Position numbers and translations under genes: made by a program
In this document: positions 1 through 64,000 of the stretch, piece by piece
Layout: each line of letters opens with the position of its first letter
Numbering within the stretch: position 1 is the stretch's first letter
Notes under the pieces: model-generated
Told to the model about the DNA's origin: nothing
Database searches by the model: none
The model's input: only the letters and a program-made list of their open reading frames with translations
Virus record (IMG/VR): IMGVR_UViG_3300009537_004349
Reading direction: 5' to 3' (one strand)
Length of the DNA stretch: 64,000 nt
Source of the DNA: a virus
Lineage: Duplodnaviria > Heunggongvirae > Uroviricota > Caudoviricetes

Positions 1-551
1 AACTCTTTCCACTTATCATGACCCATCATCGGATGCATGCGAGTAGGCACTAATTCTCTAACAAAGCCAGCCTCTGCGGGCGGCGTGTAACCGAATGAGT
101 TCCAATCTTTCTCTCGTTGGTTCCACTCTTCCTCGGATACCTTCTCATCAGGGTCGGTGTTATTCCAGTAAGAATAGTCCTTTACAAAGCGCCTACGGAA
201 GAATTTCTGCTTGAAGTCAGCCTCACCTGAATACACAATCCCTATCGTGATATCTCTGATAGGATACAGAAATACAGAGAAACTTACATCATAGAGTGAC
301 CTTGTGCCACCTTGCTGCTCTTTGAAAGCTTGTTGTTCAACTTCCCAGATGCAATCCCAAAACTTGATGTCTTCCTTACCATGCATCACTTTTTGATTGT
401 CATACCTACTTACAGCACTCTTAACTATTCTGTCGGTTATTCTTCGCTCAGCCTCACGAAGTATTTGTTTTCTAAACTTATCTAATTTCTTATTTATGTC
501 CAGAAAATCTTGGCTGTCAATCTTAAAGCCATCAAATATCTTAGTGCTCAT
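1..551 (-). CDS. hypothetical protein; start at 551, C-terminal end lies beyond the window start
   Basis: Own translation of the minus strand: ATG at 549-551 (MSTKIFDGFKIDSQ...) stays open to position 1; not in the ORF track because it runs off the edge. Confidence 0.45.
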   Translation of the reverse strand, partial: MSTKIFDGFKIDSQDFLDINKKLDKFRKQILREAERRITDRIVKSAVSRYDNQKVMHGKEDIKFWDCIWEVEQQAFKEQQGGTRSLYDVSFSVFLYPIRDITIGIVYSGEADFKQKFFRRRFVKDYSYWNNTDPDEKVSEEEWNQREKDWNSFGYTPPAEAGFVRELVPTRMHPMMGHDKWKE

Positions 552-688
552 TGCTTTCTTCTTTCAACCTAACGAACTTATTTCGTATCTCTTGGTCAGA
601 CATTCCTTTCCATTCAGGATGTTTGTGACCAGCGTGCATTAAACAATCGAAGCCGCTCATTAACTTCTCGCCGCATTCACATTGCCAC

Positions 689-1039
689 TCAGGCTGCATG
701 GGCGTTGTCCTTCATATAATCGAGCATAACCTTCTGCCCTCTAATGACACCGTATATCCTAAGTCCGCCAGCAGAGGTTTGTTCATAGTCTAACTTAAGT
801 CCGTTCTTGAGTACACACTTATATAGATTGAAGACTGTAATAAACCTTCTGCCTCTCTCCTGCGATTCCTTAATTAGTGGCTCTACCTTTTCTAGTATCT
901 GAGTCCGAGTCTGCTCGTCCATGGCCTTTCTTGCTATGTCAAACTCTAGCTCAAGCCTGCTCCACATACAGCCATCGTTTGTATTGTGGCTTCCACCGCA
1001 GTACTCACATCGGCATTCATCGTAGTGTCCCATTACCAA
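689..1039 (-). CDS. hypothetical protein with Cys-rich N-terminus (CxCxxC...C)
   Basis: 116-aa ORF, co-directional with neighbours. Confidence 0.5.
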   Translation of the reverse strand: MVMGHYDECRCEYCGGSHNTNDGCMWSRLELEFDIARKAMDEQTRTQILEKVEPLIKESQERGRRFITVFNLYKCVLKNGLKLDYEQTSAGGLRIYGVIRGQKVMLDYMKDNAHAA

Positions 1040-1248
1040 TTCACTTTCCCACTGTATGGTGGTGGGTTGAGAGCGTATTCATTTAAGGCGTTATTGATGC
1101 TCTCACTTGCAAATCTATCCGCCCCAGTAGTTTTCTTTCCTGTTATGCACACATAACCTCTATAGTTGATTAAGGTTATGTCCCAGGTTAGGAATATTTT
1201 GTACAAGCTATGTACGGTCGAGTGTTCCATTTCTTTTCTCGTTGGCAC
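1033..1248 (-). CDS. hypothetical protein
   Basis: 71-aa ORF between tRNA and upstream gene; no motif. Confidence 0.3.
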   Translation of the reverse strand: MPTRKEMEHSTVHSLYKIFLTWDITLINYRGYVCITGKKTTGADRFASESINNALNEYALNPPPYSGKVNW

Positions 1249-1320
1249 CCCTGGAGAGATTCGAACTCCCGACCCCGTGGTCCGTAGCCACGTGCTCTCA
1301 TTCCGCTGAGCTACAGGGGT
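1243..1320 (-). tRNA. tRNA-Arg (anticodon ACG)
   Basis: Reverse complement gives ACCCCTG acceptor, TAGCTCAGCGG D-arm, anticodon arm CGTGG-CTACGGA-CCACG, GGTTCGAATCTC T-arm, encoded CCA. Confidence 0.75.
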
Positions 1321-1790
1321 TTATGTGTCGCTATGTCTTTGAGCCAGTCTGGAGGCTCTCGTCTTGTGTAAGTTAGCATCTTCTGCTTAGCACCTATGTA
1401 ATAGTTTCTATATGCCTGCACAGCACTCTCATGCTTAAATTCATCTGGCATAGCTTGAGCGAATGTAGTAAGCTCACCATCTGGTATGGTATCAGCCGAT
1501 GCACACAATATAATAGGAGTTGACTTATGTCTTTTATCATATCGAAATGTGTATTCGGTAAGCAGGGAGACACCTAACTGCTGAAGCCAATAGAAATTTC
1601 CCTTAGTCTTTCTTGTCCAGATACTAGAAGGATGATTTTTATGAGTAGCCTTATATCCATAGCTTCCACCTGTAAGTCTCACTGCCGTAGATAGCAATTG
1701 AGCTGTTTCTAAAATCATCTTTACGACATGTTTATCGCAATGCATTTGGGCGGCTATTTCTGGGTCCTTGTCTAAAACAAATATGTTCAT
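1311..1790 (-). CDS. conserved phage protein (MNIFVLDKDP...CDKHVVKMILETAQLL N-terminal motif), function unknown
   Basis: 159-aa ORF; N-terminal motif recalled as recurring in phage and giant-virus proteins but family not identified; stop is the TAG inside the tRNA D-arm. Confidence 0.55.
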   Translation of the reverse strand: MNIFVLDKDPEIAAQMHCDKHVVKMILETAQLLSTAVRLTGGSYGYKATHKNHPSSIWTRKTKGNFYWLQQLGVSLLTEYTFRYDKRHKSTPIILCASADTIPDGELTTFAQAMPDEFKHESAVQAYRNYYIGAKQKMLTYTRREPPDWLKDIATHKPL

Positions 1791-1993
1791 TCATCATCTT
1801 TTACACTTAATGGAACAAACTCTATTTGACCAGTGCTAAGCATCCTCTTTACATAAGGACAGCACATTCCGCAGCCTAAGCCGAAGTCGATGTGTTCTTG
1901 TAGGTCTTCGATGGTTGAACAGCCGTGTTCCTCGGCTATCTTTTTCAACTCTTCGAAGGGTACATCAAAACAAACACATCTGTTTACACTCAT
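1787..1993 (-). CDS. BFD-like [2Fe-2S]-binding domain protein
   Basis: 68 aa; Cys pattern C-x-C...C-x-x-C (CVCFD...CGMCCPYV) typical of the bacterioferritin-associated ferredoxin fold. Confidence 0.55.
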   Translation of the reverse strand: MSVNRCVCFDVPFEELKKIAEEHGCSTIEDLQEHIDFGLGCGMCCPYVKRMLSTGQIEFVPLSVKDDE

Positions 1994-2385
1994 GGTTCTC
2001 CGAGATAGTCTTTAGCTTTCCTTGTTGCCTCTCGTAGTTGCGTGATTCCAATTTCGTTGTTAACAAACTTGACCACTGCTCCAGCTAAAGCAGAAAGCTC
2101 TTGTCTCAAGTCATAGTTTTGGACTTTAAGCTTGTCTACTTCATCAGCAGAAGCCTTCTTGCTCAAAATTTGATATTCTTTGCCATCGATAGTAATCGAT
2201 ATATCTCTATTAACCAGACTCTTTCTAACTTGCTCCGCTACTGCCGGGGTCTTTAGAACCTTTAGTAGCAGTTCACTTGCTAAATCTTTCATCTTACATC
2301 CCAATCTGAATTTTTGTTGGTGCTTCGACATTGCTTGGGTCATAGCCAGTAGGGCAATACCTTTTAATAATTCTGGCTTCGACAT
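1990..2385 (-). CDS. hypothetical protein
   Basis: 131-aa ORF; 92-bp overlap with the next gene suggests an internal start (Met15 or Met19). Confidence 0.45.
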   Translation of the reverse strand: MSKPELLKGIALLAMTQAMSKHQQKFRLGCKMKDLASELLLKVLKTPAVAEQVRKSLVNRDISITIDGKEYQILSKKASADEVDKLKVQNYDLRQELSALAGAVVKFVNNEIGITQLREATRKAKDYLGEP

Positions 2386-2794
2386 CTTTTATGCTCCTCC
2401 AAAACTCTTTGTTTTTGTGCCAATCGTCTCCGTCACCATTATTCTTAGCCGCAAGGAGCACATGTCCAAGCTCGTGGAATATGGCACTGTGAGCAAAGCA
2501 CTTATGAACTTTAAGGAAGATTACTTTTTCCTCAGCTACCGTAAGCCCATCTGCTACTACTATATTTCCTTCTTCGTTATATCTAGCAAACCACGCTGAG
2601 CTGAACACAAAGTCCCAACCCAACACCGTATGATGGTCAGTGTTTCTAAGTGCCTCTTGCACCAAAAGCCTTAACTCATTCTCAGTCGCTGTATGTTCCG
2701 CCTGTCTGTCGTAAACATCAACACCGTTAACTTGAAAGGTTGCACAGCCCGTCAAGAGCTGTGCAACCAATATTACATGGAGGACTCTCTTCAT
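2294..2794 (-). CDS. putative lipoprotein zinc metallopeptidase (HExxH)
   Basis: Signal peptide plus lipobox (LLTGCAT); HELGH motif. Confidence 0.55.
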   Translation of the reverse strand: MKRVLHVILVAQLLTGCATFQVNGVDVYDRQAEHTATENELRLLVQEALRNTDHHTVLGWDFVFSSAWFARYNEEGNIVVADGLTVAEEKVIFLKVHKCFAHSAIFHELGHVLLAAKNNGDGDDWHKNKEFWRSIKDVEARIIKRYCPTGYDPSNVEAPTKIQIGM

Positions 2795-2814
2795 TTACGT
2801 ATCTTTCTTTCGTT

Positions 2815-2891
2815 TGGTGCTCCCTGGGGGAATTGAACCCGCCATCTTAGGGGTGAAAATCCTAGATCCTGAGCCATTAGACGAAGGGAGC
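2815..2891 (-). tRNA. tRNA-Glu (anticodon UUC), tentative
   Basis: Reverse complement GCTCCCT acceptor, anticodon loop TTTTCAC, T-loop TTCAATT, encoded CCA; one mismatch in T-stem. Confidence 0.6.
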
Positions 2892-2893
2892 GT

Positions 2894-3340
2894 TTATCGC
2901 ATGGCACCTAATTTTGACGATGCTGTCGCACTGTAAGCTGAGTTGTTCAATAGGAACTCATTCATCCAGTACCAGTTGTCTTTCATATAGCAATTGTACT
3001 GGTCTTGGTCTAGCACAATCGTGTCATCTGATGTAAGCTCTAACATTTCAAGAACAGTGTCGTATTCCTTCAACTGATTCTTGGGTACCTTTAAAGACTG
3101 TAGGGGATGCTTCTTCAAACTAGGTGAAGGCAACTTGGTCTTATCCAGTTCACCTAGTTTATCTGCTAGAATGCCCTCTGTCTCTCGGACAGCCTCAACA
3201 AATGCCTTGCGGTATCCTTCAACTGCCTCGTTATAAATCGTTTCGTGTTCTTCCCTGTTCTTCTTTAGAGTTTCAACCACAGTTGCCTTGCTGAAACTCA
3301 TGCTGATGCTGGACGATGCCATCATATCTCTCCTTGCCAT
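2894..3340 (-). CDS. hypothetical protein
   Basis: 148-aa ORF. Confidence 0.5.
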   Translation of the reverse strand: MARRDMMASSSISMSFSKATVVETLKKNREEHETIYNEAVEGYRKAFVEAVRETEGILADKLGELDKTKLPSPSLKKHPLQSLKVPKNQLKEYDTVLEMLELTSDDTIVLDQDQYNCYMKDNWYWMNEFLLNNSAYSATASSKLGAMR

Positions 3341-3828
3341 TACTTACCTCTTAGAGATATACCGTGCTTTTTTAACAAAGCAAGCTCTTTTTTATTTAGC
3401 TTCTTGAGAAGGTCGGAGTGCTCCTGGCGCTCTCTTTCTCGTTTTCTTACTTCTGCTTGTTTACGCTGCTCTTTCCTTAGTCGTGCAGCATCCATCTTTT
3501 TATGTGCTTCCCACCAGGTTAGCAACTCATCAGATGGTTCTTCTAAGTCGTATGTACGCATCACCTCGCACAGAAGTCGAGTAGCTTTATCTAAATCTAT
3601 TTTAAGTTTTCTTTGCTTCTCTTCTTCTAGCTTCCTTTTCTCTTCAGCATTTCTACGCCAACGTGCCTCTTCTTCAGGCGTTGGGTCTACTCTACAAGGC
3701 ATGCTACTTTCCTTTCGCCAGATTCTTAGTTTTGAGATGTTCAGGTATCTTGAGTTTGAAATCAAACCACATTTGCCAATGCTTTTCGCATAGCATTGCT
3801 GGAACATCAAACTCAGCTTCTTGTTCAC
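3340..3828 (-). CDS. hypothetical highly charged coiled-coil protein
   Basis: 162-aa ORF rich in E/K/R heptad-like repeats. Confidence 0.5.
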   Translation of the reverse strand: MNKKLSLMFQQCYAKSIGKCGLISNSRYLNISKLRIWRKESSMPCRVDPTPEEEARWRRNAEEKRKLEEEKQRKLKIDLDKATRLLCEVMRTYDLEEPSDELLTWWEAHKKMDAARLRKEQRKQAEVRKRERERQEHSDLLKKLNKKELALLKKHGISLRGK

Positions 3829-3917
3829 AACCTTTGATTATACATCTCATGTCGCTACCCCTGTCGTTGCAAATGTGTCAAGCGACAGTCAAAGCGTATT
3901 CCCACCAACCCTGCGAC

Positions 3918-4193
3918 TCACGCTTTGGTATAAGTGTCTAAAGCCAATAGTGCCCATCGAGTATCAAGCTCACGGCACCAGTCGTTTATGTCACAAAAAT
4001 AAGAAGCATCTCCCTCTTGTTCCACATCTTTAGATGGGATTACAAGCTGAGGAAACACCGGGTCTATTGATACAATTACCGTGTTTCCTGACTCCCTAAT
4101 GTCAAAAGCCGTCTCTACATCCAATTCTCTGAGATGCTCAAACTGACTCTTCGACATATACAGAGAGTACGCTACTTTACTTGCTAAGTTCAT
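3918..4193 (-). CDS. hypothetical protein
   Basis: 91-aa ORF. Confidence 0.45.
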   Translation of the reverse strand: MNLASKVAYSLYMSKSQFEHLRELDVETAFDIRESGNTVIVSIDPVFPQLVIPSKDVEQEGDASYFCDINDWCRELDTRWALLALDTYTKA

Positions 4194-4407
4194 CTGTATG
4201 CCTTTCGCTACTACCGTATGAGATATTGCTCCACACTCTCTCGTGTATATAATACACTATGGTGGAAACTATATTTGCCCATATCATTACTTCTATTGAG
4301 GTCTTTAAGTTCCCTAAAACCATGTATGTTGTTATGGAACCTGCAACTAAAGCAACCATTCTCCATGATACTGCTTTAGCTATAGACCTTTTCTTTGTTT
4401 CTTTCAT
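4177..4407 (-). CDS. hypothetical membrane protein
   Basis: 76 aa with two hydrophobic segments. Confidence 0.45.
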   Translation of the reverse strand: MKETKKRSIAKAVSWRMVALVAGSITTYMVLGNLKTSIEVMIWANIVSTIVYYIHERVWSNISYGSSERHTDELSK

Positions 4408-4414
4408 TTCGATT

Positions 4415-4492
4415 TGGTGGGGCCGGAAGGACTCGAACCCTCGACCACAAACAGGTTAAAAGCCTGGTGCTCTGCCGCTGAGCTACGACCCC
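4415..4492 (-). tRNA. tRNA-Lys (anticodon UUU)
   Basis: Reverse complement GGGGTCG acceptor, TAGCTCAGCGG D-arm, anticodon loop CTTTTAA, GGTTCGAGTCC T-arm, CCA; long (8-nt) variable region. Confidence 0.65.
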
Positions 4493-4512
4493 ATTGAGTC
4501 GCAGCATAAAGC

Positions 4513-4722
4513 TTAGCAACAGCCGTTCTCACATCTTCCTAGAGCGGAATTAACGGCGCCATCTACAATTTCCCCTACGTCTAGTAGTTCGCGTAGTTCA
4601 TATTGCAAACGTTTACGCCCTTCTTTCAATCCCAGCTCATACCAGTAAGTACGACTATTATCATACTCTTGCTGCGTCATTGATATGCGTTTAGTACGTT
4701 TGCTTTTTTTCTTAGTAGCCAT
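4513..4722 (-). CDS. hypothetical basic protein
   Basis: 69-aa ORF. Confidence 0.4.
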   Translation of the reverse strand: MATKKKSKRTKRISMTQQEYDNSRTYWYELGLKEGRKRLQYELRELLDVGEIVDGAVNSALGRCENGCC

Positions 4723-4723
4723 T

Positions 4724-5245
4724 TTACCACTCCAAATTACGAAACTCGTCCAGCACTTCTTGTGCCTTCTCCTTAGATAAATCTATATGTTGCATGCCTG
4801 GTTGCCCGCGCTGTTGCACTTTGTATGGTCTTCCTGCCACCATAACTGACAATGTGTAGTCACTCATCGGTGTAAAACAGTGCCACGCAGATGGGTTTGT
4901 CATCTCATATTTACACCCTGGATTTAATATCAGAGTGCTAACGAGATAAATCTCCAAGCATAATTCTAACTTATACGTTCCTTTGGCCACATACATAGCC
5001 GCCTCACATGGATGGCTGTGTGCCTCTGGTTCTCCTACATTATATCCTCTGTGCAGGAAAATGTCAAACAATTCTTCCCCAACCTGAATAGTCTTCTTTA
5101 ATCTTTCTAGCCTGGGTGCCGATTCGATTATAGTTGCGCTCCAGTCATCTAAGTCAGACTGGAGGATGTTGGGCATATCCTTAAGAACTTTGTCCAGGAT
5201 ATCCAACATTACTGGTTCCTTGTAATCTTTACTACTGGTTCGCAT
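4724..5245 (-). CDS. hypothetical protein (possible cupin-like metal site HxH...H)
   Basis: 173-aa ORF; HRGYNVGEPEAHSHP segment. Confidence 0.45.
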   Translation of the reverse strand: MRTSSKDYKEPVMLDILDKVLKDMPNILQSDLDDWSATIIESAPRLERLKKTIQVGEELFDIFLHRGYNVGEPEAHSHPCEAAMYVAKGTYKLELCLEIYLVSTLILNPGCKYEMTNPSAWHCFTPMSDYTLSVMVAGRPYKVQQRGQPGMQHIDLSKEKAQEVLDEFRNLEW

Positions 5246-5499
5246 GGAACTTGTACAACGCCATGAGTATTCTTAGTTACAAAGAAACATAAGTCCGTTC
5301 TACTATCCCATACATAATGCCCCTGGTCGCCTGCTGGGATTTTGATAACCCCGTCGTTGGGCAGCTCTTCTGAACCCTCAATAACAGTAGCTGGTTCTGG
5401 TGTCTTAGCTTCTGCCACTGCAATAATTGTCCCAATTGCACCCATAGATACTAATGCTCCAAGGATACAAAACATTATCACTTCTTTTTCACGTTTCAT
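5209..5499 (-). CDS. hypothetical secreted or membrane-anchored protein
   Basis: 96 aa with N-terminal hydrophobic signal-like segment. Confidence 0.45.
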   Translation of the reverse strand: MKREKEVIMFCILGALVSMGAIGTIIAVAEAKTPEPATVIEGSEELPNDGVIKIPAGDQGHYVWDSRTDLCFFVTKNTHGVVQVPCEPVVKITRNQ

Positions 5500-5967
5500 C
5501 TAAAATCCCTTTCGAAGCTTATATCGCCACATCAAAAATTTACAAGTATCCCTAAACATTATTCTAAATGATGGACGATTACCTGCTCCATATGCAGTAT
5601 CCAGTCGCCAGTTTATATATGTAAATGACGCTATGGGTAAAAAAGGAAATCTTTTCCACCATCCTATCTTACAAATAACAAAATAGAATAGCACTGCCTC
5701 TCTAGCTATTATCAATCCTTCTCGAAACCTGCCCATAAACCTTTTCTGGGATGAGCCTTTTTGCATCTTTCAATATAATCCCTTCGACTGGGCAACCTGT
5801 CTCTAACACAATGAGTAATGCTTGCATATCCACAGGCTATAGTTGAACTCATCTTTTCTGGCTCTGCTCCTGCCAACATAGCATCAAGCAATATCCAGTT
5901 TTCCATCCAGCAGAGAGTGTCCACAATAGCAAAAATAAAATCTAATTCGTCATCAGGACTCTTAAAA

Positions 5968-6261
5968 TTATCGCTCACGGGACTTTCTATACTCTGCGCA
6001 TTTCTGCATGAACTCGCACCATTCAGGAGGCGTGTGGTCAAGTTTGATACCATCTTCCAAAACCTGCCAAAGCTCTTCATCATTCTCCCAACACATCTCA
6101 TGACCAGTTTGCTCTCTGTGCTTTTTGATGGCATTCTCTAATTCTTTAATCCTGCCAATCATCCAAGCCGTCTCTTCGCAGTGATGAGCATCGAGTCGCT
6201 TGTATCTTTCTTCCCATGACAAACTGGGGTCATCTACATATTTCTTGATAGGAATTTTCAT
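5968..6261 (-). CDS. hypothetical protein
   Basis: 97-aa ORF with protein-like composition; overlapping ORF 5712..6134 judged less likely. Confidence 0.4.
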   Translation of the reverse strand: MKIPIKKYVDDPSLSWEERYKRLDAHHCEETAWMIGRIKELENAIKKHREQTGHEMCWENDEELWQVLEDGIKLDHTPPEWCEFMQKCAEYRKSRER

Positions 6262-6848
6262 TAGTATCTCTTTTCAGAAATCATCCTGCCAGAATCAAAC
6301 TTGCGTTCCCATCTAGGAGAGCCATCTTCATACCAACCCATATCTCTTCCATGTTGTCTGCCCTCTACCCATTCATGTTCGCTCTTCTTTACACCATTCT
6401 CATAATAGTGCCGAAAGATAATATGGTCAGAGCCGTCTAGGAATTCCATCGTGGCAAGTCTTTCGAACTTATCATCACGATAGTATACTTCATTTTCGTT
6501 CTTGTATTCGGCTATACCAGAAAGGATTTTGATGAATGCTTCAGTGATAAGCTCATCATTAATCGCTTGAACGTAACCCTTCTTAACTTTAGAGGCAATA
6601 AGTTTCTTAGCCTCTCGTTCACATTGGTCTTCGCTGTAATACTTCTTGGTATTAGACTGCCCAATGGTTCCTATTCTTCCCCAGTGAGTAGTAAACTCTT
6701 TTCCATTCGTTTCAAGGTTCCAGAACTTGTTAGACCTAGCATCCTGGAAAACTAGTGATGCACTTGCCATCGTATTGCCTTTCGTTTGAAGCTGCCACCA
6801 CTGCTCTCGGATAGCTATAGGGACTTTAACTCCTGCCAGACTCGTCAT
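6261..6848 (-). CDS. WGR-domain protein with C-terminal MORN repeats
   Basis: WGRIGTIGQ...KKLIASKVKKGY (WGR); C-terminal YYENG...W.EG..HG...W.EDG repeats (MORN). Confidence 0.55.
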   Translation of the reverse strand: MTSLAGVKVPIAIREQWWQLQTKGNTMASASLVFQDARSNKFWNLETNGKEFTTHWGRIGTIGQSNTKKYYSEDQCEREAKKLIASKVKKGYVQAINDELITEAFIKILSGIAEYKNENEVYYRDDKFERLATMEFLDGSDHIIFRHYYENGVKKSEHEWVEGRQHGRDMGWYEDGSPRWERKFDSGRMISEKRY

Positions 6849-6911
6849 TAGGCACTGGCTTCCTGCTGCTTACTAATGAGTAGCGCTACCTCTCATTTTC
6901 AGACAGCTGAT

Positions 6912-6990
6912 TATTCGATTGGTCTGGGTAGAGGGATTCGAACCCCCGACCCCCTGCTCCCAAAGCAGGTGCTCTAGCCAGACTGAGCTA
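6912..6990 (-). tRNA. tRNA-Pro (anticodon UGG)
   Basis: Reverse complement TCTGGGT acceptor, TAGCTCAGTCTGG D-arm, loop TTTGGGA, T-arm GGTTCGAATCC, CCA. Confidence 0.7.
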
Positions 6991-6998
6991 CACCCAGA

Positions 6999-7586
6999 TT
7001 ATTTATTTACACTATCGTAACATCTACGCCAAATCATAGTATACATTCTGCCTTCGACCGTATAGTCGGTGGGCAAGTCTTGTAACAAAGCCCAATCTGT
7101 AAACATGTACTCTATGTTGTGCGCTTCTTGCTGAGAATGAAATCCGCTTATTTCCAAGTAACGGTCGACTATAAAGTGTATTATCTCATGCTGAGCTATA
7201 TTGTATCTATCCATACATTGCATGAGAGGAGTTATGTTGGCCCCCTGTCTTAGATTAACAGTAGCTCCATCACAACAATATCCGCCGCCGTAAGTAGTTG
7301 ACCAGTTAGCCCACTTGTACTCTAAACTGAAATCATGTTCTTCAGCTAAGGCAGACATGTCTAGACCAGGATAATAAAAGTTTACCTCATACTCTAGAGT
7401 ATGAACGACCCAAGATAAAGTCACAGGGTCTATTTCCATAAATCTGCTCTCTTCTATAACACATATACCTTCTATATCATAGTCACAGAAAGATATTTCT
7501 TTTGGCTTTGGTACCGGTTCTTCTGCTGGCTCTTGTCCACACGCCGCAAGCATCAGTGCCAGTAGCACATATTTTGCTTTATACAC
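6999..7586 (-). CDS. putative lipoprotein zinc metallopeptidase (HExxH)
   Basis: Lipobox LMLAACGQ; HEIIH motif. Confidence 0.55.
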   Translation of the reverse strand: MYKAKYVLLALMLAACGQEPAEEPVPKPKEISFCDYDIEGICVIEESRFMEIDPVTLSWVVHTLEYEVNFYYPGLDMSALAEEHDFSLEYKWANWSTTYGGGYCCDGATVNLRQGANITPLMQCMDRYNIAQHEIIHFIVDRYLEISGFHSQQEAHNIEYMFTDWALLQDLPTDYTVEGRMYTMIWRRCYDSVNK

Positions 7587-7602
7587 TGTTGTATCCTAAA
7601 AG

Positions 7603-7854
7603 TCAAGCCCAAAAATCATGCACCCACTCACCCGAAGGATTATAATCAATGCCTTCTTGCAAACTATCAATAAAATCCTGCAATTTTATGTAGTTATTAT
7701 CTATCGTATGTAGTGGAGATTTTAGGCTGGGCGAACCACCAGTTATCGCTAAATCATTTTTATTGATTGATATATGTTCCGCAACACACCTACCATCAGC
7801 AAGCGCTTCATAGTAGTACGACTCCAACCATCTAGGCGACCGATGTACCTTCAT
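7603..7854 (-). CDS. hypothetical protein
   Basis: 83-aa ORF. Confidence 0.45.
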   Translation of the reverse strand: MKVHRSPRWLESYYYEALADGRCVAEHISINKNDLAITGGSPSLKSPLHTIDNNYIKLQDFIDSLQEGIDYNPSGEWVHDFWA

Positions 7855-8045
7855 TTGTTTTTAAGCCTTTCAAAGTACTCGTCCACTTTCATTGTGGAAC
7901 GCTCTGAGCCATAAAAAGCAGTGTGGGTAATCTTCCAACCAGTTCTGCTTAATCCCGCTCTCAGGGCTTTTATTTCAGCTTTTCGCTTTAAGACTTCGGC
8001 ATAGATGCCTGCGACGACACCATTAACTCCCCTGTGCTTTTCCAT
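7851..8045 (-). CDS. hypothetical protein
   Basis: 64-aa ORF, 4-nt overlap with downstream gene. Confidence 0.4.
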   Translation of the reverse strand: MEKHRGVNGVVAGIYAEVLKRKAEIKALRAGLSRTGWKITHTAFYGSERSTMKVDEYFERLKNK

Positions 8046-8215
8046 CTGAAATACTCCGTAAGCGTTAGTTCTATAAACTCATCAGCATCTTTGTGTTGCT
8101 TCAACCTCACTCTTATAGAGGTAAGGTCTCGCTTGTCAACCAGTGCATCCAAGTAAGTGTACAGTGCATGCTTTCCTTCAAACCGCCACATATTGTATAG
8201 TGCATGTTTATTCAT
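7988..8215 (-). CDS. hypothetical protein
   Basis: 75-aa ORF. Confidence 0.4.
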   Translation of the reverse strand: MNKHALYNMWRFEGKHALYTYLDALVDKRDLTSIRVRLKQHKDADEFIELTLTEYFRWKSTGELMVSSQASMPKS

Positions 8216-8544
8216 AGCGGTGAATCTATACTATCATGTAGGTGTGCATCGTCAGCATCAGGGACTTCTATATCCATAATTCTTGCCAACTCTTTATATG
8301 CATTCTCTACCATTCTCAGCTTTCTCTGGTCTAATATGAGCTTTAGCTTACTAAAGTCGTCAGAGAAATACTCTGGGCCAATTCTCACCTGTCTCATTTC
8401 ATAACTATCGTTATAACCTGTAGCTAACGAACGCCATGTGGACGGGTCAGCATCTTCATCTATCCACTCATAATACACTGATAGACTATACTCTTCAGGC
8501 GAAATGAAATAAAGCTTCTTCTTTCCTTTAGGTTTCTTACTCAT
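8212..8544 (-). CDS. hypothetical protein (start moved to Met36 downstream of the tRNA)
   Basis: Track ORF 8212..8649 starts inside tRNA-Leu; first ATG after the tRNA 3' end is at 8542-8544. Confidence 0.45.
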   Translation of the reverse strand: MSKKPKGKKKLYFISPEEYSLSVYYEWIDEDADPSTWRSLATGYNDSYEMRQVRIGPEYFSDDFSKLKLILDQRKLRMVENAYKELARIMDIEVPDADDAHLHDSIDSPL

Positions 8545-8911
8545 CGTCTTTCTCTTTGGTGCCTCTGACAGGATTCGAACCTGTAAGCCCTTTAGTGGGC
8601 ACTGGACTCTCATTCCAGCGTGTATGCCAGTTCCACCACAGAGGCTCATACGTCATAGTCCTGGCGTTATTTTCTGTCACTATGAAATCTATTAAACCCT
8701 GTAAGCTTATCTCTTCTCTTGTTTCAGCAGGGCGAGAATAAATACTAGGGTGGTCTACTTCAAAATAGACCCTTATGTGCTCTGCCCTGGTTTTCTTTTT
8801 CAACAGCGCTACATAAGTATTGTGCACTAAGTGTGGAGCAATCTTATGATAGTCTGTGTCTCTACCATAGTACTCTTTGATTATTTTATGCTTTCTGTAA
8901 TCAAATTCCAT
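8537..8911 (-). CDS. hypothetical protein; reading frame runs through tRNA-Leu
   Basis: 124-aa ORF with protein-like N-terminal 90 aa; C-terminal 36 codons are the tRNA sequence (no earlier stop). Confidence 0.4.
   Translation of the reverse strand: MEFDYRKHKIIKEYYGRDTDYHKIAPHLVHNTYVALLKKKTRAEHIRVYFEVDHPSIYSRPAETREEISLQGLIDFIVTENNARTMTYEPLWWNWHTRWNESPVPTKGLTGSNPVRGTKEKDDE
8557..8645 (-). tRNA. tRNA-Leu (anticodon GAG), type II with long variable arm
   Basis: 89 nt; GCCTCTG acceptor, anticodon arm CTGGA-ATGAGAG-TCCAG, variable arm, GGTTCGAATCC, CCA. Confidence 0.65.
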
Positions 8912-8914
8912 CTT

Positions 8915-8989
8915 GGTGCCCTTACGGGGATTCGAACCCGCGATTGCCTGATTGAGAGTCAGGTAGCCTGGCCATTAGCTGATAAGGGC
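8915..8989 (-). tRNA. tRNA-Glu (anticodon CUC)
   Basis: GCCCTTA acceptor, D-stem AGCT/GGCT, anticodon arm CCTGA-CTCTCAA-TCAGG, GGTTCGAATCC, CCA. Confidence 0.65.
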
Positions 8990-9194
8990 ATCGGCACTCT
9001 ATCCACTCTTCAAAGGTAATGTATCGTTCATCTACTGATGACAACTCGGGAGAAAACTTTTTTATGGTTGCAAAGTCACAATATTGCAAAGCGAAAGCTT
9101 CAGTGTCGTCATTTCCTGGGAATATCATTATATCTTCAATGTTATAGCCATTGAAGACAATCTTATATATATCCGTCTGAAGTCTTGGTATCAT
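8922..9194 (-). CDS. hypothetical protein; C-terminus reads into tRNA-Glu
   Basis: 90-aa ORF; last about 23 codons overlap the tRNA. Confidence 0.4.
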   Translation of the reverse strand: MIPRLQTDIYKIVFNGYNIEDIMIFPGNDDTEAFALQYCDFATIKKFSPELSSVDERYITFEEWIECRCPYQLMARLPDSQSGNRGFESP

Positions 9195-9387
9195 CCCGCT
9201 TACCTATTATAACTGAACAGAAGTAGTTCACGTACTCCATTTCTTCATCTGACATCTTATACCAATGCTCATCCATAGCATCTAGTATTTCATCTTCACG
9301 CTCAGGTTCTTCCTTGCGAACTCTCAATAACTCCATGGTTAAATCCATGTAGGCATTAAAATGTTTGCCAAACTTTGTCTTAGCCAT
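9163..9387 (-). CDS. hypothetical acidic protein
   Basis: 74-aa ORF. Confidence 0.45.
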   Translation of the reverse strand: MAKTKFGKHFNAYMDLTMELLRVRKEEPEREDEILDAMDEHWYKMSDEEMEYVNYFCSVIIGKRDDTKTSDGYI

Positions 9388-9667
9388 GTGCCTGCTTGAG
9401 TGCTAACTCATTCCTAATCATGTAGTCTAAGTCGTGATGCCTGTAAGTTTCTCCATTACAATAGCATTCCTCGGCTATCTCATCATCGATATCTAAATGC
9501 TCAATAAAAGCACTGGCCGGGCCTATGTGTGCTACAAGCCTATCAAACGAAATTTCTCTCTTGCAATGGTAGCTATATAGTTGACGTATCCAATGCTCGG
9601 GTCGTTTATTAATCATATCCCAGTTACGCCTTTCAATATTGCTTTCTGCACAGATATAGACCTGCAA
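9380..9667 (-). CDS. hypothetical protein
   Basis: 95-aa ORF. Confidence 0.45.
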   Translation of the reverse strand: MQVYICAESNIERRNWDMINKRPEHWIRQLYSYHCKREISFDRLVAHIGPASAFIEHLDIDDEIAEECYCNGETYRHHDLDYMIRNELALKQAHG

Positions 9668-9810
9668 TCTTTCAACTGAGGCTTGTTATCTTTCCTAAAC
9701 ACTGCCCCATATCTATACCTGCCTGAGTGATCAACGCACACTAATAAATCTTTTGGATACAAACCGCAGTACAAAGCATAGTGATACTTATCCTCTATTG
9801 TGCGATTCAT
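9613..9810 (-). CDS. hypothetical protein
   Basis: 65-aa ORF. Confidence 0.35.
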   Translation of the reverse strand: MNRTIEDKYHYALYCGLYPKDLLVCVDHSGRYRYGAVFRKDNKPQLKDCRSISVQKAILKGVTGI

Positions 9811-9813
9811 CTA

Positions 9814-10011
9814 TTATCCCAGGTCTTCTATTGATTTTACCTCAGCGTCGTCCCATTCGGTTACAACTAGATAACCGGAGTCTTCAAGAAAACTAATCAT
9901 AGCATCGTACACTTCTTTGTTGCTATCTACCAATTCTCCTCTGACATATATATTACCATTCGGATCAAATCTCAATACCTCGTCGGTATCTACGTTAAAA
10001 GATATAGACAT
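9814..10011 (-). CDS. hypothetical acidic protein (start at Met16 after the tRNA)
   Basis: Track ORF begins inside tRNA-Lys; ATG at 10009-10011. Confidence 0.45.
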   Translation of the reverse strand: MSISFNVDTDEVLRFDPNGNIYVRGELVDSNKEVYDAMISFLEDSGYLVVTEWDDAEVKSIEDLG

Positions 10012-10028
10012 TAAATCCTCTGTTCGAT

Positions 10029-10105
10029 TGGTGGGTCCAGTGGGACTCGAACCCACAACTCCCTGGTTAAGAGCCAGGTACTCTAGCCAATTGAGTTACG
10101 GACCC
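10029..10105 (-). tRNA. tRNA-Lys (anticodon CUU)
   Basis: GGGTCCG acceptor, anticodon arm CCTGG-CTCTTAA-CCAGG, T-arm GTGGG-TTCGAGT-CCCAC, CCA. Confidence 0.75.
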
Positions 10106-10341
10106 CGATTTGTTTGTGCTGTTTCTACCTCAATGATAGTTTGCTGTACTATTTTATTAGTTCGTTCTTCATGCAGTGCTCGAATCAAAGTGTGGTACGT
10201 TTCATCGTACCTGCCATTACTATCTTTGAACGACACACTTTTCGCGCCAATATCTCCAAGAGCCCTGGCAATCGCTGCGGCTATAGTGGACTTGCCTGAA
10301 CCGGAGCCGCCAGTGACTGTAATTTTTACCTTGTGTATCAC
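10096..10341 (-). CDS. small P-loop NTPase-like protein
   Basis: 81 aa with Walker A GGSGSGKST. Confidence 0.45.
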   Translation of the reverse strand: MIHKVKITVTGGSGSGKSTIAAAIARALGDIGAKSVSFKDSNGRYDETYHTLIRALHEERTNKIVQQTIIEVETAQTNRGP

Positions 10342-11090
10342 CAGCCGTTTCCTTTCACAGTGTAAACCTGCACCTGTTTTCTTATCTTGTTCTGTGGCTC
10401 CTGAGGAATTACTCCCAATCTAAAGAAGAATCGCCACCCAGGATTTACACAGGCCACTGCTCGATGCGGAGTGTTCTGGTCGAACTTTACAACATCTCCC
10501 TCTTGTAATTCCTTGTTGTAGAATGCAGCCTGAGAATTGAGTTGTCTATCAAGGCTGCTCCACACGTTCTCTCTATCTATAGTGAGTTCTATCTCCTCGT
10601 CAAGAAATTCTGTCTGAGAAACATTCTCAACCGTGCTAAGAATGCAGGTATAGAACTTTACATTGGGGTTAATCTTAGCTAAGTCGGGTTGTGCATACTG
10701 CTCGCACCGTGGAACCCCATCACAATGCCAACCTGGAATAGCTGGGTACATACCCTTCATTAGCATATGAGAACGAGTATCAATAATACAGTTGTACTCT
10801 ACCTCGCCCTCGCCCTCGCCCTCGACGTCCAGCTCATTGCCGTGTAGGTCTTCGACTTGTGTTCCTTTACTTTTTGCCAGACGAATCATTCTCGCTATGC
10901 CTGCCGAGCAAATGTCTGGCTCATTCTTTAGGAAGTCCAACACATAATTAGTGAGTGGGCCACCATGTTCTCTTGCGAAGTTCCAGTCAGCACTAAATAA
11001 CATAGGCTCACTATGAATTTCCTCAACCGACACCTTGGTCTCGGGAAGTCTTGCCACCACCTCTATTAGTGGATTGAAAGTATGTTTCAT
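10338..11090 (-). CDS. hypothetical protein, possible Fe(II)/2OG-oxygenase-like HxD...H site; contains an (EG)3 repeat
   Basis: Track ORF starts with TTG at 11153; first ATG at 11088-11090; WHCDG...PHRA motif; GCCCTC x3 direct repeat at 10800-10818. Confidence 0.4.
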   Translation of the reverse strand: MKHTFNPLIEVVARLPETKVSVEEIHSEPMLFSADWNFAREHGGPLTNYVLDFLKNEPDICSAGIARMIRLAKSKGTQVEDLHGNELDVEGEGEGEVEYNCIIDTRSHMLMKGMYPAIPGWHCDGVPRCEQYAQPDLAKINPNVKFYTCILSTVENVSQTEFLDEEIELTIDRENVWSSLDRQLNSQAAFYNKELQEGDVVKFDQNTPHRAVACVNPGWRFFFRLGVIPQEPQNKIRKQVQVYTVKGNGW

Positions 11091-11353
11091 TTCTTTTCTT
11101 TCGCGACGGAAGCAAAATCTCCCTCCGCCATCAGATACTCCGCCAGTGTGCAATAACGCTTGTAAGGACCTCGTGGCGGATAAACTTTATCCTCACCAGC
11201 ATACCTATACCCCTGGTCTATGTTCAGGTGAATATTATCATCGCCGCCGGTTATGAACGAATGACCCACAAATCTTTTTTCTACAAGTGTTTCTTTATAA
11301 AGATACCTAATTAGTGCCTCACAACTATCTCTGAGTTCTTTCTTGCTTCTCAT
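11087..11353 (-). CDS. hypothetical protein
   Basis: 88-aa ORF. Confidence 0.45.
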   Translation of the reverse strand: MRSKKELRDSCEALIRYLYKETLVEKRFVGHSFITGGDDNIHLNIDQGYRYAGEDKVYPPRGPYKRYCTLAEYLMAEGDFASVAKEKK

Positions 11354-11357
11354 CGTC

Positions 11358-11435
11358 TGGCCCTCCCAGTAGGACTCGAACCTACGACCTACCGCTTAGG
11401 AGGCGGTCGCTCTTATTCCACTGAGCTATGGGAGG
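11358..11435 (-). tRNA. tRNA-Arg (anticodon CCU)
   Basis: CCTCCCA acceptor, TAGCTCAGTGG D-arm, anticodon arm ACCGC-CTCCTAA-GCGGT, GGTTCGAGTCC, CCA. Confidence 0.7.
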
Positions 11436-11558
11436 TCTAAGTGCACTATCACAAATGGACGAGAACCCTTGAGTTTATGCTGGCCACATAACTGCCAGTA
11501 AAGCCCTTCTGTTCTCACCATATATACGTTGTATTCTCCAAGTGCGTATTTATATATC

Positions 11559-11768
11559 TCATATAACCAGTGTTCCATTCTTTACCTGCTCCAAAAATTC
11601 TTCTCCAGGTATGTACCCTGCAGCACGGATGTCCTCATCTTTCTTTATCATGTTGCCGCAAAATCCTGTTTGAGGATTGAAATAGAAAGAAGTTCCTTTC
11701 TTTAGATTAGCAGGATGCAGCATTAGTCCATATATGCTATACACCCAATTCTGCATGCCATTGCTCAA
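11559..11768 (-). CDS. hypothetical protein
   Basis: 69-aa ORF. Confidence 0.4.
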   Translation of the reverse strand: MSNGMQNWVYSIYGLMLHPANLKKGTSFYFNPQTGFCGNMIKKDEDIRAAGYIPGEEFLEQVKNGTLVI

Positions 11769-12051
11769 TGTAAGCCTCCGTCTGCTTCACCAGCTTCTTA
11801 TAGTCTGGTCCCTTCCTAACGAAAAAGATAGCCTTGTATTCTCTATCAGCCATCCCTAACTCTCTATGCTTAATACTGGGGATAATGTTCTCTAGCTGTC
11901 CTGAAAAAGCTTCGATTTCGTGATAGTCTTCAAAGCCGATTACTACTGGTAAGTTGGCCTCGATAAAGCTGTCAGGAATCTCAAGAGTCACTGTCTTGGT
12001 CACTTTTCTTCGCGACACTTTCTTTGCTACTTTCTTTTTTGCCATTTCCAA
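11737..12051 (-). CDS. hypothetical protein
   Basis: 104-aa ORF. Confidence 0.45.
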   Translation of the reverse strand: MEMAKKKVAKKVSRRKVTKTVTLEIPDSFIEANLPVVIGFEDYHEIEAFSGQLENIIPSIKHRELGMADREYKAIFFVRKGPDYKKLVKQTEAYIEQWHAELGV

Positions 12052-13087
12052 AAACCTCGTCTATATCTTCGATGGCCTTACAAATTGCACGGCACCTTCT
12101 ATCTAATTGTTTAAGCTTCATTTTGAAGCTATCGGAATCCATGCCACCAAACATCTTGGCGTTAGCATGGATTTCAGCAATACCTGTAAGAAGCAACGTT
12201 GCTGCCTCTGGCCTTGCTGCAAACTCTGGAACATCCTTCGCCTTCAAACAGTGGATGTCCATATCCATTCTAATCAATCTTCCGACCTTTTCATCACCGC
12301 CACACTTTCGCATCCAAGTCTTATAGGATACTTCGGCGTGATTTAAGAAGTGCCTCTTGCCTTCTTCATCAGTCCGCAAACAGTAGGGCTTTCCACAGTC
12401 ATGGAATACGGTATATTTTTCAAGAGTGAAGTCGTCAAATACCCTTTCGAGTAAAAGCTCTCGGTAATCATGTAGTCCTCTAGGAAGTCTAAAAGACTCG
12501 ATTCCTCTCCTGCCGTTATCGCTTGCCAGCCCTTCAAGTAGTAGGCGTAAGTGATGATGAACTTGTTGTCCATGCTCCAGTACCGACATGCCTTTCGTTT
12601 GCTCACAGGATTGCATATCTTTTACAACCTGTCTTGTCTGTCGTTCTTGTCTATCCAGAGCCTCAATCTGTTCAGATGTGCTGAGATTGCCCTGGTCCCA
12701 CGTTTCTCGCCAGCCTAATTTGCCGCCGTGATTTTTCTTTACTCGCCGATTCGGACGCAACGCTGTCTTATAGCCACGACAGAACTCCTTCACTCCTGGT
12801 CCGGGGCAAAGTGCTATCGCCGTTATAGCGTCGCCAATATCTGGCTCTCGAAATGTGGTATGTTGAATATTTTGAACCCTTAGGGTTCTGGAAACGGCGT
12901 AAAGGTCTCGTTCCGTTTTAACCGAAAGCGTGATAATAGAATTTGATGTGTCATGCCAGACCCTCGCCTCTTCTGGGAATTGAAATATGAAATCTGCAAC
13001 TGCGTGATTTGCTTGAACTAACTGATATCCTGGTGTTAAATCTTCTCGTGTAATGATGTAGAGCTTGTGCTCAGGAACCTACGACAT
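11981..13087 (-). CDS. PTH2-family peptidyl-tRNA hydrolase / HD-domain phosphohydrolase fusion; ATG-TCG-TAG then 366 sense codons (in-frame amber at codon 3, 13079-13081)
   Basis: Own translation: the minus-strand frame is open from 13078 into track ORF 11981..12793. The N-terminal extension (HKLYIITREDL...QANHA...ITAIALCPGPG) matches the PTH2 fold. The C-terminal part has an HD motif (VHHH...VFHDCGKP). AAGGAG is 7 nt upstream of ATG 13085-13087, followed by TCG and TAG. Confidence 0.5.
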
Positions 13088-13228
13088 ATTAAATCTCCTT
13101 AAAATGGTTTTTCCTTAACTCTTGGAACATCTGGAACTCTTCTTTTGAGTACCTGAGGCCCTTAATAATAATCAATCGGATGAGGTCTTTAGACGACTTA
13201 CATCCGTACAGATGATATAGGTACACCA

Positions 13229-13256
13229 TCTGTAATACCTTATAGTCTTTATTGGT
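13229..13256 (-). promoter_or_regulatory. candidate sigma70-like promoter (TTGACA-16 nt-TATAAG) upstream of the PTH2-HD gene
   Basis: Minus-strand TTGACA at 13251-13256 and TATAAG at 13229-13234 with 16-nt spacer; about 140 nt upstream of the SD-ATG. Confidence 0.3.
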
Positions 13257-13842
13257 CATTTGTCAATCCTAAAATTTCCAAAATGCGGTCGTCGGTGACA
13301 ACTCTATGCATTCGGATATCGTGCTGCTCGTGAGGTATGGAATCTATGAGCTGAAAGTCATAGCCTATCCCTATAATCTCGCCGTCGAATTTGGCAAGAT
13401 ATTTGTCATAGTATCCTCCGCCGTAACCTATTCTGTGTCCGTGGTGGTCAAAGGCTACACCGGGCACAATCAGAGCGTCTATGGCATTACGAGGATGGGT
13501 TACGAATCTTTTAGGCTGTGGAAAGCCCTGCCTAAAGTGATTCATGCTTCGTGGGTCATCCACTCGTGTAAACACCATGACCTGGTTTCTGCCACGAGTT
13601 CTAATGGCTGGATACAATGGAGCTATTCCCATAGCCAATAGATGATTGTGAATCTTCTGAGTCCTTACTTCGCTTTTAATAGGGACATATAATCCAACAC
13701 TATCATAATTGCTGATTATGGGGACAAGGTTACGAAAGATATGGGTGCTTCGTTCTTCCTGGTTTTGTGCAGGTTCCGCATCTCTTCGCGCCAGAGTTTG
13801 TTTTCTAATCCTGTTCTTGTCAGCTACAATTATACTGCTCAT
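13249..13842 (-). CDS. 5-formyltetrahydrofolate cyclo-ligase (MTHFS/YgfA family)
   Basis: ALIVPGVAFDHHGHRIGYGGGYYDKYL is the signature C-terminal motif of 5-FTHF cyclo-ligases. Confidence 0.7.
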   Translation of the reverse strand: MSSIIVADKNRIRKQTLARRDAEPAQNQEERSTHIFRNLVPIISNYDSVGLYVPIKSEVRTQKIHNHLLAMGIAPLYPAIRTRGRNQVMVFTRVDDPRSMNHFRQGFPQPKRFVTHPRNAIDALIVPGVAFDHHGHRIGYGGGYYDKYLAKFDGEIIGIGYDFQLIDSIPHEQHDIRMHRVVTDDRILEILGLTNDQ

Positions 13843-14005
13843 GAATTCGTTTAGCGTTGTCTAAATACTTCTCCTGAGATTCTGTGCTGAGACTGTCTAG
13901 ATACTTTCCCATATCGTCGCGTAGTTTTTTCCAATTCCTGGTGCCTGCATAATGTGTGCACAGGAAATAGTAGTATCTGATTATAAGGTTCTCAGTACTG
14001 TTCAT
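13820..14005 (-). CDS. hypothetical protein
   Basis: 61-aa ORF. Confidence 0.35.
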   Translation of the reverse strand: MNSTENLIIRYYYFLCTHYAGTRNWKKLRDDMGKYLDSLSTESQEKYLDNAKRIHEQYNCS

Positions 14006-14351
14006 CGACCAATTCCACGTCCAAGGCAGACAAATAATCAGCGAATGCTAATCTAATATCACCCTTATGACAATTCTCCGTTACTTCGAAGCAAACCCCT
14101 TTCTTATCACTCACATAGACTCTCCAGCCTATTTCTTTACCTAAATCCTTAAAGGACCGTTCCCACACCCAATACCTAAACTCTCCGGTAAAGCAATAAT
14201 GTTGCTTTCCTAGCCGCTGTTTATGAAAAGCCACTAAGGGTCTGGGTATGGAGCGGTGGAACTTTAGTTCCTTATTCTGCCACCAGAGAACGCCATCCTT
14301 ATAGTCTTGTAAAAGATTAATAGGTGGGGTTGTTTGAGTCTTTTTATTCAT
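13992..14351 (-). CDS. hypothetical protein (start at Met23, ATGA-coupled to upstream gene)
   Basis: ATG 14349-14351 overlaps TGA stop of the M23 peptidase gene. Confidence 0.45.
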   Translation of the reverse strand: MNKKTQTTPPINLLQDYKDGVLWWQNKELKFHRSIPRPLVAFHKQRLGKQHYCFTGEFRYWVWERSFKDLGKEIGWRVYVSDKKGVCFEVTENCHKGDIRLAFADYLSALDVELVDEQY

Positions 14352-14818
14352 TTCTCGTCTCTTAAAATACAGGTGGGATTCCATAGACCCTGAGGCTTGC
14401 GCTCTCCTAATTTCCACACCACCGACTCAGTTGTGCCGTGCTTGTATAGCTCTAAATGAAGCATGGTCATAGGCTTACCCTTGTCCTTCTTAAGCACCGT
14501 AGATACTGTTCCTATAATATCTCCCTCAGATACCTGCTGTCCTACCCGGCATTGCGTTTCTATTTCACCGTAGCAGAAAACTCCAGACTTACTCTCAATC
14601 AATACAGATTGGGTGTCGTTCCACCATGGCGTTCCAGCCTTGGGTCCAGTAAAGTTCTCTACCGCTACGACAATGCCATCTTCTATTGCGTAGACAGTTT
14701 CGCCTGGGTCGCAATACAAGTCGACTCCAGTATGAATATCATGTTTCCTGATTGCCCCAAACTTACCTTCCTTACCAGGCCAGGTGTAGTTTTTTAGAGG
14801 GAACATTATCCTTTTCAT
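14348..14818 (-). CDS. M23-family metallopeptidase (LytM-like)
   Basis: HTGVDL...GETVYAIEDGIV and MLHLELY motifs (HxxxD / HxH). Confidence 0.65.
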   Translation of the reverse strand: MKRIMFPLKNYTWPGKEGKFGAIRKHDIHTGVDLYCDPGETVYAIEDGIVVAVENFTGPKAGTPWWNDTQSVLIESKSGVFCYGEIETQCRVGQQVSEGDIIGTVSTVLKKDKGKPMTMLHLELYKHGTTESVVWKLGERKPQGLWNPTCILRDEK

Positions 14819-15559
14819 TTAGCCCCACCATTGACACAGCAGAGGCTTCATATCAAAAATAGTATCTGGGTCCCTGAACACATTGTAATAGTGACAGAAC
14901 AACTTGATGGATGTAGGAATGGAGGGAGCCCAATCTTCCTGCAAATGTTTTAGCAGGTCTTTATCCTTGGCCATTGGAGGTTGCCCAGGGTCCCAATGTC
15001 CAGTGAGCATATTGTAACGCCCAATCTCCATGTAGTCTTTATCCCAGTTTGTCTTATTTTCTCTTCCGGGCTTTAGCAACATGAAAGAATCGTATGGATG
15101 CAAACCTCTTACACCATACTCACTTAGGTCTACTACCACGCTTTCCAGTTGCTTCTTGTACACACGATTCTCGTAGTAATCAATCGTGTCATCGTATCTG
15201 CGCCAGCTACCAAATAGGCTGTCGTCTATATTGTTGTGCGGGTAAAACAGAATAAAACTCTCTGGATGTTCTGTCTCTTGCTCAAAGAAATCAGGAGGAT
15301 GTGGCTGCCGTCTAGCTTTGTTCTTCAAATAGTCAAGAAACAAATCAATGTTTCCATAGTACAACGGAGCCTTATCGGCATCCTCGTGGTATACATTTAC
15401 CAAAACATCTACACACTTTTGCTCGTCCGACAGAAACGCTTTGTAATCATCAAAGTCAGACTCGTAAATGTTCTCTTCCCACTCCTCGTCTATGTTCAGC
15501 TTATCATTAGGTGTCGGAGAAAATCCGTAACCAATCGACTTATGAATCCTAATTCCCAT
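14819..15559 (-). CDS. hypothetical protein
   Basis: 246-aa ORF, acidic, no motif recognised. Confidence 0.5.
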   Translation of the reverse strand: MGIRIHKSIGYGFSPTPNDKLNIDEEWEENIYESDFDDYKAFLSDEQKCVDVLVNVYHEDADKAPLYYGNIDLFLDYLKNKARRQPHPPDFFEQETEHPESFILFYPHNNIDDSLFGSWRRYDDTIDYYENRVYKKQLESVVVDLSEYGVRGLHPYDSFMLLKPGRENKTNWDKDYMEIGRYNMLTGHWDPGQPPMAKDKDLLKHLQEDWAPSIPTSIKLFCHYYNVFRDPDTIFDMKPLLCQWWG

Positions 15560-15945
15560 TATCTTTCGCTTTCATGTATCAAGCACTCGTAACTTTTCTT
15601 CCAAAGCCTGCCGAATGTAAATATTGTAACCTTTTCTATTGTGCACACACCGGTAAGCTTTTCGCCCCTCTTAACCCTATTGTAGAGATTCGCCATAGCT
15701 ATTGTGTTGTGTTCTGGATATTTGTGAAAGCAATGCCACAAATCATACGCACGTGTATACTTAGGAAATATCACCATCTCACATACTAGACATAAAGCTA
15801 TCAACATCATATGCGATGCGTATAGTATCGGTTGCTCTAACGTCCAGCTGCCAGTAAATAAAAGGTTTAATCCCGGTATTAGTATGTAAACAAAACTAGT
15901 CCACCAAGCTTTGTGGATTTTTCTAAACAACTTTGCTTTTCGCAT
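15559..15945 (-). CDS. hypothetical membrane protein
   Basis: 128 aa, multiple hydrophobic helices. Confidence 0.45.
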   Translation of the reverse strand: MRKAKLFRKIHKAWWTSFVYILIPGLNLLFTGSWTLEQPILYASHMMLIALCLVCEMVIFPKYTRAYDLWHCFHKYPEHNTIAMANLYNRVKRGEKLTGVCTIEKVTIFTFGRLWKKSYECLIHESER

Positions 15946-16114
15946 CTATGTAATCCTGAACAGAATACCTATAGAACGCAGGGTTTGGCTTCACTATGCC
16001 AGAGCATATCCACTTAACTGATGGTGGAGAGAACCCGGTATCTTCTATAATCAGTCTGTTTACGTTTCTACCAGACAACAGAAAGTGATACAGTCCATAT
16101 ATAGCTCTATCCAT
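15923..16114 (-). CDS. hypothetical protein
   Basis: 63-aa ORF. Confidence 0.35.
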   Translation of the reverse strand: MDRAIYGLYHFLLSGRNVNRLIIEDTGFSPPSVKWICSGIVKPNPAFYRYSVQDYIDAKSKVV

Positions 16115-16650
16115 TACCGACTCTTATACTTATCTACTAAGTTCTTAGCCAGCCTAAATGAACTCTCATTTTTCTTATGAGCAGCCATATCATCACGAAC
16201 TTTTGTAACAACCTCACCCAGCCAATTCTTACCATCCCAAGTCTTACGACTTTGAGTTTTAGGGTCGCCTTCTGCCAAACCAATTCCCCAAATCTTATCA
16301 TAAGGACTGGCTTCAACCAAAGTGGTGCCTGCTGTTTTTACCAGAGCATCTTTATGATTACTATTCTGACTGAACTTACAATAGTTCCCCACATACACAA
16401 GTTCACGTGCCACCTTAGCCCAAGCAGGAATGTCAAAACCTTTAACCTGCCTGCCAAGTTTCTTTTGCACACCAGGATGGTCTTCCGACATAATCTTTTT
16501 GGCAGTGGAATAGTCCTCGAACAATACAGCCTTCATGAACATCATAAACTGCTCTGCTCTGTTAAACTTCATTCCCTCGAACTCAAACGGGCTGCTACTC
16601 CACTGAGAGAAGGGTCCGTTCCAAAAGAATGTAAACTGCTCAGCCATCAT
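16114..16650 (-). CDS. NADAR (YbiA-like, DUF1768) family protein
   Basis: FFWNGPFSQWS...EGMKFNRAEQFMMFMKA...KLGRQV...LVEASPYDKIWGIGL matches the YbiA/NADAR domain. Confidence 0.6.
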   Translation of the reverse strand: MMAEQFTFFWNGPFSQWSSSPFEFEGMKFNRAEQFMMFMKAVLFEDYSTAKKIMSEDHPGVQKKLGRQVKGFDIPAWAKVARELVYVGNYCKFSQNSNHKDALVKTAGTTLVEASPYDKIWGIGLAEGDPKTQSRKTWDGKNWLGEVVTKVRDDMAAHKKNESSFRLAKNLVDKYKSR

Positions 16651-17677
16651 GATTCTCCATCACAGCCCAACCAGCCTGTGGTCGGATGGTAAAGTCATCA
16701 TCTTGTGCTGCACCAACAAGCCCAGCAACGAACTTCATTTTGATATCTGTACCTAGATATTCCCATACAAACGGGACAGATGAAATACCTAGAGGAAAAT
16801 CATCTGGATTATTACCAGAGAATCCGCCACCAGTATTCCACTTCTCAACGAATGGATTCTTTCTATCGCGTACCAGGTAGGGAAACAAGGTATTCACCCA
16901 TCCAGTCACATACGGTCCACCAGAACCACCACCAATCTTGTACAGCGAACGCCAGAAGTCTTTGTCTACATTTCCCTCTGCCGACTCTTTTACTTTTTCA
17001 AGCACAGGTAGTAGATGGTCAGTCCACCACTCAAGCCCGAACTCGCTCATGTAAGAGGCTTTGTCGATTAGCTTCTGCCAATCTTCAGGCTCTCCCTCAA
17101 GAGTAATGCTTGGGAAACCACAAAGAGTTCGGCAGATATAGTCAAAGTAGTTCTGCATAGCATCCATAAGTACAACTTCAGATGCTGCCTTCTCTAACAC
17201 ACCAGTTGTGCTAAAGTTACATACGATTAGGTCTCGCTTCTTACCGATATAGTCTGATATCTTATCGCTAAACTCATCGAAGCAACCCTCCCAATCATTA
17301 TCAGGGGAGCCTTTGACGAAATGGTCTCTGCGAACAATAATCTTTTTCTTACCCTCAAAGTCTACAAATTTCTTACGTAGCTTCTCAGCGTTAAGATTGA
17401 TATGTGTTGCAAGTCCACCAGAAATCGTGAGCCAGAACGCATCAGGGGATAGGCTCAAAGGACGATGTTGGTCAAACGCCATATGAATAGCTGACAATAG
17501 ACCGTGCTTTGTATCATTGATTAGCGGTGTATTAGACCAGGCTTCAATAGGTGGCTTCTCTAGCTCACCATATAACTTTCGCTTGCCCAGCTTGTTATCT
17601 AAAATAACTTTCGTATCTACTGTGTGCAATGGCTCCGTGGCCATCTGAACATCGTCTACTTGAAACTGAATGGACAT
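16640..17677 (-). CDS. hypothetical protein (345 aa)
   Basis: Long ORF; glycine-rich segments GGGSGGP, GGGFSG; no assignable family. Confidence 0.55.
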   Translation of the reverse strand: MSIQFQVDDVQMATEPLHTVDTKVILDNKLGKRKLYGELEKPPIEAWSNTPLINDTKHGLLSAIHMAFDQHRPLSLSPDAFWLTISGGLATHINLNAEKLRKKFVDFEGKKKIIVRRDHFVKGSPDNDWEGCFDEFSDKISDYIGKKRDLIVCNFSTTGVLEKAASEVVLMDAMQNYFDYICRTLCGFPSITLEGEPEDWQKLIDKASYMSEFGLEWWTDHLLPVLEKVKESAEGNVDKDFWRSLYKIGGGSGGPYVTGWVNTLFPYLVRDRKNPFVEKWNTGGGFSGNNPDDFPLGISSVPFVWEYLGTDIKMKFVAGLVGAAQDDDFTIRPQAGWAVMENHDG

Positions 17678-17697
17678 TTGCCTACCTTTATTCGAAA

Positions 17698-17774
17698 TGG
17701 TAGGCCCGGAGGGACTCGAACCCCCAACCTGGCCGTTATGAGCGGCTCGCTCTGACCAATTGAGCTACGGGCCT
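17698..17774 (-). tRNA. tRNA-Met (anticodon CAU; elongator-type or Ile2 precursor)
   Basis: AGGCCCG acceptor, TAGCTCAATTGG D-arm, loop CTCATAA, GGTTCGAGTCC, CCA. Confidence 0.7.
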
Positions 17775-17915
17775 TTATTATTTATAGAGACTCCAGTCTT
17801 ACTTTTAGAATCTCTAATGCTTGTACAGCAGCCTCAACCTCTTGAGATGTACCAAACTCCGCTGGCTCATCCATGATTTCCTGTTGAAACTTTTCAAGCT
17901 CTTTAATTGCTTCTT

Positions 17916-18140
17916 TCATTCCACTAACTCCAACACTCTGCGCATCACCCTAGCGATGCCTTTCTTACTGCAACCATATCCACCAGACGACTCTAGCATG
18001 TCAATCACCTTGAATGCTAGTTCACCAATCACAGCATCTTCAGCAGCAGCTTTCAGGGCAGGCTTTACATCATCAGAGGCATTGGCTCTGATAACATAAT
18101 CATAAATATGCTCTTCATCACCAATCTTAGCAAACGCCAT
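17916..18140 (-). CDS. hypothetical protein
   Basis: 74-aa ORF. Confidence 0.4.
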   Translation of the reverse strand: MAFAKIGDEEHIYDYVIRANASDDVKPALKAAAEDAVIGELAFKVIDMLESSGGYGCSKKGIARVMRRVLELVE

Positions 18141-18486
18141 ATTTATTCTCCATACTCATGATATGCCTTTCGAGACGGGCAATCTCATTGTTCCATCTTT
18201 CCACTGATTGGAGGCTAATCTTAAGACTCTGTTTCATACCTCGAAGGCTTTGTCTTCGTCTCTTTACATAACACTCAATAGCTTCCTGCTTTGAAGTGAA
18301 GAAACTTCTGTTGTATTCTAATCGAATCCAGCCACTAGATGTTTTAATTCGATAACCATATGCATCTTTATTTTTGGTTTTAACCTTGTACTTGGTCATG
18401 CCATCTCCTGGGTATACAACATACATCCATTGTCCTGGTCGCAATCTCTTGTACAATTTATCTAGCTCTGTTTCTTTCTTAGCCAT
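18127..18486 (-). CDS. hypothetical protein
   Basis: 119-aa ORF. Confidence 0.45.
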   Translation of the reverse strand: MAKKETELDKLYKRLRPGQWMYVVYPGDGMTKYKVKTKNKDAYGYRIKTSSGWIRLEYNRSFFTSKQEAIECYVKRRRQSLRGMKQSLKISLQSVERWNNEIARLERHIMSMENKYGVC

Positions 18487-18701
18487 CTTAGGTCTTCCTT
18501 GATATCTTCTAGATTGGCATTAACTATCTCAGGCTTAGCACTAATTATCAATCTTTTATCTAGGTCTAATCCTCTAATAGCCTCTCTTATTCTTCGCTTA
18601 ACCTTATTCCTCACTACTGCTTTCTTGCTCACCTTCTTGCTCACCCGAATCCACACTTTGTCCTTGGAGTCTTTTGAGAAATAGATTTTCATGTTCTTCA
18701 T
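18462..18701 (-). CDS. rnpA: ribonuclease P protein component (RnpA-like, short form)
   Basis: VSKKVSKKAVVRNKVKRRIREAIR matches the RnpA RNR motif (A-x-x-R-N-x-x-K-R-x-x-R); downstream ...ISAKPEI...L..DL..L also RnpA-like. Confidence 0.65.
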   Translation of the reverse strand: MKNMKIYFSKDSKDKVWIRVSKKVSKKAVVRNKVKRRIREAIRGLDLDKRLIISAKPEIVNANLEDIKEDLRWLRKKQS

Positions 18702-18936
18702 TTTCCCAATCCTTTATAGACTCAGAGTGCCTCTTTAGGGTATCGAAGTGCTTACCATTAGCAATCTTCTCAAAGACTTCACGAGGCAAGCGGACTGTCA
18801 CTCGTTGACCATCAAACTCCCATTGTGGTTTGCCCAGCTGGAGGTAGATAGCATCAGGCTCCATGCACTCTAGATACAGATGAAAATCGGTATCATCATC
18901 TGCATTCTTGTATTCCACGGTAACCTTGGTGCTCAT
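18604..18936 (-). CDS. hypothetical acidic protein
   Basis: 110-aa ORF. Confidence 0.45.
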   Translation of the reverse strand: MSTKVTVEYKNADDDTDFHLYLECMEPDAIYLQLGKPQWEFDGQRVTVRLPREVFEKIANGKHFDTLKRHSESIKDWENEEHENLFLKRLQGQSVDSGEQEGEQESSSEE

Positions 18937-18937
18937 A

Positions 18938-19540
18938 CTACTCTCCTTGCACTACCACATGGGTAATATTGCCCTGGTCATCTAGTCGGACATAACCACG
19001 GAGTTGGTCATCGAAAGGCTCACAGTCGAAACCATACCCCATGACATCATCAAAGTCATCTGCCGGGTCAAGGTCAGAATCTCGCTCGCTGGAAGTAAAC
19101 CAGTTAGACAAGTCAGTCGTCTCAGCAAATTGTGCATCAGTAAGTGGCGACGTAAACTCTGCATCGAGTGCAGGGCGGTTGTTCGCACACCAATCTACTA
19201 TAGCCTGACGGCAAGTGTTGTAAAGTGCTACTCGTTCAAGTGCACCAGGCCCAGGCCCGGTCGAAGCTGGGACAGAATCATCATCCTCTGTATCAACCTC
19301 GTCGCCTGTATCTGTGGGCATTACAAAGGGAGTATCGTGAGAAATCCCAGCAATGTGCAGATGAGCAGCATAAACCTCAAAGCTTTCTCTCATATAGGGC
19401 TGGAAGTCATCCAAAGCCTCGACCGCATCTTCTCGTGTGAAAAATACTCGGTCATCATGAATTCTTGTCTCGTTAGGCAGCGAACCATCTCCTGGCTTTG
19501 CTGCAATCACATAAATCTCGTGTGCTACACCATTAGGCAT
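18938..19540 (-). CDS. hypothetical acidic protein
   Basis: 200-aa ORF. Confidence 0.5.
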   Translation of the reverse strand: MPNGVAHEIYVIAAKPGDGSLPNETRIHDDRVFFTREDAVEALDDFQPYMRESFEVYAAHLHIAGISHDTPFVMPTDTGDEVDTEDDDSVPASTGPGPGALERVALYNTCRQAIVDWCANNRPALDAEFTSPLTDAQFAETTDLSNWFTSSERDSDLDPADDFDDVMGYGFDCEPFDDQLRGYVRLDDQGNITHVVVQGE

Positions 19541-19955
19541 CTTTATTTTCCTTTTTAGTTAATACCTTGTAAAAACCAGAAATATCTTTTAGCTCCACGT
19601 TCCATCGCCCGTTCTTGTATTCGAGGGATTCACCAACTTTAATGAACCCTCCACTTTCCCAGGCCCATGAGACATACATGGAGCTATCACATGACACATA
19701 GTATCCTTCTTTTGCCAGAGCAATAGCTATCGCTAATCTCTTGGTAAAGTTCCATGCTAGTGTCCATCCAACAAAATAAAACACTCTGTTTTCACCTGAC
19801 GACACGGCACGTTTAATGTCGCTTTCCACCTTTGCCAGCTTTTTCTGGAGCCATAGTGGACGCTCCTCTACCATAGCCTCGGCTTTCTCGATCATATCAC
19901 TATACTTTACGCCGTAAGCTTTCAGTAAAGTATGTGCGTCAGATGCATTTAGCAT
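19533..19955 (-). CDS. hypothetical protein
   Basis: 140-aa ORF. Confidence 0.5.
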   Translation of the reverse strand: MLNASDAHTLLKAYGVKYSDMIEKAEAMVEERPLWLQKKLAKVESDIKRAVSSGENRVFYFVGWTLAWNFTKRLAIAIALAKEGYYVSCDSSMYVSWAWESGGFIKVGESLEYKNGRWNVELKDISGFYKVLTKKENKDA

Positions 19956-20165
19956 TTACTTAACCTCTCTTGCCACCCAGTTATGATTCTTCCACTGGTT
20001 AAATTGCTCTTTAGTCACAGCTATAAGAGTGGCACCGTCACAATTTCTGGCTGTGATAAACTCTTCGTCTCCATTACTCTTAACTCTGTAGAAAGCATAA
20101 AGCGGCGTACTATCAATTCCGGTATAGCCATACCTAGATTCGTCTAATACAACCTTAACGCTCAT
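19956..20165 (-). CDS. hypothetical protein
   Basis: 69-aa ORF. Confidence 0.45.
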   Translation of the reverse strand: MSVKVVLDESRYGYTGIDSTPLYAFYRVKSNGDEEFITARNCDGATLIAVTKEQFNQWKNHNWVAREVK

Positions 20166-20766
20166 CAGCCATTAGCTTTTCTACAATGTTATACACGCCA
20201 GGATTCAATTCCTTAATCCTGGGCACTAACTCGTGCCTGATATAGTTCCTCTTGTACTTTGTGTCTACATTAGATGGGTCTTCTACCCAGTTATAACCAT
20301 GCCAGTTCATGTAGTTTTCGATATCTTCCCGCTTCCACAAACGGAATGGCCGAATACAATTTTTGTTACTGTATTTAATGGTACCAGGATATCCTCGAAC
20401 CATCGTACACATGATGTACTCTTCCAAGCAATCATCGAAGTTGTGGGCAAGAATAACCGGCTCTGAAAAACTATGAAAGAAGTTGTACCTCTTCTCTCTC
20501 CACCAAGCCTCCCTAGATTCCCCCTTTGGTGGCTCCTCTTCTAAGATGTGCCACTTGCAAGTAACGCCGTAGTATTCCTTCATAGACAGCACAAAATCAT
20601 ATGCCTCGTCAGAATACAGCCCTGTCTTGTGGTTTACATGTAGCATTCCCAAGAGATTATCTTTCCTTGACTCTTTGTAGAGCCAATGAAATGCTGCCAT
20701 GCTATCGATACCACCACTCACAGCAACCCAATACTTTTTAGGCAATGGATGTGTCAGTCTGAACAT
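20155..20766 (-). CDS. tilS: tRNA(Ile)-lysidine synthetase-like PP-loop ATPase (TilS N-terminal domain)
   Basis: VAVSGGIDS PP-loop, HVNHKTG and AHNFDDCLE motifs as in the TilS catalytic domain. Confidence 0.65.
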   Translation of the reverse strand: MFRLTHPLPKKYWVAVSGGIDSMAAFHWLYKESRKDNLLGMLHVNHKTGLYSDEAYDFVLSMKEYYGVTCKWHILEEEPPKGESREAWWREKRYNFFHSFSEPVILAHNFDDCLEEYIMCTMVRGYPGTIKYSNKNCIRPFRLWKREDIENYMNWHGYNWVEDPSNVDTKYKRNYIRHELVPRIKELNPGVYNIVEKLMADER

Positions 20767-20954
20767 AGTTGTTCACCAAGTCTTCTTAGAGTTCTAAGAT
20801 AACCAGGGAGCCGCATCGCCTTTTCCTGAACAATATTAGCTCCCATGCCACCGAATCCTTTATCTAGTCTCACCTTAGCTGCGTATGCCCTATAAGCATC
20901 TCGCACTTCAACTTGACATCTTTTAAGAATCCGTTCCTCTTGTTGCTTGTCCAT
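20754..20954 (-). CDS. hypothetical protein
   Basis: 66-aa ORF. Confidence 0.4.
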   Translation of the reverse strand: MDKQQEERILKRCQVEVRDAYRAYAAKVRLDKGFGGMGANIVQEKAMRLPGYLRTLRRLGEQLCSD

Positions 20955-21345
20955 CTTCTACTGCCTGCTTAATCAAATCTGGTGGAAGCACATCATCCAC
21001 TGCTACCACATCGTAAAAACGAAGGGATGTAAGTTCGTATAGTTTTTCGAATTGCTCATCAGTTAGACCGCTGAGATTGAGTTCATAGTGGTCATTTGTG
21101 TCAATACCGAGACTATCTAAGAAGTCTACCATGCCACCCGCATCAATTTCATCTAGGCCATAACAATACTGACCAATTTCGTTTCTCTTCAACTCCTCGA
21201 TATTCTTCTTCTGACAGTACAAATTAGCCAGCTTCTTGTCATGAAAAACTTTTACAGGCTCACCATTACTACCACCTTGGTTGTTGTAGTATACTTCATC
21301 GTTATACTCGAACCCAATCCTAACTAGGACGTACATCGTGCTCAT
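20923..21345 (-). CDS. hypothetical protein
   Basis: 140-aa ORF. Confidence 0.5.
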   Translation of the reverse strand: MSTMYVLVRIGFEYNDEVYYNNQGGSNGEPVKVFHDKKLANLYCQKKNIEELKRNEIGQYCYGLDEIDAGGMVDFLDSLGIDTNDHYELNLSGLTDEQFEKLYELTSLRFYDVVAVDDVLPPDLIKQAVEDGQATRGTDS

Positions 21346-21748
21346 CTTCTTGTTCCTTTCTTACTAACTTGGCCAGCTTCTCTACGAAAAACTTAGGAAA
21401 CGAAAACCACGCTTGCCTATCCAGGTGCTCATAGTAATCATTCAGAGACGGAATCCAGCCCAAATCTTCCTTGATATGTTGTTCGGCGATGTCCCTCACC
21501 TGTACTTTATTACCATCGCTGTTGGTAATATAGGTCGTCTTTATAATTGTTCCATCTTGCTTCTGAATAAAATCACCAAAAGCTTTTTCAACTATGAAAC
21601 ATCCAAAAGCATGATGTAATGCTGCTCTGTGTCTAGCATCAGCCATTACAGCCTTTGAAGAGTCCATAAAGTTGTGAATCTCGATATAGTCTTCAGGTAT
21701 GCCTCCCCATAGCTTGGCACTGTTTCTTGCGTGCCTGTATGGTTTCAT
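21320..21748 (-). CDS. hypothetical protein
   Basis: 142-aa ORF. Confidence 0.5.
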   Translation of the reverse strand: MKPYRHARNSAKLWGGIPEDYIEIHNFMDSSKAVMADARHRAALHHAFGCFIVEKAFGDFIQKQDGTIIKTTYITNSDGNKVQVRDIAEQHIKEDLGWIPSLNDYYEHLDRQAWFSFPKFFVEKLAKLVRKEQEDEHDVRPS

Positions 21749-22158
21749 ATTGGCAACTCCTCCACTACAAGCTTGGCAATCTCTGCATCAGACAGGGACT
21801 TGATAGAGTCCTTATTCCCCCCTCTAATTTTCACGAGAATGTCCCTGCAAATCTCTGGGGTAAGAGCCTCGGCACCAAATTCTTGATTAAACATCTCTAC
21901 TCTGGACCAATCAGGAGCCTCTACTAGATTCTCTACATCCAGGTCACACAGGTTTCTTATAGCCATCAACATTACGTGTTCTACATAATGCCTATCACAC
22001 ACGGGGATGCTTAGTTGTCCCTTGAACATCAGCCGATTATTCACGCCACCTTCGCAGGCTGAACCCATATTCCATACACAAGTTAATGGGCTCGTGTCTT
22101 CACCGTCTTTTCTTTTTTCTATGTTCTGTGAAAGAAAGACTGCACTTTCTTTAATCAT
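21745..22158 (-). CDS. hypothetical protein
   Basis: 137-aa ORF. Confidence 0.5.
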   Translation of the reverse strand: MIKESAVFLSQNIEKRKDGEDTSPLTCVWNMGSACEGGVNNRLMFKGQLSIPVCDRHYVEHVMLMAIRNLCDLDVENLVEAPDWSRVEMFNQEFGAEALTPEICRDILVKIRGGNKDSIKSLSDAEIAKLVVEELPI

Positions 22159-22268
22159 CGTCGTCTCTTTTCCTACACTTAAGTTTATCTTGTTCCTTCT
22201 TTTTATTTTTAATAGGGCCAGCAGAATTGCGAAACCACGCTATCACTGCGCCCCAATCACGAGGCTTT

Positions 22269-22472
22269 CTAGCTTTGGTCTGCTTCTTTTGCTTTTTCCT
22301 CCGCTTTCCTTTTGACATTTTTGATACCCTCGTTTAGATTGCCGAGAAAGACACCAGCGGTTCGTCCTAGAAACTCTACATAGGTCTCCTCATAAGCAGG
22401 ATCGTTGTATGTCTTGAAACTCCAGTATCCCAGAGTAAACATGCCAACACCAATCACAAGCCATTCTAGCAT
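22269..22472 (-). CDS. hypothetical small membrane protein
   Basis: 67 aa with N-terminal TM helix. Confidence 0.4.
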   Translation of the reverse strand: MLEWLVIGVGMFTLGYWSFKTYNDPAYEETYVEFLGRTAGVFLGNLNEGIKNVKRKAEEKAKEADQS

Positions 22473-22825
22473 TTCTTCTTGCCCCTTTTCTTTCTAATAA
22501 CTTTAGTCCTTTTAGTAGGTTTTTCTCTTAGGTCCATAGTTGCTCGGGCTAGCAGCACAACCAATTTGCCCTGTTCGATTTTATCCTCGTACAACTTACC
22601 TAAGTATTTCTTTTCCTCTTGAACGAATTTCTGATACAGCTTTTCATCTTCCCAGCCGTTGTTAGATATGGCCACAAAAGTTTTAACCAGAGCCTCAGGA
22701 AATTTCTTACGCTGTTGTTCGTTAGTTTCAGGCTCATAGTTTGTGGACTTAGGTATCCTGCTCCTGCGTTTTCGTCTTTTCTTTTTGGGCATAAATCCTA
22801 ACCTTACCTGATAAAATATCCACAA
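22466..22825 (-). CDS. hypothetical basic protein
   Basis: 119 aa, K/R-rich termini. Confidence 0.45.
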   Translation of the reverse strand: MWIFYQVRLGFMPKKKRRKRRSRIPKSTNYEPETNEQQRKKFPEALVKTFVAISNNGWEDEKLYQKFVQEEKKYLGKLYEDKIEQGKLVVLLARATMDLREKPTKRTKVIRKKRGKKKC

Positions 22826-23023
22826 ACTCTTGTAGACTTATTATTCGTTTTATGCTTCCACTAAAGCTCCACTTCTCAAACTCTGTACGTTCATTAAGGG
22901 AAAAACTCTTACCATCCTTAAAAATGGCGCAACCCAACTCATCAATGGTGCGTTTCAAACAAAGCACATCGCAATAGATTGTAAAAATATAATCGGGAAC
23001 GCCAACAGGATTTTTGTTTAGCT

Positions 23024-23097
23024 TGGCTGGGGAAGAAGGACTCGAACCCTCACTACTTGGGCCAGAACCAAGCGGCCTGCCATTAGCCGATTCCCCA
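23024..23097 (-). tRNA. tRNA-Gln (anticodon CUG)
   Basis: TGGGGAA acceptor, anticodon arm CTTGG-TTCTGGC-CCAAG, GGTTCGAGTCC, CCA. Confidence 0.65.
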
Positions 23098-23334
23098 TTT
23101 TGATTTAGAATAGCCATATGAAAGTAAATGTTAGAGACCATCTATTTAAGTCATAGCTTCTGGCATCAGCACAAATACTCGTTGAATTATCTGACCAACA
23201 TGGATGAGCAAATGCATGTATCATCCATATGTCTTTATTCAAGAACCTTACAATAGGATGCACAGGCTTGGGCGGTAATTTTGGCGGAGGATCAAATGGT
23301 CCACATAGCATCATAGCTATCACCGCCGCCTTTA

Positions 23335-23592
23335 TCATTTGTCTACGTATTCAACTACATTATCCAGGAAGTGCAAAACAGTTTTCTTAATAAACTCTTT
23401 AGACATGCATTCGGTATAGCACACTACCTTATCACCCTCTTTGACGAAACCAAACTCGCCAAAGCCTACACCTTTTGCTCCCCACTGCAATAGGAAGCCG
23501 CCGTCATTATGTGGGTGTTTGTCCCAAGTTTGTAATTCGGTATAAACAAACTCTGGATTTTCTCTTGCCGCCTTGAGTTCTTCAGGCGTCAT
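23335..23592 (-). CDS. hypothetical protein (start at Met43 after the tRNA)
   Basis: Track ORF 23335..23718 begins inside tRNA-Gln; ATG at 23590-23592. Confidence 0.45.
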   Translation of the reverse strand: MTPEELKAARENPEFVYTELQTWDKHPHNDGGFLLQWGAKGVGFGEFGFVKEGDKVVCYTECMSKEFIKKTVLHFLDNVVEYVDK

Positions 23593-23606
23593 ATCGAATA
23601 ACGATT

Positions 23607-23680
23607 TGGCTGAGGAGGAAGGACTCGAACCCTCATTACCTGGGCCAAAACCAGGCGTCCTGCCATTAGACGACTCCTCA
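23607..23680 (-). tRNA. tRNA-Gln (anticodon UUG)
   Basis: TGAGGAG acceptor, anticodon arm CCTGG-TTTTGGC-CCAGG, GGTTCGAGTCC, CCA; paralogous to the 23024 tRNA. Confidence 0.65.
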
Positions 23681-23698
23681 TCGGGTTGTTGAGGACCG

Positions 23699-23890
23699 TC
23701 ACTTTGATTGCCAGTCATGATAAGCTCTCCATTCTTCGCTACTTTTCCACTTCTGACCTATATCAGTGTGTAGAAACTCAGCAAATTTTTCAATAAAACC
23801 AGGCTGATGGAACAGTTCGTCAAAGCCTCTGTGAAATCTAGAGGCCCAAAACAAATCGTGCTGAATTTTTAGTAGTTCCACCCGTCTCAT
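23699..23890 (-). CDS. hypothetical protein
   Basis: 63-aa ORF. Confidence 0.4.
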   Translation of the reverse strand: MRRVELLKIQHDLFWASRFHRGFDELFHQPGFIEKFAEFLHTDIGQKWKSSEEWRAYHDWQSK

Positions 23891-23927
23891 ATTTGTTATT
23901 ATACCTGGTTAGTCTCCATCGTCAAGT

Positions 23928-24302
23928 TCATTTTGTCATTTGGGCTCGTGCTTTGATGTATTCCATTAAAGGGATAACATTAACATGCTTTTTGAACCAC
24001 TCGTTTCTTAGTCTCAAGACCTCTTGAGAAAGCTCGGCAGATGGCTCTACTCCTAATTGCTTGGCTACATTCACGGGATTTAATCCACTGTATTTGCTCA
24101 CTGCCCATAAGGGATGAACAATCCTACGTGCCATTGTGGTAGCCCAGCTAAGACTATTCCAGAAAAACTTACCTCGCATTTGTACGGGCTTGCCATCTAC
24201 CAGAACAATGTATCTGCCCTCAGGATTAAACTTTGAGAAGTTATATCGGGCAGCCTTGTTAATAAGTTTCTTTACTTCCAGTTCTTGTTCTTCAGTAAGC
24301 AT
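23928..24302 (-). CDS. hypothetical protein
   Basis: 124-aa ORF. Confidence 0.5.
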   Translation of the reverse strand: MLTEEQELEVKKLINKAARYNFSKFNPEGRYIVLVDGKPVQMRGKFFWNSLSWATTMARRIVHPLWAVSKYSGLNPVNVAKQLGVEPSAELSQEVLRLRNEWFKKHVNVIPLMEYIKARAQMTK

Positions 24303-24485
24303 CTATCTTATCACCTTAAGTTTTCTTTCCTCTGTCAGCTCTATCTTTCTTTCGTCTAGTAAATCCCACATATACTTGCGCGCTTCATAAGGCAAGCCAT
24401 CCTTAAAACCCATAACTCTTGCCAATTCCGTTGGACATAATCCATCTGGGTTTAGGCTAAGAATATATAGAATTACCCCTCTCAT
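24303..24485 (-). CDS. hypothetical protein
   Basis: 60-aa ORF. Confidence 0.4.
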   Translation of the reverse strand: MRGVILYILSLNPDGLCPTELARVMGFKDGLPYEARKYMWDLLDERKIELTEERKLKVIR

Positions 24486-24826
24486 TTTAGTTCGTACTTA
24501 TACAACAGCCTCACAAGCATTTTCGCTCTAGCAGAAGACACATCGCACTTTAACATTTGCACATAATCATCTGGATTTTGGGATACTGCTGTACACCTTT
24601 CATAAAAGTACAGGGCGTTATTAAGATTACCTTTTTTGAACTCCCTGTCGCCCCATCGCCTTAACACCCAGGCAATAAATGAAAGCTTCTTATACAAGTA
24701 GCTCATTGCCCAGTCCCGGAGCAGTACATCATTTATAAAGAAGATTTTTCTACGCCAGCCTCTTATGCCATCTAGATTGCCGTGATGAAGTAACCATTCT
24801 GCGACAATCTTCTTCATTCTCAACAT
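24482..24826 (-). CDS. hypothetical protein (start moved to Met18, downstream of the rnpB 3' end)
   Basis: Track ORF 24482..24877 overlaps the RNase P RNA P4/P1 3' strands; ATG at 24824-24826. Confidence 0.4.
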   Translation of the reverse strand: MLRMKKIVAEWLLHHGNLDGIRGWRRKIFFINDVLLRDWAMSYLYKKLSFIAWVLRRWGDREFKKGNLNNALYFYERCTAVSQNPDDYVQMLKCDVSSARAKMLVRLLYKYELK

Positions 24827-24832
24827 GTTCGA

Positions 24833-25240
24833 ATCTCGGAGTAAGCCTGTAAGCTGGATTCTGTCTAGTGCAATCATTCATCTAGGCTTACCATTACTGA
24901 TAAGCTCAAGCCTCTTACCCGCCAGCACATCGAGCCAATGTATAGCTGGTCTATTTTGAGTTGCAACACCTAGAGTTTAGCCGTTTCACCCTTGTTACTT
25001 ACCTGGGGCAGTACCTTCCACAACTAGTGAGAGCGGCCATCCCCTTATAGGCTCTCAGGGTTTTATTGGTTGTAACAAGACTCGTCTCTGTTCCACTAGT
25101 CCTCACCTCACGGTGGATGGGCGTTACCCACTAGGTTGCTCTGTGTTGTCCAGACTTTCCTCTGCATAGCCACAAGCTAAAGTTTTCAGTGGCGGCGGAC
25201 GCAAGCTCCTTGTATGCAGCGATTGCACGGATTACTCCGT
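24833..25240 (-). ncRNA. rnpB: RNase P RNA, bacterial type-A-like (rnpB)
   Basis: Minus strand carries conserved RNase P blocks in order: AGGAAAGTCTGGAC, GGGTAACGCC, ACAGAGA...AACC, GATGGCC, CAGGTAAG...GGGTGAAA, GGCTAAACTC, CAAAATAG, GGGTAAGAGGCTTGAGC, CCTAGATGAATGA, ACAGAATCCAGCTTA. P1 pairing CGGAGTAA (25232-25239) with TTACTCCG (24837-24844). No ORF at or above the 60-aa track cutoff across this 365-bp gap. Confidence 0.75.
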
Positions 25241-25244
25241 TATG

Positions 25245-25451
25245 TTAGCCTGTAACCCGAACGTCCTTAGCTTCCTTACCCTTTTTGCCTTGAACGACAT
25301 CGAATTCCACGCTCTGTCCATCTTGCAATGACTTAAAGCCATCACTTTTGATAGCGGAGAAGTGTACGAATACATCTTGTCCTCCGTCATCAGGAGCGAT
25401 AAAACCGTACCCCTTAGACTCACTAAACCACTTTACTGTACCTGTTGCCAT
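25245..25451 (-). CDS. cold-shock protein (CspA family)
   Basis: [34 protein letters not shown]... has both RNP1 (KGYGFI) and RNP2 (VFVHF) motifs. Confidence 0.9.
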
Positions 25452-25618
25452 TTGTTTTGTTTTTCCTTTGTTAAAATTTCCCTACTATTTTTAATGTATG
25501 GCTGAAAGAATGCAGGGAAACTTCCTAAATCCATATACTCTAGAGGCATAATGGTACAGTCAGGTCTTAACATAATCCTGTACATTCCCAATACACTTAT
25601 AGAAAACTTCTCATTCAT
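25433..25618 (-). CDS. hypothetical protein
   Basis: 61-aa ORF. Confidence 0.35.
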
Positions 25619-25619
25619 A

Positions 25620-26018
25620 TTACAATTTCGTTTCTAGACTTTCATCATATGGAAAGTTGCGGTCGTTATCATCTCTAAACAACTGACATGCCGAGCCTTG
25701 TCCAATGAGAAGTCTCCAGATAAACTTAGTTCCTCCTAAGTTAAAGTATGCCAGATACTCAGGAAAAATATCAGCCTTTCCTGCCTTAATTCTATTGCCC
25801 GCCTGTTGTTCTAGGTATCTAAACACATCAGAATAATCTCGGCGACTAAAGGGATAGTCCTTCTCGTTGTAGGCAATATTCTCATCGTCTAGATAATCTA
25901 CATTGCTAAGATGGTCAACTATCTGAGCTAACTTATCTCGCCCATTCTCTAGCCGCTTCTCTTCCTCAGCAAAATGATTCCTTACTGATTCTCTAAACGC
26001 CTCTTTGTCTAGTTCCAT
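25620..26018 (-). CDS. hypothetical protein
   Basis: 132-aa ORF. Confidence 0.5.
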   Translation of the reverse strand: MELDKEAFRESVRNHFAEEEKRLENGRDKLAQIVDHLSNVDYLDDENIAYNEKDYPFSRRDYSDVFRYLEQQAGNRIKAGKADIFPEYLAYFNLGGTKFIWRLLIGQGSACQLFRDDNDRNFPYDESLETKL

Positions 26019-26031
26019 TTCGTTTCCTCGC

Positions 26032-26106
26032 TGGAGCCTGGAATGGGGTTCGAACCCATGACTTCCTCCTTACCAAGGAGGTACTCTACCACTGAGTTAC
26101 CCAGGC
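26032..26106 (-). tRNA. tRNA-Thr (anticodon GGU)
   Basis: GCCTGGG acceptor, anticodon arm CCTCC-TTGGTAA-GGAGG, GGTTCGAACCCC, CCA. Confidence 0.7.
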
Positions 26107-26107
26107 G

Positions 26108-26572
26108 CTAATAACTTTTATCGTTAGATTCACGTGTACATTGCCAATCGTAACAGTATGACTTGCCATTGATATTTATTGTCGACTCGTTTCTATTACA
26201 TACACAGCACAAGTTTCTATGAGTTTCGCATGTGTAAAACCCATAGTCAGCATCAGCTCCACACCATGCCCAGCGACATTTGTCTCTTCCGTTAGATGAC
26301 TCGAACATCTTTTGGATACGAGCTAATCCTTCATCTGGAACACCGCGCTTGAGTACGCCACGCTCTTTGATGTCCATGCGCCAGCCTAACTTCTTTGACC
26401 AATACTTACCAAAAAAGAAAAGCATAAACCTGTCTTTTAGCTTTGGCTTCTTATTCTTATGGGCGAATGGATCAGCTGGCCATATACTTAAGCCTGACTG
26501 TTTAAACCTATAGTTCTTGTTTTTCAGGTAGAGATAATACAGGAAGCCAATGGTCTTATCAAATTTTTCCAT
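26108..26572 (-). CDS. hypothetical Cys-rich protein
   Basis: 154 aa; C-terminal CRWAWCG...C..H..LCCVCN...C..C cluster. Confidence 0.5.
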   Translation of the reverse strand: MEKFDKTIGFLYYLYLKNKNYRFKQSGLSIWPADPFAHKNKKPKLKDRFMLFFFGKYWSKKLGWRMDIKERGVLKRGVPDEGLARIQKMFESSNGRDKCRWAWCGADADYGFYTCETHRNLCCVCNRNESTININGKSYCYDWQCTRESNDKSY

Positions 26573-26795
26573 AGTATTCCTGATACAAAGTGTTGTTCTT
26601 AGAGAAGCTCTCAGTAATCACCCAGTCATAGTTCTCATCCTTGGTAACTTTTGTGAATCTCTCTGTCACAAAGACACGCTCTAGCCACACCCAGAACTTA
26701 TCATCTGTTCTGCGGGGAGTCCAACAAAACTTAAACCTGCGTCTGATGTCTCCTGGCTTATGCTTCAGTTTCTTCGGTTTCAGTCTCAGCTTCAT
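26559..26795 (-). CDS. hypothetical basic protein (start at Met26)
   Basis: N-terminal 25 codons of the track ORF overlap a better ORF in another frame; ATG at 26793-26795. Confidence 0.35.
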   Translation of the reverse strand: MKLRLKPKKLKHKPGDIRRRFKFCWTPRRTDDKFWVWLERVFVTERFTKVTKDENYDWVITESFSKNNTLYQEYYGKI

Positions 26796-26976
26796 TTGTA
26801 AACCGTGCCACTTCCCAATCAAACTGGGGAAACTCCATGCCATGTGCCCAGCCCATAACAGCCTGTCCATTGGCTGCGTCTAACCACTTCTGAGCCTGTT
26901 CGCCAGTCAATCGCTGAACAGTACCATCATCGAACTCCATCTCAATCCTAACTGCCTTCTTCTCGTCTGACATCAT
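26758..26976 (-). CDS. hypothetical acidic protein
   Basis: 72-aa ORF. Confidence 0.45.
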   Translation of the reverse strand: MMSDEKKAVRIEMEFDDGTVQRLTGEQAQKWLDAANGQAVMGWAHGMEFPQFDWEVARFTNEAETETEETEA

Positions 26977-27362
26977 AGCTCCTTAGCTTTCTGCTGAAAC
27001 CTATCGTAATGTTCTTTGTATTCCTGCCTAAGCTTTTCTGTTTGCCTCTTAGATAGTCCGCCACGATTAATCATGAACTCACGGCGTCTCTGTTTAAGAA
27101 TGCCTGTTATAGTAGACTGTAGATGCTCAGCAATAGGGGTGGGTAACTCCATACCTCTTGCTCGTGCCCTTATATCTTTGTTGAGCATAATCCAAATGTG
27201 CTCATACATTCTACGATTAGGGCTGCCATAGAGAAAGTCTAAGGTTTCATGCAGCTCAGCAATAAGACACCCTATCTTACGTTTGTATCTTTCATTCTCA
27301 GGCTGTGAAAGCATATGTTGTAACACTAACCCTGCACTACTAACACCATAAGATGCAAACAT
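26973..27362 (-). CDS. hypothetical protein
   Basis: 129-aa ORF. Confidence 0.5.
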   Translation of the reverse strand: MFASYGVSSAGLVLQHMLSQPENERYKRKIGCLIAELHETLDFLYGSPNRRMYEHIWIMLNKDIRARARGMELPTPIAEHLQSTITGILKQRRREFMINRGGLSKRQTEKLRQEYKEHYDRFQQKAKEL

Positions 27363-27607
27363 TACTTCTCTCCAGAAGTATCAATCTCTGAGAAATCCCC
27401 TAGTGCATCATTCACCATAGACCTCAAACGCTGCGCATGAGACCTACATAAATAGATATCAACTCTACCGCCAGCATCTTCTGCTACCAAATGAAAGGCG
27501 TAGTCACCAGATGGTATCTTTTTACGACGCAGAGAACCGTGCTCATTGACTCTTGGGCACATTCTGCATCTTGATTTACCTGTAGCTGTTTCTACTTCAA
27601 ACTTCAT
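27362..27607 (-). CDS. hypothetical protein (start at Met19 after the tRNA)
   Basis: ATG at 27605-27607; upstream part of the track ORF is tRNA-Gly. Confidence 0.45.
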   Translation of the reverse strand: MKFEVETATGKSRCRMCPRVNEHGSLRRKKIPSGDYAFHLVAEDAGGRVDIYLCRSHAQRLRSMVNDALGDFSEIDTSGEK

Positions 27608-27616
27608 ATTAACCCT

Positions 27617-27692
27617 TGGAGCGCGTGCACGGGTTCGAACCGAGGACCTCCACCATGGCAAGGTGGCGCTCTACCAGCTGAGCTACACGCGC
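27617..27692 (-). tRNA. tRNA-Gly (anticodon GCC)
   Basis: GCGCGTG acceptor, TAGCTCAGCTGG D-arm, anticodon arm CCACC-TTGCCAT-GGTGG, GGTTCGAACCC, CCA. Confidence 0.75.
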
Positions 27693-27754
27693 TATTCCAT
27701 TATGTACTTCGATATAGCATGTTGCAAGCATACGCTATCGGTTTTATTTTGCAT

Positions 27755-28312
27755 CTATTTAATATCGTTCTTTTGAAACAACCTTATTCTTACATTAAAT
27801 TCTTCCCACATGCGCTTAATCATTGCTACCTCTATACCCTGCGGACTATTGATAGAGGCTCTAATTGCACCTGAATCGCTCTGATCATGAAACATATAAA
27901 ATACGTAATCAAAATCACCGCTAGCGGTGTGCATTATAGACTGGCCTATGCCTTGTTTGATAACACTACCATTTGGGCTTTGCTTATACTCTATTGCCAT
28001 CTTGTATGGCTCATCAATGATAAAGTCAGGGTAGTTTCTCGCACCAAAGACTGGTCGTTTAGGTTCACCATATTTGCCCTCTTGCCCTTCCCAGTAGAAA
28101 GACTTGTGTGCCTTTTTAATAGGATCTTTAAGCCCCTGATCTCTAAAATAAAACTCAAGATAACTAATGATGATGGGACGTAATTCTGCCTGCACCTGAG
28201 CCTCAGATTTAGTAGTGGTCTTTATTCTAAATTGAGGATGACTAATAATAAAGTCATACATTCTATCCATAAATTGAATAACATTATTGGTTTTCTTTTT
28301 TAACTTAATCAT
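27755..28312 (-). CDS. PD-(D/E)xK nuclease-family protein
   Basis: YPDFIIDEPYKMAIEYKQ fits a PD...(D/E)xK core. Confidence 0.45.
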   Translation of the reverse strand: MIKLKKKTNNVIQFMDRMYDFIISHPQFRIKTTTKSEAQVQAELRPIIISYLEFYFRDQGLKDPIKKAHKSFYWEGQEGKYGEPKRPVFGARNYPDFIIDEPYKMAIEYKQSPNGSVIKQGIGQSIMHTASGDFDYVFYMFHDQSDSGAIRASINSPQGIEVAMIKRMWEEFNVRIRLFQKNDIK

Positions 28313-28426
28313 CGCTTTCTCTACTCTCTATTCCACTGTCCCTTTCTACATGAATAGCAGAAACGATACTCGTGCTTTCCGCCAAATATTCTGTCGTACT
28401 GGTCAGCCCAATATGACACATGCCAT

Positions 28427-28762
28427 TCAGTCCACTTGTGTAGACCCAGAAGACACAGCATTTTCTTTCTCGTCCCAATACTTTTCGCGAGCCTCTAGAA
28501 ATCTATCTATAAATGCTCGATACTCTTTAGCTGTCTCTGGTCTCCAAAGGAACTCATCAAAGTCTCCAAACCTAGAACGAAACCCAAAGGCATACTTAAC
28601 AGCTTGCCACAATCTACGAAGGAAGGTTTTCTGGCGAAGATGAATCTCAACATACATTTCTTCTGGCTCATCCTTAAAGTAGGACACCCGTAGAATGTGG
28701 TCCATGTCTCCACAGTCACATTCAAAATACTCTGTATCTGTCAAGTCTTCTCGCCAGCTCAT
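28427..28762 (-). CDS. hypothetical protein
   Basis: 111-aa ORF. Confidence 0.5.
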   Translation of the reverse strand: MSWREDLTDTEYFECDCGDMDHILRVSYFKDEPEEMYVEIHLRQKTFLRRLWQAVKYAFGFRSRFGDFDEFLWRPETAKEYRAFIDRFLEAREKYWDEKENAVSSGSTQVD

Positions 28763-28763
28763 A

Positions 28764-29702
28764 TCAACCTCCTGATGGTGAGCAACAATCCTCTTCCATT
28801 GGCTCAGCTTTGGTTTCAGCCATCTTTTCAGCCAGCTTATGAGCCAGTCTCAAGGTGCTGAGCTTATTGTTGCCATTGCCAAGCAGCAAATCTTCCTGCT
28901 CCATGCGTCGAATCTTGGCGATAGCATCATCCAACGATACCTCAAGCACCAACACGCTGATGATAAGGTCCTTCAGGTGGTCGATGGTAAGACCCTCAGT
29001 CTTATCCACCCATTCTTGCAGGTTAACATTGTCATCCCGGTGAACCTTAGCATGGATGAATGCCTTACGAAGAGATGGTCCCGGAGGCCCAATCTCAATA
29101 ACATCTGCGAATCGAGAGGGGCGATTACGAATTCTTGGCGGAATTTGCTCCAGGTAGTTGGTCGTTGCCAAGAAAAATGCATTGTCTACCTGGTCAACAC
29201 CATCCAATAGGTCAAGCAGGTCTCCTTCACACTTATCTACCCATCGCTCAAACTCTTCCCAAACAACCATAACGGGTCGGTCGGTCTTTTCAATCTCTCG
29301 AACATAGTCTACGATATAGCAGACCAAGGCAGGCTCAGGGTTAATCAAAACCACCATATCCTTCTTTACTGCTTGTCGCATAAGAAGATGAACGATAGAA
29401 GTCTTACCAGTGCCAGGAATACCGTGCATCAAGAGTCCACGCTTGTATAGCAGGTCATATCGCTCGAAACGCTTACGGACATCCTCTGATAAAAAGTAGT
29501 CTACTTCCTTGTTGATTTTCTCAGCAGGACTACCTGGCAAAGCAATAAGTTTGTCAGTGTGAGTCTCGAAAGGATTCAGATAGATATTGCCAAACTGGTC
29601 TTGTGAGGCACTGTAGGTTCCAGCGGGTAGCTTCTGTAGCTTATTAACAGGACCAGAGAACCGAATGGCACCATCTTCCTGTTGTAGATATTGCGTAATC
29701 AT
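28764..29702 (-). CDS. AAA+ ATPase
   Basis: Walker A HGIPGTGKTS; Walker B hhhhWEEFE; arginine-finger-like region downstream. Confidence 0.65.
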   Translation of the reverse strand: MITQYLQQEDGAIRFSGPVNKLQKLPAGTYSASQDQFGNIYLNPFETHTDKLIALPGSPAEKINKEVDYFLSEDVRKRFERYDLLYKRGLLMHGIPGTGKTSIVHLLMRQAVKKDMVVLINPEPALVCYIVDYVREIEKTDRPVMVVWEEFERWVDKCEGDLLDLLDGVDQVDNAFFLATTNYLEQIPPRIRNRPSRFADVIEIGPPGPSLRKAFIHAKVHRDDNVNLQEWVDKTEGLTIDHLKDLIISVLVLEVSLDDAIAKIRRMEQEDLLLGNGNNKLSTLRLAHKLAEKMAETKAEPMEEDCCSPSGG

Positions 29703-30025
29703 TAAAGTCTTTCCTCGATGCCATCATTTAGAAGGCGGTCTAATTTATCTTGTTTAGTAAGTTTCTTCGGCTTTGGTCGTTGTTCCCAGGCATACTCTAT
29801 GTGACTCACCCAGCTCTGAATATGATTTGTATTAAGGTCAATCATAGCCATAGGGAATATGATACCTGTTAGTCCTGCTGTGACAAAACAAAATACAGCA
29901 TATGGGACTACCTGGTATTGCAACAGGATAGTCCCGGCCAGCGCCAAGGCAAGAACCCAGGCATATACCATAAGAAGTACCATCCCTTTGGTCAGGAACT
30001 TCATCATCCAGATTATATGTCTCAT
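29702..30025 (-). CDS. hypothetical membrane protein
   Basis: 107 aa with three hydrophobic helices. Confidence 0.5.
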   Translation of the reverse strand: MRHIIWMMKFLTKGMVLLMVYAWVLALALAGTILLQYQVVPYAVFCFVTAGLTGIIFPMAMIDLNTNHIQSWVSHIEYAWEQRPKPKKLTKQDKLDRLLNDGIEERL

Positions 30026-30044
30026 TGTTCTTTTCTTTTTCGAT

Positions 30045-30120
30045 GGTGGAGCCTACCGGGCTCGAACCGGTAACCTTCTGCGTGCAAGGCAGATGCTCTC
30101 CCAAATTGAGCTAAGGCCCC
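30045..30120 (-). tRNA. tRNA-Ala (anticodon UGC)
   Basis: GGGGCCT acceptor, anticodon arm TCTGC-CTTGCAC-GCAGA, GGTTCGAGCCC, CCA. Confidence 0.7.
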
Positions 30121-30158
30121 ATCTTAATTATACTACTAATTATTAGCGTGTCAAGCTT

Positions 30159-30335
30159 TTATGGCATAAATAACACACAGGCGTCATGCCAATTACCAGT
30201 CCGATGCCCAATCTCATACTCGTCATACTTGATTCTAACATATCCTTTGGGCATATTAGGGTATGGATGATTAGAGAGTTTGTTCTTTTTTCTCAGAGCC
30301 GCAACGTATAGCTTCCTAATATCCCCGTGAATCAT
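30159..30335 (-). CDS. small hypothetical protein (58 aa), paralog of the next gene
   Basis: Own translation MIHGDIRKLYVAALRKKNKLSNHPYPNMPKGYVRIKYDEYEIGHRTGNWHDACVLFMP; shares HPYPNMPKGYVRIK with 30332..30550; ATGA overlap with the upstream stop. Confidence 0.4.
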   Translation of the reverse strand: MIHGDIRKLYVAALRKKNKLSNHPYPNMPKGYVRIKYDEYEIGHRTGNWHDACVLFMP

Positions 30336-30550
30336 CTTGAAGCCACAGGAAAAAGAAGGAGGTTTGAAGGGTCATCCGAATAGATTAACTCATTATCCCA
30401 TGAAATACGACCCTTATGTTTTATCCTAACATACTCTTTGGGCATATTAGGATACGGCTCGCTCATCTCTATGTATTTACCATCCAGGGCACTAATATAC
30501 ACCCTTATTATTTTTTCGTCAACTCTGATTTGACTTACTGACATCTTCAA
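30332..30550 (-). CDS. small hypothetical protein (72 aa), paralog of 30159..30335
   Basis: Contains EPYPNMPKEYVRIKHKGRISW. Confidence 0.45.
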   Translation of the reverse strand: MKMSVSQIRVDEKIIRVYISALDGKYIEMSEPYPNMPKEYVRIKHKGRISWDNELIYSDDPSNLLLFPVASR

Positions 30551-30800
30551 GTCTTTCTATATATTCGATTGGACTAACACCAGGCTCAAGCTCCACGATG
30601 TTAACGAAGCCATTCTCTTCCGTAATGATTGACTCTTTAGGCTTCACAGCACCAGGATACTTAGGCTTAACCTTTTCTAAACCAGAGCCAGGGATTTGAT
30701 TCCCCCAATCACCATCTGTCTTGCCGCCCTTTTGAATAGGCTCTACACAATAGAGCTTGCCTGATTTAGAACGTATGTAAAATCTGCCTGTCTCGCTCAT
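30519..30800 (-). CDS. hypothetical protein
   Basis: 93-aa ORF. Confidence 0.45.
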   Translation of the reverse strand: MSETGRFYIRSKSGKLYCVEPIQKGGKTDGDWGNQIPGSGLEKVKPKYPGAVKPKESIITEENGFVNIVELEPGVSPIEYIERLEDVSKSNQS

Positions 30801-31369
30801 TTCTTGTTCCTATACTCGTTCCATATCTCCAAGTCAAACTCGGAGACGCTCTTGCCAGCTTTATCAGCCTCCAGCAAGAACCATTGCTCGATTTGTTTAT
30901 ACTTCTTTCCGGTTGGTGTAGACTTAGGAACATTATACCCTTTGTCTCTCAGAAAGTTAAGTGCATGTCTATCTAACCCAGCTAGTCTTTGGTTAGGTCG
31001 GCTGTGAATAAGAAAGCATCGTGCTGTCTTTGGTCCGATGCCATGAATAGCTTCTAGGTCATCTACTGTACATGTTCTAAGATTAATGCCGGAGTCGACT
31101 AAATGTTGAAATGATTTAGCCTTAGAGCTATAGCAACCGATTCCTGCGTATTTCAACCAAGCAGGAAGTTTATCATAAAATCTTCTCAGCATCAGAAAAG
31201 GCTGCCGTTCTTGTGGAGGATAATCTTCCTCCATACTACCCAGCAATCTCTCTAAACAAGTTGCCGCCGTTACTCCGTTCTTGCCAGCCGCACATACCCA
31301 GAACAGAATGTGCTCTTCAAGCTCGTAGTCGGTGAGATTATAGTTGGTTATGTTCGTCGGGTCTAGCAT
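30797..31369 (-). CDS. HhH-GPD superfamily base-excision DNA glycosylase-like protein
   Basis: LEAIHGIGPKTARCFLIHS helix-hairpin-helix plus Gly/Pro-rich loop. Confidence 0.55.
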   Translation of the reverse strand: MLDPTNITNYNLTDYELEEHILFWVCAAGKNGVTAATCLERLLGSMEEDYPPQERQPFLMLRRFYDKLPAWLKYAGIGCYSSKAKSFQHLVDSGINLRTCTVDDLEAIHGIGPKTARCFLIHSRPNQRLAGLDRHALNFLRDKGYNVPKSTPTGKKYKQIEQWFLLEADKAGKSVSEFDLEIWNEYRNKK

Positions 31370-31544
31370 GAATAGGCTCTAAGTACAGGATGCACACCTC
31401 ATGTTCTTGAGAAGTGGGCTTGCTGTTTTTGTATATGGGAAGCCACCTATATATACTGCGTCCTCCTCCATCTTCTTCGTGACTAGAGAGACGTGGGCCA
31501 TTAACTAATGCCTGCAAGTATAGATGGTATATTTCTCCCGTCAT
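31338..31544 (-). CDS. hypothetical protein
   Basis: 68-aa ORF. Confidence 0.35.
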   Translation of the reverse strand: MTGEIYHLYLQALVNGPRLSSHEEDGGGRSIYRWLPIYKNSKPTSQEHEVCILYLEPIHARPDEHNQL

Positions 31545-31843
31545 TTAGGACTCTCAATCTTAACTGCCTTACCATATATCGTTCGTGTCCAGCCATTAAT
31601 ACCACCACGATTGTTACCAATAAGAAACTTTGTACCGTGAATAGCTTTGACTAGATGAAGGTACACATTGCCCTTGACCTTGCAAAGAACTATATCTCCA
31701 ACCCCTACATCTTCAGGCTGAATAGGGTCAACGGTTACAGTAGAGCCGCTCTCTACCTTGCCCTTCATAGAGTTTCCGTGTGGCTTAATGACAGTAGTAA
31801 GTCCAGCCTCTAAATCTTTGATAGCTCTATTTGCCCAGCCCAT
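31541..31843 (-). CDS. S24-family (LexA/UmuD-like) peptidase domain protein
   Basis: PHGNSMKG...VTVDP...GDIVLCKV...YLHLVKA resembles the Ser-Lys dyad region of S24 peptidases; no N-terminal HTH. Confidence 0.5.
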   Translation of the reverse strand: MGWANRAIKDLEAGLTTVIKPHGNSMKGKVESGSTVTVDPIQPEDVGVGDIVLCKVKGNVYLHLVKAIHGTKFLIGNNRGGINGWTRTIYGKAVKIESPK

Positions 31844-32291
31844 TTAGTGTTGCCTTTACTTCCTTAGGATACCCACTCTTTACCATCTTCTGAATGCCTT
31901 TGTGTATCAACTGCACTCTGCCTGGCATATCTTTCATCCTGGCATTGATATAGGAGGCGTAAGTCGGATACTTATTAACCACACCCTTCCACTTTTCTCC
32001 TACACCTTCATCAGAGATAGTGCCATTGTATAGCAAGGCAAACTCATTGTGCAGAATGCATTGTACCCACCAGCACCAATCTGAACCGCCATTTCTCCAC
32101 TCTAGTTTATGTACATTCTCCACCCAAAAAGGAACCGAGAATGGATACTCGAAACCTACAGTGAAGTAATCTCCTTCACGAGTGTACGGAAGCTTATTTC
32201 CAAACCTCTTGAGCAGAATTTCTTTTAAGTCCTGCTCAACCCTGTCAGCCTTGAGCCATTTCTTGGTGGTTACAAAACTATGATTCGCCAT
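31827..32291 (-). CDS. hypothetical protein
   Basis: 154-aa ORF. Confidence 0.5.
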   Translation of the reverse strand: MANHSFVTTKKWLKADRVEQDLKEILLKRFGNKLPYTREGDYFTVGFEYPFSVPFWVENVHKLEWRNGGSDWCWWVQCILHNEFALLYNGTISDEGVGEKWKGVVNKYPTYASYINARMKDMPGRVQLIHKGIQKMVKSGYPKEVKATLNGLGK

Positions 32292-32628
32292 TGCTTAGTA
32301 TTCTCTTGTATAGTTCTTCAATGTAGTATTCATTCTCTTCTTCAGCCTTCTCCCAGTAGGTAGGAATATCATCGTAATCCTCACCTTTTATCCACGGAAC
32401 TATATAACTAAGATACATTGGGTGTTCCCATGGAATAGGAGTATTGGCAAACATAAAACAACCATGCCTGTTTGTATGTTTAGAATCTATCTTTCTAACA
32501 CCTTTGTTATTTTCATATAGATAGTAGTAGATAGTATCCTCTGCATTATCTTTGTTTGCCCAAGTAATGGTGGCCTCAACTGTTTTCACCAGCTTCCATT
32601 TAATCTCTTTTTTCTTAAAAGGCCACAT
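32278..32628 (-). CDS. hypothetical protein, paralog of 32628..33008
   Basis: Shared IVPWIKGEDYDDIPTYWEK / IYPWLKGMHFADIPSYWDV C-terminal blocks. Confidence 0.5.
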   Translation of the reverse strand: MWPFKKKEIKWKLVKTVEATITWANKDNAEDTIYYYLYENNKGVRKIDSKHTNRHGCFMFANTPIPWEHPMYLSYIVPWIKGEDYDDIPTYWEKAEEENEYYIEELYKRILSNGES

Positions 32629-33008
32629 TATTTTCGTCCCTTAAGCAATCTTGTGTACATGTGATTTATGTATTTCTCATTGTCTTTTGCTCTCACGTCC
32701 CAATAAGACGGAATATCAGCGAAATGCATTCCTTTCAGCCAAGGATATATTTTTTCGGTATAGTTGTATACACCATCGTAGTTGTTGTTTGCACGAGATA
32801 TACTATGTTTGGACTCTATTCTTCTTTCTTCGTCTGGAGCCTCATACAAATAGAAGCTTAACCTACCCTCTTCTTCATCAAGTGTACCTTTGCCCACTAC
32901 CACATCAATGTGCATTGTAGCAACCAGAACCCAATCTTTCTTGGGTTTTAGCCAATCAAACCATCCCATATCTTCCTCACTTATCTGTAGACTTGTACAA
33001 TGTGGCAA
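32628..33008 (-). CDS. hypothetical protein, paralog of 32278..32628
   Basis: See paralog; 126 aa. Confidence 0.5.
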   Translation of the reverse strand: MPHCTSLQISEEDMGWFDWLKPKKDWVLVATMHIDVVVGKGTLDEEEGRLSFYLYEAPDEERRIESKHSISRANNNYDGVYNYTEKIYPWLKGMHFADIPSYWDVRAKDNEKYINHMYTRLLKGRK

Positions 33009-33369
33009 AGGCTACCTGAAACCCTTCGTTTAACTCATCCTTATATTGATTTAGATGGCTGGCTTCTTGCGGGCCTCTGAGATGAAAGGCACACACAGTA
33101 TCGAGCAGATGTCCGGGGATTTGTGAAAGAACTTCTCCAACAGATGGCTTGAACATTCCGTAGTAACCATAAGTGTGGAGCGTCTTAATAGTAGTGACGG
33201 GCTCTAAGCACTCTGCTTTATTGGTTGGCTTAGGGTCCCAGGTGTATGCGATGGAAGTCAAAGAATCCGGACGCTTTATATAGTATAGCCCCCCATCTTT
33301 AAGAATAAGGGGCTTAATCTTTTCGTATCGGCTCTCTAACTCTTCTCTTGAGATTTCAGGAATCTTCAT
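32977..33369 (-). CDS. hypothetical protein
   Basis: 130-aa ORF. Confidence 0.5.
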   Translation of the reverse strand: MKIPEISREELESRYEKIKPLILKDGGLYYIKRPDSLTSIAYTWDPKPTNKAECLEPVTTIKTLHTYGYYGMFKPSVGEVLSQIPGHLLDTVCAFHLRGPQEASHLNQYKDELNEGFQVAFATLYKSTDK

Positions 33370-33601
33370 TTGGCACCAAACAGGCTACGGTAACCTGCTC
33401 TTTTTTGTATTCTACTTTTTCTTTTCCAGTTACAGTGATAATACTTCTCTTGCGAGAAATAGTACTTTCATGCTTTCCTTTTACGGGATACTTTCGCTCT
33501 TGCAGTATCTTTACGAAGTTTCGATTAGGAAGATTCTTTGATAATATTCTGTTGCCTTGACTCAGGACCACATCATATATCTTTCTAATTCTATAATCCA
33601 T
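33356..33601 (-). CDS. hypothetical basic protein (start at Met47 after the tRNA-like element)
   Basis: ATG at 33599-33601. Confidence 0.4.
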   Translation of the reverse strand: MDYRIRKIYDVVLSQGNRILSKNLPNRNFVKILQERKYPVKGKHESTISRKRSIITVTGKEKVEYKKEQVTVACLVPNEDS

Positions 33602-33617
33602 CCAATGCCTCTTTCGT

Positions 33618-33709
33618 TGGCGGATAGTGAGGGAGTCGAACCCACCGACGCTTTTAGACGCCAACCGCATTCCAAACGGCCCCAGAACACCTGACTGGTT
33701 GCCTATCCT
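33618..33709 (-). tRNA. atypical long tRNA-like gene (possible type II, anticodon GGA Ser?)
   Basis: Canonical 3' half (GGTGGGTTCGACTCCCTC T-arm, ACTATCC acceptor, G, CCA); irregular 5' half (GGATAGG acceptor with 1 mismatch, CCAG/CTGG D-stem, no clean variable stem). Confidence 0.4.
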
Positions 33710-33912
33710 TGTGGTCTTAGATAACCTATTAGTTCCCACGCCTCCGTTATATCATCATCTTGAGAAGGGTCGTCGGGAAATAAAGCGGACATTACGGTGA
33801 CTGTATATATCTTAACATAGCCATCCAGTGTACGCTCTGTCACAATATCTTTACCAGACTTCAATGCTTCTGCGTAAACTTCCTTTAGGGCATCAAAGCC
33901 ATACTTGTTCAT
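33703..33912 (-). CDS. hypothetical protein
   Basis: 69-aa ORF. Confidence 0.45.
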   Translation of the reverse strand: MNKYGFDALKEVYAEALKSGKDIVTERTLDGYVKIYTVTVMSALFPDDPSQDDDITEAWELIGYLRPQG

Positions 33913-33924
33913 TTCTTTTCTCGT

Positions 33925-34016
33925 TGGCGGAGAGCAGAGGACCCGACCCCCAGACTAATTAAAGCCACCGAGTTTTCAAGGCTCGTCGCCGCTCCAATGC
34001 AGCTGCTTTACTCTCC
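33925..34016 (-). tRNA. atypical long tRNA-like gene (possible tRNA-Ser, anticodon UGA)
   Basis: GGAGAGT/GCTCTCC acceptor pairing, CCA encoded, loop CTTGAAA; T-loop region GGGGGTCGGGTCCTC deviates from TTCGAAT consensus. Confidence 0.35.
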
Positions 34017-34149
34017 AGTTTTCTCTTTTTCGTTTGGATAAAGAGTTACCCCTGTTCGTTCCCATCTAGACTTACCAGACACCACAGGCCATAGCTTAAG
34101 TGTGAGAACGTATCTACCTGAAGGCTTGAAGTTCTTTTTGTTAGTAATT

Positions 34150-34443
34150 CTATAGTTTACATCTACCACGTTCGCCTTCACAATGCGACGGTCTACCCAG
34201 TTCTTCTTCCAGTATTTCATCTTCTTCAACATCACTTTGTAAAGAAGAGTCATGTTGAATATCTGTCGCTCCTCGGCGTCCATCCTGATGTTCCTTTATT
34301 ATTTGTCGAATGTGTTTGCAGCAACAGCTACATCCTGTTCCTGCTCCTAGATATTCTCCTATCTCTTTGCATGTAGTATATCCGTCATCAACTGCCTGTC
34401 TTATTTGTTTATCAGTTGTAGGTATACACAAACACACATACAT
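34150..34443 (-). CDS. bfd: bacterioferritin-associated ferredoxin (Bfd)-like [2Fe-2S] protein with acidic C-terminal extension
   Basis: MYVCLCIPTTDKQIRQAV...GTGCSCCCKHIRQII closely parallels E. coli Bfd MYVCLCNGISDKKIRQAV...CGKC. Confidence 0.6.
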   Translation of the reverse strand: MYVCLCIPTTDKQIRQAVDDGYTTCKEIGEYLGAGTGCSCCCKHIRQIIKEHQDGRRGATDIQHDSSLQSDVEEDEILEEELGRPSHCEGERGRCKL

Positions 34444-34445
34444 AT

Positions 34446-43024: not shown

Positions 43025-43664
43025 TCAGGTAATCCTGTTGATAAATGGTCATTGTTTCAAGATGGAGTCCAGTAAGCTTCTTATGTCGAGAATCATCCAG
43101 GCAAATAGCATACATGCCCTCGTCATCTCTCCATTCACGTAGCCCAAACTGAGAATTATGCCCACATACTTGCAGCTTCCACTTTTCTCTACGCACCGGC
43201 TCTCTGCGATTCCAAAGGATGGTAGTCTCTCCCTTCTCCCACACACCGCTACCAAGTTCGCAATTCTCTTTTAGAACTACTTCATCTTCTATAGCAGCGG
43301 GACGAAGGAAAGCATGACTAATTAAAGTGTCATCGATTTCTATGAACAAGGGTAAACCCTGTAACCACTCAACCACATCCTCTGGCACTTCGTAGTCATA
43401 CGAGCGCAGAGTATGTCCGCCTCCATTATAGAGCCAGATGTCAGATGAATAAAACCCTCCCTTAGTTAGGTTGTCAATCATCATGTGTTCGTGGTTGCCC
43501 ATAATAGCGCGACCGTTCTTCATAAACCAGTCTACTACCTTGGCTGAGTCGGGGCCTCTGTCAACCATATCACCTACAGATATAACCTCACCTTCAGGCA
43601 TCTTATCCAAGAGTGCCATTAGTGTATTATATTCTCCAGCTATATCGCCAATGATATTGGTCAT
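43017..43664 (-). CDS. PPP-family metallophosphoesterase (lambda Ser/Thr phosphatase / ApaH-like)
   Basis: IGDIAGEY, GDMVDRGPDS and GNHE motifs in canonical order. Confidence 0.7.
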   Translation of the reverse strand: MTNIIGDIAGEYNTLMALLDKMPEGEVISVGDMVDRGPDSAKVVDWFMKNGRAIMGNHEHMMIDNLTKGGFYSSDIWLYNGGGHTLRSYDYEVPEDVVEWLQGLPLFIEIDDTLISHAFLRPAAIEDEVVLKENCELGSGVWEKGETTILWNRREPVRREKWKLQVCGHNSQFGLREWRDDEGMYAICLDDSRHKKLTGLHLETMTIYQQDYLNE

Positions 43665-43673
43665 TTAATCACC

Positions 43674-44006
43674 TCATTCAAACTTTTTCTTAAGCCGTTC
43701 GTATTCGGCTCGTTCTTCAGCTTCCTTTTTAGCCTTTTTGTCTTGTTCCTGCTGTTCTCTTATATCACGAGTAAGGTCCTCAATGTCAAGTTTTGTTACG
43801 CCTGCTGCCTCAATAACTGTGACAGATTCGATACGTTCCTCGGCATAAGTAGGCGACTCCTCAACCTCCTCTTTGACTTGTGCCCAAACTTCTTCGGCAG
43901 ATTCGGCATTGATAACTTCTACTCGGAGATTGCAACCAATGGTATAGTCACAACCGTAGCCACGACCCTCATAGTATACATAAAAAGTCTTCATAGCGGT
44001 TTCCAA
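43674..44006 (-). CDS. hypothetical acidic protein
   Basis: 110-aa ORF. Confidence 0.5.
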   Translation of the reverse strand: METAMKTFYVYYEGRGYGCDYTIGCNLRVEVINAESAEEVWAQVKEEVEESPTYAEERIESVTVIEAAGVTKLDIEDLTRDIREQQEQDKKAKKEAEERAEYERLKKKFE

Positions 44007-44362
44007 CTGTGTCCAAAATCACTGGTGCTGATGTATCTTCCCGGCTCAACTTTGCGGGTAGTACAAATGATAGCAAGAACAATATGTAATTCCTCATGAA
44101 GGGACATTGCCTTTTCATATTGTTCCTCAGAGTAGTGTTCTTCTCCCTCGTGGTCCTTGAATGGCTTCTCTCCAATGGCTCGACATATATCTCTGAGGAT
44201 ATCACTATTCCCATATGGGCGCTTGAGATTCATCCCAGCTGCTCCATCATACATACTGTCATCGTGCTCCCAGCATGCTTCTTCTAGCAGCTTGAGATGC
44301 TCTTCCTTTACATCGAATACGGTATTTTTATTGTAATGCAACAAGGGTCTTACTCTTCCCAT
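43991..44362 (-). CDS. hypothetical protein
   Basis: 123-aa ORF. Confidence 0.5.
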   Translation of the reverse strand: MGRVRPLLHYNKNTVFDVKEEHLKLLEEACWEHDDSMYDGAAGMNLKRPYGNSDILRDICRAIGEKPFKDHEGEEHYSEEQYEKAMSLHEELHIVLAIICTTRKVEPGRYISTSDFGHSWKPL

Positions 44363-44934
44363 AATGGTTCTCCTGGCAGTCTTTTAGCCGCTCTTTCAAT
44401 AGCCTGAGCAACTGTGCCCAGGTTGTCGTTAGATACTCTCACAACCTGCCCCGGATAACGCTCATCGAACCCTTCATTGTACGGGTAAGCAGGCATAAGA
44501 ACAAGGCCGCGAGGACGAAACTTTAACCAAGCCTCACAATATTCTGGCCAATCATCAAATAGAATCTTGCCATATACAATGCCCTTATTCTCGGTGATAG
44601 TAACAGGGGTACCGGGTAAGTGCTCCCTACACCATTCGACCTTCTCAGTCCATGCACCTGTAGTTTTGTAGGGGCCTTTGGTGAGAACATGGATATTGAA
44701 TCCAGCAGACTGTAGTAACTTAACCACAGTCATACCAAGCTCGATAGTCTCAAGATTCCGCCAGAAACCATCCTGGCGCTTAATCATATCAACTAGAGCA
44801 TCATATTTATCATCGTGCATACTTACAGATTCGCCCAGCAATCGCTTAAGCTCAGCCTCTACAGCCTTTCTGTAGTCACACAAAGTGCCATCCATATCTA
44901 CCAGTGCAATCATTGCTATTCCTCTACAGGGCAA
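44350..44934 (-). CDS. HAD-superfamily hydrolase, 5'(3')-deoxyribonucleotidase-like
   Basis: IALVDMDGTLCDY (DxDGT) and C-terminal ILFDDW. Confidence 0.55.
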   Translation of the reverse strand: MPCRGIAMIALVDMDGTLCDYRKAVEAELKRLLGESVSMHDDKYDALVDMIKRQDGFWRNLETIELGMTVVKLLQSAGFNIHVLTKGPYKTTGAWTEKVEWCREHLPGTPVTITENKGIVYGKILFDDWPEYCEAWLKFRPRGLVLMPAYPYNEGFDERYPGQVVRVSNDNLGTVAQAIERAAKRLPGEPLWEE

Positions 44935-45206
44935 TTCTCCTTAAGACAAAACTTAAGGTGATAGTCTACCGGCCTTCCTGCCTCATCGTGTTGCCAGGTA
45001 AACTTAATTGACTTAACCTGTTCTGGAATCCTGCAATCGAAGCCTTCTTCTTCAATCTTATCACAAGCTTCGCCTTCGATAGCAATTTCCAACAAACCTT
45101 TAAGTACATTATCGAGCCTGCCATCGATATCTAACACATCAGGAGCGAATTCTTTTCCGCATCCAGAGATAGCAAAGACAGTAAGTAGTGCGCAAACGTA
45201 TTTCAT
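44916..45206 (-). CDS. hypothetical lipoprotein
   Basis: MKYVCALLTVFAISGCGKE lipobox. Confidence 0.5.
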   Translation of the reverse strand: MKYVCALLTVFAISGCGKEFAPDVLDIDGRLDNVLKGLLEIAIEGEACDKIEEEGFDCRIPEQVKSIKFTWQHDEAGRPVDYHLKFCLKENCPVEE

Positions 45207-45231
45207 TTTATTTTTATTGGGCGGTTAGCCG

Positions 45232-45308
45232 CGCCCCGGGTGGGATTCGAACCCACGACATGCAGGGTTTTAGAGACCCCAGCTCTAACCAGACTGAGCT
45301 ACCGGGGC
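45232..45308 (-). tRNA. amber-suppressor-type tRNA (anticodon CUA), isotype unknown; no encoded CCA
   Basis: Reverse complement GCCCCGG-TA-GCTC-AGTCTGGTTA-GAGC-T-GGGGT-CTCTAAA-ACCCT-GCATGTC-GTGGG-TTCGAAT-CCCAC-CCGGGGC-G. Anticodon loop is 7 nt with U33, C34-U35-A36 and A37. Discriminator is followed by CGG rather than CCA. Flanks extend the acceptor complementarity to 9-10 bp. Confidence 0.6.
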
Positions 45309-45323
45309 GCGAGCCTACCTTGC

Positions 45324-45659
45324 TTACTGAGCGTCCGAAGTCTCTTCAGACTCGGAATCTTCAGTAGGGGCAGGGCGACCAGAAAGACTACCCTCAATCT
45401 CGTTGAAGAGAGAGTGAATCTGCTTGTCAAACTTCTGACGCTCACCATTGAACTTCTTCTCTAAAGCAACCACTTGCTCTCTCAGCTCCATGAGCTTGCG
45501 GAGCTTGCCACGTGCAGCTTCCTTTGCCTTTTCGAGTCGGTCCTTTTGAGCCTCATCCAGAAGTTCCTTAAACAGATCTTGGGTAAGATTCTGTCGGCGT
45601 GCAGGATCAAATCCCAACACCTTTTGAAATCTCTCAGGACTTGCATCAACCTTAGACAT
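45324..45659 (-). CDS. hypothetical coiled-coil protein
   Basis: 111-aa ORF. Confidence 0.5.
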   Translation of the reverse strand: MSKVDASPERFQKVLGFDPARRQNLTQDLFKELLDEAQKDRLEKAKEAARGKLRKLMELREQVVALEKKFNGERQKFDKQIHSLFNEIEGSLSGRPAPTEDSESEETSDAQ

Positions 45660-46158
45660 TTACTTCCTCCATGTACATTTCTTTGCTGACTTCCATCAGC
45701 TGTTTGTTAAGGGCCTCAGAGAGACCAGCAGCATCTGACATCTTGCTAGTTAATATGCTCATAGCTGCAATAGATAGTTGCATGTCCTCGTATGGGTCAC
45801 TGGGAAGTGAGTCATGAAGGACTTGCTCCATTACATAGTTTACCACAGCCTTAATACTATCAGGCATATTACGAGCCGTGGTTTTCATATTGGTGAGAAA
45901 TAGTTTCTTTATATAAGAATCATCCCTCATTGTATACCACATATTGGTACGCAATCTGGTATAAATCTCACCAAAGATATCTGCCTCTGTTTTGCCATCT
46001 AGGCTTGTAGCCTCAATGGCCTTGCGTAAATTCTGGCAGAAATCGTGAACATCCTGATTAGTGACTGCGGTTTTATCGCAATTCCTCAGGCGTCGAACAT
46101 GATAGAAGTTTCTACTCATCCCACTTGCCAGTCTCAATGAAACGAGGAACCTTTGCAA
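45652..46158 (-). CDS. hypothetical protein
   Basis: 168-aa ORF. Confidence 0.5.
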   Translation of the reverse strand: MQRFLVSLRLASGMSRNFYHVRRLRNCDKTAVTNQDVHDFCQNLRKAIEATSLDGKTEADIFGEIYTRLRTNMWYTMRDDSYIKKLFLTNMKTTARNMPDSIKAVVNYVMEQVLHDSLPSDPYEDMQLSIAAMSILTSKMSDAAGLSEALNKQLMEVSKEMYMEEVNV

Positions 46159-46579
46159 GCTCTTTGCTCACACCCTCTCCTTCGCGATTGATACTCTCGA
46201 TGTCTGTAACACATCCGCGCATGGTAGTAACCATGGACTCAATATCGAACATAGCCTTATCGGCATCTGAGAAATGTTCGTTGGTCACCTTATCCAAAAT
46301 CTTATTCAACATTGCTGTCTCCTCGTCTAAACTAACTCCGAAAGAAAACAAGCTTCCTTTCTTAAAAACTCTAGCTAAAGCAGAGTGAGTATAGTGTCTA
46401 TAGTTTCTTGACTTATACCCCAGATTGCCATACTTATTAATATAAGTGTATCGCATTCTAGAATACAAAGAGTTCTTGAAGCCCTCTTTGCTACGGAACC
46501 ATCCATCCTTATGGATTCTTTCCGCCTCGGTGCATGCTTCTTTATAAAGCTCACCTACTTCCTCTTGAGTCAAACTCAT
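46112..46579 (-). CDS. hypothetical protein
   Basis: 155-aa ORF. Confidence 0.5.
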   Translation of the reverse strand: MSLTQEEVGELYKEACTEAERIHKDGWFRSKEGFKNSLYSRMRYTYINKYGNLGYKSRNYRHYTHSALARVFKKGSLFSFGVSLDEETAMLNKILDKVTNEHFSDADKAMFDIESMVTTMRGCVTDIESINREGEGVSKELAKVPRFIETGKWDE

Positions 46580-46836
46580 GGTTTATTTCCTTTGCTTATC
46601 TGAAACCAGTGCTGCTCCATTTTCTTTAGAAACTCTTTGTCAAATGAAACCAGCTTATCTGGCAACACAGAATCTATACCACACTTAGGGCACAGAGCGG
46701 TTTGACCACCATCGCACCACTCATATATCTCAGTGGGGCTATAGATACGGCAGCAACAGAAGCAGCCACAGGTTTCACTCTCCATGACTGCTTCTAAATG
46801 ATAGCTGCTGTGTTCGTGTGCTTCAATGATATCCAT
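46576..46836 (-). CDS. hypothetical Cys-rich zinc-ribbon-like protein
   Basis: 86 aa; CGCFCCC...CDGG...CPKC. Confidence 0.45.
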   Translation of the reverse strand: MDIIEAHEHSSYHLEAVMESETCGCFCCCRIYSPTEIYEWCDGGQTALCPKCGIDSVLPDKLVSFDKEFLKKMEQHWFQISKGNKP

Positions 46837-47942
46837 TAGATGATGTCCACGTGATTGATGTCCAACCAGTCTTCCAGCGCCTTGATATTCATCTCGGCTA
46901 GATACTGCCGTACACTCTGCACCTTTCCATGCTTGAGGGAAAACAACGCCCCGGAGTACTTGGAGTCCTTGACTTTCATAGCGAACTGCTTCTTGTCATC
47001 GATATCCTTAACCATCTCATACATACCCTCGATGATACCGCGAGTATAGTCAAACTTTCCTCGCACTTCGGCATACAAAGATGCATACTCGGGATAATCC
47101 TCTAGATAAGAAGAAAACTCTTCGTTCTCATTATCCAGCATGACCTTGAGAATCTCTCTCGCAGGCACAGTGGACATCTTATCCTTGAAGCGAGATAGCG
47201 CTACATACTGCGGGGTCTTAACCTTCACACGATTATAGTTCCCATCGGCGACTACAAACCCTTCGCTCTCTAGAGGGTCCAGCTTCTTAGACGCCTCCAT
47301 AATGTCTTCCCAAGTCTCCAGCGAATGAATCTCCACGCACTCCCAGCCATTATGGTGGGCCACTACGATGGGGTTTACTTCGCTAAAGTCGGACAAATTA
47401 CGAGCGCCGTGTAGAACGATACGATTACGTGCATGCTTAACAACTACCCTGTTATAGGGAGTCATCAACTCAAACATATAGCACATGTTCTTGTTATCTG
47501 GCAAGTCATACTCTAGTTGCTCCCAAACCTTCCAAAACAGGTCGGCGAAAGACAATTCGGAGTTTAGAACATTACCAGCAGCATCAGGCATACCCGAGCT
47601 GGACACATGCCACTTGTTGTCGTAATGGTACAGCGTCATGAGAGAGCCATCTAGTTTCTCATAGACACGAGCGGAGCCCCAGTCTAAGTCCGCTGCGTTA
47701 GATTCTCCATAGTTGAAGAACTTATCGTAGGGATAAGATACAACGGCCCAATCATTTGCCTCATCTAAGATGATTCCTCGTGCCTGCTGTACGATTGGAG
47801 AGTTCATGGGCGAATCAATCTGATTGTACTTAAACAACACCAGATTATCATACACACCGTGGCGCTTTGCTGTTACGGCAAAGCGATTTTCCAACTCCTT
47901 GACTCCATGGTCACGGATGAAGTTCCTTAGTTGCTGGGCCAT
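46836..47942 (-). CDS. rnlA: RNA ligase, T4 Rnl1 family
   Basis: ARGIILDE...YPYDKFFNYGE and nucleotidyltransferase motif I VYEKLDGSLM (KxDG) aligned to T4 Rnl1 RGIMFEMDG...PMEKFFNLNE / TKEDGSLV. Confidence 0.7.
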   Translation of the reverse strand: MAQQLRNFIRDHGVKELENRFAVTAKRHGVYDNLVLFKYNQIDSPMNSPIVQQARGIILDEANDWAVVSYPYDKFFNYGESNAADLDWGSARVYEKLDGSLMTLYHYDNKWHVSSSGMPDAAGNVLNSELSFADLFWKVWEQLEYDLPDNKNMCYMFELMTPYNRVVVKHARNRIVLHGARNLSDFSEVNPIVVAHHNGWECVEIHSLETWEDIMEASKKLDPLESEGFVVADGNYNRVKVKTPQYVALSRFKDKMSTVPAREILKVMLDNENEEFSSYLEDYPEYASLYAEVRGKFDYTRGIIEGMYEMVKDIDDKKQFAMKVKDSKYSGALFSLKHGKVQSVRQYLAEMNIKALEDWLDINHVDII

Positions 47943-48189
47943 CTAGATTATCCTCTGGGTAAAACTTTTTGTAAGCGTTGTGTGCCTCTTCAGCACTGTC
48001 GAATCTTGTGCGCTCCAGGAACTCATCGGTTCTACTGGATGGCATGGGCTCGTATTCAAACTTTCCAGTGTTCTTATCCATCACTGTACCGATTTCTTCC
48101 ACGACCCACTTAATCGTTTTGTCTTTCTGACGACGAGCGGAAATGAATGTAACCCATTCATACTCTATTGCATACTTAATAGGAATCAT
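47911..48189 (-). CDS. hypothetical protein
   Basis: 92-aa ORF. Confidence 0.45.
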   Translation of the reverse strand: MIPIKYAIEYEWVTFISARRQKDKTIKWVVEEIGTVMDKNTGKFEYEPMPSSRTDEFLERTRFDSAEEAHNAYKKFYPEDNLDGPATKELHP

Positions 48190-48620
48190 CTGTCTTTACC
48201 CCATAGCTGAATGTCATCATAGTTCCAAACATCGTATATAGTAACTGGTTTATGTATCTCGCACACACTTAGCATCTCTAAGTTACGCTCTGTGCTGGCT
48301 ATTGTGTAGCAACTCTTAAAGCGCTTCATATCAGTAACTATACTAAGACCCTCATTGTTAATCCATAGGTGCCACGGGTCTACTTGCAATATTAGCTCTG
48401 CATCTAAGCCTGGATATTGTGGAGGCTCATACACATCAAATGTAAACTGCCCATAGAATCTCTTGGAAATAGTGCATGGAATCTCACAGCCTATCACAAA
48501 ATGTAGAACGAGATTCCACTCATCCCACGTCATATGTCGTGCGTGTTCCATTGTATCATTATAGGATTTTCGCCAGATGCTATTATTGAGTTGACTTAGG
48601 AACCTAATACCGTCGTTCAT
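48186..48620 (-). CDS. hypothetical protein (start at Met25 after the tRNA)
   Basis: ATG at 48618-48620. Confidence 0.45.
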   Translation of the reverse strand: MNDGIRFLSQLNNSIWRKSYNDTMEHARHMTWDEWNLVLHFVIGCEIPCTISKRFYGQFTFDVYEPPQYPGLDAELILQVDPWHLWINNEGLSIVTDMKRFKSCYTIASTERNLEMLSVCEIHKPVTIYDVWNYDDIQLWGKDR

Positions 48621-48631
48621 TTCTTTTCCGT

Positions 48632-48707
48632 TGGTCCCGAGTGCTGGGTTCGAACCAGCGACCTTTCGAATATGAGTCGAATGCTCTACCAACTGAGCTA
48701 ACTCGGG
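48632..48707 (-). tRNA. tRNA with anticodon CAU (Met or lysidine-modified Ile2), C1-G72 acceptor
   Basis: CCCGAGT acceptor, TAGCTCAGTTGG D-arm, anticodon arm TTCGA-CTCATAT-TCGAA, GGTTCGAACCC, CCA. Confidence 0.65.
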
Positions 48708-49607
48708 TTAGTAATCGTTCAACATATAGTTGTACAAATCCTCTGGGTTGTCGAATGTTCCGATGATAGTATCCTTTACCATATCTGCAAACTCAAGATG
48801 ATGCTTGATGCTAAAATCTTGAGAGCCGCAACCAGAACTTGCCTTAAAGGCTCGACGGAGATACATCATTGCAGCCTCTAATGCCTGCAACTCTGTACGC
48901 AACGTACTGTATTCTTCAACTAGCTTCTTTCGTTTCTTCTTGGGAGCGTCTAGCCAGACAGCCTTAAGAACTTCCCGTAGATTAACTCCGCTGAACCTAA
49001 GAGCATCTCTATTAGTCCCCATCATAGCGATAGACTCGGTAAGGCGATGCAGGCTTTCTGATTCTAAAAGCACCTTCTCTACTTCTGTTAGTTTGCTCTT
49101 CTTCTTTTTTTCAGATAGTGCTTTAAGCTTCTCACCAGTCTCGAAGTGAGCATGTAGGTCCATTGTATTTTCTTCTCTGAGCATAGGAGAATATTTAGCA
49201 ATAAGCTTGTCATACAAACCACCGTGCATCATAAGCATACTAATAGGATAGTCCTTTACGCCTCGACCTATATCGGTCATATCACGTTGAATAGATAGCC
49301 CGTAGTCATCCCTCATGTGATCCATAATTCTACTTATAATCTCATCAAGAGGTGAGTCGAACATCTTTTCAATCATAAGCACAGCTACATCACTAACACT
49401 CCAATCCTCAATGGAGCCGTAGTCATTATAGCGGGCTTTGATTGGTAGACTGATTGGTTCTTCTTCATCGCCCGGATAGCAGAAACTTGCTCTGGCTCTA
49501 TGCTTCGTTGGCTCCCAACCACCCTGTGCAGTAATAAAAGCTACAACGGGGTCTCCGTGTCGGATGGGCAGATTACTCATAAAACATGTTTCGTTCCAGC
49601 ATCCCAT
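48708..49607 (-). CDS. hypothetical protein
   Basis: 299-aa ORF; N-terminal MGCW; Lys-rich central segment. Confidence 0.5.
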   Translation of the reverse strand: MGCWNETCFMSNLPIRHGDPVVAFITAQGGWEPTKHRARASFCYPGDEEEPISLPIKARYNDYGSIEDWSVSDVAVLMIEKMFDSPLDEIISRIMDHMRDDYGLSIQRDMTDIGRGVKDYPISMLMMHGGLYDKLIAKYSPMLREENTMDLHAHFETGEKLKALSEKKKKSKLTEVEKVLLESESLHRLTESIAMMGTNRDALRFSGVNLREVLKAVWLDAPKKKRKKLVEEYSTLRTELQALEAAMMYLRRAFKASSGCGSQDFSIKHHLEFADMVKDTIIGTFDNPEDLYNYMLNDY

Positions 49608-50200
49608 TATTCTTCCCTCGGTGTCATGTCTTCAGGCAGGAACCAATGTTTGGTTCCCTTATTGATATTGTACGAAACATATTCATCTTCTTCTTCGTCG
49701 TATTCGTACCATGGATTCTCGTTCACACTGATAGCATGCAGGCACACAGCATATACATTCATATCATCAATGTATGCTCTAATATCTCTGGCCCATGATT
49801 GAAGGTGGCATACGACTTGAGGGTTCTTGTAATCATTGTAAAATGACTCTAAACTATCCGCAAGTTTTTCAAAGTACTTACGACTAACCATAGCATTGTC
49901 ATAGGAAAAGTATAAGGTAAACAATTCCCACTCTTTAAGAGACCTCCTGAATGCCTCATCGTCTCTTACCTTGTCCCACAATTTGCCCCATGCTTCAGAG
50001 CCATGATAGCCGTAATCGTCCTTGATATCGTATCTCTTGCACATAGCATTCCAAATGAATGCTACACCACCGTGGGCATTACGATACTCTTTATCTTCAT
50101 GAACATCGCCTGCAATATCTACGGTGCATAATGCACAATAACTCATGTCGTTCCTTTCGACTGGTAGGCCCGGGTGGATTTGAACCACCGACCTTCCCAT
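49607..50200 (-). CDS. hypothetical protein
   Basis: 197-aa ORF. Confidence 0.5.
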   Translation of the reverse strand: MGRSVVQIHPGLPVERNDMSYCALCTVDIAGDVHEDKEYRNAHGGVAFIWNAMCKRYDIKDDYGYHGSEAWGKLWDKVRDDEAFRRSLKEWELFTLYFSYDNAMVSRKYFEKLADSLESFYNDYKNPQVVCHLQSWARDIRAYIDDMNVYAVCLHAISVNENPWYEYDEEEDEYVSYNINKGTKHWFLPEDMTPREE

Positions 50201-50237
50201 TATCAGTGGGATGCTCTGCCAGCTGAGCTACGGGCCT
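50162..50237 (-). tRNA. tRNA-Ile (anticodon GAU)
   Basis: AGGCCCG acceptor, TAGCTCAGCTGG D-arm, anticodon arm TCCCA-CTGATAA-TGGGA, GGTTCAAATCC, CCA. Confidence 0.7.
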
Positions 50238-50787
50238 ATTTTCTGACGGGCATCCAGTAGTCCTCTTCGCTGCCTAGTGTGCTAATCCTAACAACACCAT
50301 AACTCTCTTGAAGTTTTCCAATGGCATGCACAACTGATGAAGTTTTAAGCAGGTCTCCTCTACTGTGCCTAAGCTCACTGCCGTATGCCGTGACTTCCAG
50401 GCCCATCTTAGCTCTATTTTGAATGCGTACCTTGTAACTAGCTGTAACACAATCATAGTGTATAACTTGCACAGTGATACCATTCGGAAGCTGATATGTT
50501 TCGTGTCCTAACAGGTCGATATCACTAGAGCGCTCGATTACAGGATTGGCTCGTAACTCTAGCTTGCTGAAAAACTCTTGTCCAGCAATCCATATTGGTT
50601 CTGTCCAAAGCTTTTGCCACCAAGTGAGCTTTGTAGCATCTAATATTCTACCTATAAGGCATATCTCACAGTACTTGTATCCAGGAACAGGCCAACTATG
50701 GTAATCTACACCCAGCTCGCTGCAATCCAGACAGACTTTGGGCGTCCCCTTGAGATATTTTTTCTCTGTTATCAGAGGAATCTCCAT
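50236..50787 (-). CDS. hypothetical protein
   Basis: 183-aa ORF. Confidence 0.5.
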   Translation of the reverse strand: MEIPLITEKKYLKGTPKVCLDCSELGVDYHSWPVPGYKYCEICLIGRILDATKLTWWQKLWTEPIWIAGQEFFSKLELRANPVIERSSDIDLLGHETYQLPNGITVQVIHYDCVTASYKVRIQNRAKMGLEVTAYGSELRHSRGDLLKTSSVVHAIGKLQESYGVVRISTLGSEEDYWMPVRK

Positions 50788-50790
50788 ACC

Positions 50791-50973
50791 CTATTCCTTT
50801 TTTACATTCACCGTACTTTTGAACAATCCTCCTAGTATCAATGCTGCTAGCCACGTCGAAAATGTATACGGAATAGCAAGCACAGGGAAAAGTGTATTGA
50901 GGGACCAGATAGTGAGCAACGGACCCAGGGTGAGTAGAGCAATGACAAATAGAATAAGCAATAAAGCTGGCAT
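50791..50973 (-). CDS. hypothetical small membrane protein
   Basis: 60 aa, two hydrophobic helices. Confidence 0.4.
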   Translation of the reverse strand: MPALLLILFVIALLTLGPLLTIWSLNTLFPVLAIPYTFSTWLAALILGGLFKSTVNVKKE

Positions 50974-50994
50974 ATTTTGTTCCTTTCTTTCCGT

Positions 50995-51070
50995 TGGTGC
51001 GCCGGGTAGGATTCGAACCTACAACTTCACGCTAATCAGGCGTGCGCTCTCCCAGTTGAACTACCAGCGC
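50995..51070 (-). tRNA. tRNA with anticodon loop CTGATTA (reads as GAU/Ile but with U37); isotype uncertain
   Basis: GCGCTGG acceptor, anticodon arm CACGC-CTGATTA-GCGTG, GGTTCGAATCC, CCA. Confidence 0.55.
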
Positions 51071-51073
51071 TTA

Positions 51074-51150
51074 TGGAGGCTAGGGTAGGATTCGAACCTA
51101 CGAACATTCGGGTTGCAACCGAAGCCCTTAAGCCACTTGGGTACCTAGCC
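51074..51150 (-). tRNA. tRNA-Cys (anticodon GCA)
   Basis: GGCTAGG acceptor, anticodon arm TTCGG-TTGCAAC-CCGAA, GGTTCGAATCC, CCA. Confidence 0.65.
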
Positions 51151-51765
51151 CTTAGGTGCGACCTTTCTAAATTCGCTCATGATATTGTTGAAGACAGGTT
51201 TGTACTTCTTTTGGAAGTAAGACCAGTCATCTATACCACAGCCCTTGATTTGATTCCAGTAGTGATTAGCAGCAGCATAGTCGGTAATTTTACCATGCTC
51301 TGCTAGCTGTTTGCCAAACATGGGAATACGAAGCGCATGAAACAAACTCTTCTTACCCACATAGATGTCATTCTCTACTGTAAACTTCTTCTTAGCCTTC
51401 ACAAAGCTATTGGAAGCTTTCGCAGATACCGCTCTACGCAATACCTGATTATCTATTACAACTTCAAAGCTAAGCTTGTCTTTTAATACCATTTCTTTTG
51501 GGAGATACAAGCACTCAAGAGCACTAATCTCATGCTCCTGTAATCTCTTGTACCATTCTGTCAGACTAAATACCGTGACATTTACTTTCTCGTGCTTGAA
51601 TTGTACAAATGGTTCCTCGATGCTAGACACCATAAGGTAGTCGTAGTCAGAGGACTCATCGTATGTCCCGTATACCCTGGAACCATACAGATATAGATTC
51701 GTTGCCTTGTACACATTGAATGGGTTATGGGTCAGAATCGTGTTGATTACTTCTTTATGTTCCAT
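51145..51765 (-). CDS. Pol-beta-superfamily nucleotidyltransferase-like protein
   Basis: LYLYGSRVYGTYDESSDYDYLMV matches the GS...DxD minimal nucleotidyltransferase motif. Confidence 0.5.
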   Translation of the reverse strand: MEHKEVINTILTHNPFNVYKATNLYLYGSRVYGTYDESSDYDYLMVSSIEEPFVQFKHEKVNVTVFSLTEWYKRLQEHEISALECLYLPKEMVLKDKLSFEVVIDNQVLRRAVSAKASNSFVKAKKKFTVENDIYVGKKSLFHALRIPMFGKQLAEHGKITDYAAANHYWNQIKGCGIDDWSYFQKKYKPVFNNIMSEFRKVAPKG

Positions 51766-51964
51766 AAAGTTTCTCGATTAGTTTGGCGAGCCTTAGAGCC
51801 TCTCGCTTTTCTAGATAGACATAGGCACGAGTGGAATCAAAAGTCTCAAGCTCTATAGTAATGCCTTCTGAGTAAGGCTCTCCTCGATTGTCATAAGACA
51901 CGGAGCAGTGGTCTCCATCTTCACTGTAGAAGTCTTCTCTCTGCTTGTACTTATCTACTTTCAT
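51755..51964 (-). CDS. hypothetical protein
   Basis: 69-aa ORF. Confidence 0.45.
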   Translation of the reverse strand: MKVDKYKQREDFYSEDGDHCSVSYDNRGEPYSEGITIELETFDSTRAYVYLEKREALRLAKLIEKLYGT

Positions 51965-52320
51965 TTCCCACCCGAGTAGAGCTTCTTAACTACGTCGGAC
52001 AATACCGATTCAGTGAGCATCTCTGCTACCTGACCCTTGTCTTCGTAGTCTTCTATCTGCACGTTGAGTTTGCCTTCTGGTGTAATAGTGATGTGCATGT
52101 TTAGAGCATCACCTATACGCATCCACCACGTACTATCTCCCATATGCTCTATGTGGAGCCAGTTGTCAACTACTAATTCATCAAAGAAGGACTTGCCATC
52201 GCCTCGAACATCCCTAAAGGCAGACTTCTCTCTATCACTTGGAGCATTAAACCTCCACTCGTAGCCTGCTGGGTATGTGTACTTAGGTTCGCCCATTGCT
52301 GTTCTCCAGTGTTGGGACAA
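51961..52320 (-). CDS. hypothetical protein
   Basis: 119-aa ORF. Confidence 0.5.
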   Translation of the reverse strand: MSQHWRTAMGEPKYTYPAGYEWRFNAPSDREKSAFRDVRGDGKSFFDELVVDNWLHIEHMGDSTWWMRIGDALNMHITITPEGKLNVQIEDYEDKGQVAEMLTESVLSDVVKKLYSGGK

Positions 52321-53200
52321 CTACATTCAAAGGCTTACCAATACTAATGCGTGCCTCTGAACCTCGGCAGAACTCATGCTCTTCCCAAGAATCAATACTG
52401 AGCAATCCCTCATTATCATTCAAAGAGTACAGCGTGACTTCTTCCCCTGGCGCAATATACTCAGCTGTAGGAGCTGATACGCCATTAGGGGTGGTACTAT
52501 ACATTTCAGTGACGGCAAAGCCACAGAACTTATCTCCAGGGCTCCAAGGCGGACGACTACTGGATGAGGCATACCATCCTGTACTGCCAGCTCCAGTGGC
52601 AAAGATGATACCAGAGCACTTCTGCTCATACTCTTTACCCTTGTACACTATGACATGGCGAGACATATGATTCCTTTGTCGCTCGCCAAAGAAATACTCG
52701 CTGGTAGCAGGAGTCACTTTTTGCCCATCAATAGTAGCTTCCAGTCTAGTCCAGGGCTCAATTACGAAATCTTCAAAGTCAATGGCTTCAACTAGATTAA
52801 AGATATCTTCTTCATCACCAATAGACCATCTAGTCAGACAACCTACACTGCGCTCAGGGTCAGAATTAATACCCAGGATAGGCAGGTCTCCAATTAGATG
52901 ACTAACACATGTGAAGCTGTTGTCGCCACCAAGAACTAGTACCATGTTGATATCTGACCGAAGCTCTATGCCCTTCAGCCCCCGAGCAGCCTGCAATGAA
53001 TCCATCATGATTAGTTCAGAGGATGGTAATGTGTTGGCCAAACATTCTCTAACGTTCACTTGTTTCTCGTGACTACACAGAATGGCATCTAAGTTAGCAT
53101 GTTCTTTGCTATACTTAGCCACAAGTTGTTCGTGAGAAAGACCAAAACATTTTCTCTCCCACTCATACTTAGAATGCTTCGCAACAACTAATATGTTCAT
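52283..53200 (-). CDS. NAD kinase-like protein (ATP-NAD/DAG-kinase fold)
   Basis: VLVLGGDNSF...ILGINSDPERSVGCLT vs NadK VVVGGDGSML...VIGINRGNLGFLT; IIFATGAGSTGWYASS vs LIISTPTGSTAYSLSAG; GGDG variant GGDN. Confidence 0.6.
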   Translation of the reverse strand: MNILVVAKHSKYEWERKCFGLSHEQLVAKYSKEHANLDAILCSHEKQVNVRECLANTLPSSELIMMDSLQAARGLKGIELRSDINMVLVLGGDNSFTCVSHLIGDLPILGINSDPERSVGCLTRWSIGDEEDIFNLVEAIDFEDFVIEPWTRLEATIDGQKVTPATSEYFFGERQRNHMSRHVIVYKGKEYEQKCSGIIFATGAGSTGWYASSSSRPPWSPGDKFCGFAVTEMYSTTPNGVSAPTAEYIAPGEEVTLYSLNDNEGLLSIDSWEEHEFCRGSEARISIGKPLNVVVPTLENSNGRT

Positions 53201-53379
53201 TCGACTTCTCTATCTAACTGGTCTCTGATAAGCTGGCGAACTAATTCATCGAACGTCACACCAAGCTCATCGGCTAATTCCTCTAGCTCCTGAACGAGTT
53301 CTTCTTCAAGCTCGATTTCGACCCCAATTAATTCTTGATCGTCATCATCATCCGACATCTTGCTCACTCTTTTTGCCAT
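53197..53379 (-). CDS. hypothetical highly acidic small protein
   Basis: 60 aa, D/E-rich. Confidence 0.4.
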   Translation of the reverse strand: MAKRVSKMSDDDDDQELIGVEIELEEELVQELEELADELGVTFDELVRQLIRDQLDREVE

Positions 53380-53710
53380 ACTTCTTCTTGAGGCGCAGAT
53401 ACTCCTTTAGCTCTGCCTGCTCAATACGCTGGCGTTCCATCGTCTCACGCTGTTCGCGCTCTTGACGCTCTGTATCAGTCTCATCTCGCGAGCCGGAAAG
53501 CAGCAATACTCCCGCGCCCTTCTTCTGTACAGCATACACTTTGAGTTCACTAAAGGGAGAAGTGACATGCTTGGCTTTCAGCTCCTGCAACTTCTCAATA
53601 AAGCTATCGAGTGTAACTGCATCTTGACCTTCAGCAGCGACGACCTCGATATCTTCGCTGACCTTCTTCACTTCAACTTCTGTTTCTTCACTCATTGTGC
53701 AATTCCTCAA
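53348..53710 (-). CDS. hypothetical charged protein
   Basis: 120-aa ORF. Confidence 0.5.
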   Translation of the reverse strand: MRNCTMSEETEVEVKKVSEDIEVVAAEGQDAVTLDSFIEKLQELKAKHVTSPFSELKVYAVQKKGAGVLLLSGSRDETDTERQEREQRETMERQRIEQAELKEYLRLKKKYGKKSEQDVG

Positions 53711-53978
53711 TTGATTTTCTTATGAATTCTTTTTTCTCACGCTCTTCCTCTGTAAGAACGTTATCGAACCACTCTTTAGATTCCTGAGAATACTTACCTC
53801 TCAGGTTCCACCTATCGTATCCAAAGTTATGGTTATATCCGTACTCTCTTTTCTCTAAGTACGATTCAAACCATACCCAGCGCTTATCTTCACAATGCTT
53901 TGGTAAAAAGGCAAAGACCTTGCACCAAGCAACATCTCCGAACCTGGGATTAGGCGTCTTGCCCGTGCCCCACCTCAT
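53688..53978 (-). CDS. hypothetical protein
   Basis: 96-aa ORF. Confidence 0.45.
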   Translation of the reverse strand: MRWGTGKTPNPRFGDVAWCKVFAFLPKHCEDKRWVWFESYLEKREYGYNHNFGYDRWNLRGKYSQESKEWFDNVLTEEEREKKEFIRKSIEELHNE

Positions 53979-54454
53979 CGCTGGAAACGTCCTGCCATTC
54001 GCTTGATAGCCTCAAGTGGAACACCATGCACATTGCGTTCAGCGTACAATCTGAGGCTTTCTTCATCAAAGCTACCAACAGTATGCTGGACAACCCGGTA
54101 ACCGTTGCGCTTGGCCATCTTCTTATAAGGGGCCATTTCCTTTTCCATAGTATTGGTGTTGTCGATGATAACTACAGTAACACCCTTCTGCATAGCTGTG
54201 TCCGCTGTGTGCTTAGAATAACCGTGAGCGTTGCCCAGCTTATCCCTGTCGAAGTGATAGTTTCCGTCTTCGTCAGTAAAGTAATCATCTGCGGAGCATT
54301 TGACTAAACTGAGCCCCAGCGTCTTGCAGGCTTCCATTACTGCCTTTACATACGTCGACTTTCCGCTCCCCGGAACCCCTCTCATCAGCAACAGCGTCTT
54401 TTGCAGACTGGACTTCTCGTCCTCCAACATCTTCAAAATGTCTTTTGAACTCAT
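53975..54454 (-). CDS. polynucleotide 5'-kinase-like P-loop protein (T4 Pnk kinase-domain homologue); true start may be internal
   Basis: GVPGSGKSTYVKAV...DDYF and KGVTVVIIDNTN...GYRVVQHTV...VPLEAIKRM parallel T4 Pnk GCPGSGKSTWAREF...RDDYR and KGVIISDTNLN...GWKVEHKVF...VPIDVLRSM; 170-bp overlap with the upstream ORF. Confidence 0.6.
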   Translation of the reverse strand: MSSKDILKMLEDEKSSLQKTLLLMRGVPGSGKSTYVKAVMEACKTLGLSLVKCSADDYFTDEDGNYHFDRDKLGNAHGYSKHTADTAMQKGVTVVIIDNTNTMEKEMAPYKKMAKRNGYRVVQHTVGSFDEESLRLYAERNVHGVPLEAIKRMAGRFQR

Positions 54455-54791
54455 AATTCATCTCCAATGCCACTTTCATTGTAGACTTGGCAATATCTTC
54501 TTCCTTGCCCTCAATTTCTTCGCCATTTCTCAGCTTAGAACGGACAACGGAGTTAAGAGCTTCTTTAGCAAACTCTCTTATATTATTCCTATCACTATCT
54601 AGATGGTGTATACGTTCATACAAATCTTTGGCACGAGCTATAGCTTCCTTCTCATTCATGGCATAAACCATCATGCCAAAATCAATGTTGGGCAGGGAGT
54701 CGATAGTAGCACACCCTAAAGCTGTACCCCAAGATTCATCAGAGTGGAGACTTCTATAGACATAGAACGTCTCTAACTTACTAGAATCCAC
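54285..54791 (-). CDS. hypothetical protein; C-terminal frame overlaps the Pnk-like gene
   Basis: 168-aa ORF; overlap leaves its true 3' end uncertain. Confidence 0.4.
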   Translation of the reverse strand: MDSSKLETFYVYRSLHSDESWGTALGCATIDSLPNIDFGMMVYAMNEKEAIARAKDLYERIHHLDSDRNNIREFAKEALNSVVRSKLRNGEEIEGKEEDIAKSTMKVALEMNYEFKRHFEDVGGREVQSAKDAVADERGSGERKVDVCKGSNGSLQDAGAQFSQMLRR

Positions 54792-54802
54792 AGGAGGCTC
54801 CT

Positions 54803-55498
54803 TTACTTGCGAGTTACCGCTCGTCTTGCTCGATTCTCCTCAGCAACTTCAGCCATGACTTCATCACTCGTAACTACTTGTACACCAGCGTCTTGCATTT
54901 CTTGTACAGCTTTGTCAGAGTCAGCAGGATCCAAATTAACCCCGCGACAGCCATCCAGAACAAGCCTTGTGTCAAACCCCAAAGCCACTGAATCAAGGGC
55001 TGTAAACTTGACGCAATAGTCCGTAGCAAGCCCCATAACATAAACAGTAGTAACGCCCCTGCCCCTGAGAAAATCTCCCAGGCCCGTCGAATACCTGACT
55101 TCTTCTCCATTGATAATAGCCTTGTTGTCAAAAAATGCCGAATAAGAATCAACAGAGACTCTCATTCCTTTGCGAAAGAGTGCTGTCAGATGCGTCACAT
55201 CAAGATTCGAATGAAGTTCGGAACCCTGAGTTCCCCAAACACAATGGTCTGGCCACATGACCTGCGGCACACCATTCAACTCTCCCAATGACATTACCTC
55301 TGCACCTTCGTTGTTAGATGCAAAGCTCCTGTGTGCAGGTGGATGATAGTCCTGAGTAGCTACGACAAGGGCCTCATCGCCTAAGAAACCCCACTGAAGT
55401 TTATTAGCGACAGCCATTACCTCATCGCCTGTATTAACTGCTAATGCCCCGCCAGGACAAAAATCATTCTGAAGGTCTACTAAGATTAACGCTTTCAT
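54803..55498 (-). CDS. pncA: nicotinamidase/pyrazinamidase (isochorismatase family)
   Basis: MKALILVDLQNDFCPGGALAV..., WPDHCV, DSYSAFFDN, MGLATDYCVKFTALD align along the length of E. coli PncA including the catalytic Cys. Confidence 0.85.
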   Translation of the reverse strand: MKALILVDLQNDFCPGGALAVNTGDEVMAVANKLQWGFLGDEALVVATQDYHPPAHRSFASNNEGAEVMSLGELNGVPQVMWPDHCVWGTQGSELHSNLDVTHLTALFRKGMRVSVDSYSAFFDNKAIINGEEVRYSTGLGDFLRGRGVTTVYVMGLATDYCVKFTALDSVALGFDTRLVLDGCRGVNLDPADSDKAVQEMQDAGVQVVTSDEVMAEVAEENRARRAVTRK

Positions 55499-56048
55499 TG
55501 TATTGCTCCTCTGTCAATTTAGACAGGTGTGTGAGCTTGATAGAATACTCTCCGCCTCCACCAATAACGTCGCGTTCACATCTTACCCTGCCATCTATAA
55601 TTCCTGTTACTTGAACATAATCTTCTTTGTGTATTTCAAGTAGCAGGTCTAATACCTGGTCGTCTGCTTCTGTAAGTATAGCCTGAATAACCGTAGTGTG
55701 TGTATCGTATGCTGTGTTCTCTACATAAAGATTTATGTAGAGTCTTTCCTCATCACTATGGTCAAAGACATATCGGACTTTACCTGCGAATGAAACGTGA
55801 GTTCCTTTTATTTTTCCCCACTTTTCATTCGCATACTTCACAGCCTGCATATGAGTTGTGTTCTTTGGTAGCCTCTCACAAACATTCCAGGGATAGGGTC
55901 CGTCAGAAGATTTACTAACTTCTTGTTCTACTCTATTCTTCCTAGAAAAATCTGATTCAGTGAGAACAACAGTAAACATGGTGGCAAACATACCCAGTAG
56001 AGCACCAAGCATCATACCTAGAACAAACCTATCTACTGTCATTTTCAC
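55464..56048 (-). CDS. hypothetical membrane-anchored protein
   Basis: 194 aa, N-terminal TM helix. Confidence 0.5.
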   Translation of the reverse strand: MKMTVDRFVLGMMLGALLGMFATMFTVVLTESDFSRKNRVEQEVSKSSDGPYPWNVCERLPKNTTHMQAVKYANEKWGKIKGTHVSFAGKVRYVFDHSDEERLYINLYVENTAYDTHTTVIQAILTEADDQVLDLLLEIHKEDYVQVTGIIDGRVRCERDVIGGGGEYSIKLTHLSKLTEEQYNESVNLSRPSE

Positions 56049-56430
56049 TAGCCTCCCGCTTCATCTCTGAGAGAAACTTTACAGCCTCGTCTTTATCCTT
56101 AATGCAAGCTGACACTCTGTCTGTACTACCATTCGTTCTCTCTTGAACAACATAATAGCAATCATCCCAAGCATCCATGTGAAATACGTTTGTCAATCTT
56201 GCGGGAGGTTCATCTGGAACCAATACATTATACGAAACGATACTGGACGCCAAAATAAAAGCCAGTCCTACAAGGGCGGACACCACCTGCGCGCCTTCGC
56301 TTTCGCAATAGCTCTCCCACATTCTGCTGACACCAAAAATAGGACGGGGTTTTTCTTTCAACTGCCTCTTAAGGTCAGCGTTTTCTTGTTCAAGCTTGTC
56401 AATCAGTTTGGTCAGTATCTCGTCGCTCAT
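56029..56430 (-). CDS. hypothetical membrane protein
   Basis: 133 aa, central TM helix. Confidence 0.45.
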   Translation of the reverse strand: MSDEILTKLIDKLEQENADLKRQLKEKPRPIFGVSRMWESYCESEGAQVVSALVGLAFILASSIVSYNVLVPDEPPARLTNVFHMDAWDDCYYVVQERTNGSTDRVSACIKDKDEAVKFLSEMKREASENDSR

Positions 56431-58333
56431 TGATATACTTCCACATGTCTTCCAGTTCTATTGTGAAGCCCCCGGAAAGAATCGGGAACCTACACCAGCT
56501 TTTTGGGTCAAGGTTCTTATCATCTACATGGAACGACGGAGCATATCGCTCTCTCTTCCATTGGTTTCTAGACCATAGTCTAAAGAACTTCTCAATCCAA
56601 ACGCCTAATTGATTATCGTCAAACTTGCCCCTTAATGTCTTAAACACTTCGAGAGGCGGCTTCTTATCTCTAATAGCCAGACCTTCAATCGTATCAAGCA
56701 AATCATACGGCATAAGGTCTGATTCATCGTGCTGATTATACTTCTCTGGTCTTAATTCTGCGGTGGGCTTTTGTTCGATAACCAAGTCGAGTGACTTCCA
56801 AACGAACTCATTTCGTACCCACACCAACCACTTAAGCAGAAAATCCTTATCAATCCCTGCCAGTGGACTTAAGCCACCACAAGTATCTCCATCCATAGTT
56901 GCGTACCCAACAGCTGCCTCAGAACGATTACTTGTAGCCAATAAGATAGCGTTATTCAAGTTTGCTACCATCCAAGCGCTTGGTGCTCGTGCTCGTGCTT
57001 GAATGTTCTGCATGGTGATATCATCAGTATCCCAGCTTAGCTCGCGACCGATAGCTCTCTCGACTCTAGCTGTATACATCTCCACCATTGCATCTACATC
57101 CAGCTCCATATAATCAGCGCCGAGTTCCTCAGCTACAGCTCTTGCTGCGTTCTGAGTTATGGTAGTACTATGTCGTGTGGGCTGGTAAATGCAAGTAAGG
57201 AACGCTCTTGTAGCAGTATACTTAAGCTTCCTTTCAAAGGCGTCTTTGTAATCCTTTCTTCCATAGTAGGGAATAAGTCTTACCAAACATGCTGCTGCTG
57301 TAGAATCTGCGCCCCCGCTAAGTGAGACAACAAATCCATTCGACCTTGTTTTGCGCATGTAATCAAACATACCCAAGCACATTGCGCGTGTGAACTCTTC
57401 GAACTCTGAAGCAAGCTCTGTGCTAATAGGTGCAGAAGGTTCCGCATCAGTTAACGGAGACTCAGCTCCCAGAATATCTTCAAAGTTATAGGCTCCTTGA
57501 AGATTTGGCTGATACGAACCCAGTCTCATTCTGTTCTGAGTATTGATGTCCAGGTCAACTACTGCTGTGGTTAGCTGCCCACTGTTATAGCTGAACCTAT
57601 CACCGTTTGCTACCACAACACCATTGTTGGCGATGATAGTATCACCATCATAAATGGTTCGTCCAGACTCATTGCCAAGCAGATTGCAGTAAACATAAGC
57701 TACATTAAGAGAGCGTGAACCCTCTTCCACAATCCGCAACCTGTTTTTGTGCTTGCCGAATGCAAAATGGCTTGCACTGGGATTAAGGATTACCTCAACA
57801 CCATCAGAGGCTAATTTAGCTCCCACTCTATTTGCTGCCCAAGCATCTTCACAAATCTCAAATCCAATCTTGACGCCGCCGAAATCGAATCTTAAGTCAC
57901 CAATCTGAGTATCCAACTCATTGTGATACTCGGTAACCCCGATAGGCCAAGGCTTGAACCAACGATGTTCATAATGCACACCATCATTAGCGAGATGCTT
58001 CTTGGGTACAAGACCAGCAATCTCCCCATTGGATAGCACTGCTACACAGTTGTACAGTGCTCCCTTGTGCAACACTGGCAGACCCACACACACAAACATA
58101 TCTGTAGCTGCTGATGCTACTGGCTCAAGATATGAATAAGCTCTCTTGATTAGTGATGGGGAATGGAATTGGTCCTCGCATCCATAGCCAGTAATGCAAA
58201 GCTCAGGCAAGCAAAGGATTCTTACATCCTCCTCTTTAGCCCTTTGAATAGCGTAATAAACATTGTTTAGATTGTTTTGCCAATCCAGAGGAGTTTGGTT
58301 TAGTGCTGCTGCCCCGAGCTTTACTCTTCGCAT
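56399..58333 (-). CDS. nadE: glutamine-dependent NAD+ synthetase (N-terminal nitrilase/CN-hydrolase domain + C-terminal PP-loop NAD synthase domain)
   Basis: LCLPELCITGY and FEICEDAW (CN-hydrolase E/K/C triad context); VVSLSGGADSTAAA PP-loop. Confidence 0.85.
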   Translation of the reverse strand: MRRVKLGAAALNQTPLDWQNNLNNVYYAIQRAKEEDVRILCLPELCITGYGCEDQFHSPSLIKRAYSYLEPVASAATDMFVCVGLPVLHKGALYNCVAVLSNGEIAGLVPKKHLANDGVHYEHRWFKPWPIGVTEYHNELDTQIGDLRFDFGGVKIGFEICEDAWAANRVGAKLASDGVEVILNPSASHFAFGKHKNRLRIVEEGSRSLNVAYVYCNLLGNESGRTIYDGDTIIANNGVVVANGDRFSYNSGQLTTAVVDLDINTQNRMRLGSYQPNLQGAYNFEDILGAESPLTDAEPSAPISTELASEFEEFTRAMCLGMFDYMRKTRSNGFVVSLSGGADSTAAACLVRLIPYYGRKDYKDAFERKLKYTATRAFLTCIYQPTRHSTTITQNAARAVAEELGADYMELDVDAMVEMYTARVERAIGRELSWDTDDITMQNIQARARAPSAWMVANLNNAILLATSNRSEAAVGYATMDGDTCGGLSPLAGIDKDFLLKWLVWVRNEFVWKSLDLVIEQKPTAELRPEKYNQHDESDLMPYDLLDTIEGLAIRDKKPPLEVFKTLRGKFDDNQLGVWIEKFFRLWSRNQWKRERYAPSFHVDDKNLDPKSWCRFPILSGGFTIELEDMWKYINERRDTDQTD

Positions 58334-58336
58334 GTC

Positions 58337-59497
58337 TTAATCCTTGATTTGAAATACCTTTTTCAGGTACTTGACGTATTCTTCATCGCGACACATTCCC
58401 TTGCCAGCGCTGTCAGAAATCTTAGCGACCGGTCTACCATTACATTCTACAATTTTCATCACGATTTGTAAAGGGGTAATGCCATCGAAGTCATTTGTCA
58501 GGTTTGTACCAATGCCGAAGCTGACGTTGATATCTTTATTAAGCCCATCATACAAGGCTTTAGCTTTCTCAAGGCTTAGACCATCGCTGAATACCAGGGT
58601 CTTGGTCTTAGGGTCAATGCCCAGCTTTTTGTAGTGTTCAATGGCTGCCGCTGCCCACCAAAAAGGGTCGCCGCTATCGTGCCTAAGTCCGTCATAGAGC
58701 TTAGCAAAATACAGGTCGAAGTCCCTAAGGAATGCGTCAAACCCAACCACATCGGTCAGTGCGATACCCAGGTCTCCTCGGTACTCATCCACCCACGCTT
58801 GCAACATTCGCTTCTGTGAATCAATCAGCGGAACATCTAAAGCCTGTCCCACCTGAAGGAACTCGTGAGCCATAGTCCCAATAGGAGTTAGTCCATAATT
58901 TTTGGCAAAGAATACATTTGAGGTACCCCTAAATTGCTCTATTAGGTCAGAGCAACTTAATCTGTCTATTACCTCATCATGCCAATCGTGACTAAATCTT
59001 CTTCTAGTGCCAAAATCTACGAATGAAAATCTTGATGCTTTGGCAACTTCAATCTTATCTATTAGCTTTTTTAATCCATTCTCTAATAGCTCATCTGTGG
59101 CATAGTCTGAAAAGTATACCTCATTCGCAATAGCGAGTACAGGGACCTCCCAATAAACTGTGAGGAACCACGGACCTTTGACAGTGATGCTAAGCTCACC
59201 GTCTTTGTGTTCCACATTCAAGTGAGATAAGTCAGGGCGATAAAGTTTCAGGAAATCGATGTAGCTGTCCTTAAAGAACCTAATGTTCCTCAAGTAATCC
59301 AGCTCATCTTCAGTGAATTTTAGAAGGGAAAAATGTTCCAGCTCATGTCTAATACGTCCAACCTTTGCAGGCGTCCACTCAGCATCATTGCGACACTTGA
59401 ATTCGTACTCGACATTTACCCAGGGGAATTGATGTAGGGCGACTTGGCCCATCGTGAACTTGTACAGGTCTGTATCAAGTAGGCTTGTTACTATCAT
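58337..59497 (-). CDS. pncB: nicotinate phosphoribosyltransferase
   Basis: SLLDTDLYKFTMGQVALHQFP...EYEFKCRN parallels E. coli PncB [20 protein letters not shown]...EFRCRG; 386 aa. Confidence 0.85.
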   Translation of the reverse strand: MIVTSLLDTDLYKFTMGQVALHQFPWVNVEYEFKCRNDAEWTPAKVGRIRHELEHFSLLKFTEDELDYLRNIRFFKDSYIDFLKLYRPDLSHLNVEHKDGELSITVKGPWFLTVYWEVPVLAIANEVYFSDYATDELLENGLKKLIDKIEVAKASRFSFVDFGTRRRFSHDWHDEVIDRLSCSDLIEQFRGTSNVFFAKNYGLTPIGTMAHEFLQVGQALDVPLIDSQKRMLQAWVDEYRGDLGIALTDVVGFDAFLRDFDLYFAKLYDGLRHDSGDPFWWAAAAIEHYKKLGIDPKTKTLVFSDGLSLEKAKALYDGLNKDINVSFGIGTNLTNDFDGITPLQIVMKIVECNGRPVAKISDSAGKGMCRDEEYVKYLKKVFQIKD

Positions 59498-60005
59498 CGG
59501 TCTTACTCAGCTCTTTCTCAAGTCGCTTGTTTTCTCGACTTAGTATTTGACAGGCTTCTTCTAATTCAGCAACCCTGTCTTCCCACGCCGCCTGCCTTAA
59601 ATCTATCACTGCGGATTTGACACGGTACTTCTCGATTGAATCTTGGTAATCCTCTTTGTACTTCTTCAACTCTTGCTTCGTTTTGTTAAGCTCAGAAGTC
59701 AGACTGTCAATCTTGGCTTTTACTTCTACAGCAAACTCCTTGACTTGCCCAACTAAAATATCGCTGGCTCTTTCAAAACCTTCAGCATACTTCTTACGAC
59801 TTGCAATAGAACTAAACGCAACCAGTTTACCGTCTATGATAACATCGATTCGCTTGTCCTTCTGTCTCTTCAAAAACTTACACAGGTCATAAAGATGACT
59901 TCCATCTTCTATATCAGCTCTAAAAGCTTTGTGCTGTTGCTTGTTCTTTACCTGTTTAATCTGTAACCTTGAGTTCATAACCCGCCTTTCGTTGGCGGAA
60001 GGCAA
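59475..60005 (-). CDS. hypothetical coiled-coil protein
   Basis: 176 aa, heptad-rich C-terminal half. Confidence 0.5.
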   Translation of the reverse strand: MPSANERRVMNSRLQIKQVKNKQQHKAFRADIEDGSHLYDLCKFLKRQKDKRIDVIIDGKLVAFSSIASRKKYAEGFERASDILVGQVKEFAVEVKAKIDSLTSELNKTKQELKKYKEDYQDSIEKYRVKSAVIDLRQAAWEDRVAELEEACQILSRENKRLEKELSKTDDSNKPT

Positions 60006-60084
60006 GGGATTCGAACCCTCATCACACAGTTAAGGTGAACTGGTTTAGCAAACCAGCGCAGCAAGCCGTATCTGCCTACCTTCC
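59993..60084 (-). tRNA. tRNA-Ser (anticodon GCU), type II
   Basis: GGAAGGT acceptor, GCAG/CTGC D-stem, anticodon arm CTGGT-TTGCTAA-ACCAG, long variable arm, GGTTCGAATCC, CCA. Confidence 0.65.
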
Positions 60085-60085
60085 A

Positions 60086-60349
60086 TCATCTCTGCCACAG
60101 TAATGTCTCTATTAAGAACTGGGCTTTTTGTGAAGGCTGTTTAGTTAGGAACCCACGACCTCTCGCCTGTGAATAGTTTGGCTTGCGCTTAAACTGTTTT
60201 ACAGTAGGGTCAAGTATGAGTCCCGATTCGTGTCTTAAAAACCAATGAGAATCGCCTTCGTGTCTCATATTCATTGGTGTCCAACCTGCCTGCTTCCCAC
60301 CCATTAGATGGTATAGCGCTTCACAGGTTGCGTAACAATTTCCTCTCAT
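60086..60349 (-). CDS. hypothetical protein
   Basis: 87-aa ORF. Confidence 0.45.
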   Translation of the reverse strand: MRGNCYATCEALYHLMGGKQAGWTPMNMRHEGDSHWFLRHESGLILDPTVKQFKRKPNYSQARGRGFLTKQPSQKAQFLIETLLWQR

Positions 60350-60651
60350 AGCTCTGCCAGTTTGATAATGAACAATGTCTCAATCATGTGTTCAAGTGAG
60401 TCAAACTTTTCTCCCTGGCTCCACCTGACTGCATCTAATCCATGTAGTACGCAGGGGACACGCTTTCTGGCTGTTACCTTATGCACACTCTTAAGTTCAT
60501 GCGCATTGTCTTCCATACTTCGTGCAAGCTCGCTGTCCTTATGAACTACTGTTAGTTGCCCATAGTGACTGCTGTAAAACTTATAGTCCGACAGTCCCTT
60601 GTTCTGTTTCCAGTTACGGAACTCATATCGTCTACGTTCACCTTTAGTCAT
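60346..60651 (-). CDS. hypothetical protein (start at Met63 after tRNA-Gly)
   Basis: ATG at 60649-60651. Confidence 0.45.
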   Translation of the reverse strand: MTKGERRRYEFRNWKQNKGLSDYKFYSSHYGQLTVVHKDSELARSMEDNAHELKSVHKVTARKRVPCVLHGLDAVRWSQGEKFDSLEHMIETLFIIKLAEL

Positions 60652-60659
60652 ATCGTTTC

Positions 60660-60737
60660 TGGAGCCCGTACTCGGATTCGAACCGAGGACCCTCTGCTTG
60701 GAAGGCAGACGCTCTAATACCGCTGAGCTACACGGGC
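60660..60737 (-). tRNA. tRNA-Gly (anticodon UCC)
   Basis: GCCCGTG acceptor, TAGCTCAGCGG D-arm, anticodon arm TCTGC-CTTCCAA-GCAGA, GGTTCGAATCC, CCA. Confidence 0.7.
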
Positions 60738-61201
60738 TTGATTTTTTGAATAGCTCTAAACATCGAGCTAGAAATGTGCGAAAGGTTTCTATCACAGATG
60801 AAATATACAATAGGAATCTCCAGACCCAAATCCTCATTCCAATATTGCTGGTTCATCTCATACTGTAGGTCGTGTCCGTTTCGTAGACCTCGAATCACAG
60901 CATTCAAATTGTGCTTCTTAACTTCATCTACCAGGAACCCAGCAAAGGATACCACTTTAACTCGATAGTTTTCATAGTTGCCTACTTCATCACCAAGTTC
61001 TTCGTTAATAGCATCAGCTAACTGGTTGTCGCTTAGCTTAAAGCTCTCGATGTCTTTCTCAGGATTGTAACCACGAGCTACAATAATCTCATCGAATACT
61101 TTGAGAGCCTTGTTAAGAATATCAGCATGACCCTTGTGCCAAGGATTAAATGAGCCAGGATAGATTGCTCTACTCACTGTCTGATACCACATCTTCTTCA
61201 T
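60728..61201 (-). CDS. cytidylyltransferase-fold adenylyltransferase, closest to phosphopantetheine adenylyltransferase (CoaD/PPAT); candidate NaMN/NMN adenylyltransferase
   Basis: RAIYPGSFNPWHKGHADIL vs CoaD RAIYPGTFDPITNGHIDIV; AVIRGLRNGHDLQYEM...SHISSSMFRAI vs VLIRGLRAVADFEYEM...SFISSSLVKEV; 157 aa. Confidence 0.65.
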   Translation of the reverse strand: MKKMWYQTVSRAIYPGSFNPWHKGHADILNKALKVFDEIIVARGYNPEKDIESFKLSDNQLADAINEELGDEVGNYENYRVKVVSFAGFLVDEVKKHNLNAVIRGLRNGHDLQYEMNQQYWNEDLGLEIPIVYFICDRNLSHISSSMFRAIQKIKPV

Positions 61202-61442
61202 TAGCCCACTCCCTAAGCTCGCCTAATGTCTTGTGCTTTATGCTCTTAATGCAAAGCTCACACGTACCATCTTGCAGCCTGTCAGTCTCAAACACCCTGC
61301 TGCATTTACCACACCTGGTAAATGTACCGTCAGCTAAGTAAGCATCTATCATATCACCAGCTATACATAGTGGGTCTATAACTCCACCAGCATCATGTAG
61401 TTCATGTAGTTGGCGTTTTAACTCTCGCATTACGCTTTTCAT
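61170..61442 (-). CDS. hypothetical zinc-ribbon-like protein
   Basis: 90 aa; C..C ... C..C pairs. Confidence 0.45.
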   Translation of the reverse strand: MKSVMRELKRQLHELHDAGGVIDPLCIAGDMIDAYLADGTFTRCGKCSRVFETDRLQDGTCELCIKSIKHKTLGELREWANEEDVVSDSE

Positions 61443-61449
61443 ATCGTTC

Positions 61450-61535
61450 TGGTGGGTAGTGATGGAGTCGAACCACCCGAGCCCGAAGGCAACTGGTTTA
61501 CAGCCAGTCCCGCTACCCCTACGGTATAACTACCC
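61450..61535 (-). tRNA. tRNA-Tyr (anticodon GUA), type II
   Basis: GGGTAGT acceptor, anticodon arm ACTGG-CTGTAAA-CCAGT, variable arm, GGTTCGACTCC, CCA. Confidence 0.7.
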
Positions 61536-61709
61536 TTAGATTAATTGTGGGTCACCGGGATCAAGGGTAATCCATCCCTCTCCGATGACATCTTTACCGA
61601 GTTTTAACTTTATAGTAACTCGCTCTGTTTGACTGTATGCCTCTGTTTCTTGGTCAACATCCAGCGTGAGATTTTCTTTCAAAAACTGAATGAGTTCTTC
61701 TTTATCCAT
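61536..61709 (-). CDS. small hypothetical acidic protein (57 aa)
   Basis: Own translation MDKEELIQFLKENLTLDVDQETEAYSQTERVTIKLKLGKDVIGEGWITLDPGDPQLI; ATG overlaps the stop of the upstream gene. Confidence 0.35.
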   Translation of the reverse strand: MDKEELIQFLKENLTLDVDQETEAYSQTERVTIKLKLGKDVIGEGWITLDPGDPQLI

Positions 61710-61917
61710 TGAGTTCGATTCCTAATGCATCGAGAACCTTGCAGCAACATGTATCACAGATGTCACCAGCAGCCTCTCTGTTGTTGTTAGCATATCCTTT
61801 ACGCTCTCCATAACTGAAGATTGAAAAGTGGCCATGAAAAGAACCGTCGCGTTCTCTGTCTGCTATCTTATATGTTTCGTGGCAGACATCGCACTCGAAC
61901 ATTTCATACTGCGACAT
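61702..61917 (-). CDS. hypothetical zinc-ribbon-like protein
   Basis: 71 aa; CDVCH ... CDTCCC. Confidence 0.45.
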   Translation of the reverse strand: MSQYEMFECDVCHETYKIADRERDGSFHGHFSIFSYGERKGYANNNREAAGDICDTCCCKVLDALGIELNG

Positions 61918-61918
61918 A

Positions 61919-62317
61919 CTAACACCTAATTAGCTTGTCTTTGCCACAGTAAGGCCCATTGTGATTGGGAAACGATGGCTTGGTGGGATTATGAATCTCA
62001 TCTAGTACTTCCTGTAGTTCCTTCCCGCCATACTTTCCATCAACCTCATGCTTGAATACTGAATTAAGCCTATCACGAACCATCTGATTCATTTCTTGAC
62101 GACCCTCTTCAGTCATTCCGCCGACTTCTTGGAGCTTCTCATAAGCATCAAGCATACCCATAAGCCAAGCAGGGAAACCTTCGAGCTTCTTTTCTACAGT
62201 CTCTACCAATTTGATGTGCTTTTTGATACACTCAATTTGGCTATCAGTTAGATGCTCATTGCCTTCTCGTAGCTCAAAGTATCCTTGAAGCCAATAACAA
62301 AATTCGTGTTTATGCAT
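61919..62317 (-). CDS. hypothetical protein
   Basis: 132-aa ORF. Confidence 0.5.
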   Translation of the reverse strand: MHKHEFCYWLQGYFELREGNEHLTDSQIECIKKHIKLVETVEKKLEGFPAWLMGMLDAYEKLQEVGGMTEEGRQEMNQMVRDRLNSVFKHEVDGKYGGKELQEVLDEIHNPTKPSFPNHNGPYCGKDKLIRC

Positions 62318-62330
62318 TTAATTCCTCGTA

Positions 62331-62406
62331 TGGCAGGCGAGGTAGGATTCGAACCCACAGTCGCGGGGTTGGAGCCCGCTGGTTTAGCCAGTTAACCGAC
62401 TCGCCC
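62331..62406 (-). tRNA. tRNA-Trp (anticodon CCA)
   Basis: GGGCGAG acceptor, D-stem GGTT/AACC, anticodon arm GCGGG-CTCCAAC-CCCGC, GGTTCGAATCC, CCA. Confidence 0.7.
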
Positions 62407-62964
62407 TCAGTCTTTTTTTATCGTTCCATCTTCGTTCCAGTATTGCCAGGAACCTACTTTCTTACCTTCATCAAGCTGACCTTTCACAGCCAGTTGCCCA
62501 TTCTCGTAGTAGTTTTCTATAACGCCAGTTCTCTTTCCGTCAACCCAATTCACAACAAATATAGGGTTTCCGTTATTAAACCAGGCTTTCCAAAGACCGT
62601 CTTGAATGCCATGCTTAAACCTGCCCTTCATATAGAGCTGACCGTTCTCATGCCACCAAGCCCACATTCCCTCTTCCTGGTCATCAAAATAGTGACCGGC
62701 CATCTCTCGATTGCCGTTACGTCTCCACCAGCGCCAGTAGCCAGTCTTCTTTTCTCCATCGTAGTAGCCGTATAACCGTGGCTTACCATCAGGATAGAAC
62801 TCCTGCCAATGTCGGACACACTTCATGGGTGTGTATTCTGGCCAGGGAGCGACCCATGTAACTACCTTTGTACCTTGTGCCGTTACTTGCTCTGTCTTAT
62901 CTGTAGGCCCGCAAATTACGCCTAGATAAACAGCGAGTACTAAGTTGAGCATCAATCCCACCAA
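62407..62964 (-). CDS. MORN-repeat protein with N-terminal hydrophobic segment
   Basis: Repeated Y..G.K.G.W..W..NG motifs across the C-terminal 120 aa. Confidence 0.55.
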   Translation of the reverse strand: MVGLMLNLVLAVYLGVICGPTDKTEQVTAQGTKVVTWVAPWPEYTPMKCVRHWQEFYPDGKPRLYGYYDGEKKTGYWRWWRRNGNREMAGHYFDDQEEGMWAWWHENGQLYMKGRFKHGIQDGLWKAWFNNGNPIFVVNWVDGKRTGVIENYYENGQLAVKGQLDEGKKVGSWQYWNEDGTIKKD

Positions 62965-63521
62965 CCCTGCATATGGTTCTTCATGGTATCAAAAATCTCG
63001 TTCCAGCATTCCTGCTTTTCTTTTTCTCGTTTCTCAAGCAGGATACGATATTCTTTTTCTTCCTGCTCTCTATCATCGTCAGTGATAACATTCTTTCTGT
63101 TGAAAATCATCTGTAGCAACTGAGGATTACTGGTTGGCTTAGAACCAATCTCTAATTCGCCCCACTTATCATCGTGAGCTTTCATCTCAGCCGTACAGAA
63201 ATCGTCGTCCATGTATCTGTCGATGAGCTTTTCTACGTGGAGAATTTCGTTGACAATTACTGGAGCAGCTACTACGAGATTGTTTTCTTTAATCCTTATT
63301 CTGGTTCTCTTTAGTTTATACTGTAAGAGATATAGGATATAGGAATAATCCCAATCAAAGTCTGACCAAAGAAGCCTGGAATACTGAATGGACTTTACTA
63401 TCCAATCCCATGTGCGCGTAAATGGATGCGTAAGCTTGCCCCATAGACTGGACACATTCCAGGCAAAACTCATTTCAGAGTCATACCAATCCAGCAAGTT
63501 ACGTTTAATCCATTTTAGCAT
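62952..63521 (-). CDS. hypothetical protein
   Basis: 189-aa ORF. Confidence 0.5.
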   Translation of the reverse strand: MLKWIKRNLLDWYDSEMSFAWNVSSLWGKLTHPFTRTWDWIVKSIQYSRLLWSDFDWDYSYILYLLQYKLKRTRIRIKENNLVVAAPVIVNEILHVEKLIDRYMDDDFCTAEMKAHDDKWGELEIGSKPTSNPQLLQMIFNRKNVITDDDREQEEKEYRILLEKREKEKQECWNEIFDTMKNHMQGWWD

Positions 63522-64000
63522 GTCAGAAATTTATCCATCACCAATACGTAGATTATGAAATAGTGGGTCAAATGGTGTACTGTTTGGTCTAAACCTAACG
63601 ACCACCAGAATAACACATTACCCTTTAGCTTCTCTCTCGCTGCCTTTACAGCTTCAGCATCATCTGCATTCGTATATGTATCATAGGCTTTCTTAAACCC
63701 ATTAGCTGTGAGTGGCTTATACCTACCCAAGTACTTAGGTCCAGCCTTAATACGGTCCATAAAGAAATGTACCGTCATGTCTACTAAAGCAAGCCACCAG
63801 TAAGTTGGGTTTACCCACAGACATAGTGCCAATGTCATAGCGCCATGTACACCGACATGTGCAAGCAGGGGTAAAAAGAAATCCCATCCTGGCTTGAACT
63901 TGCCAAGCATATAGGTTCCTTGCAGCGGGTAGTCAGCAAAGAAATGCTTAGCTTGAAAGAATAGCAGAAGCCCAAATGTGAATGTAATAAACTCAAACAT
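63515..64000 (-). CDS. hypothetical polytopic membrane protein
   Basis: 161 aa with at least four hydrophobic helices; start codon at the window edge. Confidence 0.45.
   Translation of the reverse strand: MFEFITFTFGLLLFFQAKHFFADYPLQGTYMLGKFKPGWDFFLPLLAHVGVHGAMTLALCLWVNPTYWWLALVDMTVHFFMDRIKAGPKYLGRYKPLTANGFKKAYDTYTNADDAEAVKAAREKLKGNVLFWWSLGLDQTVHHLTHYFIIYVLVMDKFLTC

Follow-up and report, generated by a model that had tools for sequence, protein, structure and literature searches.

A predicted NAD(P) salvage module in a jumbo phage, with PncB, NadE, PncA and a mitochondrial-NADK2-like kinase

We describe a co-directional gene array of a jumbo phage in which a nicotinamidase (PncA), a nicotinate phosphoribosyltransferase (PncB) and an NAD+ synthetase (NadE) are encoded together with a NADK2-like kinase, and which, on balance, probably constitutes an NAD(P) salvage module. 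Three of the four Preiss-Handler enzymes that lead from nicotinamide to NAD+ (PncA, PncB and NadE) are present in the window, by which we mean the whole 64-kb stretch of DNA that was analysed. As encoded there, the route is incomplete, with a gap between nicotinate mononucleotide (NaMN) and nicotinate adenine dinucleotide (NaAD).

The window, an accessory part of the phage genome rich in tRNA genes, covers 22% of its 291.7-kb source contig; two of its ORFs encode proteins identical to proteins encoded on that 291,701-bp contig. The phage origin of the sequence is supported: coding density reaches 94% on one strand, 27 tRNA genes lie all on the same strand, a T4-type RNA ligase is encoded, and six ORFs match phage-only PHROG families (e.g. 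phrog_14850 at 5.9e-59). No bacterial housekeeping genes were found among the window genes scanned, and no relatedness of this lineage to any deposited phage was detected. All seven ORFs named in the first-pass annotation are found where it had placed them, on the minus strand, and belong to the families claimed there (PncA, NadE, PncB, a relative of NAD kinase, CoaD-like, NADAR and Nudix). The features considered here are the following:

16114-16650, minus strand: NADAR (Pfam)
34446-34889, minus strand: Nudix hydrolase (Pfam)
51074..60084, minus strand: module-bearing same-strand gene array, ending at tRNA-Ser(GCT) and tRNA-Cys
51074-51150, minus strand: tRNA-Cys, array boundary
52283..53200, minus strand: NADK2-like NAD kinase, predicted to convert NAD+ to NADP+ (family profile and AF2 fold)
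54285..54791, minus strand: orf168, candidate accessory component, directly downstream of PncA
54803..55498, minus strand: PncA nicotinamidase, nicotinamide to nicotinate and NH3 (NCBIfam NF008623, 266 bits; cutoff 174)
56029..56430, minus strand: orf133, between NadE and PncA
56399..58333, minus strand: NadE, two-domain glutamine-dependent NAD+ synthetase, NaAD to NAD+ (CN_hydrolase and NAD_synthase domains)
58337..59497, minus strand: PncB, type I nicotinate phosphoribosyltransferase (about 400 aa, ATP-stimulated class), nicotinate and PRPP to NaMN (NF003704, 537 bits; cutoff 379)
59993-60084, minus strand: tRNA-Ser(GCT), array boundary
60728-61201, minus strand: CoaD-like (PPAT) adenylyltransferase (TIGR01510, 113.8 against a cutoff of 103.3)

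Within the array, PncB, NadE, PncA and, further on, the NAD kinase follow each other in a tightly packed order, with gene spacing of -38 to +11 nt and one 170-nt overlap as the sole exception; the NadE start codon lies 3 nt past the PncB stop codon. A search of the array for promoter and terminator signals gave none exceeding the shuffled expectation.

HMM, structure-sequence and fold comparisons upheld the family of each enzyme and, given the long ORFs and strong family scores, chance is no concern for their identities. The closest solved structure to PncA is the A. baumannii nicotinamidase 2wt9 (160 bits), and the phage protein retains the residues aligned with its D-K-C triad (D8, K110, C162) and with its D/H/H metal site (D50, H52, H85). 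NadE scores 93.6 with TIGR00552 (cutoff 63.65) and stays below the full-length equivalog cutoffs (283 vs 479); it matches a glutamine-dependent NAD synthetase of Cytophaga hutchinsonii (3ilv) with 608 bits, and neither the nitrilase triad (E44/K111/C161) nor the SGGADS loop varies across the family alignment (A2). PncB carries the Pfam domains NAPRTase_N and NAPRTase, scores 454 bits with TIGR01514 and aligns with P. aeruginosa PncB2 (PDB 1yir) at 376 bits, with the GTMAHE motif conserved.

The protein at 52283-53200 is, as far as its profile and modelled fold allow, a mitochondrial-NADK2-like NAD kinase, for which 2' phosphorylation of NAD(H) is predicted. Its single-sequence scores are low (18.5 bits with Pfam NAD_kinase, under the gathering score of 25.5, and at most 36.5 bits with NCBIfam models whose cutoffs are about 300). 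With the profile of its family (A1), the E-value for human mitochondrial NADK2 is 2.7e-31, compared with about 1e-12 for canonical NAD kinases. The AF2 model (pLDDT 93.7) has NADK2 7r4l as its best fold match (E 9e-21, TM 0.76), and the top 50 matches are all NAD kinases. Motifs of the NxDxxRSxG and TGxGSTxW types are present, with GGDN instead of the canonical GGDG. NADK2 (PDB 7r4j/7r4l/7n29) shares the corresponding motifs (NSDPxRSxG and TGxGS(T/K)(G)W), whereas the phage-type family differs from it by GGDN for GGDG and by the absence of the NADK2 insertions. Homologues of the kinase are fused to NMNAT (P0138), NadD (P0258), NadE (P0175) or Nudix domains, and these fusions tie the predicted kinase to NAD synthesis. 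The family is also found in DPANN archaea and some bacteria; searches of 50,697 deposited phage records and of IMG/VR gave no match.

Conservation of the enzymes as a block in related phages, a test set beforehand, was borne out: four further phage-like contigs, of 11.8 kb to 481 kb, have the genes in this order. The smallest, L012 (11.8 kb), shows full synteny at about 75% nucleotide identity, while in L015 (468 kb), L017 (481 kb) and L181 (72.5 kb) the order is PncB...NadE-PncA...NadK-NTase...Rnl1, with 48-59% amino acid identity. PncA lies downstream of NadE in these four and in the IMG/VR contig L008 (identity 47-75%), and the kinase lies downstream of PncA in the same four. NadE of L012 is 82% identical, and the NadE proteins of L015 and L008 are 53-54% identical. 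PncB of L012 is 80% identical, with a pN of 0.12 against a pS of 0.71, and over the block pN is 0.11-0.18 and pS 0.7-0.8, the latter being saturated, a pattern that indicates purifying selection on the block genes. PncB is of type I in the window, in L012 (a match spanning the whole protein) and in L181 (where only the last 93 of the 405 residues of a NAPRTase fall in the fetched locus), and of type II in L015 and L008; NadE is single-domain in L181. The presence of other PncB and NadE subtypes at the same positions points to slots that preserve function rather than ancestry. Two further genes accompany the enzymes. Homologues of orf168 occur right after PncA in L012 (77%), L017 (49%) and L181 (43%), with alignments that cover roughly the first 125 residues, and the C-terminal 170 nt of orf168 are shared with the next gene; it has no Pfam or PHROG match. 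Likewise, orf133 has no family match in Pfam or PHROG, and it is kept solely in the close relative L012, at the same position and with 75% identity.

From the enzyme families we infer the following activities, dependence on the host and physiological role. PncA would convert nicotinamide to nicotinate, PncB would convert nicotinate to NaMN at the expense of PRPP and ATP, NaMN would be adenylylated to NaAD most likely by NadD, an essential enzyme of the host (or else by a phage gene outside the window), NadE would form NAD+ from NaAD consuming glutamine and ATP, and the NAD kinase would yield NADP+. The first-pass proposal that the block could lead from nicotinamide to NAD+ by the deamidated route is supported. 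During infection, the module would raise the flux from free nicotinamide or nicotinate into NAD(P), serving phage replication, and would also rebuild NAD+ from the nicotinamide freed by NADase effectors; this second effect may be incidental or may be what selection chiefly favours.

A role of the block in counteracting defence is plausible. That the block is a dedicated anti-defence pathway ('NARP4'), kept mainly because it would restore NAD+ from nicotinamide that TIR, SIR2 or SEFIR NADases set free and so let the phage escape abortive infection as NARP1-3 do, is possible, though we think it distinctly less probable than general salvage. The entry of the route through PncA is nicotinamide, precisely the NADase product, and NARP2 and NARP3 illustrate that ordinary salvage enzymes are able to defeat NAD-depletion defence (bioRxiv 10.1101/2024.02.11.579819; PMC13464706). 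Genes for ADP-ribose processing are also found with the block: L015 has NADAR two genes upstream of PncB, L007 has NADAR near PncB, L017 has an ADP-ribosylglycohydrolase close to PncA, and the window has a NADAR of its own; NADAR beside phage NAD-salvage genes was noted by Iyer et al. (PMC9503650). However, 36 kb separate the module from the NADAR of the window, the route takes four steps and several ATP equivalents with NadD not encoded in the window, the NAD kinase and the surrounding folate and nucleotide genes are equally consistent with general metabolic support, and reviews see NAD synthesis by jumbo phages mainly as resource supply (PMC13282480). The first-pass annotation had placed the NADAR and the Nudix hydrolase in the same theme; Pfam upholds both families, but the Nudix protein carries no specific ADP-ribose or NAD signature. 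The anti-defence and salvage readings overlap, and their sole difference is the target of selection.

Within the salvage module that we favour, the step from NaMN to NaAD deserves separate consideration. No NadD or NMNAT was found in any frame of the 64-kb window by tblastn, phmmer and a six-frame search with NadD-HMM and NMNAT models, nor in 20-kb loci from L012, L015 and L017 (the L012 contig being 11.8 kb), so the enzyme would be supplied by the host or by unseen phage DNA. Solely the CoaD-like ORF was returned by the searches of the window, at E 0.002-0.08. A self-sufficient Preiss-Handler pathway, with the CoaD-like adenylyltransferase (60728-61201) recruited for NaMN adenylylation, would close the gap, and we regard it as very unlikely. 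The window has no other HIGH-motif nucleotidyltransferase, this ORF lies 1.2 kb upstream of PncB, and a PPAT is of no obvious use to phages. The first position of the T/HxGH motif is usually T in PPAT and H in NadD and NMNAT, and the CoaD-like family has H there (YPGSFNPWHxGH). The PPAT cutoff of TIGR01510 is exceeded by just 10 bits; however, the ORF is far under the NadD and NMNAT cutoffs (about 27 bits at most against 112-240; TIGR00482 20.5 against 112, NF002243 27.4 against 127), all 34 of its 34 sequence matches to solved structures are PPAT, and so are the top 50 Foldseek matches, at a TM of about 0.7. Moreover, two tRNA genes and an 87-aa ORF intervene between it and the module, and it is not found in the module-bearing relatives (searched over all 11.8 kb of L012 and, in L015 and L017, over about 20 kb surrounding the kinase). 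Its family occurs in four other phage contigs, always without Pnc genes, twice adjoining RtcB, and one of these contigs has its own NadM. The earlier suggestion that the CoaD-like protein performs the NaMN to NaAD step is thus contradicted by profile, structure and fold matches, which place it as a putative PPAT-type enzyme outside the NAD module. Elsewhere, the IMG/VR contigs L008 and L009 hold a complete PncB-NadE-PncA-NadD operon, and NadD adjoins NadE in the phage-like locus L029.

The NadE subfamily spans many bacterial phyla at only 47-54% identity and is common in Planctomycetota, Verrucomicrobiota, Myxococcota and Cytophagales. That the block is bacterial DNA, from a host operon or a mis-binned contig, draws on this wide distribution and on the PncB(type II)-NadE-(x)-PncA clusters common in metagenome contigs otherwise without similarity to window proteins (PncB upstream in 23 and PncA downstream in 13 of 80 loci), but it is extremely improbable given the phage-like 64 kb around the block described above, a top bacterial NadE identity of just about 54-56%, and the same phage backbone around the block in the relatives.

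The phage block probably derives from bacterial PncB-NadE-PncA operons, among which we count the clusters of these genes in the metagenome contigs just described. The P. aeruginosa pncA-pncB-nadE operon PA4918-4920 is upregulated during infection by the jumbo phage PA5oct (PMC7318152). Such operons share with the phage block the three enzymes, the gene order and a NadD encoded elsewhere; the phage copies differ in having at most about 56% identity to the nearest NadE and PncA of such operons, a phage backbone around them and the added NADK2-like kinase.

The first-pass annotation set the route apart from two published phage pathways, a comparison that is now outdated, as jumbo-phage Preiss-Handler clusters (PMC11662467) and a third pathway, NARP3 (PMC13464706), have been published. 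NARP1 (Adps and Namat), which re-joins ADP-ribose and nicotinamide, and NARP3, published in 2026 with a PnuC-like transporter and a NadR-like enzyme, which imports nicotinamide riboside, resemble the window module in that the phage encodes the restoration of the NAD+ pool. Both lack the nicotinamidase, NAPRTase and NAD synthetase of the module, and no Adps, Namat, PnuC or NadR families were found among the module genes with Pfam and NCBIfam. NARP2 (Nampt/NadV and Nmnat/NatV, from Vibrio phage KVP40) was experimentally shown to counter NAD-depleting defence and, like the window route, takes in nicotinamide and PRPP and yields NAD+ (Osterman et al., 2024). It proceeds by two amidated steps via NMN, whereas the window route would be deamidated, via nicotinate, NaMN and NaAD, with other enzyme families. 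In agreement, the window PncB is a NAPRTase by equivalog models, with a weak match to the PHROG Nampt (2e-17), and the window has no NMNAT. The closest precedent is the bioinformatic description of 'NAD-jumbo phages' with Preiss-Handler clusters pncB-nadD-nadE (Li et al., Microbiome 2024; PMC11662467), in which pncB and nadE are likewise clustered and are read as phage-driven NAD+ synthesis; pncA genes are mentioned in that paper as well. That cluster counts as complete, while the window block has PncA and the NAD-kinase link without NadD; those phages are mostly gut phages of Bacteroidota, and the window lineage is unrelated to deposited phages. Since computational work had already described such NAD-synthesis clusters in phages, the block is a solid new example and not a new kind of system. 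NAD kinase and NADP are not mentioned in PMC11662467, and the link of a phage NAD kinase to an NAD-synthesis block appears to be reported here for the first time.

The region is best read, from its sequence, as a deamidated (Preiss-Handler) NAD salvage module without NadD, accompanied by a NAD kinase and predicted to raise NAD(P) in the infected cell. The seven ORFs named in the first-pass annotation are all present, with exactly the coordinates it assigned; they are given here with neighbouring and accessory genes.

Genes of the NAD module, its surroundings and accessory functions (window positions)
6261-6848, minus strand, WGR-domain protein (accessory)
13249-13842, minus strand, 5-formyltetrahydrofolate cyclo-ligase (accessory)
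16114-16650, minus strand, NADAR protein (confirmed)
20155-20766, minus strand, TilS N-terminal-type PP-loop ATPase (accessory)
34446-34889, minus strand, Nudix protein (confirmed)
36315-36935, minus strand, SpoT/RelA-type HD hydrolase domain (accessory)
43017-43664, minus strand, calcineurin-like phosphoesterase (accessory)
46836-47942, minus strand, T4 Rnl1-type RNA ligase
51145-51765, minus strand, Pol-beta-type nucleotidyltransferase
52283-53200, minus strand, NAD-kinase-like protein (direct HMM scores below threshold)
53975-54454, minus strand, AAA_33/PNK-like kinase
54803-55498, minus strand, PncA nicotinamidase (NCBIfam equivalog model, 266 bits; cutoff 174)
56399-58333, minus strand, NadE (glutaminase (CN_hydrolase) and synthetase domains both present)
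58337-59497, minus strand, PncB (537 bits; cutoff 379)
60728-61201, minus strand, CoaD-like protein (PPAT equivalog, 113.8; cutoff 103.3)

The family assignments of PncA, PncB and NadE were borne out by these HMM scores and by aligned catalytic residues and motifs. PncA, aligned with Acinetobacter baumannii 2wt9, retains the Asp-Lys-Cys triad and the Asp/His/His metal site; PncB matches P. aeruginosa PncB2 (1yir) with 376 bits and keeps the GTMAHE motif; and NadE matches the glutamine-dependent enzyme of Cytophaga hutchinsonii (3ilv) with 608 bits, its Glu-Lys-Cys triad and SGGADS loop being invariant across phage homologues. The NAD-kinase-like reading of 52283-53200 also held, on family profile, fold matches and fusions. 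An exhaustive HMMER search yielded 1,202 relatives, and a profile of 59 of them matched human mitochondrial NADK2 with an E-value of 2.7e-31, and canonical NAD kinases at about 1e-12. The AlphaFold model (pLDDT 93.7) superposes best on NADK2 (7r4l, E 9e-21, TM 0.76), and all its top 50 fold matches are NAD kinases. Among the fused-domain relatives listed (P0138, P0258, P0175, P0250 and P0255), the partners include archaeal-type NMNAT (P0138), NadD (P0258), two-domain NadE (P0175, 960 aa) and Nudix, which place the family at the end of NAD synthesis and point to NAD+ to NADP+ as the best-supported predicted activity. GGDN replaces GGDG in this family, which giant phages share with mitochondrial NADK2, DPANN archaea and some bacteria (one bacterial contig at least); it has no match in 50,697 deposited phage records, nor in IMG/VR scanned with the single protein and with the alignment.

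Conservation of the module as a block in related phages had been set as a test beforehand, and the block recurs in the contig loci L012, L015/L016, L017 and L181. The 11.8-kb contig L012, about 75% identical to the window in DNA, shares the order coiled-coil ORF, PncB, NadE, small ORF, PncA, orf168, AAA_33 kinase, three small ORFs and NadK, followed at intervals by the nucleotidyltransferase and Rnl1. Between the two, non-synonymous divergence is 0.11-0.18 against a saturated synonymous divergence of 0.7-0.8, indicating purifying selection on all four enzymes. The more distant relatives, on contigs of 468 kb (L015/L016), 481 kb (L017) and 72.5 kb (L181), retain NadE-PncA, then NadK-nucleotidyltransferase, then RNA ligase at 48-59% amino acid identity; PncB precedes NadE in L015 and L181, where the fetched locus reaches upstream, and the L017 locus stops short of the PncB position. 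Non-orthologous enzyme displacement is seen inside these syntenic slots. The PncB slot holds a type II enzyme (~480 aa) in L015 (1261-2700) and type I in the window, L012 and L181, while the NadE slot is single-domain in L181 (4093-4878) and two-domain in the window. Occupation of the slots by different enzyme subtypes argues that the NAD pathway function itself is under selection.

Two further ORFs were noted in the block. The product of orf168 (54285-54791; L012 4934-5440, L017 1425-1853, L181 5507-5866) is in this phage clade always encoded directly downstream of PncA, is conserved over its N-terminal ~125 residues, has no match in Pfam or PHROG and may be a partner of the NAD module. Between NadE and PncA, a 194-aa ORF (55464-56048), with a hydrophobic N-terminal stretch in the translation read by eye, forms a ~550-bp insertion missing from the close relative L012.

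The first-pass annotation had proposed a complete route from nicotinamide (Nam) to NAD+ with the CoaD-like protein nearby; neither completeness nor this membership was sustained. By HMM the protein is a PPAT, scoring at most 27 bits against NadD/NMNAT models; PPATs are 34 of its 34 sequence matches to solved structures and all top 50 fold matches of its model (pLDDT 86.5). Its family (535 matches at 50-85% identity, mostly on large phage-like contigs; invariant motif YPGSFNPWHxGH) had no Pnc neighbours in the four contexts examined (L010, L011, L178 and L179), one of which carries its own NadM; it lies directly beside RtcB in two contigs and near CCA-adding enzyme and NT5C in others. Between it and PncB the window has tRNA-Gly, an 87-aa ORF and tRNA-Ser, and the fetched loci of relatives with the NAD module did not yield it. 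For these reasons (HMM and fold, neighbours, separation and absence from those loci) we left it out of the module. PPATs usually have T at the first position of the T/HxGH motif; this family has H, and its specificity may be shifted. Searches of the window with phage NadD (tblastn and phmmer), and in six frames with the NadD HMM and archaeal NMNAT, returned only the CoaD-like ORF, at E-values in the 0.002-0.08 range, so the NaMN to NaAD step is not encoded in the window. Also, among the best 120 of 5,759 matches to the NadD profile, none came from the 291,701-bp contig.

NadD does accompany the other enzymes elsewhere. In the IMG/VR contigs L008/L009, type II PncB (L008 8520-10004), NadE, PncA and NadD form a complete operon, with 53% (NadE) and 47% (PncA) identity to the window and NadD above the equivalog cutoff, and NadD adjoins NadE in the phage-like locus L029. 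Scanning IMG/VR with PncB alone gave seven contigs with little in common beyond pncB. In metagenome contigs without other window genes, the NadE subfamily is preceded by type II PncB in 23 of 80 loci and followed by PncA in 13 of 80. The subfamily occurs in Planctomycetota, Verrucomicrobiota, Myxococcota, Acidobacteriota and Cytophagales (~47-56% identity to the window). In this the phage block mirrors a bacterial operon whose NadD is elsewhere. Inferring the host from NadE relatives was rejected, their 47-54% identity being spread over many phyla.

In the 64-kb window all genes are on the minus strand at a coding density of 94%, among them 27 interspersed tRNA genes on the same strand as the ORFs; one (45231-45308) has a suppressor-type CTA anticodon and is called tRNA-Pyl by ARAGORN. 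TAG is the stop of 21 of the 101 longer ORFs, so the region gives no hint of recoding. Promoter/terminator counts in the gene array were under the shuffled expectation. Six otherwise unannotated ORFs match phage-only PHROG families (E-values down to 5.9e-59), the window also encodes a T4-type RNA ligase, a crAss-like SPFH protein and a phage-type nucleotidyltransferase, and a single 291,701-bp JGI contig carries proteins identical to two window ORFs. Since megablast of the 8.9-kb region against the 50,697 phage records found no match, and tblastn of the concatenated proteins gave only scattered matches (25-46% identity), there is no close relative among deposited phages.

The NAD module is surrounded by a likely RNA-repair set of Rnl1-type ligase, nucleotidyltransferase and AAA_33/PNK-like kinase. 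A place for this last in the NAD pathway was considered; we infer an RNA-repair type because of its PHROG polynucleotide kinase/RNA ligase matches and the nearby Rnl1 and nucleotidyltransferase. In relatives the nucleotidyltransferase is always beside or near NadK, and an Rnl2-like ligase and CCA-adding enzyme occur as extras. The suggestion that NADAR and Nudix fit the NAD theme stood in that both ORFs are real; the Nudix ORF has generic, weak matches and no ADP-ribose-specific signature, and its part in the theme was not supported. The NADAR gene and a DUF4419 gene (345 aa, 253 bits) share an 11-nt overlap (16114-17677 for the pair), with the best match in deposited virus records in 'Virus Rctr197k' (46% identity). 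A CoA-biosynthesis theme of the CoaD-like protein with 38481-39773 was rejected, the latter scoring ~37 bits where CoaB cutoffs exceed 200. This 430-aa protein, no bona fide CoaB, has a distant DFP/CoaB-like domain, a weak class II aldolase region and a homologue (40% identity) in the 595-kb phage LR756511.

In the proposed scheme, phage PncA and PncB would convert Nam to NA and NaMN, NadD of the host or from unseen DNA would form NaAD, and phage NadE and then the kinase would yield NAD+ and NADP+, increasing the NAD(P) supply of the infected cell. Selection on the block may act mainly through escape from NADase defences or through general replication needs; either would fit. The former agrees with a route starting at nicotinamide, the product of NADases, with NADAR or ADP-ribosylglycohydrolase genes near the block in L015, L017 and L007, and with NARP2 and NARP3 as precedents; however, the inclusion of a NAD kinase, the ATP cost of the route and the 36 kb between the window NADAR and the module speak for general supply. 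We regard as doubtful the fuller proposal that a giant-phage clade (contigs of 72 to 481 kb) couples a fourth, deamidated reconstitution pathway (PncA-PncB-NadE) to a NAD kinase of mitochondrial NADK2 type that would be the first encoded by a phage, restoring NAD+ and NADP+ after host NADase attack and deliberately borrowing the indispensable host NadD, an anti-defence with built-in host dependency.

Few outcomes of bacterial anti-phage immunity are more common than NAD+ depletion. Experiments have so far established three counter-pathways of phages, none by the deamidated route, and PncA, PncB, NadE and the NAD kinase constitute a clean set of candidates, conserved and maintained by selection, for a further one, whose main value lies in the experimental test of a fourth route. 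Whether phages manipulate NADP besides NAD, and whether a phage pathway can lean on one essential host enzyme (NadD), are questions that it raises. NARP1 (Adps and Namat) and NARP2 (Nampt and Nmnat) were described by Osterman et al., whose text is silent on the deamidated route, and NARP3 (PnuC and NadR) was published in 2026 (PMC13464706). Iyer et al. list only NadV, NadM and NadR as phage NAD-synthesis enzymes (PMC9503650; PMC7824862). The genes are rare among deposited phages: we found 14 records with PncB, 16 with NadE and 13 with PncA, most of them huge phages from metagenomes and Atu_ph07. A set of 174 jumbo phages whose salvage or Preiss-Handler pathways are complete, a clustered pncB-nadD-nadE among them, was reported by Li et al. 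(2024; PMC11662467), who state themselves that validation is lacking and do not mention a NAD kinase. In their clusters nadD lies inside pncB-nadD-nadE, whereas in the window block NadD was not found and a NADK2-like kinase is linked. If the block is merely a metabolic booster, it would be one more case of the described 'NAD-jumbo phage' theme. It is well supported that the module is a further example of this computationally described kind of phage NAD synthesis, to which it adds the recurrent absence of NadD and a conserved NADK2-like kinase.

Follow-up and report, generated by a model that had tools for sequence, protein, structure and literature searches.

A phage-restricted, PPAT-like adenylyltransferase encoded near a nicotinate-route NAD salvage module

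We analysed a 64-kb window of DNA from a huge phage, the whole stretch available to us and 22% of its 291,701-bp source contig, and considered its 144 ORFs. One of these encodes a 157-aa protein that belongs to the phosphopantetheine adenylyltransferase (PPAT, CoaD) family by sequence and fold, and not to the nicotinate mononucleotide (NaMN) adenylyltransferase (NadD) family. We propose that it would be an active adenylyltransferase on a divergent, phage-restricted branch of the bacterial PPATs. The acceptor that we consider most likely is 4'-phosphopantetheine, which would make the protein a genuine PPAT producing dephospho-CoA, a reading that we hold with slightly less than even confidence.

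Results

The PPAT-like ORF and the NAD module

The ORF was present as originally predicted, with an ATG start and a translation containing RAIYPGSFNPWHKGH, IRGLRNGHDLQYEM and ISSSMFRAI. An AGGGAG Shine-Dalgarno sequence lies 7 nt upstream of the ATG at 61201; JGI called the identical protein from an internal GTG, which gives 149 aa. The TAG stop and the last three codons of the ORF fall within the 5' end of a tRNA-Gly(UCC) gene. Recoding of TAG, which this stop and a tRNA with a CUA anticodon had brought to mind, was rejected, as 27 of the 144 ORFs end in TAG and the coding density of the window is 92% under the standard code, with no sign of recoding.

Table 1. Features of the window discussed in the text, with the evidence for each
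Feature	Position	Strand	Evidence or remark
PPAT-like (CoaD-family) adenylyltransferase, phage-type, 157 aa	60728..61201	-	ORF list
tRNA-Gly(UCC)	60660..60737	-	ARAGORN; 5' end covers last 10 nt of the PPAT-like ORF
PncB, nicotinate phosphoribosyltransferase	58337..59497	-	PF04095 E 3e-77; NF003704 537 bits vs cutoff 379
NadE, glutamine-dependent NAD synthetase (CN_hydrolase + NAD_synthase)	56399..58333	-	PF02540 E 8.5e-33; PF00795 E 2.8e-22
PncA, nicotinamidase	54803..55498	-	NF008623 266 bits vs cutoff 174
Two ORFs (194 aa, 133 aa) between PncA and NadE	55464..56430 (55464-56048 and 56029-56430)	-	predicted membrane-anchored
CoaB-like (partial DFP C-terminal domain) and faintly aldolase-II-like protein	38481..39674	-	PF04127 E 1.6e-9, partial profile
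DUF3307 membrane protein	63515..64000	-	PF11750 24 bits vs cutoff 23; 2.3 kb upstream of the PPAT-like gene

The PPAT-like gene is located 1.2 kb from genes for PncB, NadE and PncA, which constitute a genuine phage-encoded Preiss-Handler set and whose products all score above curated cutoffs. The PPAT-like protein alone among the 144 ORFs matched Pfam PF01467 (E 6.4e-13), so the earlier claim that it was the only candidate for the NaMN to NaAD step is valid for the window, which is 64 kb of the 291,701-bp contig, and not for the genome. The two ORFs between PncA and NadE were rejected as a hidden NadD, since they gave zero family matches, contain no HxGH motif and are membrane-anchored.

Sequence and fold identify the protein as PPAT-like

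The NCBIfam coaD equivalog model TIGR01510 matched residues 11-154 of the protein with 113.8 bits, its cutoff being 103.3 (E 7e-33). This margin is small, and since relatives score 82-114 bits the family straddles the CoaD cutoff. All 34 of the significant sequence matches in the PDB were PPATs (E 3.5e-20 to 2.6e-11). The structure prediction suggested with the original prediction was run, and the AF2 model (pLDDT 85.4) has the PPAT fold, the best 50 Foldseek matches against the PDB all being PPATs (TM 0.68-0.73, about 0.70; E about 1e-9).

In contrast, the NadD model TIGR00482 gave 20.5 bits against a cutoff of 112.45, and the remaining NadD models gave 16-21 bits against cutoffs of 210-315, with the match restricted to residues ~11-55. 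BLASTP against E. coli NadD aligned 15 residues (E 0.003). The protein shares with NadD (PDB 1K4K, 3HFJ) the nucleotidyltransferase superfamily and the GxFxPxHxGH and ISSxxxR motifs, but aligns with it over the first ~35 residues only, a likeness limited to the N-terminal HIGH/HxGH stretch. NadD structures have defined SYTxDT and GxD...W as NadD-specific substrate motifs. Both were absent from the PPAT-like protein, and both were present in a phage NadD encoded in lineage L165. These results uphold the claims that the protein aligns along its length with PPAT and much less well with NadD.

The catalytic site is retained and the acceptor pocket is altered

The phage protein shares with PPAT (PDB 1VLH, 1B6T, 1QJC) its fold, its length class, H18, K42, R88, R91 and S128-130 (PPAT numbering), the GLLVD segment and the RGLR...D..YE block. 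Across 121 members of the phage clade, P8, T10 (or Ser), H18, K42, R88, R91, D95, Y98, E99 and S128-130 are kept, and the corresponding H25, K49, R104, R107 and S144-146 of the window protein are invariant or nearly so among these homologues; the equivalence of K42 is taken from the HMMER alignment, and the ATP and 4'-phosphate contacts listed are known from mutagenesis or structures. The clade retains every catalytic, ATP and phosphate contact of PPAT. It also retains Asn106 and the GLLVD segment, in which residue 74 is Leu and which in PPAT touches the pantetheine amide through its backbone. Judged by these conserved, mutagenesis-validated residues, Arg107 and the motifs HxGH and ISSS would bind ATP, Ser17, Lys49 and Arg104 would place the acceptor phosphate, and AMP would be transferred onto this phosphate, releasing pyrophosphate.

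The pocket for the pantetheine arm, by contrast with that of PPAT, appears from the alignment to be remodelled throughout the clade. L102 is replaced by Gln in 112 of the 121 members, and further near-invariant changes are A103 to Gln, M105 to Trp and E134 to Ala, Met, Ser or Gln. L131 is replaced by Met or Ala, and new Trp residues are found at positions 14 and 105. The phage protein also has D12N and I14W, and its HIGH motif reads HxGH, the form seen in NadD/NMNAT, in place of the TxGH of PPAT. The C-terminal helix of PPAT (about residues 138-159) is absent, the protein stopping ~11 residues past ISSS across the clade, and 20 residues are inserted behind the NPxK motif.

The missing helix and the overlap of the 3' end with the tRNA gene would both fit an inactive remnant or a mis-called ORF. 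We consider this very improbable, as the catalytic residues are all invariant among 121 homologues of 50-85% identity, the AF2 model is confident, the ribosome-binding site is good and the short C-terminus is common to the whole clade.

A phage-restricted family with HD fusions and a DUF3307 partner

Clustering at 50% identity divides the clade into ~146 clusters. A long branch separates the family from CoaD, and it was found on phage-like contigs only, where its members currently carry no annotation (phrog_29208, unknown function) or an automatic CoaD name. The 'coaD' of Microcystis phage MaAM05 was set aside, as it sits among rplA, rplK, nusG and secE in a stretch that looks bacterial.

About one third of the wider phage family consists of fusions with an HD-type phosphohydrolase domain, which occur in both orders; the window protein is without this fusion. 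None of the NCBIfam HD models matched the fusion domain, a single-sequence search of the PDB with it found no match, and its profile gave weak matches to the uncharacterised HD hydrolases Lin1889/BH2835 only. An AcpH-like acyl carrier protein phosphodiesterase supplying phosphopantetheine was rejected as its identity (hhalign probability 0.05%). HD hydrolases are known to be linked with NaMN adenylyltransferase, in NadD-HD fusions and the NadD-YqeK operon (NF005519/PRK07152). These resemble the phage fusions in joining a HIGH-type adenylyltransferase to an HD-superfamily phosphohydrolase, but the phage HD domain is of a different HD family and the adenylyltransferase half is PPAT-like.

The gene that most often directly adjoins the PPAT-like gene encodes a DUF3307 membrane protein; 17 of 65 clade lineages have it at a distance of at most 300 bp. 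Of 29 such pairs, 25 have the DUF3307 gene upstream on the same strand, 12 of them with a 4-nt overlap, and it is a translationally coupled core partner of the PPAT-like gene in these relatives. The membrane helices of DUF3307 contain invariant His, Asp and Gln residues. Neither this pairing nor the HD fusion is known for CoaD, and our search of the literature on DUF3307 and phage PPAT found nothing functional. RtcB is the second most frequent neighbour of the family, with tRNAs and RNA ligase nearby. Specificities particular to subclades were rejected, as NadE-, CoaE-, NADAR-, HD- and DUF3307-associated members are intermixed on a neighbour-joining tree.

NAD and CoA genes near relatives

Genes for NadE, PncB or NadD were found within 10 kb in seven of ~128 family lineages, as well as in the window and in LR756500 (PncB 9 kb from the PPAT-like gene), and at none of 80 control loci, which were RtcB-anchored, spanned 1.35 Mb and came from phages of another population, making them a rough baseline. 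The absence of NAD genes from the control loci indicates that clustering of accessory genes is insufficient as the whole explanation of this proximity, and we rejected it as such. In lineage L121 the linkage to PncB, NadE and PncA is kept (PPAT-like protein 59%, PncB 66% and PncA 61% identical), with an NH3-type NadE in place of the glutamine-dependent enzyme. In L069 the PPAT-like gene follows 1 bp after the end of NadE. In the clade of L026, L028 and L039 the PPAT-like gene is downstream of NadE, and the same place is occupied in L093 and L106 by a canonical NadD.

Other relatives coexist with a recognisable NAD adenylyltransferase. In lineage L165, three small genes separate a clade-mate whose signature residues are identical from a bona fide NadD (TIGR00482 137 bits against the cutoff of 112) and NadE, a clade-mate on contig P0098 is 4 kb from an NMNAT-Nudix gene, and LR756501/3 carry PncB, NadD and the PPAT-like gene together. 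The co-occurrence in L165 and LR756501/3 argues that NadD and the PPAT-like gene do not have a complementary distribution. No NAD gene was within view in 62 of 65 clade lineages. Among about 22 lineages examined near phage NadE or PncB, the PPAT-like gene occurred alone in ~7, NadD alone in 1-2, both in 1 and neither in 12. These NadE- or PncB-anchored lineages with neither gene, together with Atu_ph07, Phosso and LR756511, show that such phages are common, and a missing NadD therefore needs no filling. The NAMPT gene beside a PPAT in Caulobacter phage BL47 was rejected as evidence for an NAD role, because that PPAT is of the canonical type (TxGH, KE, C-terminal helix) and of another clade.

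Links to CoA synthesis were also found. In L055 a CoaE gene (PF01121, E 4e-23) overlaps the end of an HD-PPAT-like fusion, and in L005, whose clade-mate is 55% identical, the CoaE gene is placed between those for the PPAT-like protein and DUF3307. By count, CoaE linkage is not enriched over the control (2 of ~128 family lineages and 1 of 80 loci). Within the window, a CoaB-like gene had been put forward as making a CoA-pathway reading conceivable. It lends this little support, as its product scored 35-38 bits with CoaB equivalogs against cutoffs of 217-265, matched the domain in part and falls in phrog_35624, of unknown function.

Discussion

The original prediction offered two alternatives for this gene, a PPAT-fold enzyme re-tasked to pyridine mononucleotides or a CoA enzyme in a phage that relies on host NadD. 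Both are still apt, and re-tasking to NaMN is the one that the evidence tends to disfavour. We favour a genuine PPAT because the protein matches CoaD along its full length above the cutoff, because its PDB matches and best 50 Foldseek matches are all PPATs, and because the ATP and 4'-phosphate contacts, GLLVD and Asn106 are kept. The tight CoaE linkage in L005 and L055, the clade-mates that coexist with NadD or NMNAT-Nudix, and the 62 of 65 lineages without NAD genes point the same way. This reading is weakened by the pantetheine-arm changes, the absent C-terminal helix and the HxGH motif, by scores that straddle the cutoff and a TM of only ~0.70, by the enrichment of NAD genes, by a CoaE count no higher than in the control, and by a DUF3307 partner that would be unexpected for a plain CoA enzyme. 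A stand-alone PPAT would be metabolically sensible because 4'-phosphopantetheine accumulates in E. coli (PMC9197168). The phage would boost the regulated penultimate step of CoA synthesis, at the point where substrate accumulates in the host, from a gene that lies in an island with other cofactor and accessory genes. For the conversion of NaMN to NaAD, the PncA-PncB-NadE set would then depend on the NadD of the host, or on one encoded elsewhere in the phage genome.

A different acceptor, used by an enzyme that works with the DUF3307 membrane protein, seems to us somewhat unlikely. The pair might import a phosphorylated cofactor precursor and then activate it, an analogy being the transporter and adenylyltransferase PnuC and NadR of NARP3; or the membrane protein might modify an envelope component, using a nucleotide-activated donor made by the enzyme. 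In a further variant, the enzyme might cap the 5' end of triphosphate RNA with phosphopantetheine, in keeping with the RNA capping activity reported for E. coli PPAT (PMC10761072) and with the RtcB, tRNA and RNA ligase genes near the family. The frequent pairing with DUF3307, which is also encoded upstream in the window, the invariant polar residues of its helices, the remodelled pocket, the long branch and the HD fusions in both orders would all suit a different acceptor. However, positive evidence for any alternative substrate is absent, DUF3307 is without known function, and the HD domain resembles uncharacterised hydrolases and not AcpH. Conservation of gene order in jumbo phages could explain part of the DUF3307 pairing, and the phosphate-binding residues and GLLVD segment are those of PPAT.

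It is unlikely, in our view, that the protein is a non-orthologous replacement of NadD that adenylylates NaMN (or NMN) and completes the phage Preiss-Handler route, from nicotinamide to nicotinate (PncA), NaMN (PncB), NaAD (PPAT-like protein) and NAD (NadE), so as to rebuild NAD depleted by host defences. Such a role would fit the only nucleotidyltransferase of the window, lying so close to PncB-NadE-PncA, the linkage kept in L121 despite its exchange of NadE, the adjacency in L069, and the position in L026, L028 and L039 that L093 and L106 give to a canonical NadD, all against a control devoid of NAD genes. NadE/PncB proximity is likewise a feature of the NadD of phages L093/L106 and L165. 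The HxGH motif, the new Trp residues and the polar acceptor pocket would be compatible with a nucleotide as acceptor, and published phage NAD pathways are without such an enzyme, so that its recognition would not be expected. Against this, NadD models fail widely and the NadD substrate motifs are missing; clade-mates sit beside NadD and NadE in L165, near an NMNAT-Nudix gene in another phage and with NadD in LR756501/3; most clade members have no nearby NAD genes; sets of phage PncB and NadE that are free of any adenylyltransferase are common; and CoaE is closely linked in L005 and L055. The broader proposal that the whole phage family consists of PPAT-derived NaMN/NMN adenylyltransferases, forming in the window a fully phage-encoded fourth NARP and elsewhere an uptake-adenylylation pair with DUF3307, we likewise regard as improbable.

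Two phage NAD reconstitution pathways provide a comparison. NARP2 consists of Nampt and a NadM-type Nmnat-Nudix protein, and NARP3 of PnuC and NadR. The NAD salvage module of the window, known here from its genes, could serve the same purpose, and the DUF3307-adenylyltransferase pair may follow a logic resembling that of NARP3. It differs from both in that its route is from nicotinate (Preiss-Handler, PncA-PncB-NadE) and its adenylyltransferase is PPAT-derived and not of the NadM or NadR type. In the literature on phage NAD reconstitution (NARP1-3) we found no nicotinate-route module like PncA-PncB-NadE and no PPAT-derived enzyme.

The rebuilding of NAD by phages is a recently recognised form of counter-defence (NARP1-3). 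If the PPAT-like protein were a true NaMN adenylyltransferase, it would represent a clean substrate switch within the nucleotidyltransferase superfamily that completes a new phage NAD pathway. If, as we favour, it is a true PPAT, large phages would also boost a regulated step of CoA synthesis, and the DUF3307 coupling and HD fusions of its family are features that textbook CoA synthesis leaves unexplained.

Identity of the PPAT-like gene

The PPAT-like (CoaD-family) gene is an ORF at 60728..61201 on the minus strand, with an AGGGAG ribosome-binding site 7 nt 5' of its ATG (61201), and encodes 157 aa. Its translation contains all of the peptides cited in the original prediction, and an identical protein is present as a 149-aa JGI gene call from a 291,701-bp contig. 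The likeness to PPAT that had been proposed was confirmed, as it is highly significant and spans the full length of the protein (NCBIfam coaD equivalog TIGR01510, E 7e-33, 113.8 bits, cutoff 103.3; Pfam PF01467, E 6.4e-13). Matches were found to 34 distinct PPAT sequences in the PDB (E 3.5e-20 to 2.6e-11), and the sole non-PPAT match was to an archaeal NMNAT through the N-terminal motif (E 0.004). The AF2 model was confident (pLDDT 85.4, pTM 0.76), and its best 50 Foldseek matches in the PDB were all PPATs, with TM of approximately 0.70. Similarity to NadD was much poorer, also as predicted: the NCBIfam NadD and NMNAT models covered residues ~11-55 alone with scores far under their cutoffs, and BLASTP aligned E. 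coli NadD over 15 residues. JGI labels homologs of the protein pantetheine-phosphate adenylyltransferase, and PHROGs assigns it to a function-unknown family (phrog_29208).

The gene for tRNA-Gly(UCC), at 60660-60737, shares the last 10 nt (60728-60737) of the ORF, the final three codons and TAG stop of which lie inside the tRNA. Processing of the tRNA 5' end would sever the PPAT-like mRNA directly ahead of its stop codon.

Conserved catalytic residues and an altered acceptor pocket

Judged from its sequence, the protein is a phage-restricted PPAT-family enzyme with intact catalytic machinery and a remodelled acceptor pocket. Its family is tight (135-155 aa, 50-85% identity), and many members are encoded on contigs of 100-300 kb. 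At E <= 1e-30, an exhaustive profile search returned 146 clusters at 50% identity, with fusions of 320-385 aa forming about a third among the matches listed, while canonical CoaDs made up the 6,205 matches at E <= 1e-10. Scores against TIGR01510 in the wider phage family ranged from 82 to 114 bits, on both sides of the cutoff, and in an NJ tree the phage sequences formed one group on a long branch apart from enterobacterial CoaD.

We mapped ligand contacts onto 121 homologs in E. coli numbering, using sites from mutagenesis and structures of H. pylori and E. coli PPAT (PMC12784347) and from the M. abscessus PPAT-phosphopantetheine complex (PMC9197168); K42 was equated with K49 of the phage protein from the HMMER alignment to PDB sequences. 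All ATP, transition-state and phosphate contacts were retained (P8, T10(S), H18, K42, R88, R91, D95, Y98, E99 and S128-130), and because they are kept across the homologs, the protein is almost certainly an active adenylyltransferase with a phosphorylated acceptor. Contacts to the pantetheine arm were partly altered, and near-invariantly so (L102 to Q in 112/121, A103 to Q, M105 to W, L131 to A/M, E134 to A/M/S/Q), with Leu at residue 74 and Asn106 retained. Further changes were D12 to N, I14 to W and T15 to H (hence HxGH), and the homologs lack the C-terminal helix. The predicted acceptor pocket is thus different from that of a textbook PPAT.

Genomic context in the window

The window derives from a very large phage. 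Its proteins had their best matches in uncultured megaphages of 630-640 kb, and no close DNA relative of it was found among deposited phages. The minus strand carries 136 of the 144 ORFs and all 27 tRNA genes. Downstream of the PPAT-like gene, in the direction of transcription, are tRNA-Gly, an 87-aa ORF, tRNA-Ser, a coiled-coil ORF, PncB, NadE, two family-less ORFs and PncA. Both PncA (NF008623, 266 bits versus 174) and PncB (NF003704, 537 versus 379) exceeded their equivalog cutoffs.

Features of the window and of related loci
Feature	Position	Strand	Remarks
NAD salvage set (PncA, two membrane-anchored ORFs, Gln-dependent NadE, PncB)	54803-59497	-	Preiss-Handler route
Distant NAD-kinase relative, 305 aa	52283-53200	-	Best NCBIfam score 36 bits, far under cutoffs; GGD and GSTG-like motifs
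CoaB-like protein, phrog_35624 (function-unknown family)	38481-39674	-	Partial CoaB/DFP-like domain and faint class II aldolase-like region
DUF3307 protein, last window ORF	63515-64000	-	2.3 kb upstream of PPAT-like gene
tRNA, anticodon CUA, called Pyl by ARAGORN	45231-45308	-	Candidate amber suppressor
HNH and LAGLIDADG homing endonuclease genes	L026 10713-11246; L028 9150-9968		Inserted between NadE and PPAT-like gene

The PPAT-like protein had been described as the only candidate for the NaMN to NaAD step, and this is true within the window, which is 22% of the contig: it is the single PF01467 protein in the 144 ORFs, and the HxGH motif was absent from the family-less window ORFs. The NAD-kinase relative may extend the module to NADP. 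The CoaB-like gene, which had been offered as making a CoA pathway conceivable, is a weak link to CoA: its partial DFP match (35-38 bits) fell under the curated CoaB cutoffs (217-265), by which it is no CoaB, and it had one PDB match (E 0.004). Homologs of this protein lie ~7 kb from PPAT-like genes in two other lineages (L048 and L057).

No sign of TAG recoding was seen in the window, where TAG stops 27/144 ORFs and coding density under the standard code is 92%. A NADAR-domain protein is encoded at 16114-16650 (-), and NADAR homologs occur a few kb from PPAT-like genes in about eight wider-family lineages (L022, L023, L047, L048, L053, L054, L058 and L074). At 46836-47942 (-) and elsewhere in the window, the accessory region also has genes for RNA repair, namely T4-type RNA ligase 1 and a HAD domain of the type found in 'Swiss Army Knife' RNA repair proteins, together with those for an NT5C nucleotidase, 5-formyltetrahydrofolate cyclo-ligase and a calcineurin-like phosphoesterase.

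Neighbours of PPAT-like genes in related phages

We gathered 80 loci from IMG/VR, representing 61 dereplicated lineages, 80 from metagenomes, representing 67 lineages, and several Logan/ENA contigs. PPAT-like genes showed conserved coupling to DUF3307, and proximity to NAD salvage genes that was enriched and non-obligatory. In the clade of the window protein (65 lineages, FNPWH and YWNED signatures) the commonest neighbour was DUF3307, a small membrane protein of four helices that carry invariant His, Asp and Gln, for which we found no published account of function in the literature. It lay within 300 bp in 17/65 lineages. Of 29 pairs, 25 had DUF3307 upstream in the same orientation, 12 of them with an overlap of 4 nt, as is typical for translationally coupled genes. 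DUF3307 neighbours were seen in L012, L020, L005 and about 30 other loci. RtcB was the second commonest neighbour in this clade. On the NJ tree, NadE-, CoaE-, NADAR-, HD- and DUF3307-type contexts were intermixed and defined no subclades.

NAD genes were linked to the family in several arrangements. L121 is a compact version of the window module, with a PPAT-like gene (59% identical), three small ORFs, PncB (66%), NH3-type NadE and PncA (61%). In L069 an NH3-type NadE stops 1 bp ahead of the PPAT-like gene, and in the L026/L028/L039 clade a Gln-type NadE (45% identical to that of the window) is 1-4 genes upstream, partly separated from it by homing endonucleases. PncB was 9 kb from a PPAT-like-HD fusion in LR756500. 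As 80 RtcB-anchored viral control loci (1.35 Mb) contained no NadE, PncB, PncA or NadD, the enrichment is real, although the control was drawn from another phage population. NadD itself coexisted with PPAT-like genes: in L165 a bona fide NadD (TIGR00482, 137 versus 112; SYTIDT motif) and an NH3-type NadE (272 versus 255 bits) are three small genes away from a full-signature clade member, and LR756501/3 have PncB, NadD and the PPAT-like gene. On the 243-kb contig P0098, an NMNAT-Nudix is 4 kb from the PPAT-like gene. Among ~22 phage lineages anchored on NadE or PncB, ~7 had the PPAT-like gene only, 1-2 NadD only (L093/L106, confirmed by PDB matches), one both and 12 neither. The deposited phages Atu_ph07, Phosso and LR756511 encode PncB with or without NadE, and lack both NadD and the PPAT-like gene.

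CoaE catalyses the step following PPAT in CoA synthesis. It was tightly linked in two lineages, a count not above the control (1/80): in L055 the CoaE ORF (PF01121, E 4e-23) and the end of an HD-PPAT-like fusion overlap, and in L005 it is flanked by the PPAT-like gene and DUF3307. An HD-superfamily domain (EPHRxYHxxxH ... FHDxxYDP ... NEExS) is joined to the PPAT-like domain in about a third of the wider family, N-terminal in at least 11 lineages (L030, L037, L047, L049, L055, L056, L065, L074, L078, L083 and L086) and C-terminal in L087 (LR756500, 35588-36001 region). This domain is unlike AcpH, and its matches were confined to uncharacterised HD hydrolases (Lin1889, BH2835). In L090 (MW495066.1, Microcystis phage MaAM05, 28436-44855) an annotated coaD lies amid rplA, rplK, nusG, secE, ilvD and a type 3 secretin, and the region looks like bacterial sequence within a phage record.

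Candidate acceptors

The comparative evidence favours the PPAT-like reading above NadD replacement, and a third possibility emerges. We tentatively infer that the enzyme is still specific for phosphopantetheine, because the sequence and fold evidence is all PPAT, the phosphate-binding residues and GLLVD segment are retained, CoaE is operonic in two lineages, and the PPAT-like gene is no alternative to NadD, both being found side by side. Adenylylation of NaMN or NMN is unlikely, a reading that is sustained by the enrichment of NAD genes, the adjoining NadE in L069, the module that the window shares with L121, and the changes in the acceptor pocket. The original prediction is partly supported, as its hedge between an NaMN enzyme and a dephospho-CoA maker was apt, with its NadD-replacement side now disfavoured.

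Somewhat less doubtful than NadD replacement is the use of another acceptor together with DUF3307, since a membrane partner under translational coupling and the HD fusions are both left unexplained by CoA synthesis and by NAD synthesis. This includes 5' capping of RNA with phosphopantetheine, as reported for E. coli PPAT (PMC10761072), a variant with which the RtcB, RNA-ligase and tRNA surroundings are consistent.

Comparison with known phage NAD pathways

Three phage NAD-rebuilding systems have been published: NARP1 (Adps and Namat), NARP2 (Nampt and NadM-type Nmnat) and NARP3 (PnuC and NadR). NadV, NadM and NadR are the only synthesis enzymes given in a survey of viral NAD systems. Unlike NARP1-3, the window module follows the nicotinate (Preiss-Handler) route; neither a phage module of this route nor a PPAT-derived enzyme in a phage NAD context is described among NARP1-3 or in the survey. 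Specificity of the PPAT-like enzyme for pyridine nucleotides, if true, would sharply raise the importance of this finding.
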